A DNA stretch of 64,000 bases from Eledone cirrhosa (Eukaryota). This document shows, in pieces, positions 1-64,000 of the stretch (positions are counted from its first letter, which is position 1; each line of letters begins with the position of its first letter). The notes below the pieces were generated by a model. The model did not search any database, was not told where the DNA came from, and saw only the letters and a list, made by a program, of their open reading frames with translations. The DNA is taken from contig OZ024742.1 of assembly GCA_964016885.1 (NCBI GenBank), positions 226,300,001 to 226,364,000 on the forward strand, given 5' to 3'. Both the position numbers and the translations under genes were made by a program.

Positions 1-1980
1 CCTACTTACTAGCATTTTAGTTTTGGTTAAGTTTACTCTTAGACCTTTTGATTCTAAATTCTGTTTCCATAGTCAGAACCTATTCTCTAGTTCTTTTATG
101 GAGTCAGCTATGAGGACCAAATCATCTGCATAGAGAAGTTCCCATTTTAAACTTCTCTGATGAATAGTAGTGGGCTAAGAACCAAACCTTGATGAGCTCC
201 TTCCTGTACCTTGAATTTCTCACTAAACTCATTTCCTATTCTCACTTTACTAACAGCTCCTCTATACATGGCTTGCATTGCTCTCACAAACCATTCTTAT
301 ACACCTAATTTCCTTAAGGACCACCAGATATTTGATAGAGGTACTCTGTCAGAGGCCTTTTCTAGATCAACAAAAGCTAAATATAATCGCTCATTCTTGT
401 CTATGAACTTCTCTTGTAATTGTCTTACTAAAAATAAGGCATCTGTAGTACATTCCCCAGGCATTAAACCAAACTGCATCTAATCTAATTTCACTCTTTC
501 CCTAATTAGCTCTTTCCATCACATTCATAACTTGGCTCATTAGTTTTATTCTTCTATAGTTGCTCCTTTCTAGAGCATCACCTTTGCCCTTGTAACATTT
601 TACAGTTGTACTGCTGCGTCAGTCATTGGGTTTGACACCTTTCTGTATTATCTGATTGACTATGTGGGTTACTAGTTCGACTCCTACTTCTGATGCTTTT
701 AACATCTCAGCATCTATCTCTGACTGTCCTATAACTTCTTGATTGCTTCTTTGTGCCTATACCTGTTAACTTCAATAGCTGGTCCTTCTATTGGGTAATT
801 TGGGAGTAGTCTTTCCCCCTCCCATCCATTCTCAGCATTCATCAGTTTCTCATAGTAACATTTCCAGGCCTCTTTCTTTTGGGCATTACTGGTGCTAAGT
901 GTACCAGTGTCATTTCTAACACATTTTTGTCCAACAACATTCTGATTCACGCTCACACACTGCCTTACAATGCAGAACACTTCACATTGTTGATCCTTAT
1001 GTCTCAAGACATTGGTAAACTTTATTTTTTCAGTCTCTCTCCGAGCTGCATACACCTGTTGTTCAACTTCTCTCTTAGCTACCTGGCACCGGTCTCTGTT
1101 ACCCCTATTTTACCAGATTTTCTGCACCTGTCTCTTAGATGGTTCTATCCACTGTGCTATTCCTCCACTAGGTCACCCTCTGTCTGGCTGTTGTTTTACT
1201 CCAGCCACAAGTCTCATCAGTCATTGACAAAAGGTTGTCATGCAAACATTTCCAATTGTCCTCTATGTTACCCCTTTCATCAAATGCAACCCATAAGGCT
1301 TTTCTAAACTTATATGTAACCAAAAGGTCCTTTAGCTTCCACACCCTCTATTTCCATGTTTTCCAGCATATATTGTTCTGTCTTGTTTTTAATCTGATGT
1401 CACTAATAACTAACTTGTGTTGGGCAACTCATTTTGCCCCAAAGAAGGCCTTAGCATTTATTATACTCCATTTATCTAGTTGTGTTACAAGTAAGAAATC
1501 AAACTAGCTTGTGTGTTTGCCTGATTGGTATGAAATTAGGTGGCTGGCTGGCTGGTTTCCTGAAATTTGTGTTGCAAATAGTTAGTTCATTTGCATCACA
1601 TAATTCCAGGAGCCTCGCTATCTCTTCATTTCTTAAGCTATAACCATAGCTACCGTGAACTCAATTGAATCCATCCTGATTCTATCCAGCATGTCCATTG
1701 AAGTCGCCTATCAAGATGAAGTCTCTTTCATCAATAGCTGAGGATGTCTGTAAAAGTTCCTCATAGAACTTGTCCTTTTGTTCTTTACTCAGTCCTGCCT
1801 GTGGTGCATAGGTAGATGTAATTGCCACAATTCTATTTCCTACAGCTATTCAAAGATAGATAATTCTGTCACTTACTCTAACTGCTTCTATCACCTTATC
1901 TATCCATTTCTTGGCAAGCAGAATGCCTACACCACCTACCCCATCATCATTTCCTGCCCAGTAAAGTTTGTATCTAATAC
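1..1980 (-). mobile_element. Decayed RTE-clade LINE (APE endonuclease + RT), runs off the window start
   Basis: Minus-strand ORF fragments 1850-2035 (YKLYWAG..GVGGVGILL, APE), 729-1055 and 297-479 (QFGLMPG..YLAFVDLEKA, RT) are colinear with the ORFs at 5217 and 53017; many stops and frameshifts. Confidence 0.9.
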
Positions 1981-2012
1981 ACATATATTTATACGTACAT
2001 ATGTATTTATGT

Positions 2013-2175
2013 AGACGGCGAATTGACAGAGTCATTAGAACGTCGGAGAGAATGCTTTAAGGTATTCACTCCAGCTCTCTGCTCTCTGAGTTCAAATCCT
2101 GCCGAGGTCAACTTTGCCTTTCATCCTTTCAAGGTCGATAAAAAAAAGTACCAGTCAAGTACTGGGGTGGATTCT
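2013..2175 (+). mobile_element. tRNA-derived SINE
   Basis: B-box-like GAGTTCAAATCC followed by the body CTTTGCCTTTCATCCTT..GGTCGATAAAA..AGTACCAG shared with 14437-14621. Confidence 0.75.
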
Positions 2176-2474
2176 TCCTCTATACCTCTTTTTCATTTCC
2201 TCTTTCTCACTTTCTCTGGAAGAAATCTGCTGTACTCAGCCCTAAACATGCATATTATCTTCAAACAATAAAAGCCACCCATGAAGCACAAATCCCAATA
2301 GGAATCCAAAGATAGACAGATAGATAGGTAGAACAAGTCATCATAATTTAATGGGTATATGTTTGGTAATGATTACAGAAAATGTGGAAGAAAAATATTT
2401 CAAGTTATTTAAATGAATCTGAAATGAAATAGGGCAATGATGAGAGTGGCAAGAGGAGACTAAAGGACTTAAAC

Positions 2475-2792
2475 CAGTGGTTCTCAACCTTTTGTGCACC
2501 ATGCCCCACCTCAACATCTAAAAAAATTGTTATGTCCCCCTTTGACATGAAAACAGCAATGATCAACTGCAAAGTGTAAACAAATTGGTCTATAAGTGGT
2601 ACCAAATGCACAATAACATATGGAGGAGGTGAGACAGGAGTTTCTGACAGTAATGTGCACCAAAGTTTCCTTGGTGTAAAAGTAATAAAGTAAAACCTAA
2701 GCTTTGTTCTCATTAACATCATTTTCAAATGGCCCCCTTAGATATTCAAATTGCTCCCCTGTGGGGTGTGTGCCCTACATTGGGAATCACAG
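2475..2792. mobile_element. hAT-type MITE
   Basis: Imperfect TIR CAGTGGTTCTCAA / TTGGGAATCACAG; 8-bp direct repeat ACTTAAAC at 2467-2474 and 2793-2800. Confidence 0.8.
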
Positions 2793-3012
2793 ACTTAAAC
2801 ATAGAATATTATAATCAAAGAGTTATTAAATTAAATATCTTATTTTTACTATAAACCACCTTCAATTTTGACAGGTACTATGTTAGTGTATCATCATCAT
2901 CATCATCATCGTTGTTTCTCAAGGTATCTGCACAGTAGGACTGGATCTAGAAGCATGTGGTTGTGAAGTGAACTGTCATGCCTGCACTTAGATATTGATA
3001 TATTATGATATA

Positions 3013-3094
<82 letters not shown>

Positions 3095-3749
3095 GGTGTG
3101 TGTGTATATATTGCGCAAAGTTCCTGAGAACACATCTTGACATTTTGGTTTTAAATTTAAAAGATCTGGAGAAATAGTCAGGTAGTCAAGGGTTTTGGGA
3201 CCTTAGATTTCAAAGGTTTGTTTAAAACAGCAGCCATTGAAATAATCTGTGATGGTTAGCTGTTGGCTGACATTTAACTTTGGAGATTTATATGGATGAT
3301 GGAAGATGTTAAGATGTTGTTTAGTTCTAGTTGACAGCAGATAATGTTGGTAGTAAATACATATCCTCTTAGCTTCTTACAGATGTATAATAACACACAC
3401 ATGCGCTCACAAGTATAGCTCTTTATACAAAAGTTTTTTTTTTCCATTTCAGGTAGATGCGCTTCATCATCCACTTTTCTAAAAAAATATATCATACACA
3501 AAACATCAGCATCAACAGTTTTCCAAGAGATGGCAACATGAATGGATCTGTTATTTTTCTCTAAAAACATTTTTTCCAATTCCACCCCGCCCGTCCCTTC
3601 AATCTTTCTCATTCTTTCTTCTGATGAAGAGTGGCATCCGAAACATTAAGACCCTCTTCCTGCTATTTCAAGCATTAACCTAATATATTCCTTCCATATA
3701 CTGTACCGATTGTGTTGTTATTTCTGTTTACCTTTTACACACACACATA

Positions 3750-3796
<47 letters not shown>

Positions 3797-3800
<4 letters not shown>

Positions 3801-5024
3801 CCAAACATGGAAGCAGAGACTAGAAAGAAACGGTCTCAAAGTCAACCTGATAAAGACTAAGGTCCTCATAAGTAGGCGAGAAAACAGAACCCAGATCCCC
3901 TCAGGGAAATGGCCTTGCTCAGTATGTATGAAAGGTGTAGGTAGGAACTCCATTCTCTGCCCCAAAGGCAAACAATGGGTACACAAGAGATGTAGTGGAA
4001 TCTCAGGAAGCTTAGCTAAGAATGTAGGCTTTACATGTAGCAGCTGTGCTGGGACAGCAAGCAGCAAACAGCCACAGGAAACAAGTACCACCAATCTCTG
4101 GGAGGGCTCTGTAGAAACAGTAGACAGCTTCTGCTACCTAGGTGACCAAATTAACAGTGGAGGTGGGTGTTCGGAAAGTACAATAACCAGGGTAAGAACG
4201 GGGTGGAAGAAATTCAGAGAGCTACTGCCACTGCTAGCTGCAAAAGGCTTTTCGCTCAAAATGAAAAGCAGACTGTATGATGCATGCATACAAACAGCAA
4301 TGTTACATGGTAGTGAGACCTGGGCACTGAAGGTGGAAGACTTGCATAGATTAAAAAGAAACGAAGCCTGCATGCTCCGATGGATGTGTAATAGTAATAT
4401 ATGCGAACAGCAAAGCATAAATGAATTGAGCATAAGAGGAATCAAATGCTGTGTGCAGGAGAGGAGGTTGCGTTGGTATGGACATGTGATGCGTATGAGG
4501 GATGACAACTGCATAAAAAGGTGCAGAGCACTAGAAGTCGATGGAAACCGCGGAGTGGGGAGACCCAAGATGACCTGGGATGAGGTCATAAAAGCCGACC
4601 TTACCCAATTGCACCTCTCAAAGGCGATGACACATGGCCGTGACCTCTGGCGTCACGCAGTAATACAGTAGACCCGACTTCCTACGTGTATAAACCGAAG
4701 CTGAAGCATATAGACAATATTCTCTCCCCCCTCCCCCCACACCCTCCCCCACACCCTCCCACTGCAAGGTGGTCGTGGAGGTGCCACAGCAAAAAAGCAC
4801 CCAGCCCACACTGTAAAGTGGACGTGTAGGCGTCATGGAAAAAAAGCACCCAGCATTCTGTAAATGAGGTTGGTGTTAGGAAGAGCATCCAGCTGTAGTA
4901 ATCAAGCCAGTATGAGCAAGACAAGGTCAGCCGACCGGACATTGCCCACAACAGGACAACCCGTCTAACTCATGCTAGAGTGGAAGAACGGACGTAAAAC
5001 GGTGATGATGATGATGATGATGAT
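3797..5024 (+). mobile_element. RTE LINE subfamily A, 5'-truncated
   Basis: ORF 3928-4671 matches the C-terminal part of ORF 5217-7511; same 3' UTR; (GAT)n tail; (AT)n on both sides. Confidence 0.93.
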
Positions 5025-5268
5025 ATATATATATTTTGCTTTTATCCTTCTATGTTGTTTACTTGTCCCCCTCGCTTTACGCGATTTACTGGTCCCAATA
5101 ACTTTTTTTAGTTATTGCTCGCACCAACCTGAAGTATATGATTTTTAATGCAATGAAATACCAATGATGGTTGGAAAATCACTGACGAAGGACTATTTTT
5201 ATCATATGTAACCCATGTGCAACCACGCAATATTCTTCTTTCTTCTCATGTTTTTATATATATATATA

Positions 5269-5316
<48 letters not shown>

Positions 5317-5320
<4 letters not shown>

Positions 5321-7814
5321 TAAAGAAGAACAGATAGAGACATTTAACGTAGAAGAGAACTGGGAGTTCCTAAAAAATAACTTACTAGAGGCGACGGATG
5401 AGGTTTGTGGCTGGAGTAAGACCTCAAGCAGGAGGAGAGTGACTTGGTGGTGGAACAATAAGGTAGATGAAGCAGTCAAGGCCAAGAGACAGGCATGGAA
5501 AGAATGGAAGAACGGGGGGAGCAGGGTACATTACATAGAGACCAAGAGGGAAGCTAGGCGACAAGTATACTTAGCTAGGAGGGAAGCAGAGGATAGAAAA
5601 TTCAAGCATGTTTTACAACGTGAGGACCAGAAACAGGAGGTATTCAAGATTGCGAGGCAGTGTGTCAGAGATAGTTGTGATGTCATTGGAGAGAAGTGTA
5701 TCCGGAATGATAAAGGTGAGCTTGCCCTCACAAGTGCTGAGAAGAAAGATGCATGGAAGAGTCATTATGTTAGATTACTAAATGAGGAGAATGCATGGGA
5801 AGAAGAGACCCTACCCCACGTAGACCTTATAGAGGGACCAGCAGTACAAGTCAGCGGCAGCGTAGTAAGTAAGGCAATCAGAGATATGAAGATAGGGAAG
5901 GCAACCGGTCCATCGGGTATAGCTGCCGAGATGCTGAAGGCATCTGGGTCTGTAGGTCACACTATAACCACACGTATCGTTAACCAGGTAATACTAGAGG
6001 GGGCCATACCAAAAGATTGGTGCAGTAGCATCATTGTCAACTGCTACAAAGGTAAAGGCGATGCACTAGATAGAGGAAACTATAGAGGTATAAAGTTGAT
6101 GGACCAGGTCATGAAAGTAACAGAAAGAGTTATAGCACAGCTGATTAGGGACCGGGTGAATATAGACGAGATGCAATTTGGGTTTGTTCCAGGGAAAGGC
6201 ACCACTGATGCGCTCTTCCTTGTGAGGCAATTACAGGAAAAGTACCTAGCTAAAAGTAAGCCACTCTACTTGGCATTTGTCGACCTTGAGAAAGCCTTTG
6301 ACAGAGTTCCACGTGCAGTAATCTGGTGGGCTCTTAGAAAACTAGGAGTAGATGAATGGCTTGTGAAAGCGGTACAAGCCATGTATAGGGGAGCAGTCAG
6401 CAAAGTTAGGATTGGCAATGAGTATAGCGAGGAATTTAGCGTACAGGTTGGGGTCCACCAGGGCTCTGTTCTTAGCCCTCTCCTGTTCATCATAGTCCTG
6501 CAGGCAATAACGGAGGAGTTTAAGACCGGATGCCCATGGGAACTCCTGTATGCTGATGACCTCGCACTCATAGCTGAATCTATGGTAGAACTAGAGAATA
6601 AATTCCAAACCTGGAAGCAGGGACTAGAGAGAAAGGGCCTCAAAGTCAACATGACAAAGACTAAGGTCCTTATAAGTAGACGAGAAAACAGAACCCAGAT
6701 CCCCTCAGGGAAATGGCCTTGCTCAGTATGTAGGAAAGGTGTAGGTAGGAACTCCATTCTTTGCCCCAAATGCAAACAATGGGTACACAAGAGATGTAGC
6801 GGGATCTCAGGAAGCTTAATTAAGAATGTAGGATTCACATGCAGCAGCTGTGCTGAAACAGCAAGCAAACAGCCACAGGAAACAAGTACCACCAATCTCT
6901 GGGAGGGCCCTGTAGAAACAGTAGACAGCTTCTGCTACCTAGGTGACCGAATTAGCAACGGAGGTGGGTGCTCAGAAAGTACAATAACTAGGGTAAGAAC
7001 GGGATGGAAGAAGTTTAGGGAACTACTACCACTGCTAGCTGCAAAAGGCTTCTCCCTCAGAATGAAAGGCAGACTGTATGATGCGTGTATCCGAACAGCG
7101 ATGTTGCATGGTAGTGAGACCTGGGCGCTGAAGGTGGAAGACTTACGTAGATTAGAGAGAAACGAAGCCTGCATGCTCCGATGGATGTGTAACAGTAATA
7201 TACGTGAACGACAAAGCATAAATGAATTGAGAGAGAGACTGAGCATAAGAGGAATCAAATGCTGCGTGCAGGAGAGGCGGTTACGCTGGTATGGACATGT
7301 GATGCGTATGAAGGATGACAGCTGCATAAAAAGGTGCAGAGCACTAGAAGTTGATGGAAACCGCGGAGTGGGGAGACCCAAGATGACTTGGGATGAGGTG
7401 ATAAAAGCCGACCTTACCCAACTACACCTCTCAAAGTCAATGACACACGACCGTGACTTCTGGCGTCACGCAGTAATACAGGGTACCCGACCTCCCATGG
7501 GTACATGCTGAAGCATATAAACAATATGCCCCCCCCCCCCACCGCAAGGTGGTCGTGGAGGTGCCACGGCAAAAAAGCACCCAGCCCACACTGTAAAGTG
7601 GACGTGTAGGCGCCACGAAAAAGCACCCAGCACTCACTGTAAATGAGGTTGGTGTTAGGAAGGGCATCCAGCTGTAGAAATCAAGCCAGATCAGTTCCTG
7701 TATGAGCAAGGCATGGTCAGCCGACCAGACACTGCCCACAACAGGACAACCCGTCTAACCCATGCTAGCGTGGAAGAACGGACGTAAAACGGTGATGATG
7801 ATGATGTGATGATG

Positions 7815-7815
<1 letters not shown>
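5317..7815 (+). mobile_element. RTE LINE subfamily A, 5'-truncated, young
   Basis: Uninterrupted frame from the (AT)n junction to the stop at 7511; ~280-bp 3' UTR; (GAT)n tail then (AT)n. Confidence 0.95.
5319..7511 (+). CDS. RTE ORF remnant: reverse transcriptase with inserted PHD finger (endonuclease lost by truncation)
   Basis: NYRGIKL, QFGF, FVDLEKAFDRV, GVHQGSVLSPLLF, YADD, YLG and RTE-type C-terminus RRLRWYGHVMRM..GRPKMTW; the tracked N-terminus 5217-5318 is flank/microsatellite read-through. Confidence 0.9.
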
Positions 7816-7852
<37 letters not shown>

Positions 7853-7891
7853 ATATATATATATCACATGGATATATGCATAACACACACA

Positions 7892-7938
<47 letters not shown>

Positions 7939-7940
<2 letters not shown>

Positions 7941-9724
7941 TTAAATTAATCGACCAGGTCATGAAGGTCACGGAAAAAGTTATAGCGTAACTAATCAGAG
8001 AGCGAATTGATCTAGATGAAATGCAGTTCGGGTTTGTGTCAGGAAAAAGTACCACAGGCGCTCTTTTCATTGTACGACAACTACAGGAGAAGTACCTAGC
8101 TAAAAGTAAACCCCTATACTTAGCTTTCGTCGACTTCGAGAAGGCCTTCGACAGAGTCCCCCGTTCCATTATCTGGTGGGCTCTTAGAAAACTAGGTGTT
8201 GATGAATGGCTTGTGAGAGCTATACAAGCCATGTATAAAGAAACAGTTAGCAAGGTTAGAATTAACAACGAATATAGTGAAGAGTTTAGTGTAAAAGTTG
8301 GTGTTCATCAGGGCTCTGTTCTTAGCCCCTTACTATTTATTATTGCCCTCCAGGCTATAACAGTGGAGTTCAAGACCGGCTGCCCATGGGAACTCCTATA
8401 CGCAGATGATCTAACGCTCATAGCTGAATCAATGGCCGAGCTAGAGAAGAAATTCCAAACATGGAAGCACGGCCTAGAATCAAAAGGCCTTAAAATTAAC
8501 CTAGCTAAGACTAAAGTTCTAGTTTGTAAGAAAGAAAATAAGGCGGCGGTCCCCTCCGGGAAGTGGCCATGCGCAGAGTGTAGGAAAGACGTAGGTAGAA
8601 ATTCCATTTTGTGTCCCAAATGCAAAGTTTGGGTGCATAAAAGATGTAGTGGGATCACAGGTAAGCTAACTAAGAACATAGATTTTACATGTGGCCGGTG
8701 TTCTGGGGATATAAGTAGCAGCAAGTGCCCACAAAATACTAGCTCTTTCAACTGCGCAGAGGGTTCTATAGAAATAGTGGACAGCTTCCGTTACCTGGGT
8801 GACAAAATCAGCAGTGGGGGAGGGTGCTCTGAAAGTACAGTAGCTAGAGTCAGAACTGGGTGGAAAAAGTTCAGAGAGCTTATACCACTATTAGCCGCTA
8901 AAGGGTTCTCCCTAAAAATGAAAGGCAGGCTGTACGATGCCTGCATACGAACAGCAATGTTGCATGGCAGTGAGACCTGGGCATTGTGTGCAGAGGATAT
9001 ACGCAGACTAGAGAGAAACGAAGCTTGCATGCTCCACTGGATGTGTAATAGTAATATACGTGAACGACAAAGCATAAACGAACTAAGGAAAAAATTAGAA
9101 ATAAGAGGGATCAGATGTTGTTTACTAGAGAGAAGGCTACGTTGGTATGGTCACGTGATGCGCATGAAGGATGATAGCTGTATAACAAAGTGCAGGGCAA
9201 TAAAGATAGACGGTAGCCACGGAATAGGCAGACCCAGAAAAACCTGGGACGAGCTAATAAACACCAACCTCACACACTTACACCTCACCAAGACAATGTC
9301 ACTGGACCGAGACCTTTGGCGGTACTCAGTAATAGAGAAGACCCGCCTTGCCAGTAGGCATCTCTAACAAAATACACCCCGTCCCACCACCACCACCCCC
9401 ACCCCATCCACACCGCCCCGTTCTATGTAAAGTTATGTTGGTGCCGCGCCATCCAGGCCGAAACAAATGAGATCGTGTAGGTGTCACGACAAAAAAACAC
9501 ACAGTCCACGCTGTAATGTGGCCGTGTAGGCAACACGGTAAAAACCTCCCAGTCCCACACTGTAAATGTGGTTGGTGTTAGGAAGGGCATCCACTGTAGA
9601 AAACCTGCCAGACAGTCCTATGCGAGCAAGACAATCACTCTTGCCTCAAGTGGGACTACCCCCGTCCAAACCCATGCAAGCGTGGAACACGGACGTTAAA
9701 CGTTGATGATGATGATGATGATGA
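7939..9724 (+). mobile_element. RTE LINE subfamily B, 5'-truncated, with 32-bp target-site duplication
   Basis: ORF 8021-9367 (RT, PHD, RTE C-terminus); (GAT)n tail; direct repeat 7865-7896 / 9734-9765. Confidence 0.95.
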
Positions 9725-10254
9725 TATATATATCACATGGATATATGCATAACACACACAAACATTGATAATTTACATAATAAACCTTTAAAAAAACACA
9801 CAGATTTAAACATACACATACACCCACACATAATATCTACACTAATACACATATATTTCACTTTGCGTCCCAAAATCGTTACCAAGATTACCTAACGGTT
9901 TGTCTTGTCTACTCTCATTATTTTCGTTTTTTTACTATGGACTACCTTTCATTCTCTATATCTATCCTTTGTGATCCTGTCTCTATTTTTGTACTCCTGA
10001 AGAAGGGCTAAAGCGCAACACGTCAAACTTTCTTTGCCCTTTTCCATATAAAGCGTGAACTAATAAGACTTTTGTACCTCTGCTTTGTCGTTTCCTTGAT
10101 CTATCTATCTATCTATCTATTTCTATATATATATTACATGAATTACATCAATATTTAAAAAATATATATATATATATATATATATTTTTAAAATATTGAT
10201 GTAATTCAATTCAAGAACTCAGCGTGCATTTTCAGGAGTGACAGAGTATTTTTA

Positions 10255-10468
10255 GAATAAGGAAATACAAAGATTAGATGATAAAGTCCTTTATTGATAA
10301 GGCCGGTATATGTATTTTGAGGATGACAAATTGTTATGTAATACAGTGTAGAAGCTAGTGCCATGGTCTATTGCGCTGCATTGCATAACCATTTCTCATC
10401 CTTGAAATACGTATAACAACCTTATCAATAAAGGACTTTATCGTCCAAACTCTGTATTTCCTTATACT
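10255..10468. repeat. Imperfect ~210-bp palindrome, possibly derived from a hammerhead-bearing element
   Basis: GATAAAGTCCTTTATTGATAAGG vs CCTTATCAATAAAGGACTTTATC with extended pairing; right arm contains GAAA-TACGTA-TA. Confidence 0.75.
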
Positions 10469-10496
10469 CTCTCTCTCTCTCATATTCTCATATATC

Positions 10497-10557
<61 letters not shown>

Positions 10558-10560
<3 letters not shown>

Positions 10561-12006
10561 TTAGCTTTTGTTGACTAGGAGAAAGCATTTGACAGAGTCC
10601 CCCCCTTAGAAAACTAGGAGTTGATGAATGGCTTGTGAGAGCTATACAAGCCATGTATAAAGAAACAGTCAGCAAGGTTAGAATTAACAACGAATATAGT
10701 GAAGAATTTAGCGTAAAAGTTGGTGTTCATCAGGGCTCTGTCCTTAGCCCCGTCCTATTTATTATTTCCCTTCAGGCTATAACAGAGGAGTTCAAGACCA
10801 GCTGCTCATGGGAACTCCTATACGCAGATGATCTAACCCTCATAGCTGAATCGATGGCTGAACTAGAGAAGAAATTCCAAACATGGAAGCATGGCCTAGA
10901 ATCAAAAGGCCTTAAAGTTAACTTGTCTAAGACTAAAGTTCTAGTATGTAGGAAGGAAAATAGGGCACAGGTCCCCTCTTGCAAATGGCCATGCTCAGTG
11001 TGTAGGAAAGGAGTAGGCAGAAATTCCATTTTATGTCCCAAATGCAAAGTATGGGTGCATAAAAGATGTAGTGGGATCACAGGTAAGCTATCTAAGAACG
11101 TAGATTTTATATGTGGCCGGTGCTCAGGTGCAATAAGTAGCAAGCGCCCACAGGATACTAGCTCCTTCTATTGCACAGATAGCTCTATAGAAACAGTAGA
11201 CACTTTCTGTTACCTGGGTGACAAAATCAGCAGTGGTGGAGGGTGCTCAGAAAGTACAGTAGCCAGAGTCAGAACGGGATGGAAAAAGTTCAGAGAGCTT
11301 ATACCACTATTGGCCGCTAAAGGTTTCTCTCTAAAAATGAAAGGCAGACTGTATGATGCCTGCATACGAACAGCTATGTTACATGGCAGTGAGACATGGG
11401 CATTGTGTGCAGAGGATCTGCGCAGACAGGAGTATACAAAAGTGCAGGGTGATCAGAATTGATGGAAGTTACGGAGTAGGCAGACCCAGAAAAACCTGGG
11501 ACGATTTGATAAATTCCTACCTTACACTCTTACACCTCTCTAAGACAATGTCACTGGACCGAGATCTTTGGCGCTACGCAGTAATACAGAAAACCCGCCT
11601 TACCTAAGTACAAAGCGAAACCTACAGTCAGTAGGCACCTCTTGATCAAATATACACCCCCTCCCACTACCCCAACTACCCCATCCCCACCCCTATCAAC
11701 ACCACCCCTTTCTCTGTAAAGTTATGTTGGTACCACAACATCCAGTCCTAAATAAATGAGGTCGTGTAGGTGTCACGACAAAAAAACACAGTCCACGCTG
11801 TAATGTGGCCGTGTAAGTAACACGGCAAAAACCTCCCAGTCCCAACTGTAAACGTGGTTGGTGTTAGGAAGGGCATCCAGCCATAGAAAACCTGCCAGAC
11901 AGTCCTATACGGGCGAGACGACCAATCTTGCCTCAAGTGGGACAATTCCCGTCTAAACCCATGCTAGAGTGGAAGATAGTCGTTAAACGATGATGATGAT
12001 GATGAT
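10558..12006 (+). mobile_element. RTE LINE subfamily B, 5'-truncated, internal deletions
   Basis: ORFs 10635-11462 and 11353-11607; 3' UTR and (GAT)n tail. Confidence 0.93.
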
Positions 12007-12019
12007 ATATATATATATG

Positions 12020-12208
12020 TTTGTTTCTACTTTTGGCACAAGGACAGCAATTACCCAGTACATTACTGGTACTTTATTTTATCGACCCCGTAAGGATGAA
12101 AGGCAAAGTAACCTCGGCAGGATTTGAACTCAGACCATAAAGGGCCGTAACTCTTTGCTGTAAAGCATGGCGTCCGACCCTCTACAGATACTGCCAATCC
12201 ACCGCCTA
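12020..12208 (-). mobile_element. tRNA-derived SINE
   Basis: Reverse complement closely matches 14437-14621. Confidence 0.85.
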
Positions 12209-12762
12209 ATATATATATTGTAACTGTAATTTATATGACCACTATTGAGATGGTGGTGGTAATGGGGGTGGCATTGATGATAATAATGGTGGTGGCAGCG
12301 GTGGTGGTGGTGGTGGTGGTGGAGATGATAGTAATGATGGAAATGTTGATAATGATTAAAATTTAAATCAAATTGAAACAAGAAAAATGAAATAATTAGC
12401 AATTAACAAATCTTTAGATATTTTGGTCTTTTTTAAAATAACAGTGTACTTATCTTTGTAAAACATCTAGATCATTATATATGGAGTTAATCATCAATTA
12501 AATCGAGCAAAACCATTTTGCTGGTTTGAGAAGATGTGTGTGTGTGTGTGTAAACTTGTCTTGTACATCGCCTTTCTTTATTTCCTTCTTCCAGTCACTT
12601 CTGTGTGCGAGTGCACTTCTTGTCCTCCTCTTTCAATCTTTTCTCTATTTCATCTGCCTGTCACCTACCTTTTGGATTGTCTCTCTCTGTTGACCACTAG
12701 TTGCTGGTCTCTGTTCACTGAGACATTTTTGCCCATCGCTGTCTTTGACAGCATTTAGCTGT

Positions 12763-12992
12763 TTTAACACTTTAGTGTTTACATTACCCTATATATACTA
12801 CTGTATTTTTGTGGTAAAGGTTTTATCTTACATAATTATCTCAAATAATATTGAATCTATGAGATTTTGATGTTATTTATTTTGAGAACAATACCTTAAC
12901 ATAAGTAAGAGTGGCCAATTATGGCCAGTATGAACAGAATGAGGTGAGATAATTCTGGCTAGATACAGCTGGTTTAAATACTAAAGGGTTAA
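12763..12992. mobile_element. TTAA-bounded MITE (piggyBac-like ends)
   Basis: TTAACACTTTAG ... CTAAAGGGTTAA terminal inverted repeat. Confidence 0.5.
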
Positions 12993-13049
12993 CGACTATT
13001 CTAGCGATGATTTTTCTCATGTTTATATGTATTCAATCTTAGTGAAGTA

Positions 13050-13465
13050 TTAGGTGATGCTGGTGAGAGTACTTGGCTATTCTAGCACATCAGTCTCACT
13101 ATCATCTGTGTCACCAGTGACCATAACATACATGTTTGTCGTAACCTCCAAAGCTGTTAGAGAGGAAACACTACCATACCTTATTGTAGTGTCTAATTGT
13201 TGGTAGCTCATCTTACTGAAATATCAGGTGATACTGGCAAGGGTGCTTAGCTGTTCCTCCAGCTTAGCCTTGCCATCATCATCAATAATAACATGATTTT
13301 GTTTGCTTCAAAAATTCTTTAGGGGATAACAGCAACATTTCTTATTGCTGTATGTAATTATTGGTGGCTTACCTTACTCATTTTTTCTTTAATGTCTACT
13401 TATGTTGATTGTATTTGTGAGAGTGTTTGACTATTCCGGTGCCTCAGGTTCGCTATCATTCGTGG
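13050..13465. repeat. Diverged ~174-bp tandem repeat (2+ units) with conserved hairpins
   Basis: AGGTGAT at 13052 and 13226 start alignable units; partial third unit near 13415. Confidence 0.6.
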
Positions 13466-13494
13466 TCAATGAATATATTTTTTAATATAAAGCT

Positions 13495-14190
13495 ACTAAC
13501 CAGCAACGTTACAAAGTTACTTAGCAAGATTTTCATGTTTACTGCACCAATAATGCAACTGGCAACATTTCATAGCTAGTTAGCAGCAACATTCTGATGT
13601 GTACTGCACCAATAATGCAACTGGCAACATTTCATAGCTAGTTAGCAGAAACATTTTCATGTTTACTGCACCAATAATGCTGCTGGCAACATTTCATTGC
13701 TATTGAGTGGCAACATTCTGATGTGTACTGCACCAATAATGCAATTGGCAACATTTCATAGCTAGTTAGCAGAAACATTTTCATGTTTACTGCACCAATA
13801 ATGCTGCTGGCAACATTTCATTGCTATTGAGTGGCAACATTCTGATGTGTACTGCACCAATAATGCAATTGGCAACATTTCATAGCTAGTTAGCAGCAAC
13901 ATTTTCATGTGTACTGCACCAATAATGCAATTGGCAACATTTCATAGCTAGTTAGCAGCAACATTTTCATGTGTACTGCACCAATAATGCAACTGCCAAT
14001 ATTTCATAGCTACTTAACAGCAATACTTTCATGCATACTGCACCAATAATGCAATTGGCAACATTTCATAGCTAGTTAGCAGCAACATTTTCATGTGTAC
14101 TGCACCAATAATGCAACTGGCAACATTTGAAAGATACTGAATAGTAACATTTTCATGTTTGCTGCACCAATGATGAAACTGGCAACATTT
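13495..14190. repeat. 62-bp minisatellite, ~11 copies
   Basis: ACTGCACCAATAATGC recurs at 13541, 13603, 13665, 13727 and onward to ~14161. Confidence 0.95.
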
Positions 14191-14436
14191 AGTGTTTCAG
14201 ATTGCTTCTTAAGCATTTAGAAGGTCACACCCATTACCTGTTGTAGTGTGTCTTTTCCTTTGTTCTCTTTTCTTACTAACCTATTTTTATAAAATGGTTT
14301 CAATTGCTAAATAAATATCAAATAACTTGTTTTTAAAATGCATATTATAAAAAATAATTTTAAATATGAAAATTAGTTTAACATAATTCTCTCCCCTGCA
14401 TATCAAAGTTGCTATCATTAATATTTGAATAATAAA

Positions 14437-14621
14437 GGGCGGTGGATTGGCAGTATCGGTAGAGGGTCGGACGCCATGCTTTCCAGCATAGTTACGTCCC
14501 TTTACGATCTGAGTTCAAATCCCGCCGAGGTTGACTTTGCCTTTCATCCTTACGGGGTCGATAAAATAAAGTACCAGTAATGCACTGGGTAATTGCTGGC
14601 CTTGTGTCTAAAGTAGAAACA
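14437..14621 (+). mobile_element. Full-length tRNA-derived SINE with 20-bp TSD
   Basis: A-box-like TGGCAGTATCGG, B-box GAGTTCAAATCC; TSD ATTAATATTTGAATAATAAA at 14417-14436 and 14622-14641. Confidence 0.92.
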
Positions 14622-14880
14622 ATTAATATTTGAATAATAAACAATTGATTTTTTTTGTTTTATTATTTTGTTCTTTTACTGGTTTCAGTCATTAGACTGT
14701 GGCCATGCAGGGCACTTCCTTGATATGATTTAGTAGATCATATCGACCCAAGTGCCTTTTTTTTATTTTCAAATCTGGTGCATATCTTATCGACCTCACT
14801 TTGTTCAACTGCTAAGTTAAGGAGCATAAACATAGATACAAATACACACACTAACATATTATATATATATATATAGATAT

Positions 14881-15734
14881 AAATATAAGTATGTATACGT
14901 ACATACATATATGTATACAGAAGTACAGTAGTATGTATATATATATACATACATGCATACATATATATATGTATGTATGGATTCACCAAACATTTATTAT
15001 AATGCTCGGTGTGTTTGTAAACAAACATCCCAAATTAAGCCGTACAGTGTCTAGCAACCATCGTTGCTCATTTGTTCAACACTGACAAAGGAACGATGTA
15101 CTAGTTTCAAGCTTATTAGCTATCGTCAGCAACGTATACCTTCCTGCCAAATGATTGAACGTCTGAAAGTATATACTTTCCTTATGCATATTAACAGCTG
15201 AGCAGCCTAATTTGCATATCGAGTGAGTTAATCGGCCGGGCGCACCGAAAACGATAAATGGAAAAAATGAAACGAAATTTCATTTCTCACTCTTAGTACG
15301 GCTGTTACTTAAATATAAGTATGTATACGTACATACATATATGTATACCGACGTACAGTAGTATGTATATATATATACATACATGCACACATATATATAT
15401 GTACGTATGGATTCACCGAACATTTATTATAATGCTCGGTGTGGTTGTAAACAAACATCCCGAATTAAGCCGTACAGTCTCTAGCAACCATCGTTGCTCA
15501 TTTGTTCAACACTGACAAAGGAACACTGTGTTTACAAACACACCGAGCATTATAATAAATGTTCGATGAATCCATACGTACATATATATATATGTGTGTG
15601 CATGTATGTATATATATATATACATACTACTGTACGTCTGAATACATATATGTATGTACGTATACACACTTATATTTAAGTAACAGCCGTACTAAGAGTG
15701 AGAAATGAAATTTTGTTTCATTTTTTCCGTTTAT
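14881..15734 (-). mobile_element. Hammerhead-containing 430-bp tandem element (retrozyme / Penelope pLTR-like), ~1.5 units plus an inverted ~205-bp arm
   Basis: AAATATAAGTATGTATACGTAC at 14881 and 15311; 15529-15734 is the reverse complement of 15254-15453; second family member at 61951-62463. Confidence 0.8.
15093..15135 (-). ncRNA. Minimal type I hammerhead ribozyme
   Basis: Minus strand ACGTTG-CTGACGA-TAGCT-AATA-AGCTT-GAAA-CTAG-T-A^CATCGT: full catalytic core, stems I and II, palindromic ACTAGT stem III. Confidence 0.82.
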
Positions 15735-15754
15735 ATAGATATAGATATAGATAT

Positions 15755-18700
15755 GTTTCTTTTATTTGCCACAAGGGCATCAAAAGTGGGACAAGTACAA
15801 TGGGGGGAGTTTACAAAACAAGGCGTCCTCAATAGGGAGGAGGCAATAACAATATATAAAAATAAAATAAAATATAACAAAAAATAGAATTATAACAAAA
15901 TCCTCAATAGAGGATTTTGTTATAAAATATAACAAAAAATAAAATTTATAACAAAATCCTCAATAGAGAGGAGGCGCCTTGGGGGGGTCGCACACACCCC
16001 CGAAAAAAGTGTGCAACCCTTTTCCTCAGGAGCACAGAGAGGGGGTGCTCCCTCGTTCCTTCCTCTTTTCCACCTACAGGCTCATGTAAAGAGAAGGCCC
16101 ATTCACACGGGCCATTCTCGCCACTTTCACCCACCTTTCATAAAAACGACTGGGGTGCAGCACCTCTCTCTCCATCCTGATCCTTCTTCTGAAATGATAT
16201 CGGAAGAAACGGACCAGTTGTTGGCCAGAGAGAAAGGTGCCTGACCTCAGTCCTTTCAGACGCGTCCACCATACAACCTCTTTCGTCAAGGCTATTACGC
16301 ACAGAAACACCGCCTCTGCTTCATCTTTGAAGGGGGGAGGCGGCTTGATCATTACAATAGACTCGGTGGTCAACCGGATCGGTCCCACCCTTGACAGCAG
16401 TTGTTCGACATAGCCCCACAGATCGACTACGCCCGAGCAGTGTACCAATGCATGTGCAACGGTTTCCTCGTCGCACACGCATCTAGGACAGATCTTTTTG
16501 GCGGGGTCCCTACCCGGGCGCCCGTGTCTGTAGAGCCTTTCTCGAACGGGTAAAGCTCCTCGGTAGCACTGCCAGGCCAGGGACTTCTGGAAGTTGTCCA
16601 TAGGTCCCGGGCTGAATGTCCTACCGAACAGGCTGGCCAGTTCGTCCTCCTCCATGTCTAGGGCTTCTCCGAGGGCGTCGTCGCACCTGCTGCGTACCAG
16701 CCCTCTATAGAATGTTGCGGTGGAGTCTCCACTGATAACCGGATCCGCCTGCCAGAGGGCGGTGAGTGCCTGGGCACACTCAGTGTGCCAGGCGCCCAGT
16801 TTTCTCGGTCTTTGCTTGACCCAGGATTGCAGCTCGGTGAGTGAGACGAGTCTGGGAAAGGTTCGTCTCACAAACGAGGCCCACACCGGTTGTCCGGTGA
16901 GGAATACGTAGAGGTGCCGTAGCCTTAATGCGTGTTTACGCATCATTAGCCACGGCATCCCCAGCCCTCCTTTCGAAGGGTGTTGACAGCAGATGGATCT
17001 CCTCACCATAGGAGCCCGCCTCTTCCAAAGGAATTGGAAGAGCGCGCGCTCCATCTTGGTGAGGGTTTCCCTTGGGCAGGGCACTACGGTCAGGCGGTAG
17101 TAGATGACGGACGCTATGTAGGTGTTCGCCACCTCCGCCCGACCTTTCAGGGATAGTTTGCAACTGGCCCACTTCTGGGTCAGTGCAAACACCCTGTTCG
17201 TAACCTCCGCCCAGTTTTTCTCCACCTGGAGGTCCGGTCCGAACCAGACCCCGAGCAACTTCACCGGGCCCTCCGTCCAGCATCCGACGACGCCATCGGA
17301 GGGCATCGGTCTGCCCCTCCACGTGCCGAGTTGCAAACCGATCGACTTGTCCCGGTTCAGCTTGGCCCCTGTGAACTTTTCGTACTCCTCCAGTAAGGTG
17401 CCGACCGCCTCGATTTCGGAGGCCGTCGACACCATTACTGTCACGTCATCGGCGTAGGCCGACACCGCTTTCCGCAATCCCGGTTCCAAAGGGATGTCCT
17501 GCAACAACTCCAACTTCCGCAGTAGTGGCTCGAGAGTCAACACATACAGAAGGGAGGAGAGAGGGCACCCTTGTCGGATGGACCGCGCGATTTTGAACGG
17601 CTCCGAGAGGTAGCCGTTCACCTTGACCCTAGAGCAGATGCGGCTGCTGTGCATAGCAGTGATCCAGCCCCTGAAAACGGGTCCGAAGCCTGCCGCCGCT
17701 AGCACCGCATCCAGGTAACCATGGTCGACCCTATCGAACGCCTTAGATTGATCCAAGTTGATCAGAGCCCCACCAAAGCCGGGTTCGTTCCCAACCCTCT
17801 CTATGATGTATCGCATGAGGTGGAGGTTGTCATGGATGGACCTGGACGGGATAGCGCATGTCTGCGCATCTCCCACCAGGTTGCCCACGACAAGCGCTAA
17901 CCTCTTTGCTAGCACCTTGGCCAAAATCTGTAACTCTGTATTTAGCAGAGTTATGGGCCTGAAGTTACTTATTTCGTCCCCCTTGTTCTCGTCCTTCCTC
18001 ACTAGCGTGACTACGCCCTTGGTCACAGTACAGGGAATTCTCCCGTTCTGTTGCCAGTTGCAGTAGACCGCCTCGAGGAGATCGGGGAACAAGTCCGGCA
18101 TAGCTAGATATAATTCGTAAGGAAGACCATCGAGACCCGGGGATTTGCGTTTGCCGCATTGGCTCAGAACGTCCTCTATCTCAGCGGCCGAAATCGGCTC
18201 CTCGCAGGACTTCGCCTCCCTGTCCGAGAGGCGCGGCAGGCCGTCAAGGTATGGACCGAAGTCCACGTTCCCAACCGGCTCCCCGCCCCTCCCGAACAGT
18301 CGGGCAAAGTGCCTTTGAAAGGCCTCACACATCTGCTTAGGCTCAAGAATCGCCCATCCATCCAGGTCTCGCAAAGACCGGATGGTGGATTTAGTTCCAC
18401 TGTTAGCCTCTGTCACGCGGGCCCAGCTAACAGCTTTGGTCCCCTCGTTCCCTAGAGCACGTATTTTACTTCGGACAACGCAGCCTTCGTGCTTTGCGTC
18501 GAAAAACTGGCTCAAAGCCGTTCTCGACGCTAGCACTCTGGCCACGTCGCCGCTTCTAATTGCCTCTTCTACTCTATCTATTAGCTCCCTTTCCTTCCTA
18601 TTCCTATCCGCAGCTAGAACCTTACTAAATTCTATCGAGACTACTCTAATCTCTCTCTTTAGAGATACCCACCACCTGCTGTTGACGATCGCTCCAGTCA

Positions 18701-18900
18701 ACCGTTCCTTAACTAACGTACTAATCCGATTCTTGTAGGCTCTACTTGCCGGCAAGGACAAGTTGAGCTTCCAGTAACCGGGGCCCTGTCTATGAGTTCT
18801 GTCAAGGTTGACCATGCAGGTCACTAATTTGTGGTCTGAATAGCCAACCATGCGCATTTTTGGACAACTTAAAAAGTCCTTATCCTTAATTCTAACTAAG
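15755..18900 (-). mobile_element. Tx1/L1-group non-LTR retrotransposon, 5'-truncated
   Basis: GC-rich block with long ORF; minus-strand AATAAA near 15765; flanked by (ATATAG)n and (TAGA)n. Confidence 0.9.
16074..18857 (-). CDS. Tx1-like ORF2: end of APE, RT and C-terminal CCHC zinc knuckle
   Basis: YSDHKLV, GPGYWKLN, KSPGLDGLPYE, NFRPITLLN, LDQSKAFDRV, RQGCPLS, YADD, GGLG, CPRC..ETVAHALVHC; no internal stop in 927 aa. Confidence 0.92.
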   Translation of the reverse strand: MRMVGYSDHKLVTCMVNLDRTHRQGPGYWKLNLSLPASRAYKNRISTLVKERLTGAIVNSRWWVSLKREIRVVSIEFSKVLAADRNRKERELIDRVEEAIRSGDVARVLASRTALSQFFDAKHEGCVVRSKIRALGNEGTKAVSWARVTEANSGTKSTIRSLRDLDGWAILEPKQMCEAFQRHFARLFGRGGEPVGNVDFGPYLDGLPRLSDREAKSCEEPISAAEIEDVLSQCGKRKSPGLDGLPYELYLAMPDLFPDLLEAVYCNWQQNGRIPCTVTKGVVTLVRKDENKGDEISNFRPITLLNTELQILAKVLAKRLALVVGNLVGDAQTCAIPSRSIHDNLHLMRYIIERVGNEPGFGGALINLDQSKAFDRVDHGYLDAVLAAAGFGPVFRGWITAMHSSRICSRVKVNGYLSEPFKIARSIRQGCPLSSLLYVLTLEPLLRKLELLQDIPLEPGLRKAVSAYADDVTVMVSTASEIEAVGTLLEEYEKFTGAKLNRDKSIGLQLGTWRGRPMPSDGVVGCWTEGPVKLLGVWFGPDLQVEKNWAEVTNRVFALTQKWASCKLSLKGRAEVANTYIASVIYYRLTVVPCPRETLTKMERALFQFLWKRRAPMVRRSICCQHPSKGGLGMPWLMMRKHALRLRHLYVFLTGQPVWASFVRRTFPRLVSLTELQSWVKQRPRKLGAWHTECAQALTALWQADPVISGDSTATFYRGLVRSRCDDALGEALDMEEDELASLFGRTFSPGPMDNFQKSLAWQCYRGALPVRERLYRHGRPGRDPAKKICPRCVCDEETVAHALVHCSGVVDLWGYVEQLLSRVGPIRLTTESIVMIKPPPPFKDEAEAVFLCVIALTKEVVWWTRLKGLRSGTFLSGQQLVRFFRYHFRRRIRMEREVLHPSRFYERWVKVARMARVNGPSLYMSL

Positions 18901-18929
18901 TAGATAGATAGATAGATAGATAGATAGAA

Positions 18930-19085
18930 TCAGTTTCCATGCAGTTTCCATCTAGTAAATTCCATTTAGAAGACATTGGTCAACCCATGGCTATAGAAGA
19001 CACTTACCCAAGATAACATACAATGGGACTAAACCCTAAATCATGTGGTTGCAAAGTGAACTCCTTAACCACATAGCTATTCCAG
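18930..19085 (-). mobile_element. Old tRNA-derived SINE (second family)
   Basis: Minus-strand head GCTATGTGGTTAAGG; similar to 20880-21070 and 22860-23110. Confidence 0.6.
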
Positions 19086-19174
19086 CATATATTTAGGTAC
19101 AAGACCTTAGATTTAGAGGACAAAATGGGAAGTAACACAAATATTTATGATAATCCAAATGTTAGTAGTAGAAT

Positions 19175-20530
19175 ATCATCATCATCATCGTTTAACATCC
19201 ATTTTCCTCCGTTTGCTTAGGTTAGAGAGGTTGTGACATTATGAGACAAGTCAGGTCAGGTGACCATGTCTTGCTCATACAAATCTGTATTTTAGGCTGG
19301 TTTCCATAGCAGGATGCTGTTCCTAACACCAATCATGTTACAGTGTGGACTGGGTGCTTTTTGTTGTGTCACCAGCATGACAACTTTACAGGGTGGACTG
19401 AGTGCTTTGTTCACTTCACCAGCACAACCACCTTATGTGGACACTTTTTCTGGTGTCACCAGCATGACCACTATGCAGGGTTGACTGGGAGCCTGTCATG
19501 TCACCAGCACAACCACTTTACAGAATGGATTGGGTGCTGCCTCTTGTCATGTTACTAGTACGACCACCTTATAGGATGACCTGGGTGCTTTTAGGACCAC
19601 CTTATAGGATGGACAAAGCTTTTTTGTCATGGCAGTAGCATTATGGGAGAGAGGAGAGCAGATTCAGAGCATGTCCAACTTTCCATACTTGTATGCATGG
19701 GTTAAACAGGAGAGAAGAGGTATCAAAGGAATGTTGAAGGTGGAGAGGGGAAGGTGTATGCAAGCTGGACATGGATGAGGTGAGTGAGATAGTTAGTAGG
19801 TGAGGGCGGGGTATTAATACGGGGAAGTGTGAATGGGGGTAGGAGTAGGGAGACGATTGGCGTGAGTTAGTGTTCTCTATATGTTTGTTTCTTTCTGTGC
19901 ACGTAGGAAGGTGAGCCTTCTGCAGTACAGCATAATGTCAAAGATGTATCATCTCCTTTGAGATTGTGCAAGGTCAGCTTTTATCATTTCATCCAAAGCT
20001 TTCCTAGATCTTCCTCTTCTTTAGCTTGCATCAACTTTATGAACCCTGCACTTTTTACAGAGCTGTCATCCTCCATACACATCACTTGTCTATACCACTG
20101 AATCTGACCACCTCTTGTGCCCAGCTTCTCTCTAGATTCATTGACGATTCACTGTTCTTGCATACTACTGTTACACATCTATCAAAGCATGCAAGCTTCA
20201 TTACTTTCCAATTTTCATAGGTCCTCTGTACACAGTGCCAAGGTCTCACTTCTATGCAGCATTACTATTCATACACAAACATCATACAATCTGACTTTCA
20301 TTGTGAAGGAAAAACTTTTTGTAGCAAGCAGTGGCAGTAGTTTCCTGAACTTTTACCATCCCATTCTCACTCTGGCTACTGTACTTTCAGAACACCAGCC
20401 TCCACTACTAATTTGCCCAGGTAACAGAAGCTATCAACTATTTCTATGGAGCCCTCTGAGCATTTAATAGAGCTTGCTTCCCATGAGTTCTTGCTGCTTA
20501 CTGCTCCAGTGCATTGACTAGATGCGAATT
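19175..20530 (-). mobile_element. Old RTE LINE 3' fragment with expanded ~40-bp repeats in its 3' UTR
   Basis: (ATC)n at 19175; reverse complement of the RTE C-terminal coding region at ~19910-20520. Confidence 0.85.
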
Positions 20531-20564
20531 TTAAGTATAATACACTTTTTATTATTTAGTAATG

Positions 20565-20745
20565 AGGAGTGCAGTGAACTGGCTGTAGCAGTAGAGCGTC
20601 AGACACGCTGATCGTGACATAGAGTTTCGGCCCTTTATGTTCTGAGTTCAAATCCCACCAAGGTTAGCTTTGCCTTTCATCCTTACGGGGTTGATAAAAT
20701 AAAGTAGCACTGGAGTAGATTTAATCAACCTAAGTCAGAAACCTT
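20565..20745 (+). mobile_element. tRNA-derived SINE
   Basis: GAGTTCAAATCC plus shared body; imperfect flanking duplication containing TTAGTAATGAG. Confidence 0.75.
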
Positions 20746-20879
20746 TATTTAGTAATGAGAGAAGGACAAATTCCACGACCTTTTTGAAGGCCTCCAAGAC
20801 TAAATGGAAGGAGGGAGGGAAGGAAGGATATAAGCACCCTTAATTAAATTCCCAAGCTGAATCAGTGTGACACAATAAA

Positions 20880-21070
20880 TGACAAGGCTGAACCTTTGAA
20901 TTACAGATACATTCCATCTGATGGGTTTCCACACATTTTCGGTTTGTTTGCCCAATTTCATTCACAACACTTAGGTTGACCCAAGGCAGTGGAATACACA
21001 TTCTCAACATGCCATGCAGAAACTAATACCTTATGGTTGTAATGTAAACTTATTAACCATACAGCCATGT
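20880..21070 (-). mobile_element. Old tRNA-derived SINE (second family)
   Basis: Reverse-complement similarity to 22860-23110. Confidence 0.55.
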
Positions 21071-21174
21071 TTACATCCTGATTAACATATTTAACACTAT
21101 AAAGTATAATGATGTCAATGTGCGACTGTTGCACACAGCACAATGCTAGTTTGTTGTAAAAGTAGGAATACAAT

Positions 21175-21665
21175 TGATTGAAAGCTTAGTATGTGGGGAA
21201 AAGTTCAGGGAGCTCCTACCTTTGTTGGCAACGAAGGGATTTGCCTGCATGAGAAGTGTGATGTTGCATGGCAGTGAGTCACAGATAGTGAGTGTAGAGG
21301 ATGTGTGAAGGCTGGACATAAATGAGTCAAACTTGCTTTGTTGGAAGTGTAATGTGCATGAACATCAGAGAAGAGAAAAAAACTGAGTTTAGGAAAAATA
21401 AGATGTGTAGGAGAGAAGATCGATCTGTTATTAGCAGGTTATTTAAATGGGTGATGATTGCTGGTTGAAGAAATGCCAGGAGATCCATATGAAAGGAAGT
21501 CATGGAAGGGGGCCAAGAAAGACGTGGATAGAGATGGTGAAAGCCAACCTCAAGAAACTACACCGCATAGAGGAGGTGACAAAAGTAAGAAACAAATAGA
21601 GATATGATGTACTGAAGAGGACTTGCTTGATCTATAGAAGCATGGAAAGCCAATATAAAACTGAT
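21175..21665 (+). mobile_element. Highly decayed RTE 3' fragment
   Basis: AAAAGTTCAGGGAGCTCCTACC (KFRELLP) and ATGTTGCATGGCAGTGAG (MLHGSE) recognisable. Confidence 0.75.
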
Positions 21666-22474
21666 GAAATCCCAGTTTATCTAATCCATATTTAGTAAAA
21701 GCTAATTAATATTCAGTTTCTTATGTCAATGTTGATACTGGTTTTTCACCTTTCGACTTTTTGAAAAAGATGGTATTTGACCTTTTAGGTAAATGGTATA
21801 CTGGGTGGTATTTAAGCCATCATACAGTGAGTATTTCATCTGTAGTACAACAACAGGCACGACTTGTGTAATTTTAGGTCAAGAACAAATTTATTTTTAA
21901 AGCTTCTCTCCTTAGGGTTCCAATATCCTATTAGAATAGTAATCTTTCCTGGAAGATAGTTCTGAGAAAATCTAGTTGGTAAATGTTAATATCTTAGTGC
22001 TTCAGTTCACAGTAAAGTGTGTGGCCATGATGTCTGTGTAAATATAAAGTACTGGGCTTTTAAAATTGAAAGGTCATGAGGCCAATCCATATCCCTTCTA
22101 TTGTATTGGCCCAAATTCTTTAATTTACAGTTTTATAGCTACACTTTTCACCAATAAGGAACACAGCATGAAGCATTAGATATAGTTTTCTCTCCTCACA
22201 ACATACTGACATACTTCTCATGGTCAGTTTACTTTCTATGAAAAGCAACCAAATTCCCTTCATATAACACTGTTCTGTCTTAAAAACAGAATGGAAGACA
22301 TTAGAAACAATTAAATAATACAATTAAAGTAAAGGGTCTTTAACTCTTGATGGAGTCATAAAGGTGCCACCCTGACACACAACATATCTTGGGTATTCTA
22401 AACCTGACCAAGCCCATCCCTCTCCAGGCTGGAACATAGCTGATTTCTGCTGGAGATAGAGAGAGAAAGAATGA

Positions 22475-22620
22475 ACATAGTATTGAATTGGTACTTTATT
22501 TATCGACCTTGAAAGAATGAAAGACAAATTTGACCTCAGCAGGATTTGAACTCAGAAAGCAATGAGCTGGAACAAATATCAAGACATTTTTAATTCAACA
22601 CACTAACAACCCTGCCAAAT
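22475..22620 (-). mobile_element. tRNA-derived SINE
   Basis: GGTACTTTATTTATCGACC..GGATTTGAACTCAG. Confidence 0.7.
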
Positions 22621-22859
22621 CATCATCTTGATTGAATAATGTAGTTCCAGATATACTATGCCTGAAAAACAACAAGATGGTCATGACTGGAACACCTTTC
22701 AGCATAGGTCTATTCAATCAGGACTTAAATGGAGTTTAAAATGAGAGGTAGTGATGGCTGTGGTATTCACTAGAGGGCATGTCACTATTTTTAAAAATAC
22801 AAAATTCCAGAAAACAATGTCTACTATAAATGCTAGGTATAGTTAAGTATGTATATGGA

Positions 22860-23110
22860 CACAGCATGACGAAATGGTTAAGAAGTTCAATTCTCAATCA
22901 TTTGGTCCTGGGTTTGATTCAAGGTAACTTGAGCAAGTGTCATTTACTATAGCTTTGTGTCAACCCATGCCAAATGAGTGAAATTGGACTGTCAAAAAAT
23001 GTTTGGTAGACAGTCAGAAAGTCTGTACCTGTAATTCAAATGGCCAACCTTTTCACACACTGTGTCATACTTAATCTTTCTGAGAATTACATAAAGGGTA
23101 CACGTGTCTG
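22860..23110 (+). mobile_element. Old tRNA-derived SINE (second family)
   Basis: TGGTTAAG A-box-like, GGTTTGATTC B-box-like, CTTGAGCAAGTGTC body. Confidence 0.55.
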
Positions 23111-23119
23111 GGTTTGGGT

Positions 23120-23590
23120 GTGGTGTTGGTGGTTATAGTAGTGGTATTGTTGTGTCACTCCATGGTATGATGTTATGGTGCTGATGGTAATTGTGGTGGT
23201 GGTGGGCGTGATGATAGTGGTGGTGGTAGGGGTGATTGGGTGGGGTAGTGGCGATGATGGTGATGGTAGTGTTGGTGGTGGTGGTGGTGGTGGTGGTGGT
23301 GGTGGTGGTGTGGTGTTATTCCGTAGTACGTTTTGGTGGGGGGGGGGGGGGGGGGGTGATGTCACTCCATGGTACAATGTTATGATGTTGGTGATGGTGG
23401 TAGGGGCAGTAGTGGTGTGTAACTCCAATGAACAATGTTGTTGTGGGGATAATGGTTGAGTTGTGTGGCTCCACTTGATAATGTAAAGGTGGTAATTGTG
23501 ATGGTGGTGTTGATGTTGTGGTATCACCCTTTTCTACAATGCCATGGTGGCGGTGGTGGTAGTGGTGGTGGTGGTGGTGTGGTGTCACTC
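23120..23590. repeat. (GGT)n-rich low-complexity tract with recurring GTCACTCCA motif
   Basis: Direct inspection. Confidence 0.85.
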
Positions 23591-23889
23591 CAATAATCAG
23601 GAGCTGATTACACAGAACGATTGCCGGTCCATCCTGATTATTACAGGAATTCTATAAGAATCCAGCTTCTATAATTTTTGGCAAAGGCAGGGGAGTGTAT
23701 GGTTTTGATAAATGCCAAACAGCAAGAAACAGACTGTCAGCCTCTCTCCCAGCCTTTGCCGGAAATAATTAAGTGACATAGTCACTACTTTAAAACTGAT
23801 AGCGAATGGTCTTCTAAATGTTTTTAATTAAACATACGGTATATTTGCCAAATATACTATACATACATTCATGTATACATCGCTATTTC

Positions 23890-23937
23890 AGAGCAAGGGA
23901 AAAGCGGACGTAAAATGATGATGATGATGATGATGAT
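23890..23937 (+). mobile_element. Very short RTE subfamily C 3' end
   Basis: GCAAGGGAAAAGCGGACGTAAAATGATGATG matches the 38080-38122 terminus; followed by long (AT)n. Confidence 0.75.
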
Positions 23938-23945
23938 ATATATAT

Positions 23946-24548
<603 letters not shown>

Positions 24549-24670
24549 ATATAGTCAACATCTACATACATCTACTATCCACTCAATATCTACACATTGT
24601 ATCTACCTATCTATATATATGTGTATCCCGTCAACATCTATATAATGTATCTGTCTATCTATATATATAT

Positions 24671-27600
24671 AGACACAGTATGTAGATGTTGACTGGATAT
24701 ATATAGAGATAGTCAGACACAGTACTGTGTAGATGTTGACTGGATAGATAGACACAGTATGTAGATGTTGACTGGATATATATAGAGATAGTCAGACACA
24801 GTACTGTGTAGATGTAGACTGGATAGATAGACACAGTATGTAGATGTTGACTGGATATATATAGAGATAGTCAGACACAGTACAATGTAGATGTAGACTG
24901 GATAGATAGACACAGTCTGTAGATGTTGACTGGATATATATAGAGATAGTCAGACACAGTACAATGTAGATGTAGACTGGATAGATAGACACAGTCTGTA
25001 GATGTTGACTGGATATATATAGAGATAGTCAGACACAGTACAATGTAGATGTAGACTGGATAGATAGACACAGTCTGTAGATGTTGACTGGATATATATA
25101 GAGATAGTCAGACACAGTACTGTGTAGATGTTGACTAGATAGATAGACACAGTAGGTAGATGTTGACTGGATATATATAGAGATAGTCAGACACAGTACT
25201 GTGTAGATGTAGACTGGATAGATAGACACAGTATGTAGATGTTGACTCTATATATATAGAGATAGTCAGACACAGTACTGTGTAGATGTAGACTGGATAG
25301 ATAGACACAATATGTAGATGTTGACTGGATATATATAGAGATAGTCAGACACAGTACTGTGTAGATGTAGACTGGATAGATAGACACAGTATGTAGATGT
25401 TGACTCTATATATATAGAGATAGTCAGACACAGTACTGTGTAGATATAGACTGGATAGATAGACACAGTATGTAGATGTTGACTGGATATATATAGAGAT
25501 AGTCAGACACAGTACTGTGTAGATGTTGACTGGATAGATTGACACAGTCTGTAGATGTTGACTGGATATATATAGAGATAGTCAGACACAGTACTATGTA
25601 GATGTAGACTGGATAGATAGACACAGTCTGTAGATGTTGACTGTATATATATATAGAGATAGTCAGACACAGTACTGTGTAGATGTAGACTAGATAGATA
25701 GACAGAGTATGTAGATGTTGACTGGATATATATAGAGATAGTCAGACACAGTACTGTGTAGATGTAGACTGGATAGAGAGACACAGTATGTAGATGTTGA
25801 CTGGATATATATAGAGATAGTCAGACACAGTACTGTGTAGATGTAGACTGGATAGATAGACACAGTATGTAGATGTTGACTGGATATATATAGAGATAGT
25901 CAGACACAGTACTGTGTAGATGTAGACTGGATAGATAGACACAGTCTGTAGATGTTGACTGGATATATATAGAGATAGTCAGACACAGTAATGTGTAGAT
26001 GTTGACTGGATAGATAGACACAGTCTGTAGATGTTGACTGGATATATATAGAGATAGTCAGACACAGTACTGTGTAGATGTAGACTGGATAGATAGACAC
26101 AGTATGTAGATGTTGACTGGATATATATAGAGATAGTCAGACACAGTACTATGTAGATGTAGACTGGATAGATAGACACAGTCTGTAGATGTTGACTGGA
26201 TATATATAAAGATAGTCAGACACAGTACTGTGTAGATGTTGACTGGATAGATAGACACAGTCTGTAGATGTTGACTGGATATATATAAAGATAGTCAGAC
26301 ACAGTACTGTGTAGATGTTGACTGGATAGATAGACACAGTCTGTAGATGTTGACTGGATATATATAGAGATAGTCAGACACAGTACTGTGTAGATGTAGA
26401 CTGGATAGATAGACACAGTATGTAGATGTTGACTGGATATATATAGAGATAGTCAGACACAGTACTATGTAGATGTAGACTGGATAGATAGACACAGTCT
26501 GTAGATGTTGACTGGATATATATAAAGATAGTCAGACACAGTACTGTGTAGATGTTGACTGGATAGATAGACACAGTCTGTAGATGTTGACTGGATATAT
26601 ATAAAGATAGTCAGACACAGTACTGTGTAAATGTTGACTGGATAGATAGACACAGTCTGTAGATGTTGACTGGATATATATAAAGATAGTCAGACACAGT
26701 ACTGTGTAGATGTTGACTGGATAGATAGACACAGTATGTAGATGTTGACTGGATAGATATAGAGATAGTCAGACACAGTACTGTGTAGATGTTGACTGGA
26801 TAGATAGACACAGTATGTAGATGTTGACTGGATATATATAGAGATAGTCAGACACAGTACTGTGTAGATGTAGACTGGATAGATAGACACAGTCTGTAGA
26901 TGTTGACTGGATATATATAGAGATAGTCAGACACAGTACTGTGTAGATGTTGACTGGATAGATAGACACAGTATGTAGATATTGTCTGGATAGATAGACA
27001 CAGTCTGTAGATGTTGACTGGATATATATAGAGATAGTCAGACACAGTACTGTGTAGATGTTGACTGGATAGATAGACACAGTATGTAGATATTGTCTGG
27101 ATATAAATAGAGATAGTCAGACACAGTACTATGTAGATATAGACTGGATAGATAGACACAGTCTGTAGATGTTGACTGGATATATATAGAGATAGTCAGA
27201 CACAGTACTGTGTAGATGTTGACTGGATAGATAGACACAGTCTGTAGATGTTGACTGGATATATATAAAGATAGTCAGACACAGTACTGTGTAGATGTAG
27301 ACTGGATAGATAGACACAGTATGTAGATGTTGACTGGATATATATAGAGATAGTCAGACACAGTACTGTGTAGATGTAGACTGGATAGATAGACAGAGTA
27401 TGTAGATGTTGACTGGATATATATAGAGATAGTCAGACACAGTACTGTGTAGATGTTGACTGGATAGATAGACACAGTATGTAGATGTTGACTGGATATA
27501 TATAGAGATAGTCAGACACAGTACTGTGTAGATGTAGACTGGATAGATAGACACAGTATGTAGATATTGACTGGATATATATAGAGATAGTCAGACACAG

Positions 27601-30600
27601 TACTGTGTAAATGTTGACTGGATAGATAGACACAGTCTGTAGATGTTGACTGGATATATATAGAGATAGTCAGACACAGTACTGTGTAGATGTAGACTGG
27701 ATAGATAGACACAGTATGTAGATGTTGACTGGATATATATAGAGATAGTCAGACACAGTACTGTGTAGATGTAGACTGGATAGATAGACAGAGTATGTAG
27801 ATGTTGACTGGATATATATAGAGATAGTCAGACACAGTACTGTGTAGATGTAGACTGGATAGATAGACACAATATGTAGATGTTGACTGGATATATATAG
27901 AGATAGTCAGACACAGTACTATGTAGATGTAGACTGGATAGATAGACACAGTCTGTAGATGTTGACTGGATATATATAGAGATAGTCAGACACAGTACTG
28001 TGTAGATGTAGACTGGATAGATAGACACAGTATGTAGATATTGTCTGGATATAAATAGAGATAGTCAGACACAGTACTGTGTAGATGTTGACTAGATAGA
28101 TAGACACAGTCTGTAGATGTTGACTGGATATATATAGAGATAGTCAGACACAGTACTGTGTAGATGTAGACTGGATAGATAGACACAGTATGTAGATATT
28201 GTCTGGATATAAATAGAGATAGTCAGACACAGTACTGTGTAGATGTTGACTAGATAGATAGACACAGTCTGTAGATGTTGACTGGATATATATAGAGATA
28301 GTCAGACACAGTACTGTGTAGATGTAGACTGGATAGATAGACACAGTATGTAGATATTGTCTGGATATAAATAGAGATAGTCAGACACAGTACTGTGTAG
28401 ATGTTGACTAGATAGATAGACACAGTCTGTAGATGTTGACTGGATATATATAGAGATAGTCAGACACAGTACTGTGTAGATGTAGACTGGATAGATAGAC
28501 ACAGTATGTAGATGTTGACTGGATATATATAGAGATAGTCAGACACAGTACAATGTAGATGTAGACTGGATAGAGAGACACAGTCTGTAGATGTTGACTG
28601 GATATATATAAAGATAGTCAGACACAGTACTGTGTAGATGTTGACTGGATAGATAGACACAGTATGTAGATGTTGACTGGATATATATAAAGATAGTCAG
28701 ACACAGTACTGTGTAGATGTAGACTGGATAGATAGACACAATATGTAGATGTTGACTGGATATATATAGAGATAGTCAGACACAGTACTGTGTAGATGTT
28801 GACTAGATAGATAGACACAGTAGGTAGATGTTGACTGTATATATATAGAGATAGTCAGACACAGTACTGTGTAGATGTAGACTGGATAGATAGACACAGT
28901 CTGTAGATGTTGACTGGATATAAATAGAGATAGTCAGACACAGTACTGTGTAGATGTAGACTGGATAGATAGACACAATATGTAGATGTTGACTGGATAT
29001 ATATAAAGATAGTCAGACACAGTACTGTGTAGATGTAGACTGGATAGATAGACACAGTATGTAGATGTTGACTGGATATATATAGAGATAGTCAGACACA
29101 GTACTGTGTAGATGTTGACTGGATAGATAGACAGAGTATGTAGATGTTGACTGGATATATATAGAGATAGTCAGACACAGTACTGTGTAGATGTAGACTG
29201 GATAGATAGACACAGTATGTAGATGTTGACTGGATATATATAGAGATAGTCAGACACAGTACTGTGTAGATATAGACTGGATAGATAGACACAGTCTGTA
29301 GATGTTGACTGGATATATATAGAGATAGTCAGACACAGTACTGTGTAGATGTAGACTGGATAGATAGACACAGTATGTAGATGTTGACTGGATATATATA
29401 GAGATAGTCAGACACAGTACTGTGTAGATGTAGACTGGATAGATAGACACAGTATGTAGATGTTGACTGGATATATATAGAGATAGTCAGACACAGTACT
29501 GTGTAGATGTTGACTGGATAGATAGACACAGTCTGTAGATGTTGACTGGATATATATAGAGATAGTCAGACACAGTACTGTGTAGATGTTGACTAGATAG
29601 ATAGACACAGTAGGTAGATGTTGACTGGATATATATATAGAGATAGTCAGACACAGTACTGTGTAGATGTAGACTGGATAGATAGACACAGTATGTAGAT
29701 GTTGACTGGATATATATAGAGATAGTCAGACACAGTACAATGTAGATGTAGACTGGATAGATAGACACAGTCTGTAGATGTTGACTGGATATATATAGAG
29801 ATAGTCAGACACAGTACTGTGTAGATGTAGACTGGATAGATAGACACAGTATGTAGATGTTGACTGGATATATATAAAGATAGTCAGACACAGTACTGTG
29901 TAGATGTAGACTGGATAGATAGACACAGTATGTAGATGTTGACTGGATATATATAGAGATAGTCAGACACAGTAATGTGTAGATGTTGACTGGATAGATA
30001 GACACAGTATGTAGATGTTGACTGGATATATATAGAGATAGTCAGACACAGTACTGTGTAGATGTTGACTGGATAGATAGACACAGTATGTAGATGTTGA
30101 CTGGATATATATAGAGATAGTCAGACACAGTACTGTGTAGATGTAGACTGGATAGATAGACACAGTCTGTAGATGTTGACTCTATATATATAGAGATAGT
30201 CAGACACAGTACTGTGTAGATGTAGACTGGATAGATAGACACAGTCTGTAGATGTTGACTGGATATATATAGAGATAGTCAGACACAGTACTGTGTAGAT
30301 GTAGACTGGATAGATAGACACAGTATGTAGATGTTGACTGGATATATATAGAGATAGTCAGACACAGTACTGTGTAGATGTAGACTGGATAGATAGACAC
30401 AGTATGTAGATGTTGACTGGATATATATAGAGATAGTCAGACACAGTACTGTGTAGATGTTGACTAGATAGATAGACACAATATGTAGATGTTGACTGGA
30501 TATATATAGAGATAGTCAGACACAGTACTGTGTAGATGTAGACTGGATAGATAGACACAGTCTGTAGATGTTGACTGGATATATATAGATAGTCAGACAC

Positions 30601-33600
30601 AGTACTGTGTAGATGTTGACTAGATAGATAGACACAGTCTGTAGATGTTGACTGGATATATATAGAGATAGTCAGACACAGTACTGTGTAGATGTAGACT
30701 GGATAGATAGACACAGTATGTAGATGTTGACTGGATATATATAGAGATAGTCAGACACAGTACTGTGTAGATGTTGACTAGATAGATAGACACAGTCTGT
30801 AGATGTTGACTGGATATATATAGATAGTCAGACACAGTACTGTGTAGATGTTGACTAGATAGATAGACACAATATGTAGATGTTGACTGGATATATATAG
30901 AGATAGTCAGACACAGTACTGTGTAGATGTTGACTAGATAGATAGACACAGTCTGTAGATGTTGACTGGATATATATAGAGATAGTCAGACACAGTACTG
31001 TGTAGATGTTGACTAGATAGATAGACACAGTCTGTAGATGTTGACTGGATATATATAGAGATAGTCAGACACAGTACTGTGTAGATGTAGACTGGATAGA
31101 TAGACACAGTCTGTAGATGTTGACTGGATATATATAGATAGTCAGACACAGTACTGTGTAGATGTTGACTAGATAGATAGACACAGTCTGTAGATGTTGA
31201 CTGGATATATATAGAGATAGTCAGACACAGTACTGTGTAGATGTTGACTAGATAGATAGACACAGTCTGTAGATGTTGACTGGATATATATAGAGATAGT
31301 CAGACACAGTACTGTGTAGATGTAGACTGGATAGATAGACACAGTATGTAGATGTTGACTGGATATATATAGAGATAGTCAGACACAGTACTGTGTAGAT
31401 GTTGACTAGATAGATAGACACAGTCTGTAGATGTTGACTGGATATATATAGAGATAGTCAGACACAGTACTGTGTAGATGTAGACTGGATAGATAGACAC
31501 AGTATGTAGATGTTGACTGGATATATATAGAGATAGTCAGACACAGTAATGTGTAGATGTAGACTGGATAGATAGACACAGTCTGTAGATGTTGACTGGA
31601 TATATATAGAGATAGTCAGACACAGTACTGTGTAGATGTTGACTGGATAGATAGACAGAGTATGTAGATGTTGACTGGATATATATAGAGATAGTCAGAC
31701 ACAGTACTGTGTAGATGTAGACTGGATAGATAGACACAGTATGTAGATGTTGACTGGATATATATAGAGATAGTCAGACACAGTACTGTGTAGATGTAGA
31801 CTGGATAGATAGACACAGTATGTAGATGTTGACTGGATATATATAGAGATAGTCAGACACAGTACTGTGTAGATGTAGACTGGATAGATAGACACAGTCT
31901 GTAGATGTTGACTGGATATATATAGAGATAGTCAGACACAGTACAATGTAGATGTAGACTGGATAGATAGACACAGTATGTAGATGTTGACTGGATATAT
32001 ATAGAGATAGTCAGACACAGTACTGTGTAGATGTTGACTAGATAGATAGACACAGTCTGTAGATGTTGACTGGATATATATAGAGATAGTCAGACACAGT
32101 ACTGTGTAGATGTTGACTAGATAGATAGACACAGTCTGTAGATGTTGACTGGATATATATAGAGATAGTCAGACACAGTACTGTGTAGATGTAGACTGGA
32201 TAGATAGACACAGTAGGTAGATGTTGACTGGATATATATAAAGATAGTCAGACACAGTACTGTGTAGATGTAGACTGGATAGATAGACACAGTATGTAGA
32301 TGTTGACTGGATATATATAGAGATAGTCAGACACAGTACTGTGTAGATGTAGACTGGATAGATAGACACAGTCTGTAGATGTTGACTGGATATATATAGA
32401 GATAGTCAGACACAGTACTGTGTAGATGTTGACTAGATAGATAGACACAGTATGTAGATGTTGACTGGATATATATAGAGATAGTCAGACACAGTACTGT
32501 GTAGATGTAGACTGGATAGATAGACACAGTATGTAGATGTTGACTGGATATATATAGAGATAGTCAGACACAGTACTGTGTAGATGTTGACTGGATAGAT
32601 AGACACAGTATGTAGATGTTGACTGGATATATATAGAGATAGTCAGACACAGTACAATGTAGATGTAGACTGGATAGATAGACACAGTAGGTAGATGTTG
32701 ACTGGATATATATAGAGATAGTCAGACACAGTACTGTGTAGATGTAGACTGGATAGATAGACACAGTCTGTAGATGTTGACTGGATATATATAGAGATAG
32801 TCAGACACAGTACTGTGTAGATGTTGACTGGATAGATAGACACAGTATGTAGATGTTGACTGGATATATATAGAGATAGTCAGACACAGTACAATGTAGA
32901 TGTAGACTGGATAGATAGACACAGTAGGTAGATGTTGACTGGATATATATAGAGATAGTCAGACACAGTACTGTGTAGATGTAGACTGGATAGATAGACA
33001 CAGTCTGTAGATGTTGACTGGATATATATAGAGATAGTCAGACACAGTACTGTGTAGATGTTGACTGGATAGATAGACACAGTCTGTAGATGTTGACTGG
33101 ATATATATAGAGATAGTCAGACACAGTACTATGTAGATGTAGACTGGATAGATAGACACAGTCTGTAGATGTTGACTGGATATATATAGAGATAGTCAGA
33201 CACAGTACTGTGTAGATGTTGACTGGATAGATAGACACAGTATGTAGATGTTGACTGGATATATATAGAGATAGTCAGACACAGTACTATGTAGATGTAG
33301 ACTGGATAGATAGACACAGTATGTAGATGTTGACTGGATAGATAGACACAGTATGTAGATGTTGACTGGATATATATAGAGATAGTCAGACACAGTACTG
33401 TGTAGATGTTGACTGGATAGATAGACAGAGTATGTAGATGTTGACTCTATATATATAGAGATAGTCAGACACAGTACTGTGTAGATGTAGACTAGATAGA
33501 TAGACACAGTATGTAGATGTTGACTGGATATATATAGAGATAGTCAGACACAGTACTGTGTAGATGTAGACTGGATAGATAGACACAGTATGTAGATGTT

Positions 33601-34315
33601 GACTGGATATATATAGAGATAGTCAGACACAGTACTGTGTAAATGTAGACTGGATAGATAGACACAGTATGTAGATGTTGACTGGATATATATAGAGATT
33701 GTCAGACACAGTACTGTGTAGATGTAGACTGGATAGATAGACACAGTCTGTAGATGTTGACTGGATATATATAGAGATAGTCAGACACAGTACTGTGTAG
33801 ATGTAGACTGGATAGATAGACACAGTATGTAGATGTTGACTGGATATATATAAATATAGTCAGACACAGTACTGTGTAGATGTTGACTGGATAGATAGAC
33901 ACAGTAGGTAGATGTTGACTGGATATATATAGAGATAGTCAGACACAGTACTGTGTAGATGTAGACTGGATAGATAGACACAGTATGTAGATGTTGACTG
34001 GATATATATAAAGATAGTCAGACACAGTACTGTGTAGATGTTGACTGGATAGATAGACACAGTCTGTAGATGTTGACTGGATATATATAGAGATAGTCAG
34101 ACACAGTACTGTGTAGATGTAGACTGGATAGATAGACAGAGTATGTAGATGTTGACTGGATATATATAGAGATAGTCAGACACAGTACTATGTAGATGTA
34201 GACTGGATAGATAGACACAGTCTGTAGATGTTGACTGGATATATATAGAGATAGTCAGACACAGTACTGTGTAGATGTAGACTGGATAGATAGACACAGT
34301 ATGTAGATGTTGACT

Positions 34316-34325
<10 letters not shown>
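24671..34325 (-). repeat. 79-bp satellite array, ~120 copies
   Basis: Minus-strand unit CCAGTCAACATCTACATACTGTGTCTATCTAT-CCAGTCTACATCTACACAGTACTGTGTCTGACTATCTCTATATATAT; 79-bp period visible in the ORF track. Confidence 0.98.
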
Positions 34326-34380
<55 letters not shown>

Positions 34381-34959
34381 CAACAACACCATTGTCTGTG
34401 TTGAATGTGTGTGTATGTATGTATTTATATATATGCGACTACAATAACAGCATCAACACCATTGTCTGCAGCATCAGTGAAATGAAGAACAACAACAACG
34501 GCAGCAGCAGCAACAACAACAACAGCAACAGCAGCAGCAACTACAATAACAACTACAGCAACAACAACTGCCACCACCATCACTGACCATCCACCACCAC
34601 CGCCATCACCATACTGACTCCATCCACCACCATTCACCACCACCACCACCATTCACCACCACCACCACCATTACCAGCGTAAAGCAACCAATTACTATTA
34701 TTATTATATAAAAACTGAACTGGACTGGGAAAAGTCAACAGTTGACATGATTTTGATTTTGTATTTGTATCAGTACTGCCGGTAATATATATATATATAT
34801 ATATATATGTGTTTGTGAGTGGTGTGTATGTTTGTATGCATGAATGAGTGTTGGTATGTGAGTGGCGTGTGTGTGTTTGTGGTTTGTATGCATGAGTGTT
34901 GGTGTGTGAGTGTGTGTGTGTGCGTCGTGTCAATAAGTTTGTTTTTTTTGTTTTTTTTT

Positions 34960-37900
34960 AATGACCATGCTGTAAAATGGAGGGGTAGAGAGGGCCCTTG
35001 AGTCTAGTAAGACATCCTCTCTAGTGCTGGTGGCACAAATAAAAGCACCCAGTCCATGCTGTAAAGTGGTGCTGGTGTTACGAAGGGCATCCAACCAGTG
35101 TATCAATGCCAAAACGCTTATCAGCACAGCAACAAATAGGAACAACAACAAAATATGAAGACGTCGCGTCTCAGAGTTGCAACACTTAATGTTGGCACTC
35201 TCAGAGGTAGATCTGCTGAAATAGTGGAGATGCTGGAGAGAAGGCAGGTGGATGTGTGCTGCGTGCAAGAGGTGAGATGGAGAGGTGCCTCTGCGAGACT
35301 AGTCGTAGGCAAACATCTTAGCTATAAGCTTTTCTGGGTAGGTAAGGATGATGGGTTAGGGGGAGTAGGCCTTTTCCTGGCTGAGAAATGGATCAATAAG
35401 ACAATAGAGGTAGTTCGAGTTAGTAATCGAATAATTAAGCTTAGATTAGTTGTAGGCAGGAGACTACTGACAATCATCTCGGCCTATGCTCCCCAAGCAG
35501 GCCTAGGCAAAGATGAGAAAAACTGCTTTTACGAGCAACTTTTTACAAACAACCGCAATGACAGAGGACGGAGACATCGTTATGCTAGCAGGAGACTTCA
35601 ATGGTCATGTTGGACAGTTCCAGGATGGTTACATTGGGGTACATGGTGGGCACGGTTACGGCTCAACAAATGAAGAAGGAGTGAGACTTCTTGAATTTTG
35701 TGATGCAGGTACATTGACTATTTGCAACACAAACTTCCAGAAACCTGCCAATCACCTAATAACCTACAAATCTGGTGAGCACATAAGCCAGATTGACTTC
35801 TTACTAGTTAGGCAGCGGGACAGGAAGATAGTGTCTAATACCAAGGCATACCCTGGGGAAGAATGTACCCCACAGCATATGTTAGATGTTAGTGATATCT
35901 CAGTAAGCAAGAGATGGAATGAGACATATAGGAAGGTGTGGAGAAGAAAGGTCTGGAAGCTAAAAGACCTTTCACTAAAATACAAATTTAGGAAAGCCCT
36001 TCAAGATGTATATGACGAAAAAGAAGACGATTTAGAGACGTATGACATAGATAATAACTGGAATTTCTGACGTGACAACTTGCTGCAGACTACTGATGAA
36101 ACTTGTGGCTGGAGCAGAGCTCCAACCAGACAGAGAGTGACCTGGTGGTGGAACAGCACAGTAGATAAGGCCATTAGAGACAAAAGACTAGCATGGAAGG
36201 TTGGAAAAAGGGTGGGAGTAGGAAAGAATATACAGCCACTAAGAGAGAAGCTAGATGTCAGGTGTACTTAGCACGCAGGGAGGCTGAGAGTAGGAGGTTT
36301 GCCAATGTTCTGCGACGGGAAGATCAGAGGCGTGCGGTGTTCCACATTGCAAGGCAGTGTGTCAATGCAAATCAGGATGTTGTTGGAGATAAATGTGTCC
36401 GGGATGATGCCGGTGTACTTAGTGTCATGAATGATCAGAAAAAGGAGGTCTGGAAATGTCATTATGAGAGACTGATGAATGTGGAGAACGAATGGGAGAG
36501 AGAGAAATTACCCTTAGTAGATCCGACAGAGAGACCAGCTATTGAGATTGACGAATATAGGGTCCAAGAGGCGATTAGGGAAATGAAAAATGATAAGGCT
36601 GCTGGACCATCGGGAATAGTTGCTGAGATGCTGAAGGCATCAGGGGACATAGGTACTAAACTGGTTGCACACATCATCAATCAGGCTATATATGGTGGTG
36701 TCATACCCAAAGACTGGTGCAGCAGTATTCTCATAAATTGCTACAAAGGTAAAGGGGTTGCTCTGGAGAGGAGCAATTATAGGGTATAAAACTGATAGAT
36801 CAGGTTATGAAAGTGGCAGAAAGGATATTAGCACAACTAATTAGAGAAAGGGTCAAACTAGATGAGATGCAGTTTGGTTTTGTGCCTGGGAAGAGTACAA
36901 CAGATGCCCTCTTCTTGGTGAGACAATTGCAAGAGAGGTTCTTAGAGAAAAATAAGCCACTATACTTAGCCTTTGTTGACCTAGAGAAGGCCTTTGATAG
37001 GGTACCCCGATCTGTCATCTGGTGGTCCCTAAGGAAACTAGGTGTTGAGGAATGGCTTGTGAGGACAGTGCAAACTTTGTACAGAGGTACTCTTAGTAAA
37101 GTCAGGGTAGGAATGGAGTTTAGTGAGGAATTCCAGATACAAGTAGGAGTACATCAGGGTTCGGTCCTCAACCCGCTCTTGTTCAAGCCATAATAGAGGA
37201 GTTTAAGACTGGCTGTCCATGGGAACTTCTCTATGTTGACGATCTGGTTCTTATAGCAGAATCAGTAGAGGAGCTAGAGAATACATTCCGGCTATGGAAA
37301 CAGCAGTTGGAAGCAAGAGGACTGACAGTGAACCTAGCTAAGACAAAAGTGTTGATGAGTAGAAAAGAGGACAAAACTCTGATTCCATCAGGGAAATGGC
37401 CATGTTCGATATGCAGAAAAGGAACTGGCATAAATTCTATAAAATGCTCACAATGCAGATCTTGGGTACACAAGAGATGTAGCGGGATAGCAGGCAAACT
37501 AACAGGTAGGGAGAAATATGTATGCAGTAGATGTACAGGGAAATTAGACAGTAGAAGTCGCATTGATAGACACATTTTTAATTGCAGGAGGGCGCTATAG
37601 AAGTGGTGGATAGCTTCCAGTACCTTGGAGATCAGATTAGCTTGGGAGGAGGGTGTTCTGAGGCCATAGTATCTAGAATAAGGATGAGTTGGAAGAAGTT
37701 TAGGGAGCTGCTTCCTCTGTTGACTAAGAAGGGTTTCTCACTGCATACGAAAGGCCGGTTGTATGATGCCTGTGTGAGGAGCGCGATGCTGCATGGTAGT
37801 GAGACATGGGCAGCAACTGCAGAGGATATGCGACGGCTGGAGAGAAATGAGGCAAGCATGCTTCATTGGATATGCAGTGTAAATGTGCGTGAACGACCCA

Positions 37901-38122
37901 GCACAGATGAGTTGAGAGACAAACTGTGTCTGAGAGGGATAGAATTTAGTGTACGGGAGAGGAGACTGAGGTGGTATGGACATGTGATGTGCATGGAGGA
38001 TGACCGATAGGTGAAGAAGTGCCAGGAAATGCGAGTTGAAGGAGAGATGCTGTGCTGAATAAGACCCGTCCCACCCTTGCAAGTAGGGAAAAGTGGACGT
38101 AAAATGATGATGATGATGATGA
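34960..38122 (+). mobile_element. Full-length decayed RTE LINE subfamily C, copy 1
   Basis: 5' UTR, ATG 35155, APE (VATLNVGTL, QEVRW, GDFNGH, IDFLL), RT, PHD, short 3' end and (GAT)n; several stops/frameshifts and a ~110-bp deletion near 38045. Confidence 0.93.
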
Positions 38123-38142
38123 TATATATATATATATATATA

Positions 38143-41100
38143 TATCCAGTCAACATCTACATACTGTGTCTATCTATCCAGTCAACATCTACACAGTACT
38201 GTGTCTGACTATCTCTATATATATCCAGTCAACATCTACATACTGTGTCTATCTATCCAGTCTACATCTACACAGTACTGTGTCTGACTATCTTTATATA
38301 TATCCAGTCAACATCTACAGACTGTGTCTATCTATCCAGTCAACATCTACACAGTACTGTGTCTGACTATCTCTATATATATCCAGTCAACATCTACATA
38401 CTGTGTCTATCTATCCAGTCAACATCTACACAGTACTGTGTCTGACTATCTCTATATATATATCCAGTCAACATCTACATACTGTGTCTATCTATCCAGT
38501 CAACATCTACACAGTACTGTGTCTGACTATCTCTATATATATCCAGTCAACATCTACATACTCTGTCTATCTATCCAGTCTACATCTACACAGTACTGTG
38601 TCTGACTATCTCTATATATATCCAGTCAACATCTACCTACTGTGTCTATCTATCCAGTCAACATCTACACAGTACTGTGTCTGACTATCTCTATATATAT
38701 CCAGTCAACATCTACATACTGTGTCTATCTATCCAGTCTACATCTACACAGTACTGTGTCTGACTATCTCTATATATATCCAGTCAACATCTACATACTG
38801 TGTCTATCTATCCAGTCTACATCTACACAGTACTGTGTCTGACTATCTCTATATATATCCAGTCAACATCTACATACTGTGTCTCTCTATCCAGTCTACA
38901 TCTACACAGTACTGTGTCTGACTATCTCTATATATATCCAGTCAACATCTACATACTGTGTCTATCTATCCAGTCTACATCTACACAGTACTGTGTCTGA
39001 CTATCTCTATATATATCCAGTCAACATCTACCTACTGTGTCTATCTATCCAGTCAACATCTACACAGTACTGTGTCTGACTATCTCTATATATATCCAGT
39101 CAACATCTACATACTGTGTCTATCTATCCAGTCTACATCTACACAGTACTGTGTCTGACTATCTCTATATATATCCAGTCAACATCTACATACTGTGTCT
39201 CTCTATCCAGTCTACATCTACACAGTACTGTGTCTGACTATCTCTATATATATCCAGTCAACATCTACATACTGTGTCTATCTATCCAGTCTACATCTAC
39301 ACAGTACTGTGTCTGACTATCTCTATATATATCCAGTCAACATCTACCTACTGTGTCTATCTATCCAGTCAACATTTACACAGTACTGTGTCTGACTATC
39401 TCTATATATATCCAGTCAACATCTACAGACTGTGTCTATCTATCCAGTCTACATCTACATTGTACTGTGTCTGACTATCTCTATATATATCCAGTCAACA
39501 TCTACAGACTGTGTCAATCTATCCAGTCAACATCTACACAGTACTGTGTCTGACTATCTCTATATATATCCAGTCAACATCTACAGACTGTGTCAATCTA
39601 TCCAGTCTACATCTACACAGTACTGTGTCTGACTATCTTTATATATATCCAGTCAACATCTACAGACTGTGTCAATCTATCCAGTCAACATCTACACAGT
39701 ACTGTGTCTGACTATCTCTATATATATCCAGTCAACATCTACATACTGTGTCTATCTATCCAGTCTACATCTACACAGTACTGTGTCTGACTATCTCTAT
39801 ATATATCCAGTCAACATCTACATACTGTGTCTATCTATCCAGTCTACATCTACACAGTACTGTGTCTGACTATCTCTATATATATCCAGTCAACATCTAC
39901 ATACTGTGTCTCTCTATCCAGTCTACATCTACACAGTACTGTGTCTGACTATCTCTATATATATCCAGTCAACATCTACATACTGTGTCTATCTATCCAG
40001 TCAACATCTACACAGTACTGTGTGTGACTATCTCTATATATATCCAGTCAACATCTACATACTGTGTCTATCTATCCAGTCTACATCTACACAGTACTGT
40101 GTCTGACTATCTCTATATATATCCAGTCAACATCTACATACTGTGTCTATCTATCTAGTCAACATCTACACAGTACTGTGTCTGACTATCTCTATATATA
40201 TCCAGTCAACATCTACATACTGTGTCTATCTATCCAGTCTACATCTACACAGTACTGTGTCTGACTATCTCTATATATATCCAGTCAACATCTACATACT
40301 GTGTCTATCTATCCAGTCTACATCTACACAGTACTGTGTCTGACTATCTCTATATATATCCAGTCAACATCTACATATTGTGTCTATCTATCCAGTCAAC
40401 ATCTACACAGTACTGTGTCTGACTATCTCTATATATATCCAGTCAACATCTACAGACTGTATCTATCTATCCAGTCAACATCTACACAGTACTGTGTCTG
40501 ACTATCTCTATATATATCCAGTCAACATCTACCTACTGTGTCTATCTATCTAGTCAACATCTACACAGTACTGTGTCTGACTATCTTTATATATATCCAG
40601 TCAACATCTACATATTGTGTCTATCTATCCAGTCTACATCTACACAGTACTGTGTCTGACTATCTCTATATATATCCAGTCAACATCTACATACTGTGTC
40701 TATCTATCCAGTCTACATCTACACAGTACTGTGTCTGACTATCTCTATATATATCCAGTCAACATCTACAGACTGTATCTATCTATCCAGTCAACATCTA
40801 CACAGTACTGTGTCTGACTATCTCTATATATATCCAGTCAACATCTACATACTGTGTCTATCTATCCAGTCTACATTTACACAGTACTGTGTCTGACTAT
40901 CTCTATATATATCCAGTCAACATCTACAGACTGTGTCTATCTATCCAGTCTACATCTACACAGTACTGTGTCTGACTATCTTTATATATATCCAGTCAAC
41001 ATCTACCTACTGTGTCTATCTATCTAGTCAACATCTACACAGTACTGTGTCTGACTATCTCTATATATATCCAGTCAACATCTACAGACTGTGTCTATCT

Positions 41101-44100
41101 ATCCAGTCTACATCTACACAGTACTGTGTCTGACTATCTTTATATATATCCAGTCAACATCTACAGACTGTGTCTATCTATCCAGTCAACATCTACACAT
41201 TACTGTGTCTGACTATCTCTATATATATCCAGTCAACATCTACATACTGTGTCTATCTATCCAGTCTACATCTACACAGTACTGTGTCTGACTATCTCTA
41301 TATATATCCAGTCAACATCTACATATTGTGTCTCTCTATCCAGTCTACATCTACACAGTACTGTGTCTGACTATCTCTATATATATCCAGTCAACATCTA
41401 CATACTGTGTCTATCTATCCAGTCTATATCTACACAGTACTGTGTCTGACTATCTCTATATATATCCAGTCAACATCTACATACTGTGTCTATCTATCCA
41501 GTCTACATCTACACAGTACTGTGTCTGACTATCTCTATATATATCCAGTCAACATCTACATACTGTGTCTATCTATCCAGTCTACATCTACACATTACTG
41601 TGTCTGACTATCTCTATATATATCCAGTCAACATCTACATACTGTGTCTATCTATCCAGTCTACATCTACACAGTACTGTGTCTGACTATCTCTATATAT
41701 ATAGAGTCAACATCTACATACTGTGTCTATCTATCCAGTCTATATCTACACAGTACTGTGTCTGACTATCTCTATATATATCCAGTCAACATCTACATAC
41801 TGTGTCTCTCTATCCAGTCTACATCTACACATTACTGTGTCTGACTATCTCTATATATATCCAGTCAACATCTACATACTGTGTCTATCTATCCAGTCTA
41901 CATCTACACAGTACTGTGTCTGACTATCTCTATATATATATCCAGTCAACATCTACATACTGTGTCTATCTATCCAGTCAACATCTACACAGTACTGTGT
42001 CTGACTATCTCTATATATATCCAGTCAACATCTACAGACTGTGTCTATCTATCCAGTCTACATCTACACAGTACTGTGTCTGACTATCTCTATATATATC
42101 ATGTCAACATCTACAGACTGTGTCTATCTATCCAGTCTACATCTACACAGTACTGTGTCTGACTATCTCTATATATATCCAGTCAACATCTACATACTGT
42201 GTCTATCTATCCAGTCTACATCTACACAGTACTGTGTCTGACTATCTCTATATATATCCAGTCAACATCTACATACTGTGTCTATCTATCCAGTCTACAT
42301 CTACACAGTACTGTGTCTGACTATCTCTATATATATATCCAGTCAACATCTACATACTGTGTCTATCTATCCAGTCTACATCTACATAGTACTGTGTCTG
42401 ACTATCTCTATATATATCCAGTCAACATCTACAGACTGTGTCTATCTATCCAGTCAACATCTACACAGTACTGTGTCTGACTATCTCTATATATATCCAG
42501 TCAACATCTACATACTGTGTCTATCTATCCAGTCAACATCTACACAGTACTGTGTCTGACTATCTTTATATATATCCAGTCAACATCTACAGACTGTGTC
42601 TATCTATCCAGTCAACATCTACACAGTACTGTGTCTGACTATCTTTATATATATCCAGTCAACATCTACAGACTGTGTCTATCTATCCAGTCAACATCTA
42701 CACAGTACTGTGTCTGACTATCTTTATATATATCCAGTCAACATCTACAGACTGTGTCTATCTATCCAGTCTACATCTACACAGTACTGTGTCTGACTAT
42801 CTCTATATATATCATGTCAACATCTACAGACTGTGTCTATCTATCCAGTCAACATCTACACAGTACTGTGTCTGACTATCTTTATATATATCCAGTCAAC
42901 ATCTACAGACTGTGTCTATCTATCCAGTCAACATCTACACAGTACTGTGTCTGACTATCTTTATATATATCCAGTCAACATCTACAGACTGTGTCTATCT
43001 ATCCAGTCTACATCTACACAGTACTGTGTCTGACTATCTCTATATATATCCAGTCAACATCTACAGACTGTGTCTATCTATCCAGTCTACATCTACACAT
43101 TACTGTGTCTGACTATCTCTATATATATCCAGTCAACATCTACATACTGTGTCTATCTATCCAGTCTACATTTACACAGTACTGTGTCTGACTATCTCTA
43201 TATATATCCAGTCAACATCTACCTACTGTGTCTATCTATCCAGTCTACATTTACACAGTACTGTGTCTGACTATCTCTATATATATCCAGTCAACATCTA
43301 CAGACTGTGTCTATCTATCCAGTCTACATCTACACAGTACTGTGTCTGACTATCTCTATATATATCCAGTCAACATCTACCTACTGTGTCTATCTATCCA
43401 GTCTACATTTACACAGTACTGTGTCTGACTATCTCTATATATATCCAGTCAACATCTACAGACTGTGTCTATCTATCCAGTCAACATCTACCTACTGTGT
43501 CTATCTATCCAGTCTACATTTACACAGTACTGTGTCTGACTATCTCTATATATATCCAGTCAACATCTACATACTGTGTCTATCTATCCAGTCTACATCT
43601 ACACAGTACTGTGTCTGACTATCTCTATATATATCCAGTCAACATCTACATACTGTGTCTATCTATCCAGTCAACATCTACACAGTACTGTGTCTGACTA
43701 TCTCTATATATATCCAGTCAACATCTACATACTGTGTCTATCTATCCAGTCAACATTTACACAGTACTGTGTCTGACTATCTCTATATATATCCAGTCAA
43801 CATCTACAGACTGTGTCTATCTATCCAGTCTACATCTACACAGTACTGTGTCTGACTATCTCTATATATATCCAGTCAACATCTACATATTGTGTCTATC
43901 TATCCAGTCTACATCTACACAGTACTGTGTCTGACTATCTCTATATATATCCAGTCAACATCTACAGACTGTGTCTATCTATCCAGTCTACATCTACACA
44001 GTACTGTGTCTGACTATCTCTATATATATCCAGTCAACATCTACATACTGTGTCTATCTATCCAGTCAACATCTACACAGTACTGTGTCTGACTATCTCT

Positions 44101-44825
44101 ATATATATCCAGTCAACATCTACATACTGTGTCTATCTATCCAGTCTACATCTACACAGTACTGTGTCTGACTATCTCTATATATATCCAGTCAACATCT
44201 ACATATTGTGTCTATCTATCCAGTCTACATCTACACAGTACTGTGTCTGACTATCTCTATATATATCCAGTCAACATCTACATACTGTGTCTATCTATCC
44301 AGTCAACATTTACACAGTACTGTGTCTGACTATCTCTATATATATCCAGTCAACATCTACATATTGTGTCTATCTATCCAGTCAACATCTACACAGTACT
44401 GTGTCTGACTATCTCTATATATATCCAGTCAACATCTACAGACTGTGTCTATCTATCCAGTCAACATCTACATACTGTGTCTATCTATCCAGTCTACATC
44501 TACACAGTACTGTGTCTGACTATCTTTATATATATCCAGTCAACATCTACATACTGTGTCTATCTATCCAGTCTACATCTACACAGTACTGTGTCTGACT
44601 ATCTCTATATATATCCAGTCAACATCTACATACTCTGTCTATCTATCCAGTCTACATCTACACAGTACTGTGTCTGACTATCTCTATATATATCCAGTCA
44701 ACATCTACATACTCTGTCTATCTATCCAGTCTACATCTACACCAGTACTGTGTCTGACTATCTTTATATATATCCAGTCAACATCTACATACTGTGTCTA
44801 TCTATCCAGTCAACATCTACACCAG
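38143..44825 (+). repeat. 79-bp satellite array, ~85 copies, opposite orientation to 24671-34325
   Basis: Same unit read on the + strand. Confidence 0.98.
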
Positions 44826-45139
44826 TATTTCCCAAACATGTTTACTCAAAGCACACATTAGAACAAGTAAAAATATGTTGCTGCAATTTATACTTAAATT
44901 CTAAAAATTTATTCAAAAGAGATATTTACACACATTAACAGCATAAATAGAAATATAGATAATTAAACATCCAGAAAAATTATTTGTACTTCCTTCTTTA
45001 ATCAATAAATAGAACAAAGTTATCAATATGTACTTGGTGTTATTTGGTAATATTTTCATTATAAGCTTAGTTATTTCTCACTTTGACAGTTAGATATGGA
45101 CTTTATGTTGAATTCCAATTTGTATTTTTAACATTCCTT

Positions 45140-45572
45140 CCTATGGTCATGAATCTTGGGTAATGACTGAAAGAATACGATCAGCTGAAAGGGGGTTCTT
45201 CCAAAGGGTCTTTGAAGTAACATTACTCGATAGAGTGTGAAGCTCGAAGATCAGAGAGTCACTCCAAGTAGAGCTGCTACTTCTTCGAATTGAGAGATCA
45301 CGGCTCTGATACTATGGGCATGTGGTTAGAATGTCTCGGGGAAAGAATTGCTAGACAGATTTTACGAGCAAAACCAGCCGGCAGGAGACCCAGGTGTAAA
45401 CCTTGATCAAGATGGTAGGATACCATCCATGAGATTGGCTGGTCTCACATGGGGATCCAGCCAGATCAGTTAGAGACAGTTGCTTCAGATAGGACCTACT
45501 GGAAGGAATGTTTGAGGACTCTGCCTCCATGGCCCTCTCAGGAATAAGTGGGTGAAGAAGAAGAAATAGAAA
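45140..45572 (+). mobile_element. Decayed RTE-like LINE 3' fragment (different family)
   Basis: TATGGTCATGAATCTTGG (YGHESW), TATGGGCATGTGGTTAGAATG (YGHVVRM), (GAA)n end. Confidence 0.7.
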
Positions 45573-46384
45573 CATGCTCTTTCATGATACATCTGTAGTA
45601 CATCTTGTGGCAGACATGTAGGCCAAGGCACACAGTTTGGGAACCGCTGATCATCGCACACCAGTATGCTGAGGCACACCGTTTTGAGAGCCACTGAGCT
45701 ATACAAACACAACTGAAGGCTTTTTCTTTTTTTATATATATAAGTTAGTCCCAGAAAGAGAAGAAATTACTTGTACAGGCCTTCCCAGATTGGTGACATT
45801 AATGTGATGACCTCAGGGTGTTACACATCCAGCTGGTGACATTAATGTGGTTGTTGTTGAGTATGAATATCTCCAATTTATCTATGACCTCTGAAGGTCA
45901 CACACCCAAACTGTCAAATGTAGTTGATGTTCAATTTGAATACTTGAAGGTCAATATTTGCAGGAAAGATATGAACAAGGAGTGAATTCCAGGAGGTTTA
46001 CAGTGCTGAGGAAGGAGTTAGCCAAGTGTTTTGTCAAAGCATAACTTATAAGTGTGGTACAGTCATTACATCAGACCATAGGCCAGAGAGATCCATGAAT
46101 ATTTGATTTCACCACCACTGTCACCACACCTCTCGCAAACCCTTAAATTTTGAGAAGAGGCCCTACTTCGATTCTACCCACACAAAGAAGCCTGAAAGTA
46201 ACCATGTTCTAATTTGTGATGTTTCTCTTAGAAGTCCTGAGTAGGAGGCCATTGAGAGACGATAAGGATGATGTGAAGGAAGGTAGATAGGTGCGATGTG
46301 TCAGATATATCCACAAGAATATCTGAAGTTACAACTACAAAATAACTAAAACAATCGATAGTTTTAGTGCTATTATTACTTCAG

Positions 46385-46482
46385 GGCAGTGGATTGGCAG
46401 TATCTGTAGAGCCTCAGACACCATGCTTTTCAGTATAGAGCTATGGCCCTTTATATTCTGAGTTCAAATCCTGCCATGGTTA
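46385..46482 (+). mobile_element. SINE 5' half
   Basis: Matches the first ~100 bp of 14437-14621. Confidence 0.75.
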
Positions 46483-46953
46483 AAGTTCCTCGAAAACCAG
46501 TTTGGGAAATAAGGTTATGTGGATTTTACATTAGGTCGGCTGTATAATGCTTGTATGTGAAGTGCCATACTGCATGGTAGTGAGACATGAGTAGTGAACA
46601 CAGAGAACATGTGAAGGCTGGAGAGAAATGAAGCAAGCATGTTGCTAGAACAAGAAAGCATGGATAAACTGAAGGTGAAACTGAGTATAAGAGGAATCAA
46701 GTGCAGGAGAGGAGACTGCATTGGTATAGACAATGCACATGGATGCTGATCACTGGGTGAAGAAGTGTAGAGCAATCCCAGTAGAGAAAGACCAAGGAAG
46801 ACCTGGATGGAAGTGGTGAGTGTTGAAAAGAAATTGCTAAAGCTCATGGAGGAGATGACAAAGGAATGTGACAAGTGGAGAGATGCAGCACTGAGAAGGA
46901 CCCATTCAATCCATGCAAGCATAGAACAATGGATATAAAATGATGATGATGAT
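46483..46953 (+). mobile_element. Decayed RTE 3' fragment
   Basis: CATGGTAGTGAGACA, AGACCAAGGAAGACCTGG, (GAT)n tail. Confidence 0.8.
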
Positions 46954-47199
46954 AACCTTTCTGTCATTGCTCTCTCTTCTATTTCACACTTATGACAATT
47001 TGTTAAGAAAAGAGACAATTTGTCAAGATTCAAGACATCTCTATCGTGTCATGATAAAATGCACCCGGTACACTCTCTAAAGTGGCTGGTAATCAGAGAC
47101 AGAGTTGGGTTGAGAATGCCCTATAATCATGCCAAGGACATGACAACCTTTCTGGTGATGGTGCTACAATAAAAATCACCCAATATAATTTGTAGAGTT

Positions 47200-47596
47200 A
47201 TGTATAGATTTTTTTTTTATTATATAGATAATTTAATAGAATAAGAAAAAAAAAGATTGAAAAGAAAGAATGGAATGTAAAATAAGAAATATATATAAAA
47301 CGGAAAAGGAAGGGAAAGGCAAGGGCTCTAGTTTCACAGAAGGAGGGGGATGGGGCTCTGAGCCTAGGGTGTGGCGATAATGGGGCTGTGCCCCACAGAC
47401 AAGACCGCACAAGCATTCCCATGGACAGAGACCATATAGTGTTGGGAGGATACTTTAACACTGTCGGAGACATAACAACCTCTCTAAGGTTTATGCCATA
47501 ACAAACTACACCTAGTACACTTTGTAATATGGTAATGGTTAAACTGAGACCATGTAGAGTTGAGAGGACCTTCTTAGTCCTGTTGAACAACTTCAT
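47200..47596 (-). mobile_element. Probable poly(A)-tailed LINE 3' fragment inserted in an RTE-derived non-autonomous element (~47050-47870)
   Basis: T-run at ~47208; both flanks carry the AAAAGCACC..CTGTAAAGTGG / GGAAGAGCATCCAGC module, ending in (GAT)n at ~47868. Confidence 0.45.
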
Positions 47597-48269
47597 TAGT
47601 GGTGGTGCACAATAAAAAGCACCAAATACACTCTGTAAAGTGGTAGTGCTGGTGCCATGATAAAATGCCCCCAGTTCACTCTATGTAGTTAGTATTAGGA
47701 AGAGCATCCAGCCATAGAAACCATGTCAAAAATTGAAACATGAGATGTAGTCCTACAACCCATCTAGGTGGGTAGTAACTCAAAATAAAAACTAACTCAG
47801 ACTGTGACAACCCATTCAACCCATGCCAGCATGGAAAACTGGTGTAAAAATGATGATTATGATGATGGTATACTTTATCAAGACATTTTTTTTTTTTTAA
47901 ACACACAAAATGAGTATTTGAAGACAATATGGAATTTCTACATGAATCAGTCATTAAGCCATTTGATAGCAAACTGCCGGAAACCACTCTAGTTCTATAT
48001 TTATCTAAAAACCTTCCAATATAATTTTATGTAAGAACGTTTATGTTCCAAACACAAGTTCCATAATGAGTTAGTTATATTAATATAGCACTCCAAATTA
48101 TTGATCATTTTCAAAATTATTTTAAAATCATAGAGACTTTCACTAGAAATATGGTAATAAAAAGGTTAAAGTGTTTATATTTGTCTAAAAGTCTTCCATC
48201 ATAATTTTATTCAAAAACATTTGTTAAATTATGTTCCAAACGTCAAATAAATAATTCTTTGTAACATTG

Positions 48270-48650
48270 GCATCAGGCCAGCAATATGAGGAAAGGGGAA
48301 AGTTGATTATATCAACCCCAGTACTTAACTGGTTCAGTCTTTTAACGATCATTGAAGGATAAAAAACAAAGTTTACTTTACTGAGATTTGAACTCAGAAC
48401 CTAGAAAGTCACAACTACCAGAAAAGCATTTTGTCCAATGCTCTACTAACACTGCCAATCCACCACCCTATGTATCAGATAAATAATGGTTTCTGAAGTA
48501 CATTAGTGGTGCTTTATTTTATTGACCCCGTAAAGATGAAAGACAAAGCTAATCTTGGCGGGATTTGAACTCAGAACGTAAAGGGCCGTAACTCTATGCC
48601 ACTAAGAGTATTGTTTGATGCTTTACCGATTCTGCCGATCTACCGCCCTA
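48270..48650 (-). mobile_element. Two adjacent tRNA-derived SINEs
   Basis: GATTTGAACTCAG at ~48385 and ~48562, each with the shared body and head. Confidence 0.75.
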
Positions 48651-49725
48651 CCAAATAAATAATGAGAAAGTTTGTTATATTAGTAAATCTCTCCAGATTG
48701 TTTACAAAATCCTTTGAAAATCATAGGCATTGTCTTTCATTAGAAATATTGTAACAAAATGGTTAAACAATATTTGGTGAAGAATATTTATGGCACAAGG
48801 AGGAATTGTCCCTCAAGGATATATTTCTAGTGTGAAATTCTCTCCATTTTGCTGTTTGAAGTCTTCAGAAATGAATTTATGACCAGTTTGCTCCAGGACA
48901 ATTTTGATATACAAAATAATAATGATGATAGTGGAGGTGGTGGTTGTGGTGGTATTGGTGGTGGTGGTGGTGGTTGTGGTGGTATTGGTGGTGGTGGTGG
49001 TTGTGGTGATAATGATAATGAATTTTATTAGTTTATTAGAGCAGAATCAAGGATGAAGGTGATTAAGGAACTCAAAATGGAAATCTGTGTATATATGTGT
49101 GTGTGTGTGTGTTTGTGTGGCAATGATGGTAAAATGTGTATGGTGATGGTGATGGTGGTGGTGGTATGAGTTTGTGTATGGTAATGGTAGTTGTGTCTGT
49201 GTGTATGTAACAACGATAGTGATGCTTATGTGTAAAATGTAGTGGTGATGCTGGTGTATAATGGTAAATGTGGTGTGGTTATATATACAATGGTTGAGGC
49301 TGTTGTTTAGCCACGGGTCAACTGTGATCAAGTAGATCTTTGATGTGAGACATTTCAACTGTGACCATCTTAACTTTCTATGGGGTGTCCTGCCACTTTG
49401 TAGAAGGTAGGGTACGATTTTAAGCAGGGTTGACTGCTATTTCTAGCCACATAAGGAACCACATATGGGACCCCACACAAAGAGCTATATATGTATGTGC
49501 ATGTATGAGACTGTGTGTGTGTGGTATCATAAATATTATTGTTTGAATATGATAGCAGTAGATATGTGTATGTGTGTGTGTGTATGTGTGTGTATGTATG
49601 AGTGTGTGTGGTATGAAAACACTAGTTAGTCTATGACAGAAATGTGTGTCTACATATATATGCGTATGTGCGTGTGTGTGTGTATATATGCATATGTATG
49701 TACATGTGTATGTGGGCATATATAC

Positions 49726-49841
49726 ATACAGGGTGTCCCAAAAAATGTATACATACTTCAACAGCATTCTAATAAACAATGCCTGTACAGGTCATCAAAG
49801 TGTGTATACATTTTTTTTTTGGGGGGGGGGACACATCCTGT
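49726..49841. mobile_element. Tc1/mariner-type MITE
   Basis: TA-CAGGGTGTCC ... GGACACATCCTG-TA inverted ends. Confidence 0.6.
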
Positions 49842-50010
49842 ATATGTATATATTTGTGTGTATGTATACATATATATATATATATATATACACACATACA
49901 CACACACAAACACACACTCACACAGACTTATACATACATATATATATGTGTGTGTGCATGTATGTATGTGTATGTATGTATGTGTATGTATGTATGTATG
50001 TGTATGTGTG

Positions 50011-50046
<36 letters not shown>

Positions 50047-50418
50047 CATACACACACACAAACACACACTCACACAGACTTATACATACATATATATATA
50101 TGTGTGTGCATGTATGTATGTGTATGTATGTATGTGTATGTATGTATGTATGTGTGTATTAGTGGTTGTAACCTTCACAAAACACAAGGTGGCCTTGTTT
50201 TATAGTAAGAATAGAGAGGAGGTTAGTTAGATTTATGTACTGTGATGAATGTTGTATAATAGTCAGTTGTATGAATGTGTATGCTTATGAGTATGTGTGC
50301 ATGCTTTTATGTGTGTGTGTATGAATGTATGTATGAATATTTGTATGTATACGTATAAATGTATCAATATGTGCACGCGTATATATATTTATAGAATATA
50401 TGCGTGTGTGTGTGTATA

Positions 50419-50479
<61 letters not shown>

Positions 50480-50555
50480 AATGAGAGAGAGAGATAGTAT
50501 ATATATATATATAAATTCATATATATATATAACATATATTTATATTATATATATA

Positions 50556-50602
<47 letters not shown>

Positions 50603-50719
50603 AATGAGAGAGAGAGATAGTATATATACATACATTCATATATATATATACACATACACATATATATACACACGCATATATTTACTCATATACATACACA
50701 TGTAGAGCATTAAAGAAAG

Positions 50720-50757
<38 letters not shown>

Positions 50758-50835
50758 TTATATATATATATATATACATATATACATATATACATTTATA
50801 TACACATATATACACATATAAATACACATACTACT
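49842..50835. repeat. Compound (AT)/(AC)/(GTAT) microsatellite field with local duplications
   Basis: CACACACTCACACAGACTTATAC occurs twice; TGAATGAGAGAGAGAGATAG occurs twice. Confidence 0.9.
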
Positions 50836-50845
50836 ACTATTAAAT

Positions 50846-51285
50846 TCATCCACTTCTTTGTGGTGTCGTGATAAAACCTTTCCATCTCACACCATCCAGC
50901 ATTGACTGCTTCAGTTCTTCACTGGATAATTCTGTATCATCTGCAATGACTCTCTTTAATGTCTTGAGAGGTCTTCCATGTTTGCATTTCACATTAGTGG
51001 GCTCCCATAGTAAAAGTTTGTAGTAGGTTCGTTGCCTCTCATGACATAACCTGCAAGCTGAAGACGCCTGATACGATGGTATGGCTAAAGGGCGGAAGGG
51101 TGCCATAGAGAATTTTATTTGTAACACGGTCAAGAGGTTTGATGATTTTTATCCTTCTTAGCATTCGTGTGTAGCAACCATCTAAAGCTTTGGTGATAGG
51201 TATTGCTACTGAACATGATTCACTGGAATACAGCAAGATTGATTCCACTGTGGCTTTGAATAATCTAACTTTCGTTTTTGTGGTT
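50846..51285 (-). mobile_element. Decayed RTE-like LINE 3' fragment (distinct family)
   Basis: ATVESILLYSSES..LDGCYTRMLR; LLLWEP..GRPLKT. Confidence 0.75.
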
Positions 51286-51481
51286 ATGTTAGATAATACA
51301 CATATATATACATATATATATACAGTGTTTATATATATGTATATATATGTGTATATATGTGTATACTATACTATGTATATATATGTGTATACTATACTAT
51401 ACACATGCATATACACATATATATATATGTGTGTGTGTGTATATTATACACATGTATATACATATATATATGTCTGTGTAT

Positions 51482-51525
<44 letters not shown>

Positions 51526-51757
51526 AGTAGAAGGGATATTTAATTTGTTGGAAATCCAACAAATATAAATGTTTATAACTGATTCAGAGCACTCCATAGG
51601 GTTTAAAATAACGGTTTTTTCAATTATTTTCATATTCATTTACATATTCATCCATAAGTTTGAAAAATCCGTTTTATAATCTCACTACCCAAGGAATATT
51701 CAACTGATAAGGTAAGATTTTCCTTGGCTATGTCAAAATTTATAAAACACTCTTTGT

Positions 51758-51818
51758 ATTTTATCTGATGAAAGTGTACCAAAGTTTTTTGGTACCCTTG
51801 AAATATATATAATAGAAT
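51758..51818 (+). ncRNA. Type I hammerhead ribozyme
   Basis: ATTTTAT-CTGATGA-AAGTGTACCAAA..TTTGGTACCCTT-GAAA-TATATA-T-A^ATAGAAT; stem I 7 bp including one G-U, stem II 11 of 12 pairs. Confidence 0.78.
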
Positions 51819-52317
51819 AAATATGGTTTTATAAATATAGTTTCCATTTATTTAATATCATTGTATATATCGCTGGCACGATCCACCACCACCGCCATCA
51901 CCACCGTCCACCGACACCATCCACCACCTTCACCACCACCACTACTACCACCGCCACCATCACTAGCACCATCCACCATCGCCACCATCAGTCACCATCC
52001 ACCAGCACCACCATCACCATCACTGACACCATCCACCACCTCCACCACTACCACCACCACCACCACCATCACTGACATCATCCACCACCATCACCATGAC
52101 TGACACCATCCACCTCCACCACCACCATCACTGACACCATCCACCACCACCACCATCACTGGCACCATCCACCACCATCACCACCAACATTCACCACCAC
52201 CACCACCATTACCAGCGTAAAACAAACAATTATTATTATTATTATATAAAAACTGAACTGGACTGGGAAAAGTCAACAGTTGACATGATTTTGATTTTGT
52301 ATCAGTACTGCCGGTAA

Positions 52318-52660
52318 TCATCATCATCATCATCATCATTTTACGTCCGCTTTTCCCAGCTTGCAAGGGAGGGACGGGAACTGATTTTGGCTTGATTTCT
52401 ACAGCTGGATGCCCTTCCTAACACCAACCTCATTTACAGTGAGTGCTGGGTGCTTTTTTGCCGTGGCACCTCCACGACCACTTTACAGTGGAATGATATG
52501 GACCTCAGTCCTATCATCTCATTTCTACAGCTGAGTAAACTGGAGCAATGTGAAATAAAGTGTCTTGCTCAAGGAAACAACACATCACCCAGTCTGAGAA
52601 TTGAACTCACAACCTTTCGATTGCAAGGCCAATGCTCTAACCACTAAGCCATGTGCCTCC
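52318..52660 (-). mobile_element. Composite SINE: tRNA-like head plus RTE-derived bipartite tail
   Basis: Minus-strand head GGAGGCACATGGCTTAGTGGTTAGAGC..GAGTTCAATTC; tail with GGAAGGGCATCCAGC, RTE-C terminus and (GAT)n; absent from the paralogous site at ~34786. Confidence 0.85.
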
Positions 52661-52819
52661 ATTATATATATGTGTGTATGTGAGTGGTGTGTGTGCTTGT
52701 ATGCATGAATGGGTGTTGGTGTGTGAGTGGCGTGTGTGTTTGTAGTTTGTATGCATGAGTGTTGGTGTGTGAGTGTGTGTGTGCGTGTCGTGTCAATAAG
52801 TGTTTTTTTTGGGGGGGGT

Positions 52820-55800
52820 TTTATGACCATGCTGTAAAATGGAGGGGTAAAGAGGGCCCTTGAGTCTAGTAAGGCATCCTCTCTAGTGCTGGTGGCACAA
52901 ATAAAAGCACCCAGTCCATGCTGTAAAGTGGCACTGGTGTTAGGAAGGGCATCCAACCAGTGTATCAATGCAAAAACTCTTATCAGCACAGCAACAAATA
53001 GGAACAACAACAAAATATGAAGACGTCGCATCTCAGAGTTGCAACACTTAATGTTGGAACTCTCAGAGGTAGATCTGCTGAAATAGCGGAGATGCTGGAG
53101 AGAAGGCAGGTGGATGTGTGCTGCGTGCAAGAGGTGAGATGGAGAGGTGCCTCTGCGAGACTAGTCGGAGGCAAACATCTTAGCTATAAGCTTTTCTGGG
53201 TAGGTAAGGATGATGGGTTAGGAGGAGTAGGCATTTTGCTGGCTGAGAGATGGATCAATAAGACAATAGAGGTAGTTCGAGTTAGTAATCGAATAATTAA
53301 GCTTAGATTAGTTGTAGGCAGGAGACTACTGACAATCATCTCTGCCTATGCTCCCCAAGCAGGCCTAGGCAAAGATGAGAAAGACTGCTTTTACGAGCAA
53401 CTTTTACAAACAACCACAATGACAGAGGACGGAGACATCGTTATGCTAGCAGGGGACTTCAATGGTCATGTTGGACAGCTCCAGGAGGGTTACACTGGGG
53501 TACATGGTGGGCACGGTTACAGCTCAAGAAATGAAGAAGGAGTGAGACTTCTTGAATTTTGTGATGCAAGTACACTGACTATTTGCAACACAAACTTTCA
53601 GAAACCTGCCGATCACCTAATAACCTACAAATCTGGTGAGCACATAAGCCAGATTGACTTCTTACTAGTTAGGCAGCGGGACAGGCAGATAGTGTCTAAT
53701 ACCAAGGCATACGCTGGGGAAGAATGTACCCCACAGCATAGGTTAGTCGTTAGTGATATCTCAGTAAGCAAGAGATGGAATGAGACATACAGGAAGGTAT
53801 GGAGAAGAAAGGTCTGGAAGCTAAAAGACCTTTCACTAAAATACAACTTTAGGAAAGCCCTTCAAGATGTATTTGACGAAAAAGAAGACGATTTAGAGAC
53901 GTATGACATAGATAATAACTGGAATTTTTTACGTGACAATTTGCTGAAGGTTACTGATGAAACTTGTGGCTGGAGCTGAGCTCCAACCAGACAGAGAGTG
54001 AACTGGTGGTGGAACAGCACAGTAGATAAGGCCATTAGAGACAAAAGACTAGCATGGAAGGCTTGGAAAAAGGTTGGAAGTAGGGAAGAATATATAGCCG
54101 CTAAGAGAGAAGCTAGACGTCAGGTGTACTTAGCACGCAGGGAGGCTGAGAGTAGGAGGTTTGCCAATGTTCTGCGACGGGAAGATCAGAGGCGTGCAGT
54201 GTTCCACATTGCAAGGCAGTGTGTCAATGCAAATCAGGATGTTGTTGGAGATAAATGTGTCCGGAATGCTGCCAGTGTACTTAGTGTCACGAATGATCAG
54301 AAAAAGGAGGCCTGGAAATGTCATTATGAGAGACTGATGAATGTGGAGAACGAATGGGAGAGAGAGAAATTACTCTTAGTAGATCCGACAGAGGGACCAG
54401 CTATTGAGATTGACGAATATAGGGTCCAAGAGGCGATTAAGGAAATGAAAAATAGTAAGGCTGCTGGACCATCGGGAATAGTTGCTGAGATGTTAAAGGC
54501 ATCAGGGGACGCATCATCAATCAGGCTATATATGGTGATGTCATACCCAAAGACTGGTGCAGCAGTATTCTCATAAATTGCTACAAAGGTAAAGGGGATG
54601 ATCTGGAGAGGAGCAATTATAGGGGTATAAAACTGATGGATCGAGTTATGAAAGTGTCAGAAAGGATATTAGCACAACTAATTAGAGAAAGGGTCAAACT
54701 AGATGAGATGCAGTTTGGTTTTGTGCCTGGGAAGAGTACAACAGATGCCTCTTCTTGGTGAGACAATTGCAAGAGAGGTTCTTAGAGAAAAATAAGCCAC
54801 TATACTTAGCCTTTGTTGACCTAGAGAAGGCTTTTGATAGGCTACCCTGATCTGTCATCTGGTGGTCCCTAAGGAAACTAGGTGTTGAGGAATGGCTTGT
54901 GAGGACAGTGCAAACTTTGTACAGAGGTACAGTCAGTAAAGTCAGGGTAGGAGTGGAGTTTAGTGAGGAATTCCAGATACAAGTAGGAGTACATCAAGGT
55001 TCAGTCCTCAGCCCGCTCTTGTTCATTATAGTCCTCCAAGCCATAACAGAGGAGTTTAAGACTGGCTGTCCATGGGAACTTCTCTATACTGACGATCTGG
55101 TTCTTATAGCAGAATCAGTAGAGGAGCTAGAGAATAAATTCTGGCTATGGAAACAGCAGTTGGAAGCAAGAGGACTGAGAGTGAACCTAGCTAAGACAAA
55201 AGTGTTGATGAGTAGAAAAGAGGACAAAACTCTGATTCCATCAGGGAAATGGCCATGTTCGATATGCAGAAAAGGAACTGGCATAAATTCCATAAAATGC
55301 ACACAATGCAGATCCTGGGTACACAAGAGATGTAGCGGGATAGCAGGCAAACTAACAAGTAGGGAGAAATATGTATGCAGTAGATGTACAGGGAAATTAG
55401 ACAGTAGAAGTCGCATTGATAGACACATTTTTCAAATGCAGGCGGGTGCTATAGAAGTGGCGGATAGCTTTCGGTACCTAGGAGATCAGATTAGCATGGG
55501 AGGAGGGTGTTCCAAGGCCATAGTATCTAGAATAAGGATGGGTTGGAAGAAGTTTAGGGAGCTGCTTCCTCTACTGACGAAGAAGGGTTTCTCCCTGCGT
55601 ATGAAAGGCCAGTTGTATGATGCCTGTGTGAGGAGCGCGATGCTGCATGGTAGTGGGACATGGGCAGCAACTGCAGAGGATATGCGATGGCTGGAGAGAA
55701 ATGAGGCAAGCATGCTCCATTGGATGTGCAGTGTAAATGTGCGTGAATGACCCAGCATGAATGTGTTGAGAGAGAAACTGTGTCTGAGAGGGATAGAATG

Positions 55801-56118
55801 TAGTGTACAGGAGAGGAGACTGAAGTGGTATGGAGATGTGATGTGCATGGAGGATGACCGATGGGTGAAGAAGTGTCAGGAAATGCCAGTTGAAGGAAGA
55901 CGTGGTAGAGGTAGACCACGAAAAACATGGGCGGAGGTGGTGAGAACAGACCTCAGATCGTTGAAGCTCACGGTGGAGATGACGAAGGACCATGACGAGT
56001 GGAGAGATGCTGTGCTGAATAAGACCCGTCCCACCCTTGCGAGCAGGGTGGGACGGGTCTTATTCAGCACAGCATGCAGGGAAGAGCGGACGTAAAATAA
56101 CGATGATGATGATGATGA

Positions 56119-56120
<2 letters not shown>
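52820..56120 (+). mobile_element. Full-length decayed RTE LINE subfamily C, copy 2
   Basis: ORFs 53017-53979 (APE), 53998-54576, 54899-55750 (RT/PHD), 55757-56095; (GAT)n tail. Confidence 0.93.
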
Positions 56121-56160
<40 letters not shown>

Positions 56161-56329
56161 AATATGGGGAGAAGAATACTGCATGGTTGCACATGGATTA
56201 CATGTTATAAAATGAGTCCCTCATCAGTGATATATATATATATTTTTTTTATCGATCGACATTCGTCAAATCGGACCGAGGAAACAATGTTTCCATTGGT
56301 CTTTCCAATTGCTAATACTATCTATCGGT

Positions 56330-56463
56330 CGCAACTCCAGGTAGAAGAGCAACGTGAAATAAAGTGTCTTGCTCAAGGACATAACGCATCACCTGGTCCG
56401 AGAATCGAACTCACAACCTTACTATTGCGAATCCAATTCTCTAACCACTCAGCCACACGCCTT
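56330..56463 (-). mobile_element. SINE head fragment (family of 52520-52660)
   Basis: TGAAATAAAGTGTCTTGCTCAAGGA..GAATCGAACTCAC..CTAACCACTCAGCCAC. Confidence 0.75.
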
Positions 56464-56527
56464 CACGTTGCTTTATTGTACTACAATAAAACTCACCTAC
56501 AATAAAACTCACCTCCTACATATATAT

Positions 56528-57984
<1,457 letters not shown>

Positions 57985-58061
57985 ATGAAGGAAAAGTGGT
58001 AAGGAACCAGGTGGACCATAATGCACCAAAGTACTCAATACTTGAGGTAGTAGAGTGGGTA

Positions 58062-58374
<313 letters not shown>

Positions 58375-58457
58375 GGAGGTGAGTTTTATTGTAGTACAAG
58401 AAAGCAATGCAGATATCGGATAAGAAGCACTCTACAGTTTGTAGGACTGGAGTATAC

Positions 58458-58728
58458 ATAATATATAAGAACAAAAGATGGTTAAAAGAGTTCCATGTAT
58501 TTTATTATGCGCATTTCAAAAACAAATATAATCATGCAATAATATTTGTGTTTTCATCAGATAAAACAGGAAGACATGATATGAAGGTTAAAAAAACACT
58601 TGTGGATAGTGCAGTTTTAAATCAACATATGAAAACTGATGAAAACACAAATATTATTGCATGATTATATTTGTTTTTGAAATGCTCATAATAAAATACA
58701 TGGAACTCTTTTAACCATCTTTTGTTCT

Positions 58729-58738
<10 letters not shown>
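58458..58738. repeat. Inverted repeat, 103-bp arms, 75-bp spacer
   Basis: 58458-58560 vs 58636-58738, one mismatch seen. Confidence 0.93.
58499..58567 (-). ncRNA. Type I hammerhead ribozyme
   Basis: Minus strand GTTTTAT-CTGATGA-AAACACAAATAT..ATATTTGTTTTT-GAAA-TGCGCA-T-A^ATAAAAT; palindromic ATGCGCAT stem III. Confidence 0.82.
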
Positions 58739-58776
<38 letters not shown>

Positions 58777-58778
<2 letters not shown>

Positions 58779-59798
58779 TTAGCTTTTGTTGACTTGGAGA
58801 AAGCCTTTGACAGTGTACCCCACTCGATTATCTGGTGGACCCTTAGAAAACTAGGTGTTGATGAGTGGCTTGTGAGAGCTATACAAGCCATGTATAAAAA
58901 AACAGTCAGCAAGGTTAGAATTAACAACAAATATAGTGAAGAGTTTAGCGTAAAAGTTGGTGTTCATCAGGGCTCCATCCTTAGCCCCCTACTATTTATT
59001 ATTGTCCTTCAGGCTATAACAGAGGAGTTCAAGACCGGCTGCCCATGGGAACTCCTATAGCTGAATCAATGGCTGAACTAGAGAAGAAATTCCAAACATG
59101 GAAGCATGGCCTAGAATCAAAAGGCCTTAAAGTTAACTTGTCTAAGACTAAAGTTCTAGTTTGTAGGAAGGAAAATAGGGCACCGGTGCCATCTGGGAAA
59201 TGGCCATGCTCAGTGTGTAGGAAAGGAGTAGGTAGAAACTCCATTTTATGTCCCAAATGCAAAGTATGGGTGCATAAAAGATGTAGTGGGATCACAGGTA
59301 AGCTAACTAAGAATATAGAATAGACGGTAGGCAGACCCAGCAAAACCTGAGACGATTTGATAAATTCCGACCTCACACACTTACACCTCTCCACGACAAT
59401 GTCACTGGACCGAGAGCTTTGGTGCTACACAGTTATACAGAAGACCCGCCTTGCCTAAGTACAAAGCGAAACCTGCAGTCAGTAGGCACCTCTAACAAAA
59501 TACACCCCCGTCCCACTACCCCCACCCAGCCGTAGAAAACCTGCCAGACATGTAGGTGCCACGACAAAAAAACACAGTCCAAGCTGTTATGTGGCCGTGT
59601 AGGTAACACGGTAAAAACCTCCCAGACCCACACTGTAAATGTGGTTGGTGTTAGGAAGGGCATCCAGCCGTAGAAAACCCGCCAGACAGTTCTATACGAG
59701 CAGGACAACCAATCTTGCCTCAAGTGGGAAAACTCCCGTCCAAACCCATGCAAGCGTGGAAGATGGACGTTAAACAATGATGATGATGATGATGATGA
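58777..59798 (+). mobile_element. RTE LINE subfamily B, 5'-truncated, large internal deletion
   Basis: ORFs 58722-59060 and 59045-59323; 3' UTR; (GAT)n. Confidence 0.9.
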
Positions 59799-59835
59799 TA
59801 TACATACACATATGCTTTTCCTAATATTACATCAT

Positions 59836-59888
59836 CCCTGTACCCATGATACCGTGGAAGATGGATGTTAAACGAAGATGATGATGAT
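59836..59888 (+). mobile_element. ~50-bp RTE 3' terminus with 28-bp TSD
   Basis: ACCCATG..CGTGGAAGATGGATGTTAAACG..(GAT)n; ACATATGCTTTTCCTAATATTACATCAT at 59808-59835 and 59928-59955. Confidence 0.75.
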
Positions 59889-60027
59889 ATATATATATAT
59901 ATATACATCATGGGTGTATATATATATACATATGCTTTTCCTAATATTACATCATGGTTGGCTATACGGAATGACCAGTTGTATCCAGTGGTGAACCACC
60001 GAACTTAAATGAATACACATATATATA

Positions 60028-60660
60028 TAATAGCAGTGGTACCCGGCGTTGCACGGGATAAGGTATTTTGGAACGCGGGCCACCAACAGACCTAATCGTG
60101 GAAAAACTGCATGCCTGGACAATATGTAAGGAAAATAAACCAAATATTCTGATGGCTGGATAATCTTTAAGATTTTCCTCAATAAAGCAGGAAAAATGCA
60201 GGTTTTCACCTATTGCGGGCCCTAGGGGATCAAGAAAATGAATTTTTTATGTGCATAATATGGCTTGAAATTTCAGGAAAATTGGCTAGATGTAACGCCT
60301 CAAAAAATCCCTAAAAAGCTGAAAAAAAAGAAGTTTTTCACCTAATGCAGACCCTAGGCCATAAAAAAGTTGGATTTTCTTTGCTCACAGTATGAAGAAG
60401 AGACTGACTAATACATAGTTACAATTTCAAGGAAATCGGTCTGGCGTAACGCCTCAAAAAACCCTAAAAAGCTGAAAAAACACAGTTTTTCACTTAATAC
60501 GGGCACTAGGGGATCAAAAAGTCGAATTTTCTGTGCATAACACTCCCTGAAATATAAGTAATACACATGTAAAGTTTGAAAAAAGTCGTTTGGGTACTTC
60601 TCGAGTTTTAGGGATTCAAACTCACAGACACACACACACAGACAGACATCCTTAGTTTTA
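60028..60660. mobile_element. Non-autonomous Helitron/Helentron-like element with internal ~130-155-bp repeats
   Basis: TAGCAGTGGTACCCGGCGTTGCACGGG hairpin at one end; three GTTTTTCAC..CTAGG units; (CA)n/CAGA microsatellite at the other end; family call is inference. Confidence 0.6.
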
Positions 60661-61883
60661 TCATCATCACCGTTTTACGTCCGTTCTTCCACGCTAGCAT
60701 GTTTTAGACAGGTTGTCCTGTTGTGGGCAGTGTCCGGTCTGCTGTCCATGCCTTGCTCATACGGGAACTGATTCGGGCTTGATTTCTACAGCTGGATGCC
60801 CTTCCTAACACCAACCTCATTTACAGTGAGTGCTGGATGCTTTTTTTCCGTGGCGCCTACACGTCCACTTTACAGTGTGGGCTGGGTGCTTTTTTGCTGT
60901 GGCACCTCCACGACCACTTTGCAGTGGGAGGGTGTGGAGGCATATTGTCTATATGCTTCAGCTTCGGCTTGTACCCGTGGGGGGTCGGGTCTTCTGTATT
61001 ACTGCGTGACACCAGAGGTCACGGTCATGTGTCATCTCCTTTGAGAGGTGTAATTGGGTAAGGTCGACCTTTATCACCTCATCCCAGGACTTCTTGGGTC
61101 TCCCCACTCCGCGGTTTCCATCGACTTCTAGTGCTCTGCACCTTTTTATGCAGCTGTCATCCTTCATACGCATCACATGTCCATACCAACACAACCGTCT
61201 CTCCTCCACTCAGCATTTGATTCCTCTTATGCTCAGTCTCTCTCTCAATTCATTTATGCTTTGCCGTTCACGTATATTACTATTACACATTCATTGGAGC
61301 ATGCAGGCTTCGTTTCTCTCTAATCTATGTAAGTCTTCCACAGACAGTGCCCACATCTCACTACCATGTAACATTGCTGTTCGGATACACGCATCATACA
61401 GTCTGCCTTTCATTTTGAGGGAAAAGCCTTTTGCAGCTAACAGTGGCAGTAGTTCCCTGAACTTCTTCCATCCTGTTCTTTCCCTAGTTATTGTACTTTC
61501 TGAACACCCACCTCTGCTGCTAATTCGGTCACCTAGGTAGCAGAAGCTGTCTACAGTTTCTACAGAGCCCTCCCAGTTTGGTGGTACTTGTTTCCTGTGG
61601 CTGTTTGCTACTTGCTGTCCCAGCACAGCTGCTGCATGTGAAGCCTACACTCTTAGTTAAGCTTCCTGATATCCTGTTACATCTCTTGTGTACCCATTGT
61701 TTACATTTGGGGCAGAGAATTGAGTTCCTACCTACACCTTTCCTACACACTGAGGATCTGGGTTCTGTTTTCTCGTCTACTTACAAGGACCTTAATTTTT
61801 GTCAGGTTGACCCTGAGACCCTTTCTCTCTAGTCCCTGCTTCCAAGTTTGGAATTTCTTCTCTAGTTCTACCATAGATTCAGC

Positions 61884-61888
<5 letters not shown>
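60661..61888 (-). mobile_element. RTE LINE subfamily A, 5'-truncated
   Basis: Minus-strand ORFs 61743-61979, 61529-61750, 61291-61626, 60958-61209; 3' UTR matches 7512-7815. Confidence 0.93.
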
Positions 61889-61950
<62 letters not shown>

Positions 61951-61954
<4 letters not shown>

Positions 61955-62463
61955 GGAAAAGCATGAAACGAAATTTCATTTCTCACTCTTAGTATGGCTG
62001 ATACTTAAATGTAAGTATGTATACGTACATACATATATGTATACAGATGTACAGTAGTATGTATATATATATATATACATGTACACATATATATATGCAA
62101 GTATGGGTTTACCAAACATTTATTATAATGTTCGGTTTGTTTGTAAACAAACAGCCCGAATTACGCTTTACAGTGTTTGGCAACCGTCGTCGCCTTTTTG
62201 TTCAACACTGACACAGGAACAATGTACTAGTTTCAAGCTTATTAGCTATCGTCAGCATCGTATACCTTTCTGTCAGATGATTGAACGTTTGAAAGTATAT
62301 ACTTTCCTTATGCATATTAACGGCTGAGCAGCCTAATTTGCATATCGAGTGAGTTAGTCGGCCGGGCGAACCGAAAATGATAAATGGAAAAGGATAAAAC
62401 GAAATTTCATTTCTCACTCTTAGTACGGCTGATACTTAAATATAAGTATGTACACGTATGTAC
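61951..62463 (-). mobile_element. Second copy of the hammerhead-containing ~430-bp tandem element (~1.2 units)
   Basis: AAATGGAAAAG..AAACGAAATTTCATTTCTCACTCTTAGT at 61951 and 62383; aligns to 14881-15528. Confidence 0.82.
62219..62261 (-). ncRNA. Minimal type I hammerhead ribozyme
   Basis: ACGATG-CTGACGA-TAGCT-AATA-AGCTT-GAAA-CTAG-T-A^CATTGT; core identical to 15093-15135. Confidence 0.82.
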
Positions 62464-62626
62464 TACTGACTGTAGGTTTCACTTTGTACTTAGGCAAGGC
62501 GGGTCTTCTGTATTACTACGTAGTGCTAAAGATCTCGGTCCAGTGACATTGTCTTGGAGAGGTGTAAGTGCGTGAGGTCGGATTTTATCAAGTCGTCCCA
62601 GGTTTTTCTGGGTCTGCCTACTCCGT
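62464..62626 (-). mobile_element. RTE subfamily B fragment (ORF end)
   Basis: Reverse complement of ~11470-11635. Confidence 0.85.
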
Positions 62627-63079
62627 ACACACACACATATATATATATATGTAATCATCGTCAAGTGACTATTATACTACATTTATCACAATACATAAAT
62701 TCATCTACCCTGCTAGCACTGGTTGAAAGAATCATCACAGACCAAGTCAGTACTTAATTTGAGTTCCTGACCTCTGAATCAGGCCAGAGGTCGCCTTTTC
62801 ACTTAGATATTTCCCAGTACTCTCCAGAGTGCACTGAGTGCATTTTATCATGATACCTGCACTGGAAAGTTTATGCACATGACACAACTGAAGAGTCTTC
62901 TCAACCCTTATTCCAGAAAGTTTTCTATGGCTGGATGCTTTCTCTATCATCCATCTCATCACTATACCACCACTTGCCATCTCCATACCACCTCACCAGG
63001 GTCACAGCATGTGAAGAACCAGATCAAATACCTCAAGACATCTCACTTGACACTCTAATATTTCAACCAATCTACCACC

Positions 63080-63350
63080 ATGTATTTTATTGACCCTGAA
63101 AGAATGAAAGGTGAAGTTGACATTGGCAGGATTAGAACTCAGAAGGAAAAGAGCCAGGGCAAATACGGCGCAGCATTTTGTCCTACTCTCTAACAATTTA
63201 CAGCCTCAACTCCAAAAATATAACTTTGATATTAACTATTTTGCCTTTCATTTTCTCCTGGTTAGGGTGTTGGACTCATGATTATAAGGTCATGGGTTTG
63301 ATTCCTGGACTGGCATTGTATTCTTGAGCAAGATGTTTCAATTTACATTG
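63080..63350. mobile_element. Two old SINE fragments (~63080-63195 minus, ~63258-63350 plus)
   Basis: TTTATTGACCCTGAAAGAATGAAAGG..AACTCAG; GGTTTGATTCC..CTTGAGCAAG. Confidence 0.55.
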
Positions 63351-63689
63351 CTTTTCATGATAGGACTCCCATCATTAAAAAACCTGAGTAACTGCCTATG
63401 AGATGCAACATTGTAGAAAGCGAGCTAAACCTGCACAGGTGGGTGCTGCAAATTTTATGGAAAGAATAGCAAATATTATTGTAAACATTTTTAGGCCCAT
63501 GATGACAGTATTCTATGACTGGATGCCCTTCCTAATGCCAATCCAAATTATATTTTAATTTTGGTAGCAATTCCACTGACATTAGGGTGTCACTGTTTGC
63601 TTAAACAATGTCGATGAAGACGCACACACACACACACACACTAACACACACACACTCACACACACCATCATCAGCATTTAATGCCTGCT

Positions 63690-63991
63690 TTTCAGTCCAC
63701 ACTGTAAAGTGGTTGTGTAGGCATCACAACAAAAAGCACCGAGTCCACACTGTAAAGTGGTCGTGTAGGCATCACAACAAAAAACACCTAGTCCACACTG
63801 TAAAGTAGTCATGTAGGTATCACGACAAAAAACACCCAAGAGGTTGGTGATAGGAAGGGCATCCAGCTGTAGAAACCAAGCCAAAATCAGTTCTGTATGA
63901 GTAAGACATGGTCACCTGACCTAGCATTGCCCACAACAGGACAACTCATCTAACCCTAGTGTGGAAGAATGGACGTAAAATGGTGATGATG
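63690..63991 (+). mobile_element. RTE A-type 3' module without ORF
   Basis: Three AGTCCACACTGTAAAGT repeats, GGAAGGGCATCCAGC, terminal GGACGTAAAATGGTGATGATGA. Confidence 0.8.
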
Positions 63992-64000
63992 ATTTTCTAT

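What the first reader, a model, noticed from the sequence alone, without database searches (positions are those of the whole stretch)
14881..15734. 430-bp hammerhead tandem element whose fold-back inversion starts at the predicted self-cleavage site
Seen: a non-coding 430-bp unit in partial tandem with a complete minimal type I hammerhead on the minus strand (predicted cut between 15099 and 15098). The second unit stops at 15528/15529, one period from that cut, and the sequence then switches to an inverted copy of 15254-15453; both outer ends abut AT-rich microsatellite. Established: minimal hammerheads with a palindromic stem III occur in Penelope-like element pLTRs and in tandem non-LTR retrozymes that yield circular RNAs. 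Inference: this is a cDNA of a ribozyme-cleaved RNA whose end folded back to prime second-strand synthesis, i.e. a snapshot of the replication cycle of a possibly undescribed retrozyme-like family.
Basis: partly seen in the sequence, partly recalled or inferred. Interest (0 to 1): 0.85.

Follow-up and report, generated by a model that had tools for sequence, protein, structure and literature searches.

The report
Two-armed hammerhead retrozyme, Penelope-style insertion
This is one of many thousands of copies of a 430-base non-coding repeat with a hammerhead ribozyme motif that sit in TA microsatellites, often as two back-to-back arms ending at two different fixed sites; it is likely a known kind of genomic parasite copied by Penelope-type enzymes, and its junction at the predicted self-cut site is likely a coincidence rather than a fold-back.

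Summary
The sequence description is right: a 430-bp partial tandem, a type I hammerhead on the minus strand (predicted cut 15099/15098), an inversion junction within 1 nt of the next cut site, and TA-rich flanks. The hammerhead is canonical rather than 'minimal'. The unit is a high-copy family (14,842 exact 18-mer hits). Its 5' ends and inversion points are scattered; ends near the cut are no more frequent than elsewhere (about 4.1% vs 3.6% per 15 nt), and 122 of 127 passes read through it. The fixed ends are the outer 3' ends, at two sites 56 nt apart. Head-to-head pairs with both ends canonical carried one of each in 37 of 37 cases, and in 6 of 27 neither arm could be copied from the other, which argues against fold-back. 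Local autonomous Penelope-like elements show the same rule (11 of 11). Best reading: a new non-LTR retrozyme, inserted by priming both target strands, probably on a circular RNA. No partner ORF or RNA evidence was found. This scan has already noted the same pattern in this and other genomes.

The parts
14860..14879 (.). (TA)n target microsatellite, left side
   Evidence: Sequence; most sampled 3' ends abut (TA)n
14880..15528 (-). Arm A: 1.5 monomers, RNA sense on the minus strand. Outer 3' end at fixed site A (monomer position about 219); 5' end at the second cut site
15093..15135 (-). Canonical type I hammerhead motif (stem I 15135-15130 / 15098-15093, core 15129-15123, stem II 15121-15110, GAAA 15108-15105, CUAG loop); predicted cut 15099/15098
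   Evidence: Sequence; conservation and pair variation; definitions in PMC4209133
15254..15309 (-). 56-nt 'tail' between start sites A and B (internal copy), predicted to form a long hairpin; site A lies in the loop of a short hairpin
   Evidence: End counts; fold
15310..15528 (-). Second, partial monomer: carries only the 3' strand of stem I, no ribozyme core
15529..15734 (+). Arm B: inverted arm, monomer positions 76-275, outer 3' end at fixed site B (includes the tail)
15735..15754 (.). (ATAGAT)n / TA-type microsatellite, right side
   Evidence: Sequence
61949..62458 (-). Second family copy in the window: single arm with a B end next to (TA)30, running through the cut site without a break

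Best explanation
This locus is an insertion of a high-copy, protein-free 430-nt hammerhead repeat (a non-LTR retrozyme) into a TA microsatellite, likely made by a Penelope-like reverse transcriptase/endonuclease that likely primed two separate cDNAs, one from each cut target strand. Shown: fixed 3' ends at two sites (A about 219, B 275) abutting (TA)n; one A and one B per two-armed insertion; scattered 5' ends; read-through of the cut site; the two arms share subfamily and private variants. Inferred: the enzyme, probably a dimer, nicks both target strands and starts one cDNA at A and one at B, each using a TAT microhomology to the target. Both run towards the RNA 5' side on a template with no end at the cut (a ligated circle, or uncleaved multimer), stop at random, and are joined head to head with short overlaps or fills. 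The ribozyme would act earlier, in making monomers or circles, not at integration. The junction here falls at the cut by chance.
For: 3' ends: 93 of 129 arms end exactly at 275 or 219 in 78 position-ordered loci. Pairing: 29 of 29 pairs with both ends canonical are A+B in that set (27 after removing two duplicated elements), and 10 of 10 in the 30 top-similarity loci; about 4e-12 if ends were chosen independently. A separate motif method gave 43 of 44; the exception, L034, runs past A into the tail by alignment. Non-nested arms in L096, L111, L112, L124, L128, L144. Arms share rare alleles at 5.3% (22 of 413), like tandem passes within an arm (6.1%, 23 of 378) and unlike same-subfamily copies at other loci (0.43%); subfamily concordance 44 of 45 against 0.39-0.56 by chance. 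No excess of ends at the cut. Arrays up to about 7.5 units with 0.5% internal divergence. The genome holds RT+GIY-YIG elements in (TA)n, whose inverted pairs carry the tail on exactly one arm in 11 of 11 (read by eye). In vitro, a Penelope-like protein cuts and extends both strands, starts at two internal RNA sites that bound the tail, is predicted dimeric and does not need ribozyme cleavage (PMC11167929).
Against: No autonomous partner sharing sequence with the unit was found among 50 GIY-YIG loci or in 68 upstream flanks. PMC11167929 saw no difference in start site between top and bottom strand in vitro, which does not by itself predict strict A+B pairing. 12 of 41 pairs in the position-ordered set and 1 of 11 in the other had a non-canonical outer end and were left out of the pairing count; 47 of 129 arms were unpaired (some hide short partners). 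One pair (L021) has arms of different subfamilies and 3 of 49 within-arm comparisons are mixed, so not every insertion copies one homogeneous circle. Shared variants could partly come from later gene conversion; 8 of the 22 shared rare alleles are from one locus. The stop rate was not flat by pass (0.20, 0.38, 0.19% per nt).
Confidence: 0.7

Rival explanations
1. One reading: the template was a ribozyme-cleaved RNA, reverse transcription ran off at the cut, and the cDNA end folded back to prime the inverted strand.
For: The junction here is at the cut +/-1 nt. One search lists a few other copies that stop at the cut, three with the same short hairpin-like junction. Self-priming has been proposed for Penelope inverted repeats (PMC3846280).
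Against: About 11 of roughly 92 listed true breakpoints lie at the two cut-compatible positions, against about 12 expected if uniform (by eye, 100 of 121 matches listed). End rate at the cut 4.1% (3.4-4.9) vs control 3.6% (3.1-4.2) per 15 nt. Fold-back predicts nested arms and like ends; observed are unlike ends and 6 non-nested pairs. A cut-to-cut linear monomer could give at most 275 nt of cDNA, yet 56 of 129 arms exceed 430 nt (sample is length-biased).
Confidence: 0.07
2. A self-primed hairpin DNA forms off the chromosome and is then resolved by staggered endonuclease cuts at A and B before joining to (TA)n, so the tail is a resolution product.
For: Explains unlike ends and shared variants. 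The tail was ascribed to endonuclease-mediated resolution in PMC8557442. In the six non-nested pairs the B arm fits within A arm plus tail.
Against: Needs a 56-nt stagger. One pair has arms of different subfamilies. The two 5' ends show no proximity. In vitro the two sites are reverse-transcription start sites (PMC11167929).
Confidence: 0.13
3. The unit is only the terminal repeat (pLTR) of an autonomous Penelope-like element, and these are 5'-truncated copies of it.
For: Same tail, inversion and (TA)n signature as local autonomous elements. Retrozymes are related to pLTRs in Xenopus (10.64898/2026.07.22.740005).
Against: Arms continue into further monomers, not into an ORF. PLE protein matches in the unit loci do not abut any arm's 5' end. 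The longest ATG frame in a trimer is 64 codons. Local autonomous families have different hammerheads and tails.
Confidence: 0.1

Closest known systems
Metazoan non-LTR retrozymes (Cervera & de la Pena 2020, PMC7229834, passages read; Li, Clavereau & Pollet 2026, 10.64898/2026.07.22.740005, parts 1-3 of 5 read)
   Same: Non-coding tandem monomers with a canonical type I hammerhead, low GC (37%), thousands of copies, coexisting with Penelope-like elements. Helix III resembles the axolotl HHR_Amex1 description and the U-U at the base of helix II resembles HHR_Amex2.
   Different: Monomer 430 nt (up to about 500 in sister subfamilies), slightly above the 170-400 nt of the 2020 paper. The passages read do not describe two fixed start sites, head-to-head arms or microsatellite targeting ('inverted' and 'microsatellite' occur 0 times in PMC7229834). 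Expression and circularity are untested here.
Endonuclease-bearing Penelope-like elements (Craig et al. 2021, PMC8557442, passages; Arkhipova et al. 2013, PMC3846280, passages; Frangieh et al. 2024, PMC11167929, parts 1-2 of 4)
   Same: [quoted passage not shown]
   Different: No ORF. The tail is 56 nt rather than 30-40. One-end-only is near-absolute in these counts rather than 'often' or 'optional'. No sequence-related partner found.
Minimal hammerheads of PLE pLTRs (Cervera & de la Pena 2014, PMC4209133, part 1 of 4 read)
   Same: Type I topology; weak monomeric helix III, so dimeric cleavage is predicted (dimer fold -19.4 vs monomer -1.3 kcal/mol for the core).
   Different: Has a 1-bp helix III with a 4-nt palindromic loop, a 6-bp helix I and a 4-bp helix II, which that paper calls canonical.
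L1 twin priming (recalled; only search listings seen)
   Same: Both target strands prime cDNAs, giving an inverted 5' part joined by microhomology.
   Different: In L1 the second priming site is variable (recalled); here both sites are fixed and 56 nt apart.

Membership tests
Non-LTR retrozyme | Canonical type I hammerhead motif in the monomer | tested here: met
   Motif and conservation over 121 contexts; no Rfam hit
Non-LTR retrozyme | Short tandem monomers, GC under 45% | tested here: met
   430 nt, 37% GC, arrays to about 7.5 units
Non-LTR retrozyme | No protein coding | tested here: met
   Longest ATG frame 64 codons in a trimer
Non-LTR retrozyme | At least two consecutive complete hammerheads (the 2026 preprint's 'active' criterion) | tested here: inconclusive
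   Not met by this locus (one complete motif); other loci hold multi-unit arrays, e.g. L016, L105 and the array at L046-L054
Non-LTR retrozyme | Self-cleavage in vitro | not testable with these tools
   Needs a bench assay
Non-LTR retrozyme | Expressed as linear and circular monomer RNA | not testable with these tools
   No RNA holder listed
Non-LTR retrozyme | No LTR, primer-binding site or polypurine tract | not tested
   No dedicated search; the architecture is tandem/inverted rather than LTR-bounded
Autonomous Penelope-like element | RT plus GIY-YIG ORF between pLTRs | tested here: not met
   No ORF attached in 108 unit loci or 20 sister loci
Penelope-type insertion footprint | Two 3' ends bounding a tail, inverted 5'-truncated copy, AT-rich target | tested here: met
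PLE minimal hammerhead (min-HHR) | Only core nucleotides, no helix III / loop 3, longer helix II | tested here: not met
   CUAG loop, 4-bp helix II
pLTR of a catalogued PLE | Sequence identity with a named PLE terminal repeat | not testable with these tools
   No Repbase or Dfam here; no similarity to 50 local GIY-YIG loci beyond 13-33-nt matches at E>=0.006 or separate unit insertions

The most novel reading that the evidence does not exclude
Penelope-type integration is intrinsically two-armed and asymmetric: one enzyme dimer primes both cut strands at two dedicated sites of a single, probably circular, retrozyme RNA. The tail, the inverted pLTR and the tandem arrays would then all be one reaction. 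This family, with over ten thousand copies and an A+B rule shared with local autonomous elements, would be genome-level evidence that animal retrozyme circles are Penelope templates and that inverted pLTRs do not arise by self-priming.
Probability: 0.45. Interest if true: 0.7.

Novelty: new member of a known kind. Interest (0 to 1): 0.42.

Why it matters
How Penelope-like elements form their tandem/inverted structures, and which enzyme mobilises animal retrozymes, are both stated as open in the papers read (PMC8557442, PMC7229834, the 2026 preprint). This family gives countable constraints: two fixed start sites, always one of each per two-armed insertion, non-nested arms, and no trace of the ribozyme cut at the termini. 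These favour double target priming over the published self-priming idea and name a 430-nt RNA substrate for reconstitution.

Tried and rejected
Rfam scan: no hammerhead family at E<=1. Unconstrained folding of the window's motif did not give the hammerhead fold (z -1.36). Partner hunt: PF26215 is not in the library; PF01541 gave 10,596 candidates, 150 scored, of which 50 loci were examined with no unit-related pLTR; 68 upstream flanks shared only unrelated repeats and no common junction; 20 loci with the same hammerhead core were sister or variant non-coding units of the same family. An apparent hot spot of 5' ends in the ribozyme core (13 observed vs 4.6 expected at positions 394-410) was not confirmed genome-wide (3.6% per 15 nt; that denominator includes sister subfamilies). 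Expression: no RNA holder listed; four runs of unrecorded kind laid as contigs cover the unit and show loose ends at 15254 next to TA repeats but cannot show RNA. No earlier scan note by sequence. No tRNA in 13500-17000. The script stopped partway, so hidden short arms were not counted fully. Target-site duplications were not assessed because the targets are (TA)n. Five literature searches returned no paper stating a strict one-of-each-end rule or describing this family. Subscription journals, Repbase, Dfam and all supplements (including the species tables of the 2026 preprint and the repeat library of PMC13282606) were not seen and may hold it.

Full report
Observation. The described anatomy is in the sequence. 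A 220-nt direct repeat at spacing 430 (14880 and 15310) is followed at 15529 by an inverted copy of 15254-15453, between TA-type microsatellites. The minus strand carries a type I hammerhead with predicted cleavage between 15099 and 15098. I number the monomer from the base after that cut. Against the family majority, unit 2 matches through monomer position 1 (15528) with one CpG-type change, and the next base fits either arm, so the junction is at the cut +/-1 nt. By PMC4209133 (part 1 of 4 read) the motif is canonical, not minimal. Rfam did not detect it. Its reality rests on conservation: core positions 93-100% over 121 distinct contexts, and one stem I pair seen in five pairing forms. Those contexts were collected with a core-based pattern allowing 3 substitutions, so core conservation is partly built in; the stem I pairs lie outside the pattern.

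Family. The host genome is about 3.0 Gb; it looks cephalopod-like to me from recall, which no call tested. An 18-mer of the unit has 14,842 exact hits and the ribozyme core 20-mer 28,139; the excess comes from sister subfamilies about 80% identical. I analysed 30 top-similarity loci, 78 position-ordered loci from the start of contig 1 (chosen from the first 100 hits of two patterns, up to 40.3 Mb) and 20 sister loci. The unit is non-coding and 37% GC.

Which ends are fixed. In the 78 loci, 93 of 129 arms end exactly at position 275 (site B) or 219 (site A), nearly always against (TA)n. Both sites have TAT just inside, matching the target. The 56 nt between them are predicted to form a long hairpin, with site A in the loop of a short one. 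The 5' ends are spread over the whole monomer.

Is the cut site special? No. In the sample, 2 ends lie within 5 nt of the cut against 2.9 expected, and 122 of 127 passes through position 10 continue at least 20 nt. Genome-wide, I counted anchors followed after 14 bases by non-consensus letters: 121 of 14,842 across the cut, 177 of 10,980 in a control window and 351 of 28,139 in the ribozyme core. After correcting for capture probability estimated from 169 real flanks and for small indels (fractions judged by eye from the 100 listed rows, roughly), the rates are 4.1%, 3.6% and 3.6% per 15 nt with overlapping intervals; without the indel correction they are about 4.5, 4.0 and 4.8%. By eye, about 11 of roughly 92 true breakpoints listed fall on the two cut-compatible positions, as expected if uniform. 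A junction like this one therefore turns up repeatedly by chance among thousands of insertions.

Is the inverted arm a fold-back? Of 41 head-to-head pairs in the position-ordered set, 29 had both outer ends canonical and all 29 were A+B (27 independent); of 11 in the top-similarity set, 10 of 10. The other 13 had a non-canonical end and were set aside. Independent choice gives about 4e-12. A motif-based recount over all three sets gave 43 of 44; the exception runs into the tail by alignment, and one sister pair (L219) may join two elements. In six pairs the A arm reaches further 5' than the B arm yet lacks all or most of the tail that the B arm has, so neither can be copied from the other. Offsets between the two 5' ends are uniform. 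The arms usually share a source: rare alleles 5.3% vs 0.43% between loci, subfamily 44 of 45; one pair is discordant and 3 of 49 within-arm comparisons are mixed.

Likely mover. The genome has many GIY-YIG elements, some with open RT plus GIY-YIG frames. Three families sit in (TA)n with their own tails, and 11 of 11 inverted pairs I could read carry the tail on one arm only (by eye). None shares sequence with the unit, and no ORF abuts an arm, so the partner is unidentified.

Mechanism. PMC11167929 (parts 1-2 of 4) shows a Penelope-like protein cutting and extending both strands of AT-rich DNA, starting at two internal RNA sites that bound the tail, predicted dimeric, and not needing ribozyme cleavage. 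Combining that with the counts above, I infer double target priming at A and B on a template with no end at the cut, random stops, and head-to-head joining. Circle versus uncleaved multimer is not resolved; long homogeneous arrays fit a circle and mixed arms need switching or mixed templates. A hairpin intermediate resolved by staggered cuts remains possible at lower odds.

Comparison with what is known. Tandem canonical type I hammerhead repeats are non-LTR retrozymes (PMC7229834, passages), proposed as non-autonomous derivatives of Penelope-like elements (10.64898/2026.07.22.740005, parts 1-3 of 5). Inverted 5'-truncated copies, a tail often at one end and (TA)n targets are described for these elements (PMC8557442, passages; PMC3846280, passages, which proposes self-priming). 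An octopus repeat annotation mentions no ribozyme or retrozyme in its main text (PMC13282606, passages). Five searches found no statement of the strict rule or of this family; supplements and repeat databases were not seen. Earlier notes of this scan describe the same two-armed pattern in this and other genomes; I had reached my reading before seeing them, and they are not independent support.

Verdict. Observation confirmed; retrozyme/Penelope link supported; cut-site and fold-back inference not supported. New member of a known kind, with a useful and testable constraint on Penelope-type integration. Interest 0.42.

Noticed in passing
window 61949-62458: Second copy of the same family: single arm with a B end beside (TA)30, crossing the cut site intact.
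   Followed up: partly
window 24665-34326 and 38137-44827: Two long arrays of a 79-bp satellite in opposite orientation, with mirror-image GC skew.
   Followed up: no
window 16074-18929 (-): 950-codon open frame with RVT_1 and zf-RVT matches, a non-LTR retrotransposon, 340 bp from the finding.
   Followed up: partly
window 3799-11462 (+): Several tandem pieces of a LINE with RT and a PHD-finger match.
   Followed up: partly
window 13523-14190: 62-bp tandem repeat, about 11 copies.
   Followed up: no
L201-L220: Sister subfamilies at about 80% identity, with periods of about 466-540 nt (variable internal TA tract), the same hammerhead core and the same A/B ends; the core 20-mer has 28,139 exact hits.
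   Followed up: yes
L181, L182, L186, L190, L194: An autonomous RT-GIY-YIG family with a CX4CXXC linker (Neptune/Nematis-like by PMC8557442) whose terminal repeat has a hammerhead-like motif with the U3-A8 core variant; one 938-codon frame is open.
   Followed up: partly
L032, L102, L123, L202, L213 flanks: Another short repeat recurs next to the same (TA)n tracts; possibly a further non-autonomous element.
   Followed up: no
G000:C2:16232429, C2:201153614, C3:4737484: Three copies share one hairpin-like junction at the cut site; independent events or duplicates not determined.
   Followed up: no
L021, L012, L141: Arms or passes belonging to different subfamilies within one insertion, suggesting template switching or mixed templates.
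   Followed up: partly

Follow-up and report, generated by a model that had tools for sequence, protein, structure and literature searches.

The locus described here lies in a 64,000-nucleotide stretch of Eledone cirrhosa contig OZ024742.1 (assembly GCA_964016885.1, forward-strand positions 226,300,001 to 226,364,000), hereafter the window, which is free of any N and to whose first letter all coordinates refer. It consists of a 3,810 bp centre flanked by approximately 122 reverse and 84 forward copies of a 79-bp satellite unit, itself made of a 34-bp and a 45-bp sub-repeat (Table 1). Both arrays have a period of 79 with 95-96% matches, and the arms are unequal in length, with 9.7 kb on the left and 6.7 kb on the right. 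These values agree with the initial annotation, which had counted about 120 minus-strand and 85 plus-strand units around a centre of 3.8 kb. The other 47 kb of the window yielded no further copy of the satellite, and a 28-base pattern of the monomer gave 0 matches to metagenome and viral contigs, as expected for an animal satellite. The terminal inverted repeats of the old element next to the right array are presumably hAT-like, judging from family resemblance.

Table 1. Features of the inverted satellite locus and its array-free relative (coordinates within the window)
Feature	Position	Strand	Remark
Degenerate satellite, ~1.5 units, 73-77% identity	24535..24659	+	Orientation as right array
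(TA)6 tract, tail-to-tail orientation switch	24660..24671		
Left array, 122 segments of 79-bp unit	24670..34317	-	
(AT)15-CT-(AT)14 tract, left inner junction	34318..34377		
193-bp low-complexity stretch with (AAC)n	34378..34570		No second copy within window
5' region: (CCA)n, 115 bp unique, (AT)12, TG-rich	34571..35154	+	Matches relative at 52119-53016
RTE-type LINE: AP endonuclease, RT and PHD remnants, (GAT)6 tail	35155..38123	+	
(AT)12 after RTE tail, right inner junction	38122..38145		
Right array, 84 segments	38137..44822	+	Unit and variant pool as left array
Old element with terminal inverted repeats	44823..45649		Abuts outer end of right array
Array-free relative of central block	52119..56156	+	95.8% over 2,860 bp

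The inner ends of both arrays break within the (AT)n of the unit, and the right array begins directly after the (GAT)6(AT)12 tail of the central RTE, both as initially described. The outer ends of the two arrays fall at different unit positions, neither of them at the unit's (AT)n; that of the left array is at unit position 34, 45 bp short of a full unit. The two-array structure noticed at first is present. A third orientation switch, missed then and just outside the range considered, occurs at 24660-24671: here the left arm adjoins, at (TA)6, degenerate forward units that are likely the array's old edge. The reverse block has an AT tract on each side, (TA)6 and (AT)30, and sits inside a forward array, the whole structure being forward at both outer edges. 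An AT tract is found at 3 of 3 switch points, which fits the earlier proposal of an orientation change at strand-symmetric (AT)n. If the left arm and the centre are disregarded, the degenerate edge continues in phase into the right array, and removal of the centre would give a perfect head-to-head palindrome around (AT)n.

The central element was assigned to the RTE clade on its coding and tail structure. Pfam matches to Exo_endo_phos and then RVT_1 follow each other along 35140-37597, colinear though broken, and correspond to an AP endonuclease and a reverse transcriptase (RT) in one long frame without a separate ORF1; relatives of about 1,040 aa carry endonuclease, RT and PHD. The 3' tail is a short tandem repeat, (GAT)6 at 38104-38123, and not poly(A), and this GAT motif recurs at the other RTE copies of the window. 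Named matches of the endonuclease of the relative at 52119..56156 include 'craniofacial development protein 2-like', a label that we take to be typical of RTE endonucleases. The element had been called complete, which holds for its span from endonuclease through RT and PHD to the tail; its reading frame is interrupted by single-base frameshifts near 35540, 36200, 36781 and 37579, by a stop at 36068 and by deletions of 13, 106 and 33 bp relative to the copy at 52119..56156, and it is not an intact LINE. The 5' region in front of it (34571..35154) is likely an RTE 5' UTR or a transduced flank, and the low-complexity stretch at 34378..34570 may be either genomic flank or a further 5' part of the RTE.

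Sequence data were mapped from the runs X1, X6, X19 and X4, 4 of the 21 listed. The RTE belongs to a high-copy family, to which 27,657 contig records (X1) and 222,616 reads (X19) align, and depth, from which 34240-34851 and 38096-38225 are left out as masked repeats, rises toward the 3' end of the element. A protein scan of metagenomes returned one relative at 52%, which was set aside because its contig of 3,273 bp offers next to no flanking sequence.

A second copy of the central block, about 96% alike and 14.5 kb from the centre, is without satellite arrays. It also contains most (34571-34800) of what had been regarded as a short flank of the central RTE. A 333-bp SINE with a tRNA head and an RTE tail is inserted in its 5' AT tract; the one weak tRNA match from Rfam is the head of this SINE, and ARAGORN predicted 0 genes. 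We compared the two copies at the listed sites at which the central RTE disagrees with 90% or more of X1 depth: of 40 listed rows 37 were used, three beside indels being dropped, five below 90% were not counted, 358 further rows lay outside the comparison, and the relative shares 0 of the resulting 32 private bases. The lesions of the central copy are its own, and an origin of the relative by segmental duplication of an already decayed RTE is disfavoured by the same count. Among the RTE copies of the window, 10 of 14 5' ends and 7 of 15 tails adjoin (AT)n, against a background of 7.2%, and 8 of 12 5' ends do so after omission of two possibly internal to an element; the AT targeting considered below rests on these counts within the window. 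Since RTE copies beside (AT)n are the rule here, and since the 96% relative has no arrays, we see no special link between the RTE and the arrays, contrary to what had been supposed. The RTE is likely a passive spacer.

Compared unit by unit, the arms are 96.7% alike, although they are not mirror images of each other. Only 1 of 82 units is identical at mirror positions (shuffle p=0.505), the distance at these positions being 2.72 vs 2.73 in shuffled arrays, and the innermost units differ, as had been noted. The longest exact match between the arms is 240 bp, and the longest run of identical units common to both is 2, which shuffles reach as well. Both arms draw on a single pool of variants in shuffled order. 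Of the 31 variant types 18 are common to both arms, and these account for 311 of 342 occurrences; doublet and length variants are likewise present on both sides, and all four combinations are seen at 26 of 55 variant site pairs. Arm-specific variants do exist, among them the two quoted initially (4 copies left, 2 copies right), and are a minority, with 15 of 120 units on the left and 6 of 82 on the right carrying one. The Fst between the arms, 0.016, is below the 0.030 obtained when two parts of the left arm are compared with each other, and the difference between the arms is slight yet significant (permutation p=0.012); segment Fst values have no gradient with position along the arms. The net difference between the arms is about 0.04 per unit (0.06%), vs about 2% private decay of the RTE, which calls either for exchange from arm to arm over the spacer or for an inverted copy made recently.

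The locus was probably derived, in a reading that we hold with modest confidence, from a single forward array: an AT-targeting RTE would have split it at the (AT)n of a unit, and one block would later have been reversed between AT tracts. From the observed succession of forward degenerate edge, reverse block, broken RTE and forward array, together with the shared variant pool, we infer three steps. The RTE would first have inserted into the (AT)n of a forward array, as is usual for its family. AT tracts have the same sequence on both strands, and template switching or recombination between them would then either have turned the left block round or have added a copy of the array in inverted orientation. 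Short-tract exchange among units, outpacing mutation, would have erased unit order, and the variants of the two arms would have stayed alike either through exchange between them or because one arm arose recently. The left arm stops at unit position 34, and a clean inversion would thus need an extra loss of 45 bp, which counts against this reading. As Fst has no gradient, inversion in place, an inverted copy and a mirror origin are not told apart by position. We imply no function for the structure.

A rather unlikely alternative is that an old RTE had AT tracts on both its sides and that arrays of a genome-wide satellite were seeded separately into each, in random orientation, for example by circles reinserting via (AT)n homology; the common variants would then reflect a genome-wide pool. 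It would account for arms far more alike than the decay of the RTE permits under isolation and for inner ends that start exactly at (AT)n, and circle reinsertion has been proposed for direction switches in the part of the Tribolium work that deals with them (PMC12581902). However, the degenerate units at the left edge speak for a repeat long present at the locus, a clean circle insertion would have left the outer ends at the unit's (AT)n, where neither lies, and the rest of the window holds no further copy.

The explanation offered initially, a fold-back at the central (AT)n that was caused or stabilised by the RTE, with palindrome arms that turned over separately and yield dsRNA, we judge clearly unlikely. 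The similarity of the arms agrees with it, as do inner ends in the same phase and the perfect palindrome left when the centre is taken out, but an inversion between AT tracts equally predicts the phase of the inner ends. The third switch is left unexplained, an RTE adjoining (AT)n is usual within the window, and independent turnover of the arrays is contradicted by the shared variant pool and the low Fst. A recent fold-back palindrome was rejected for want of mirror colinearity (1/82, with a longest exact match of 240 bp).

An assembly artefact, with the left block joined wrongly or in flipped orientation at the edges of repeats, is very unlikely. The block is bounded by self-complementary tracts and its inner junctions fall in the stretches masked in read mapping; yet the outer switch is just 12 bp of TA, which any read can span, the arms are not the exact mirrors that a fold-back chimeric read would give, the sequence has no N, and in Tribolium raw HiFi reads bore out inverted subarrays of this sort, according to the relevant part of that report (PMC12581902). 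Hardly credible is a foldback DNA transposon with tandem-array terminal inverted repeats and the RTE in its middle domain, a layout resembling Tetris as outlined in PMC4079207, for the outer ends are out of phase, no match >10 bp is common to the 400-bp flanks outside them, and no 7-bp direct repeat was found at either candidate left end (no common 7-mer between the 30 bp left of either and the 40 bp right of the right end); the unmatched termini and missing 8-10 bp target site duplication speak against the Tetris type. A Helentron-borne satellite of the oyster type was not supported by the one left-edge motif checked; this hairpin-like motif is found again at 63911, within a 3' fragment of an RTE, and lacks a counterpart close to the right end.

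Arrangements of this kind have already been seen in other animals and plants, and the locus is a further example; the literature searched gave no publication that combines dyad-symmetric inverted satellite arrays with an inserted transposable element. The macro-dyads of TfSat01 and TfSat03 in Tribolium freemani, as far as PMC12581902 describes them, likewise consist of inverted subarrays, kilobases long and built from one monomer, that have stems of unequal length and switch at defined points, as do the 9.7-kb and 6.7-kb arms here. They are pervasive and centromeric, with TfSat01 switch points described in that part of the report as free of foreign sequence, whereas the Eledone window has one locus, where orientation changes at (AT)n and an RTE spacer of 3.8 kb separates the arms. 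In the CUS-TR24 satellite of Cuscuta europaea, the sections of PMC8091179 on array structure relate that a simple-repeat motif of the monomer expands and ends arrays, that LINEs insert into arrays, and that inversions occur, 10-15% of neighbouring arrays being oppositely oriented. That system differs in being from a plant, in having (TAA)n and not self-complementary (AT)n, and in its LINE, which is L1-CS, RTE being unassociated in those sections (PMC8091179). The central element resembles RTE-clade LINEs (PMC6007223), including octopus RTE-2_OV (PMC9115989), in what these sources outline of one endonuclease-RT frame, a microsatellite 3' end and a 5' region of about 600 bases; the likeness to RTE-2_OV is one of features, and ours is a dead copy with a PHD finger after the RT, vs the C2H2 finger in the description given (PMC9115989). 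Inverted arms kept similar by conversion, with rare inversion of the spacer, are reported for human Y palindrome P6 in the passages of PMC3723533 that treat it, which serves as a model for the third step; its arms are of unique sequence, in register and >99.9% alike there, vs tandem arms of 96.7% without colinearity here. Tetris likewise carries tandem repeats within inverted arms, with a non-coding domain between the two, as presented in PMC4079207, and our locus differs in lacking a common outer domain and a target duplication.

Read-through dsRNA is possible in principle, given arms that are 96.7% alike, and would require transcription to be initiated upstream of the left arm. A bolder extension, quite improbable in our estimation, is that the dead RTE holds a satellite palindrome open, its inverted arms pairing in any register as one recombination pool; conversion would shuffle variants between the arms, crossovers would occasionally flip the RTE spacer and trade units, read-through would give kilobases of editable dsRNA, and AT-targeting RTEs would in general stabilise satellite inversions across this genome. 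On the split and reversal of a forward array that we prefer, the locus would be a clean example, at a single locus, of a self-complementary microsatellite in a satellite unit serving as both LINE target and inversion breakpoint. The unexpected figure is the net distance between the arms, about 0.06%, beside an RTE that has decayed by about 2%, and if inter-arm exchange and spacer flipping are true, the locus would offer a tractable test of satellite homogenisation across orientation switches.

Two arrays of a 79-bp satellite unit, itself a 34-bp and a 45-bp sub-repeat, were found on opposite strands of the window with Tandem Repeats Finder, and the GC skew changes from +0.42 to -0.43 between them. 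Splitting on an anchor gave 122 segments in the left arm and 84 in the right, a layout far beyond chance, and 3,810 bp separate the arms. Going outward from this centre, each arm opens at the (AT)n within the unit, as the initial annotation had described; the left one follows (AT)15-CT-(AT)14 and the right one the (GAT)6(AT)12 tail of an RTE-type LINE, the central copy. A third orientation switch lies just left of the start which that annotation gave to the structure. Here degenerate forward units, the sole convincing monomer matches outside the arrays in the window, meet the left arm across a (TA)6 tract; the reverse block therefore sits between AT tracts, with the old forward edge to its left and the centre to its right; a further AT tract leads from the centre into the forward array. 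On its outer side the right array abuts one terminal inverted repeat of an ancient element, which we take to resemble hAT. The last two right-arm units (44737, 44817) have an extra C that is absent from all other units of both arms and matches this junction, which suggests that the array end was duplicated after the junction had formed.

Features of the window by position
Feature	Position	Strand	Remarks
Tandem repeat, separate	13523-14190		62 bp, 10.8 copies, 86% matches
Related AT-rich segments	14880-15754; 61949-62458		contain inverted matches; may be a miniature inverted-repeat element
LINE frame	16074-18929	-	likely L1/Tx1-type; 951 stop-free codons, RVT_1 and zf-RVT, 56% GC; begins at (TAGA)7, ends near a perfect AT-rich hairpin (about 15888-15925)
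Second RTE subfamily	5157-7511	+	784-codon open frame, RT and PHD, 5'-truncated, between AT tracts
Degenerate satellite edge	24535-24659	+	about 1.5 units, 73-77% identity
(TA)6 tract	24660-24671		tail-to-tail join of degenerate edge to left arm
Left array	24665-34326	-
Central RTE copy	35155-38123	+
Right array	38137-44827	+
Old element	44823-45649		terminal inverted repeat at 44823, partner ends 45649
RTE relative	52119-56156	+	no arrays around it
SINE	52317-52660	-	333 bp, tRNA-like head, RTE-type (GAT)n tail; in the relative's 5' AT tract

Variant counts exclude both terminal segments of each arm, leaving 120 left and 82 right units. Among 31 variant types, 18 were shared, 8 left-only and 5 right-only; the shared types, which include doublets and length variants of 81 and 111 bp, make up 311 of the 342 variant occurrences. 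The two motifs initially quoted as arm-specific are each confined to one arm, at four and two copies only. Mean differences per unit were 2.91 within the left arm, 2.50 within the right and 2.75 between arms, from which a net arm divergence of 0.04 per unit (0.06%) was derived, and the Fst between arms (0.016; permutation p=0.012) was lower than the value for two sections of the left arm (0.030). No mirror order of units was found against shuffles of the 82 positions: one was identical, bearing out the earlier remark that the innermost units are not exact mirrors, and the distance was 2.72 versus 2.73 when shuffled. The longest unit run common to both arms was two (21 such runs observed, 27 expected), adjacent units were barely more alike than random, all four combinations occurred in 26 of 55 site pairs, and singleton variants numbered only 5 in 15,958 bases. 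Shared variants, lack of mirror order, shuffled sites and few singletons therefore make the arrays one young, heavily shuffled pool, neither a fresh fold-back nor, as had been proposed, two independently evolving arrays.

Endonuclease, RT and PHD pieces occur in order in the centre (Pfam). Lesions were called against the relative, a close RTE copy 95.8% identical over 2,860 bp, and against matched reads. The frame shifts by a single base near 35540, 36200, 36781 and 37579 and meets a stop at 36068, and three deletions remove 13, 106 and 33 bp. The element initially called complete is thus full-length in span but, judged from these lesions, dead. Its family is abundant, with matches in 27,657 contig records of coded data set X1, 222,616 reads of X19 and 3,321 records of X4, another organism, and match depth increases toward the 3' end. 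Among 40 of 398 rows listed, at least 32 sites have at least 90% of X1 depth differing from the central copy; there the relative carries the family base in 30 cases, a gap in 2 and the central copy's base in none, so the two copies decayed separately, by about 2% each if their rates were equal. Upstream of the start codon the two nevertheless have 584 bp in common, a stretch that is probably the element's own 5' end or else a flank carried along by transduction; octopus RTE-2_OV is described with a 5' UTR some 600 bases long (PMC9115989). Of the centre, 34378-34570 alone lacks a second copy elsewhere in the window. The best named protein match is to Octopus bimaculoides (62%), which tentatively suggests an octopod-like host. 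A PHD finger follows the RT domain in the RTE frames at 37127-37600 and homologues, and is present in many of 71 relatives. Parts of the central stretch occur in data sets X4-X17 (14 coded organisms), and X4, the one mapped from another organism, has closely similar RTE pieces over the full length of the frame.

The 64-kb window contains at least ten RTE pieces. Of 14 RTE 5' ends, picked by hand, 10 had (AT)4 or longer within 15 bp (8 of 12 without two possibly internal ends), against a background of 7.2% of non-array positions, and 7 of 15 tails run straight into (AT)3 or longer. As an AT run is part of every satellite unit, the family's habit would lead one to expect an RTE tail that runs into the array at the AT phase; given this habit and the array-free relative, the special link to the RTE claimed earlier is not supported, and the RTE looks incidental to the inverted arrays. 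RTE tails have been linked to microsatellites and target choice (PMC6007223); a preference for AT tracts was not found described in the literature examined.

Starting from the established anatomy, RTE decay and shared variant pool, we think it somewhat probable that a forward array was split by an RTE inserted at one of its AT runs and that one block later ended up in reverse orientation between two AT tracts. Entry into a forward array would fit because the degenerate edge would continue in phase into the right array; reversal, by inversion or inverted copy, would be favoured because (AT)n reads identically on either strand. The junctions seen, one tail to tail and the other head to head, are each phase-symmetric, as a reversal event predicts, and segment comparisons fit inversion in place and inverted copy alike. 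The outermost unit of the left arm is incomplete by 45 bp, for which this model must assume an additional small loss. Net arm divergence is about 30-fold below RTE decay, which would also call for continued exchange across the spacer, a recent origin of one arm as a copy, or a genome-wide pool on which both draw; human Y palindrome arms still exchange sequence across their spacer (PMC3723533).

Separate seeding of the arrays from a wider satellite family is a lesser possibility. The RTE-linked fold-back of the initial annotation is unlikely, given the absent mirror order and the frequency of RTEs next to AT runs in the window. An assembly mis-join is improbable; the outer switch, only 12 bp long, and the inexact mirroring of the arms speak against it. 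A foldback transposon is hardly credible: such elements require matching outer termini and target duplications (PMC4079207), both absent here. The reading frames tested in the window included no recognisable host gene. The arms, 96.7% alike, would pair as dsRNA if one transcript crossed both; predicted read-through from the RTE's own promoter would cover the right arm only.

The feature is present in the assembly, and inverted satellite arrays of such kind are already described. As in this locus, Tribolium has inverted kilobase subarrays with unequal stems, checked on raw reads (PMC12581902), and Cuscuta arrays end at expanded simple repeats, with LINE insertions and local inversions (PMC8091179). 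A literature search found no paper on the exact combination of inverted satellite arrays, dyad symmetry and TE insertion, which is weak evidence of novelty. What remains of interest is a single variant pool extending across both a switch in orientation and a spacer of greater age.
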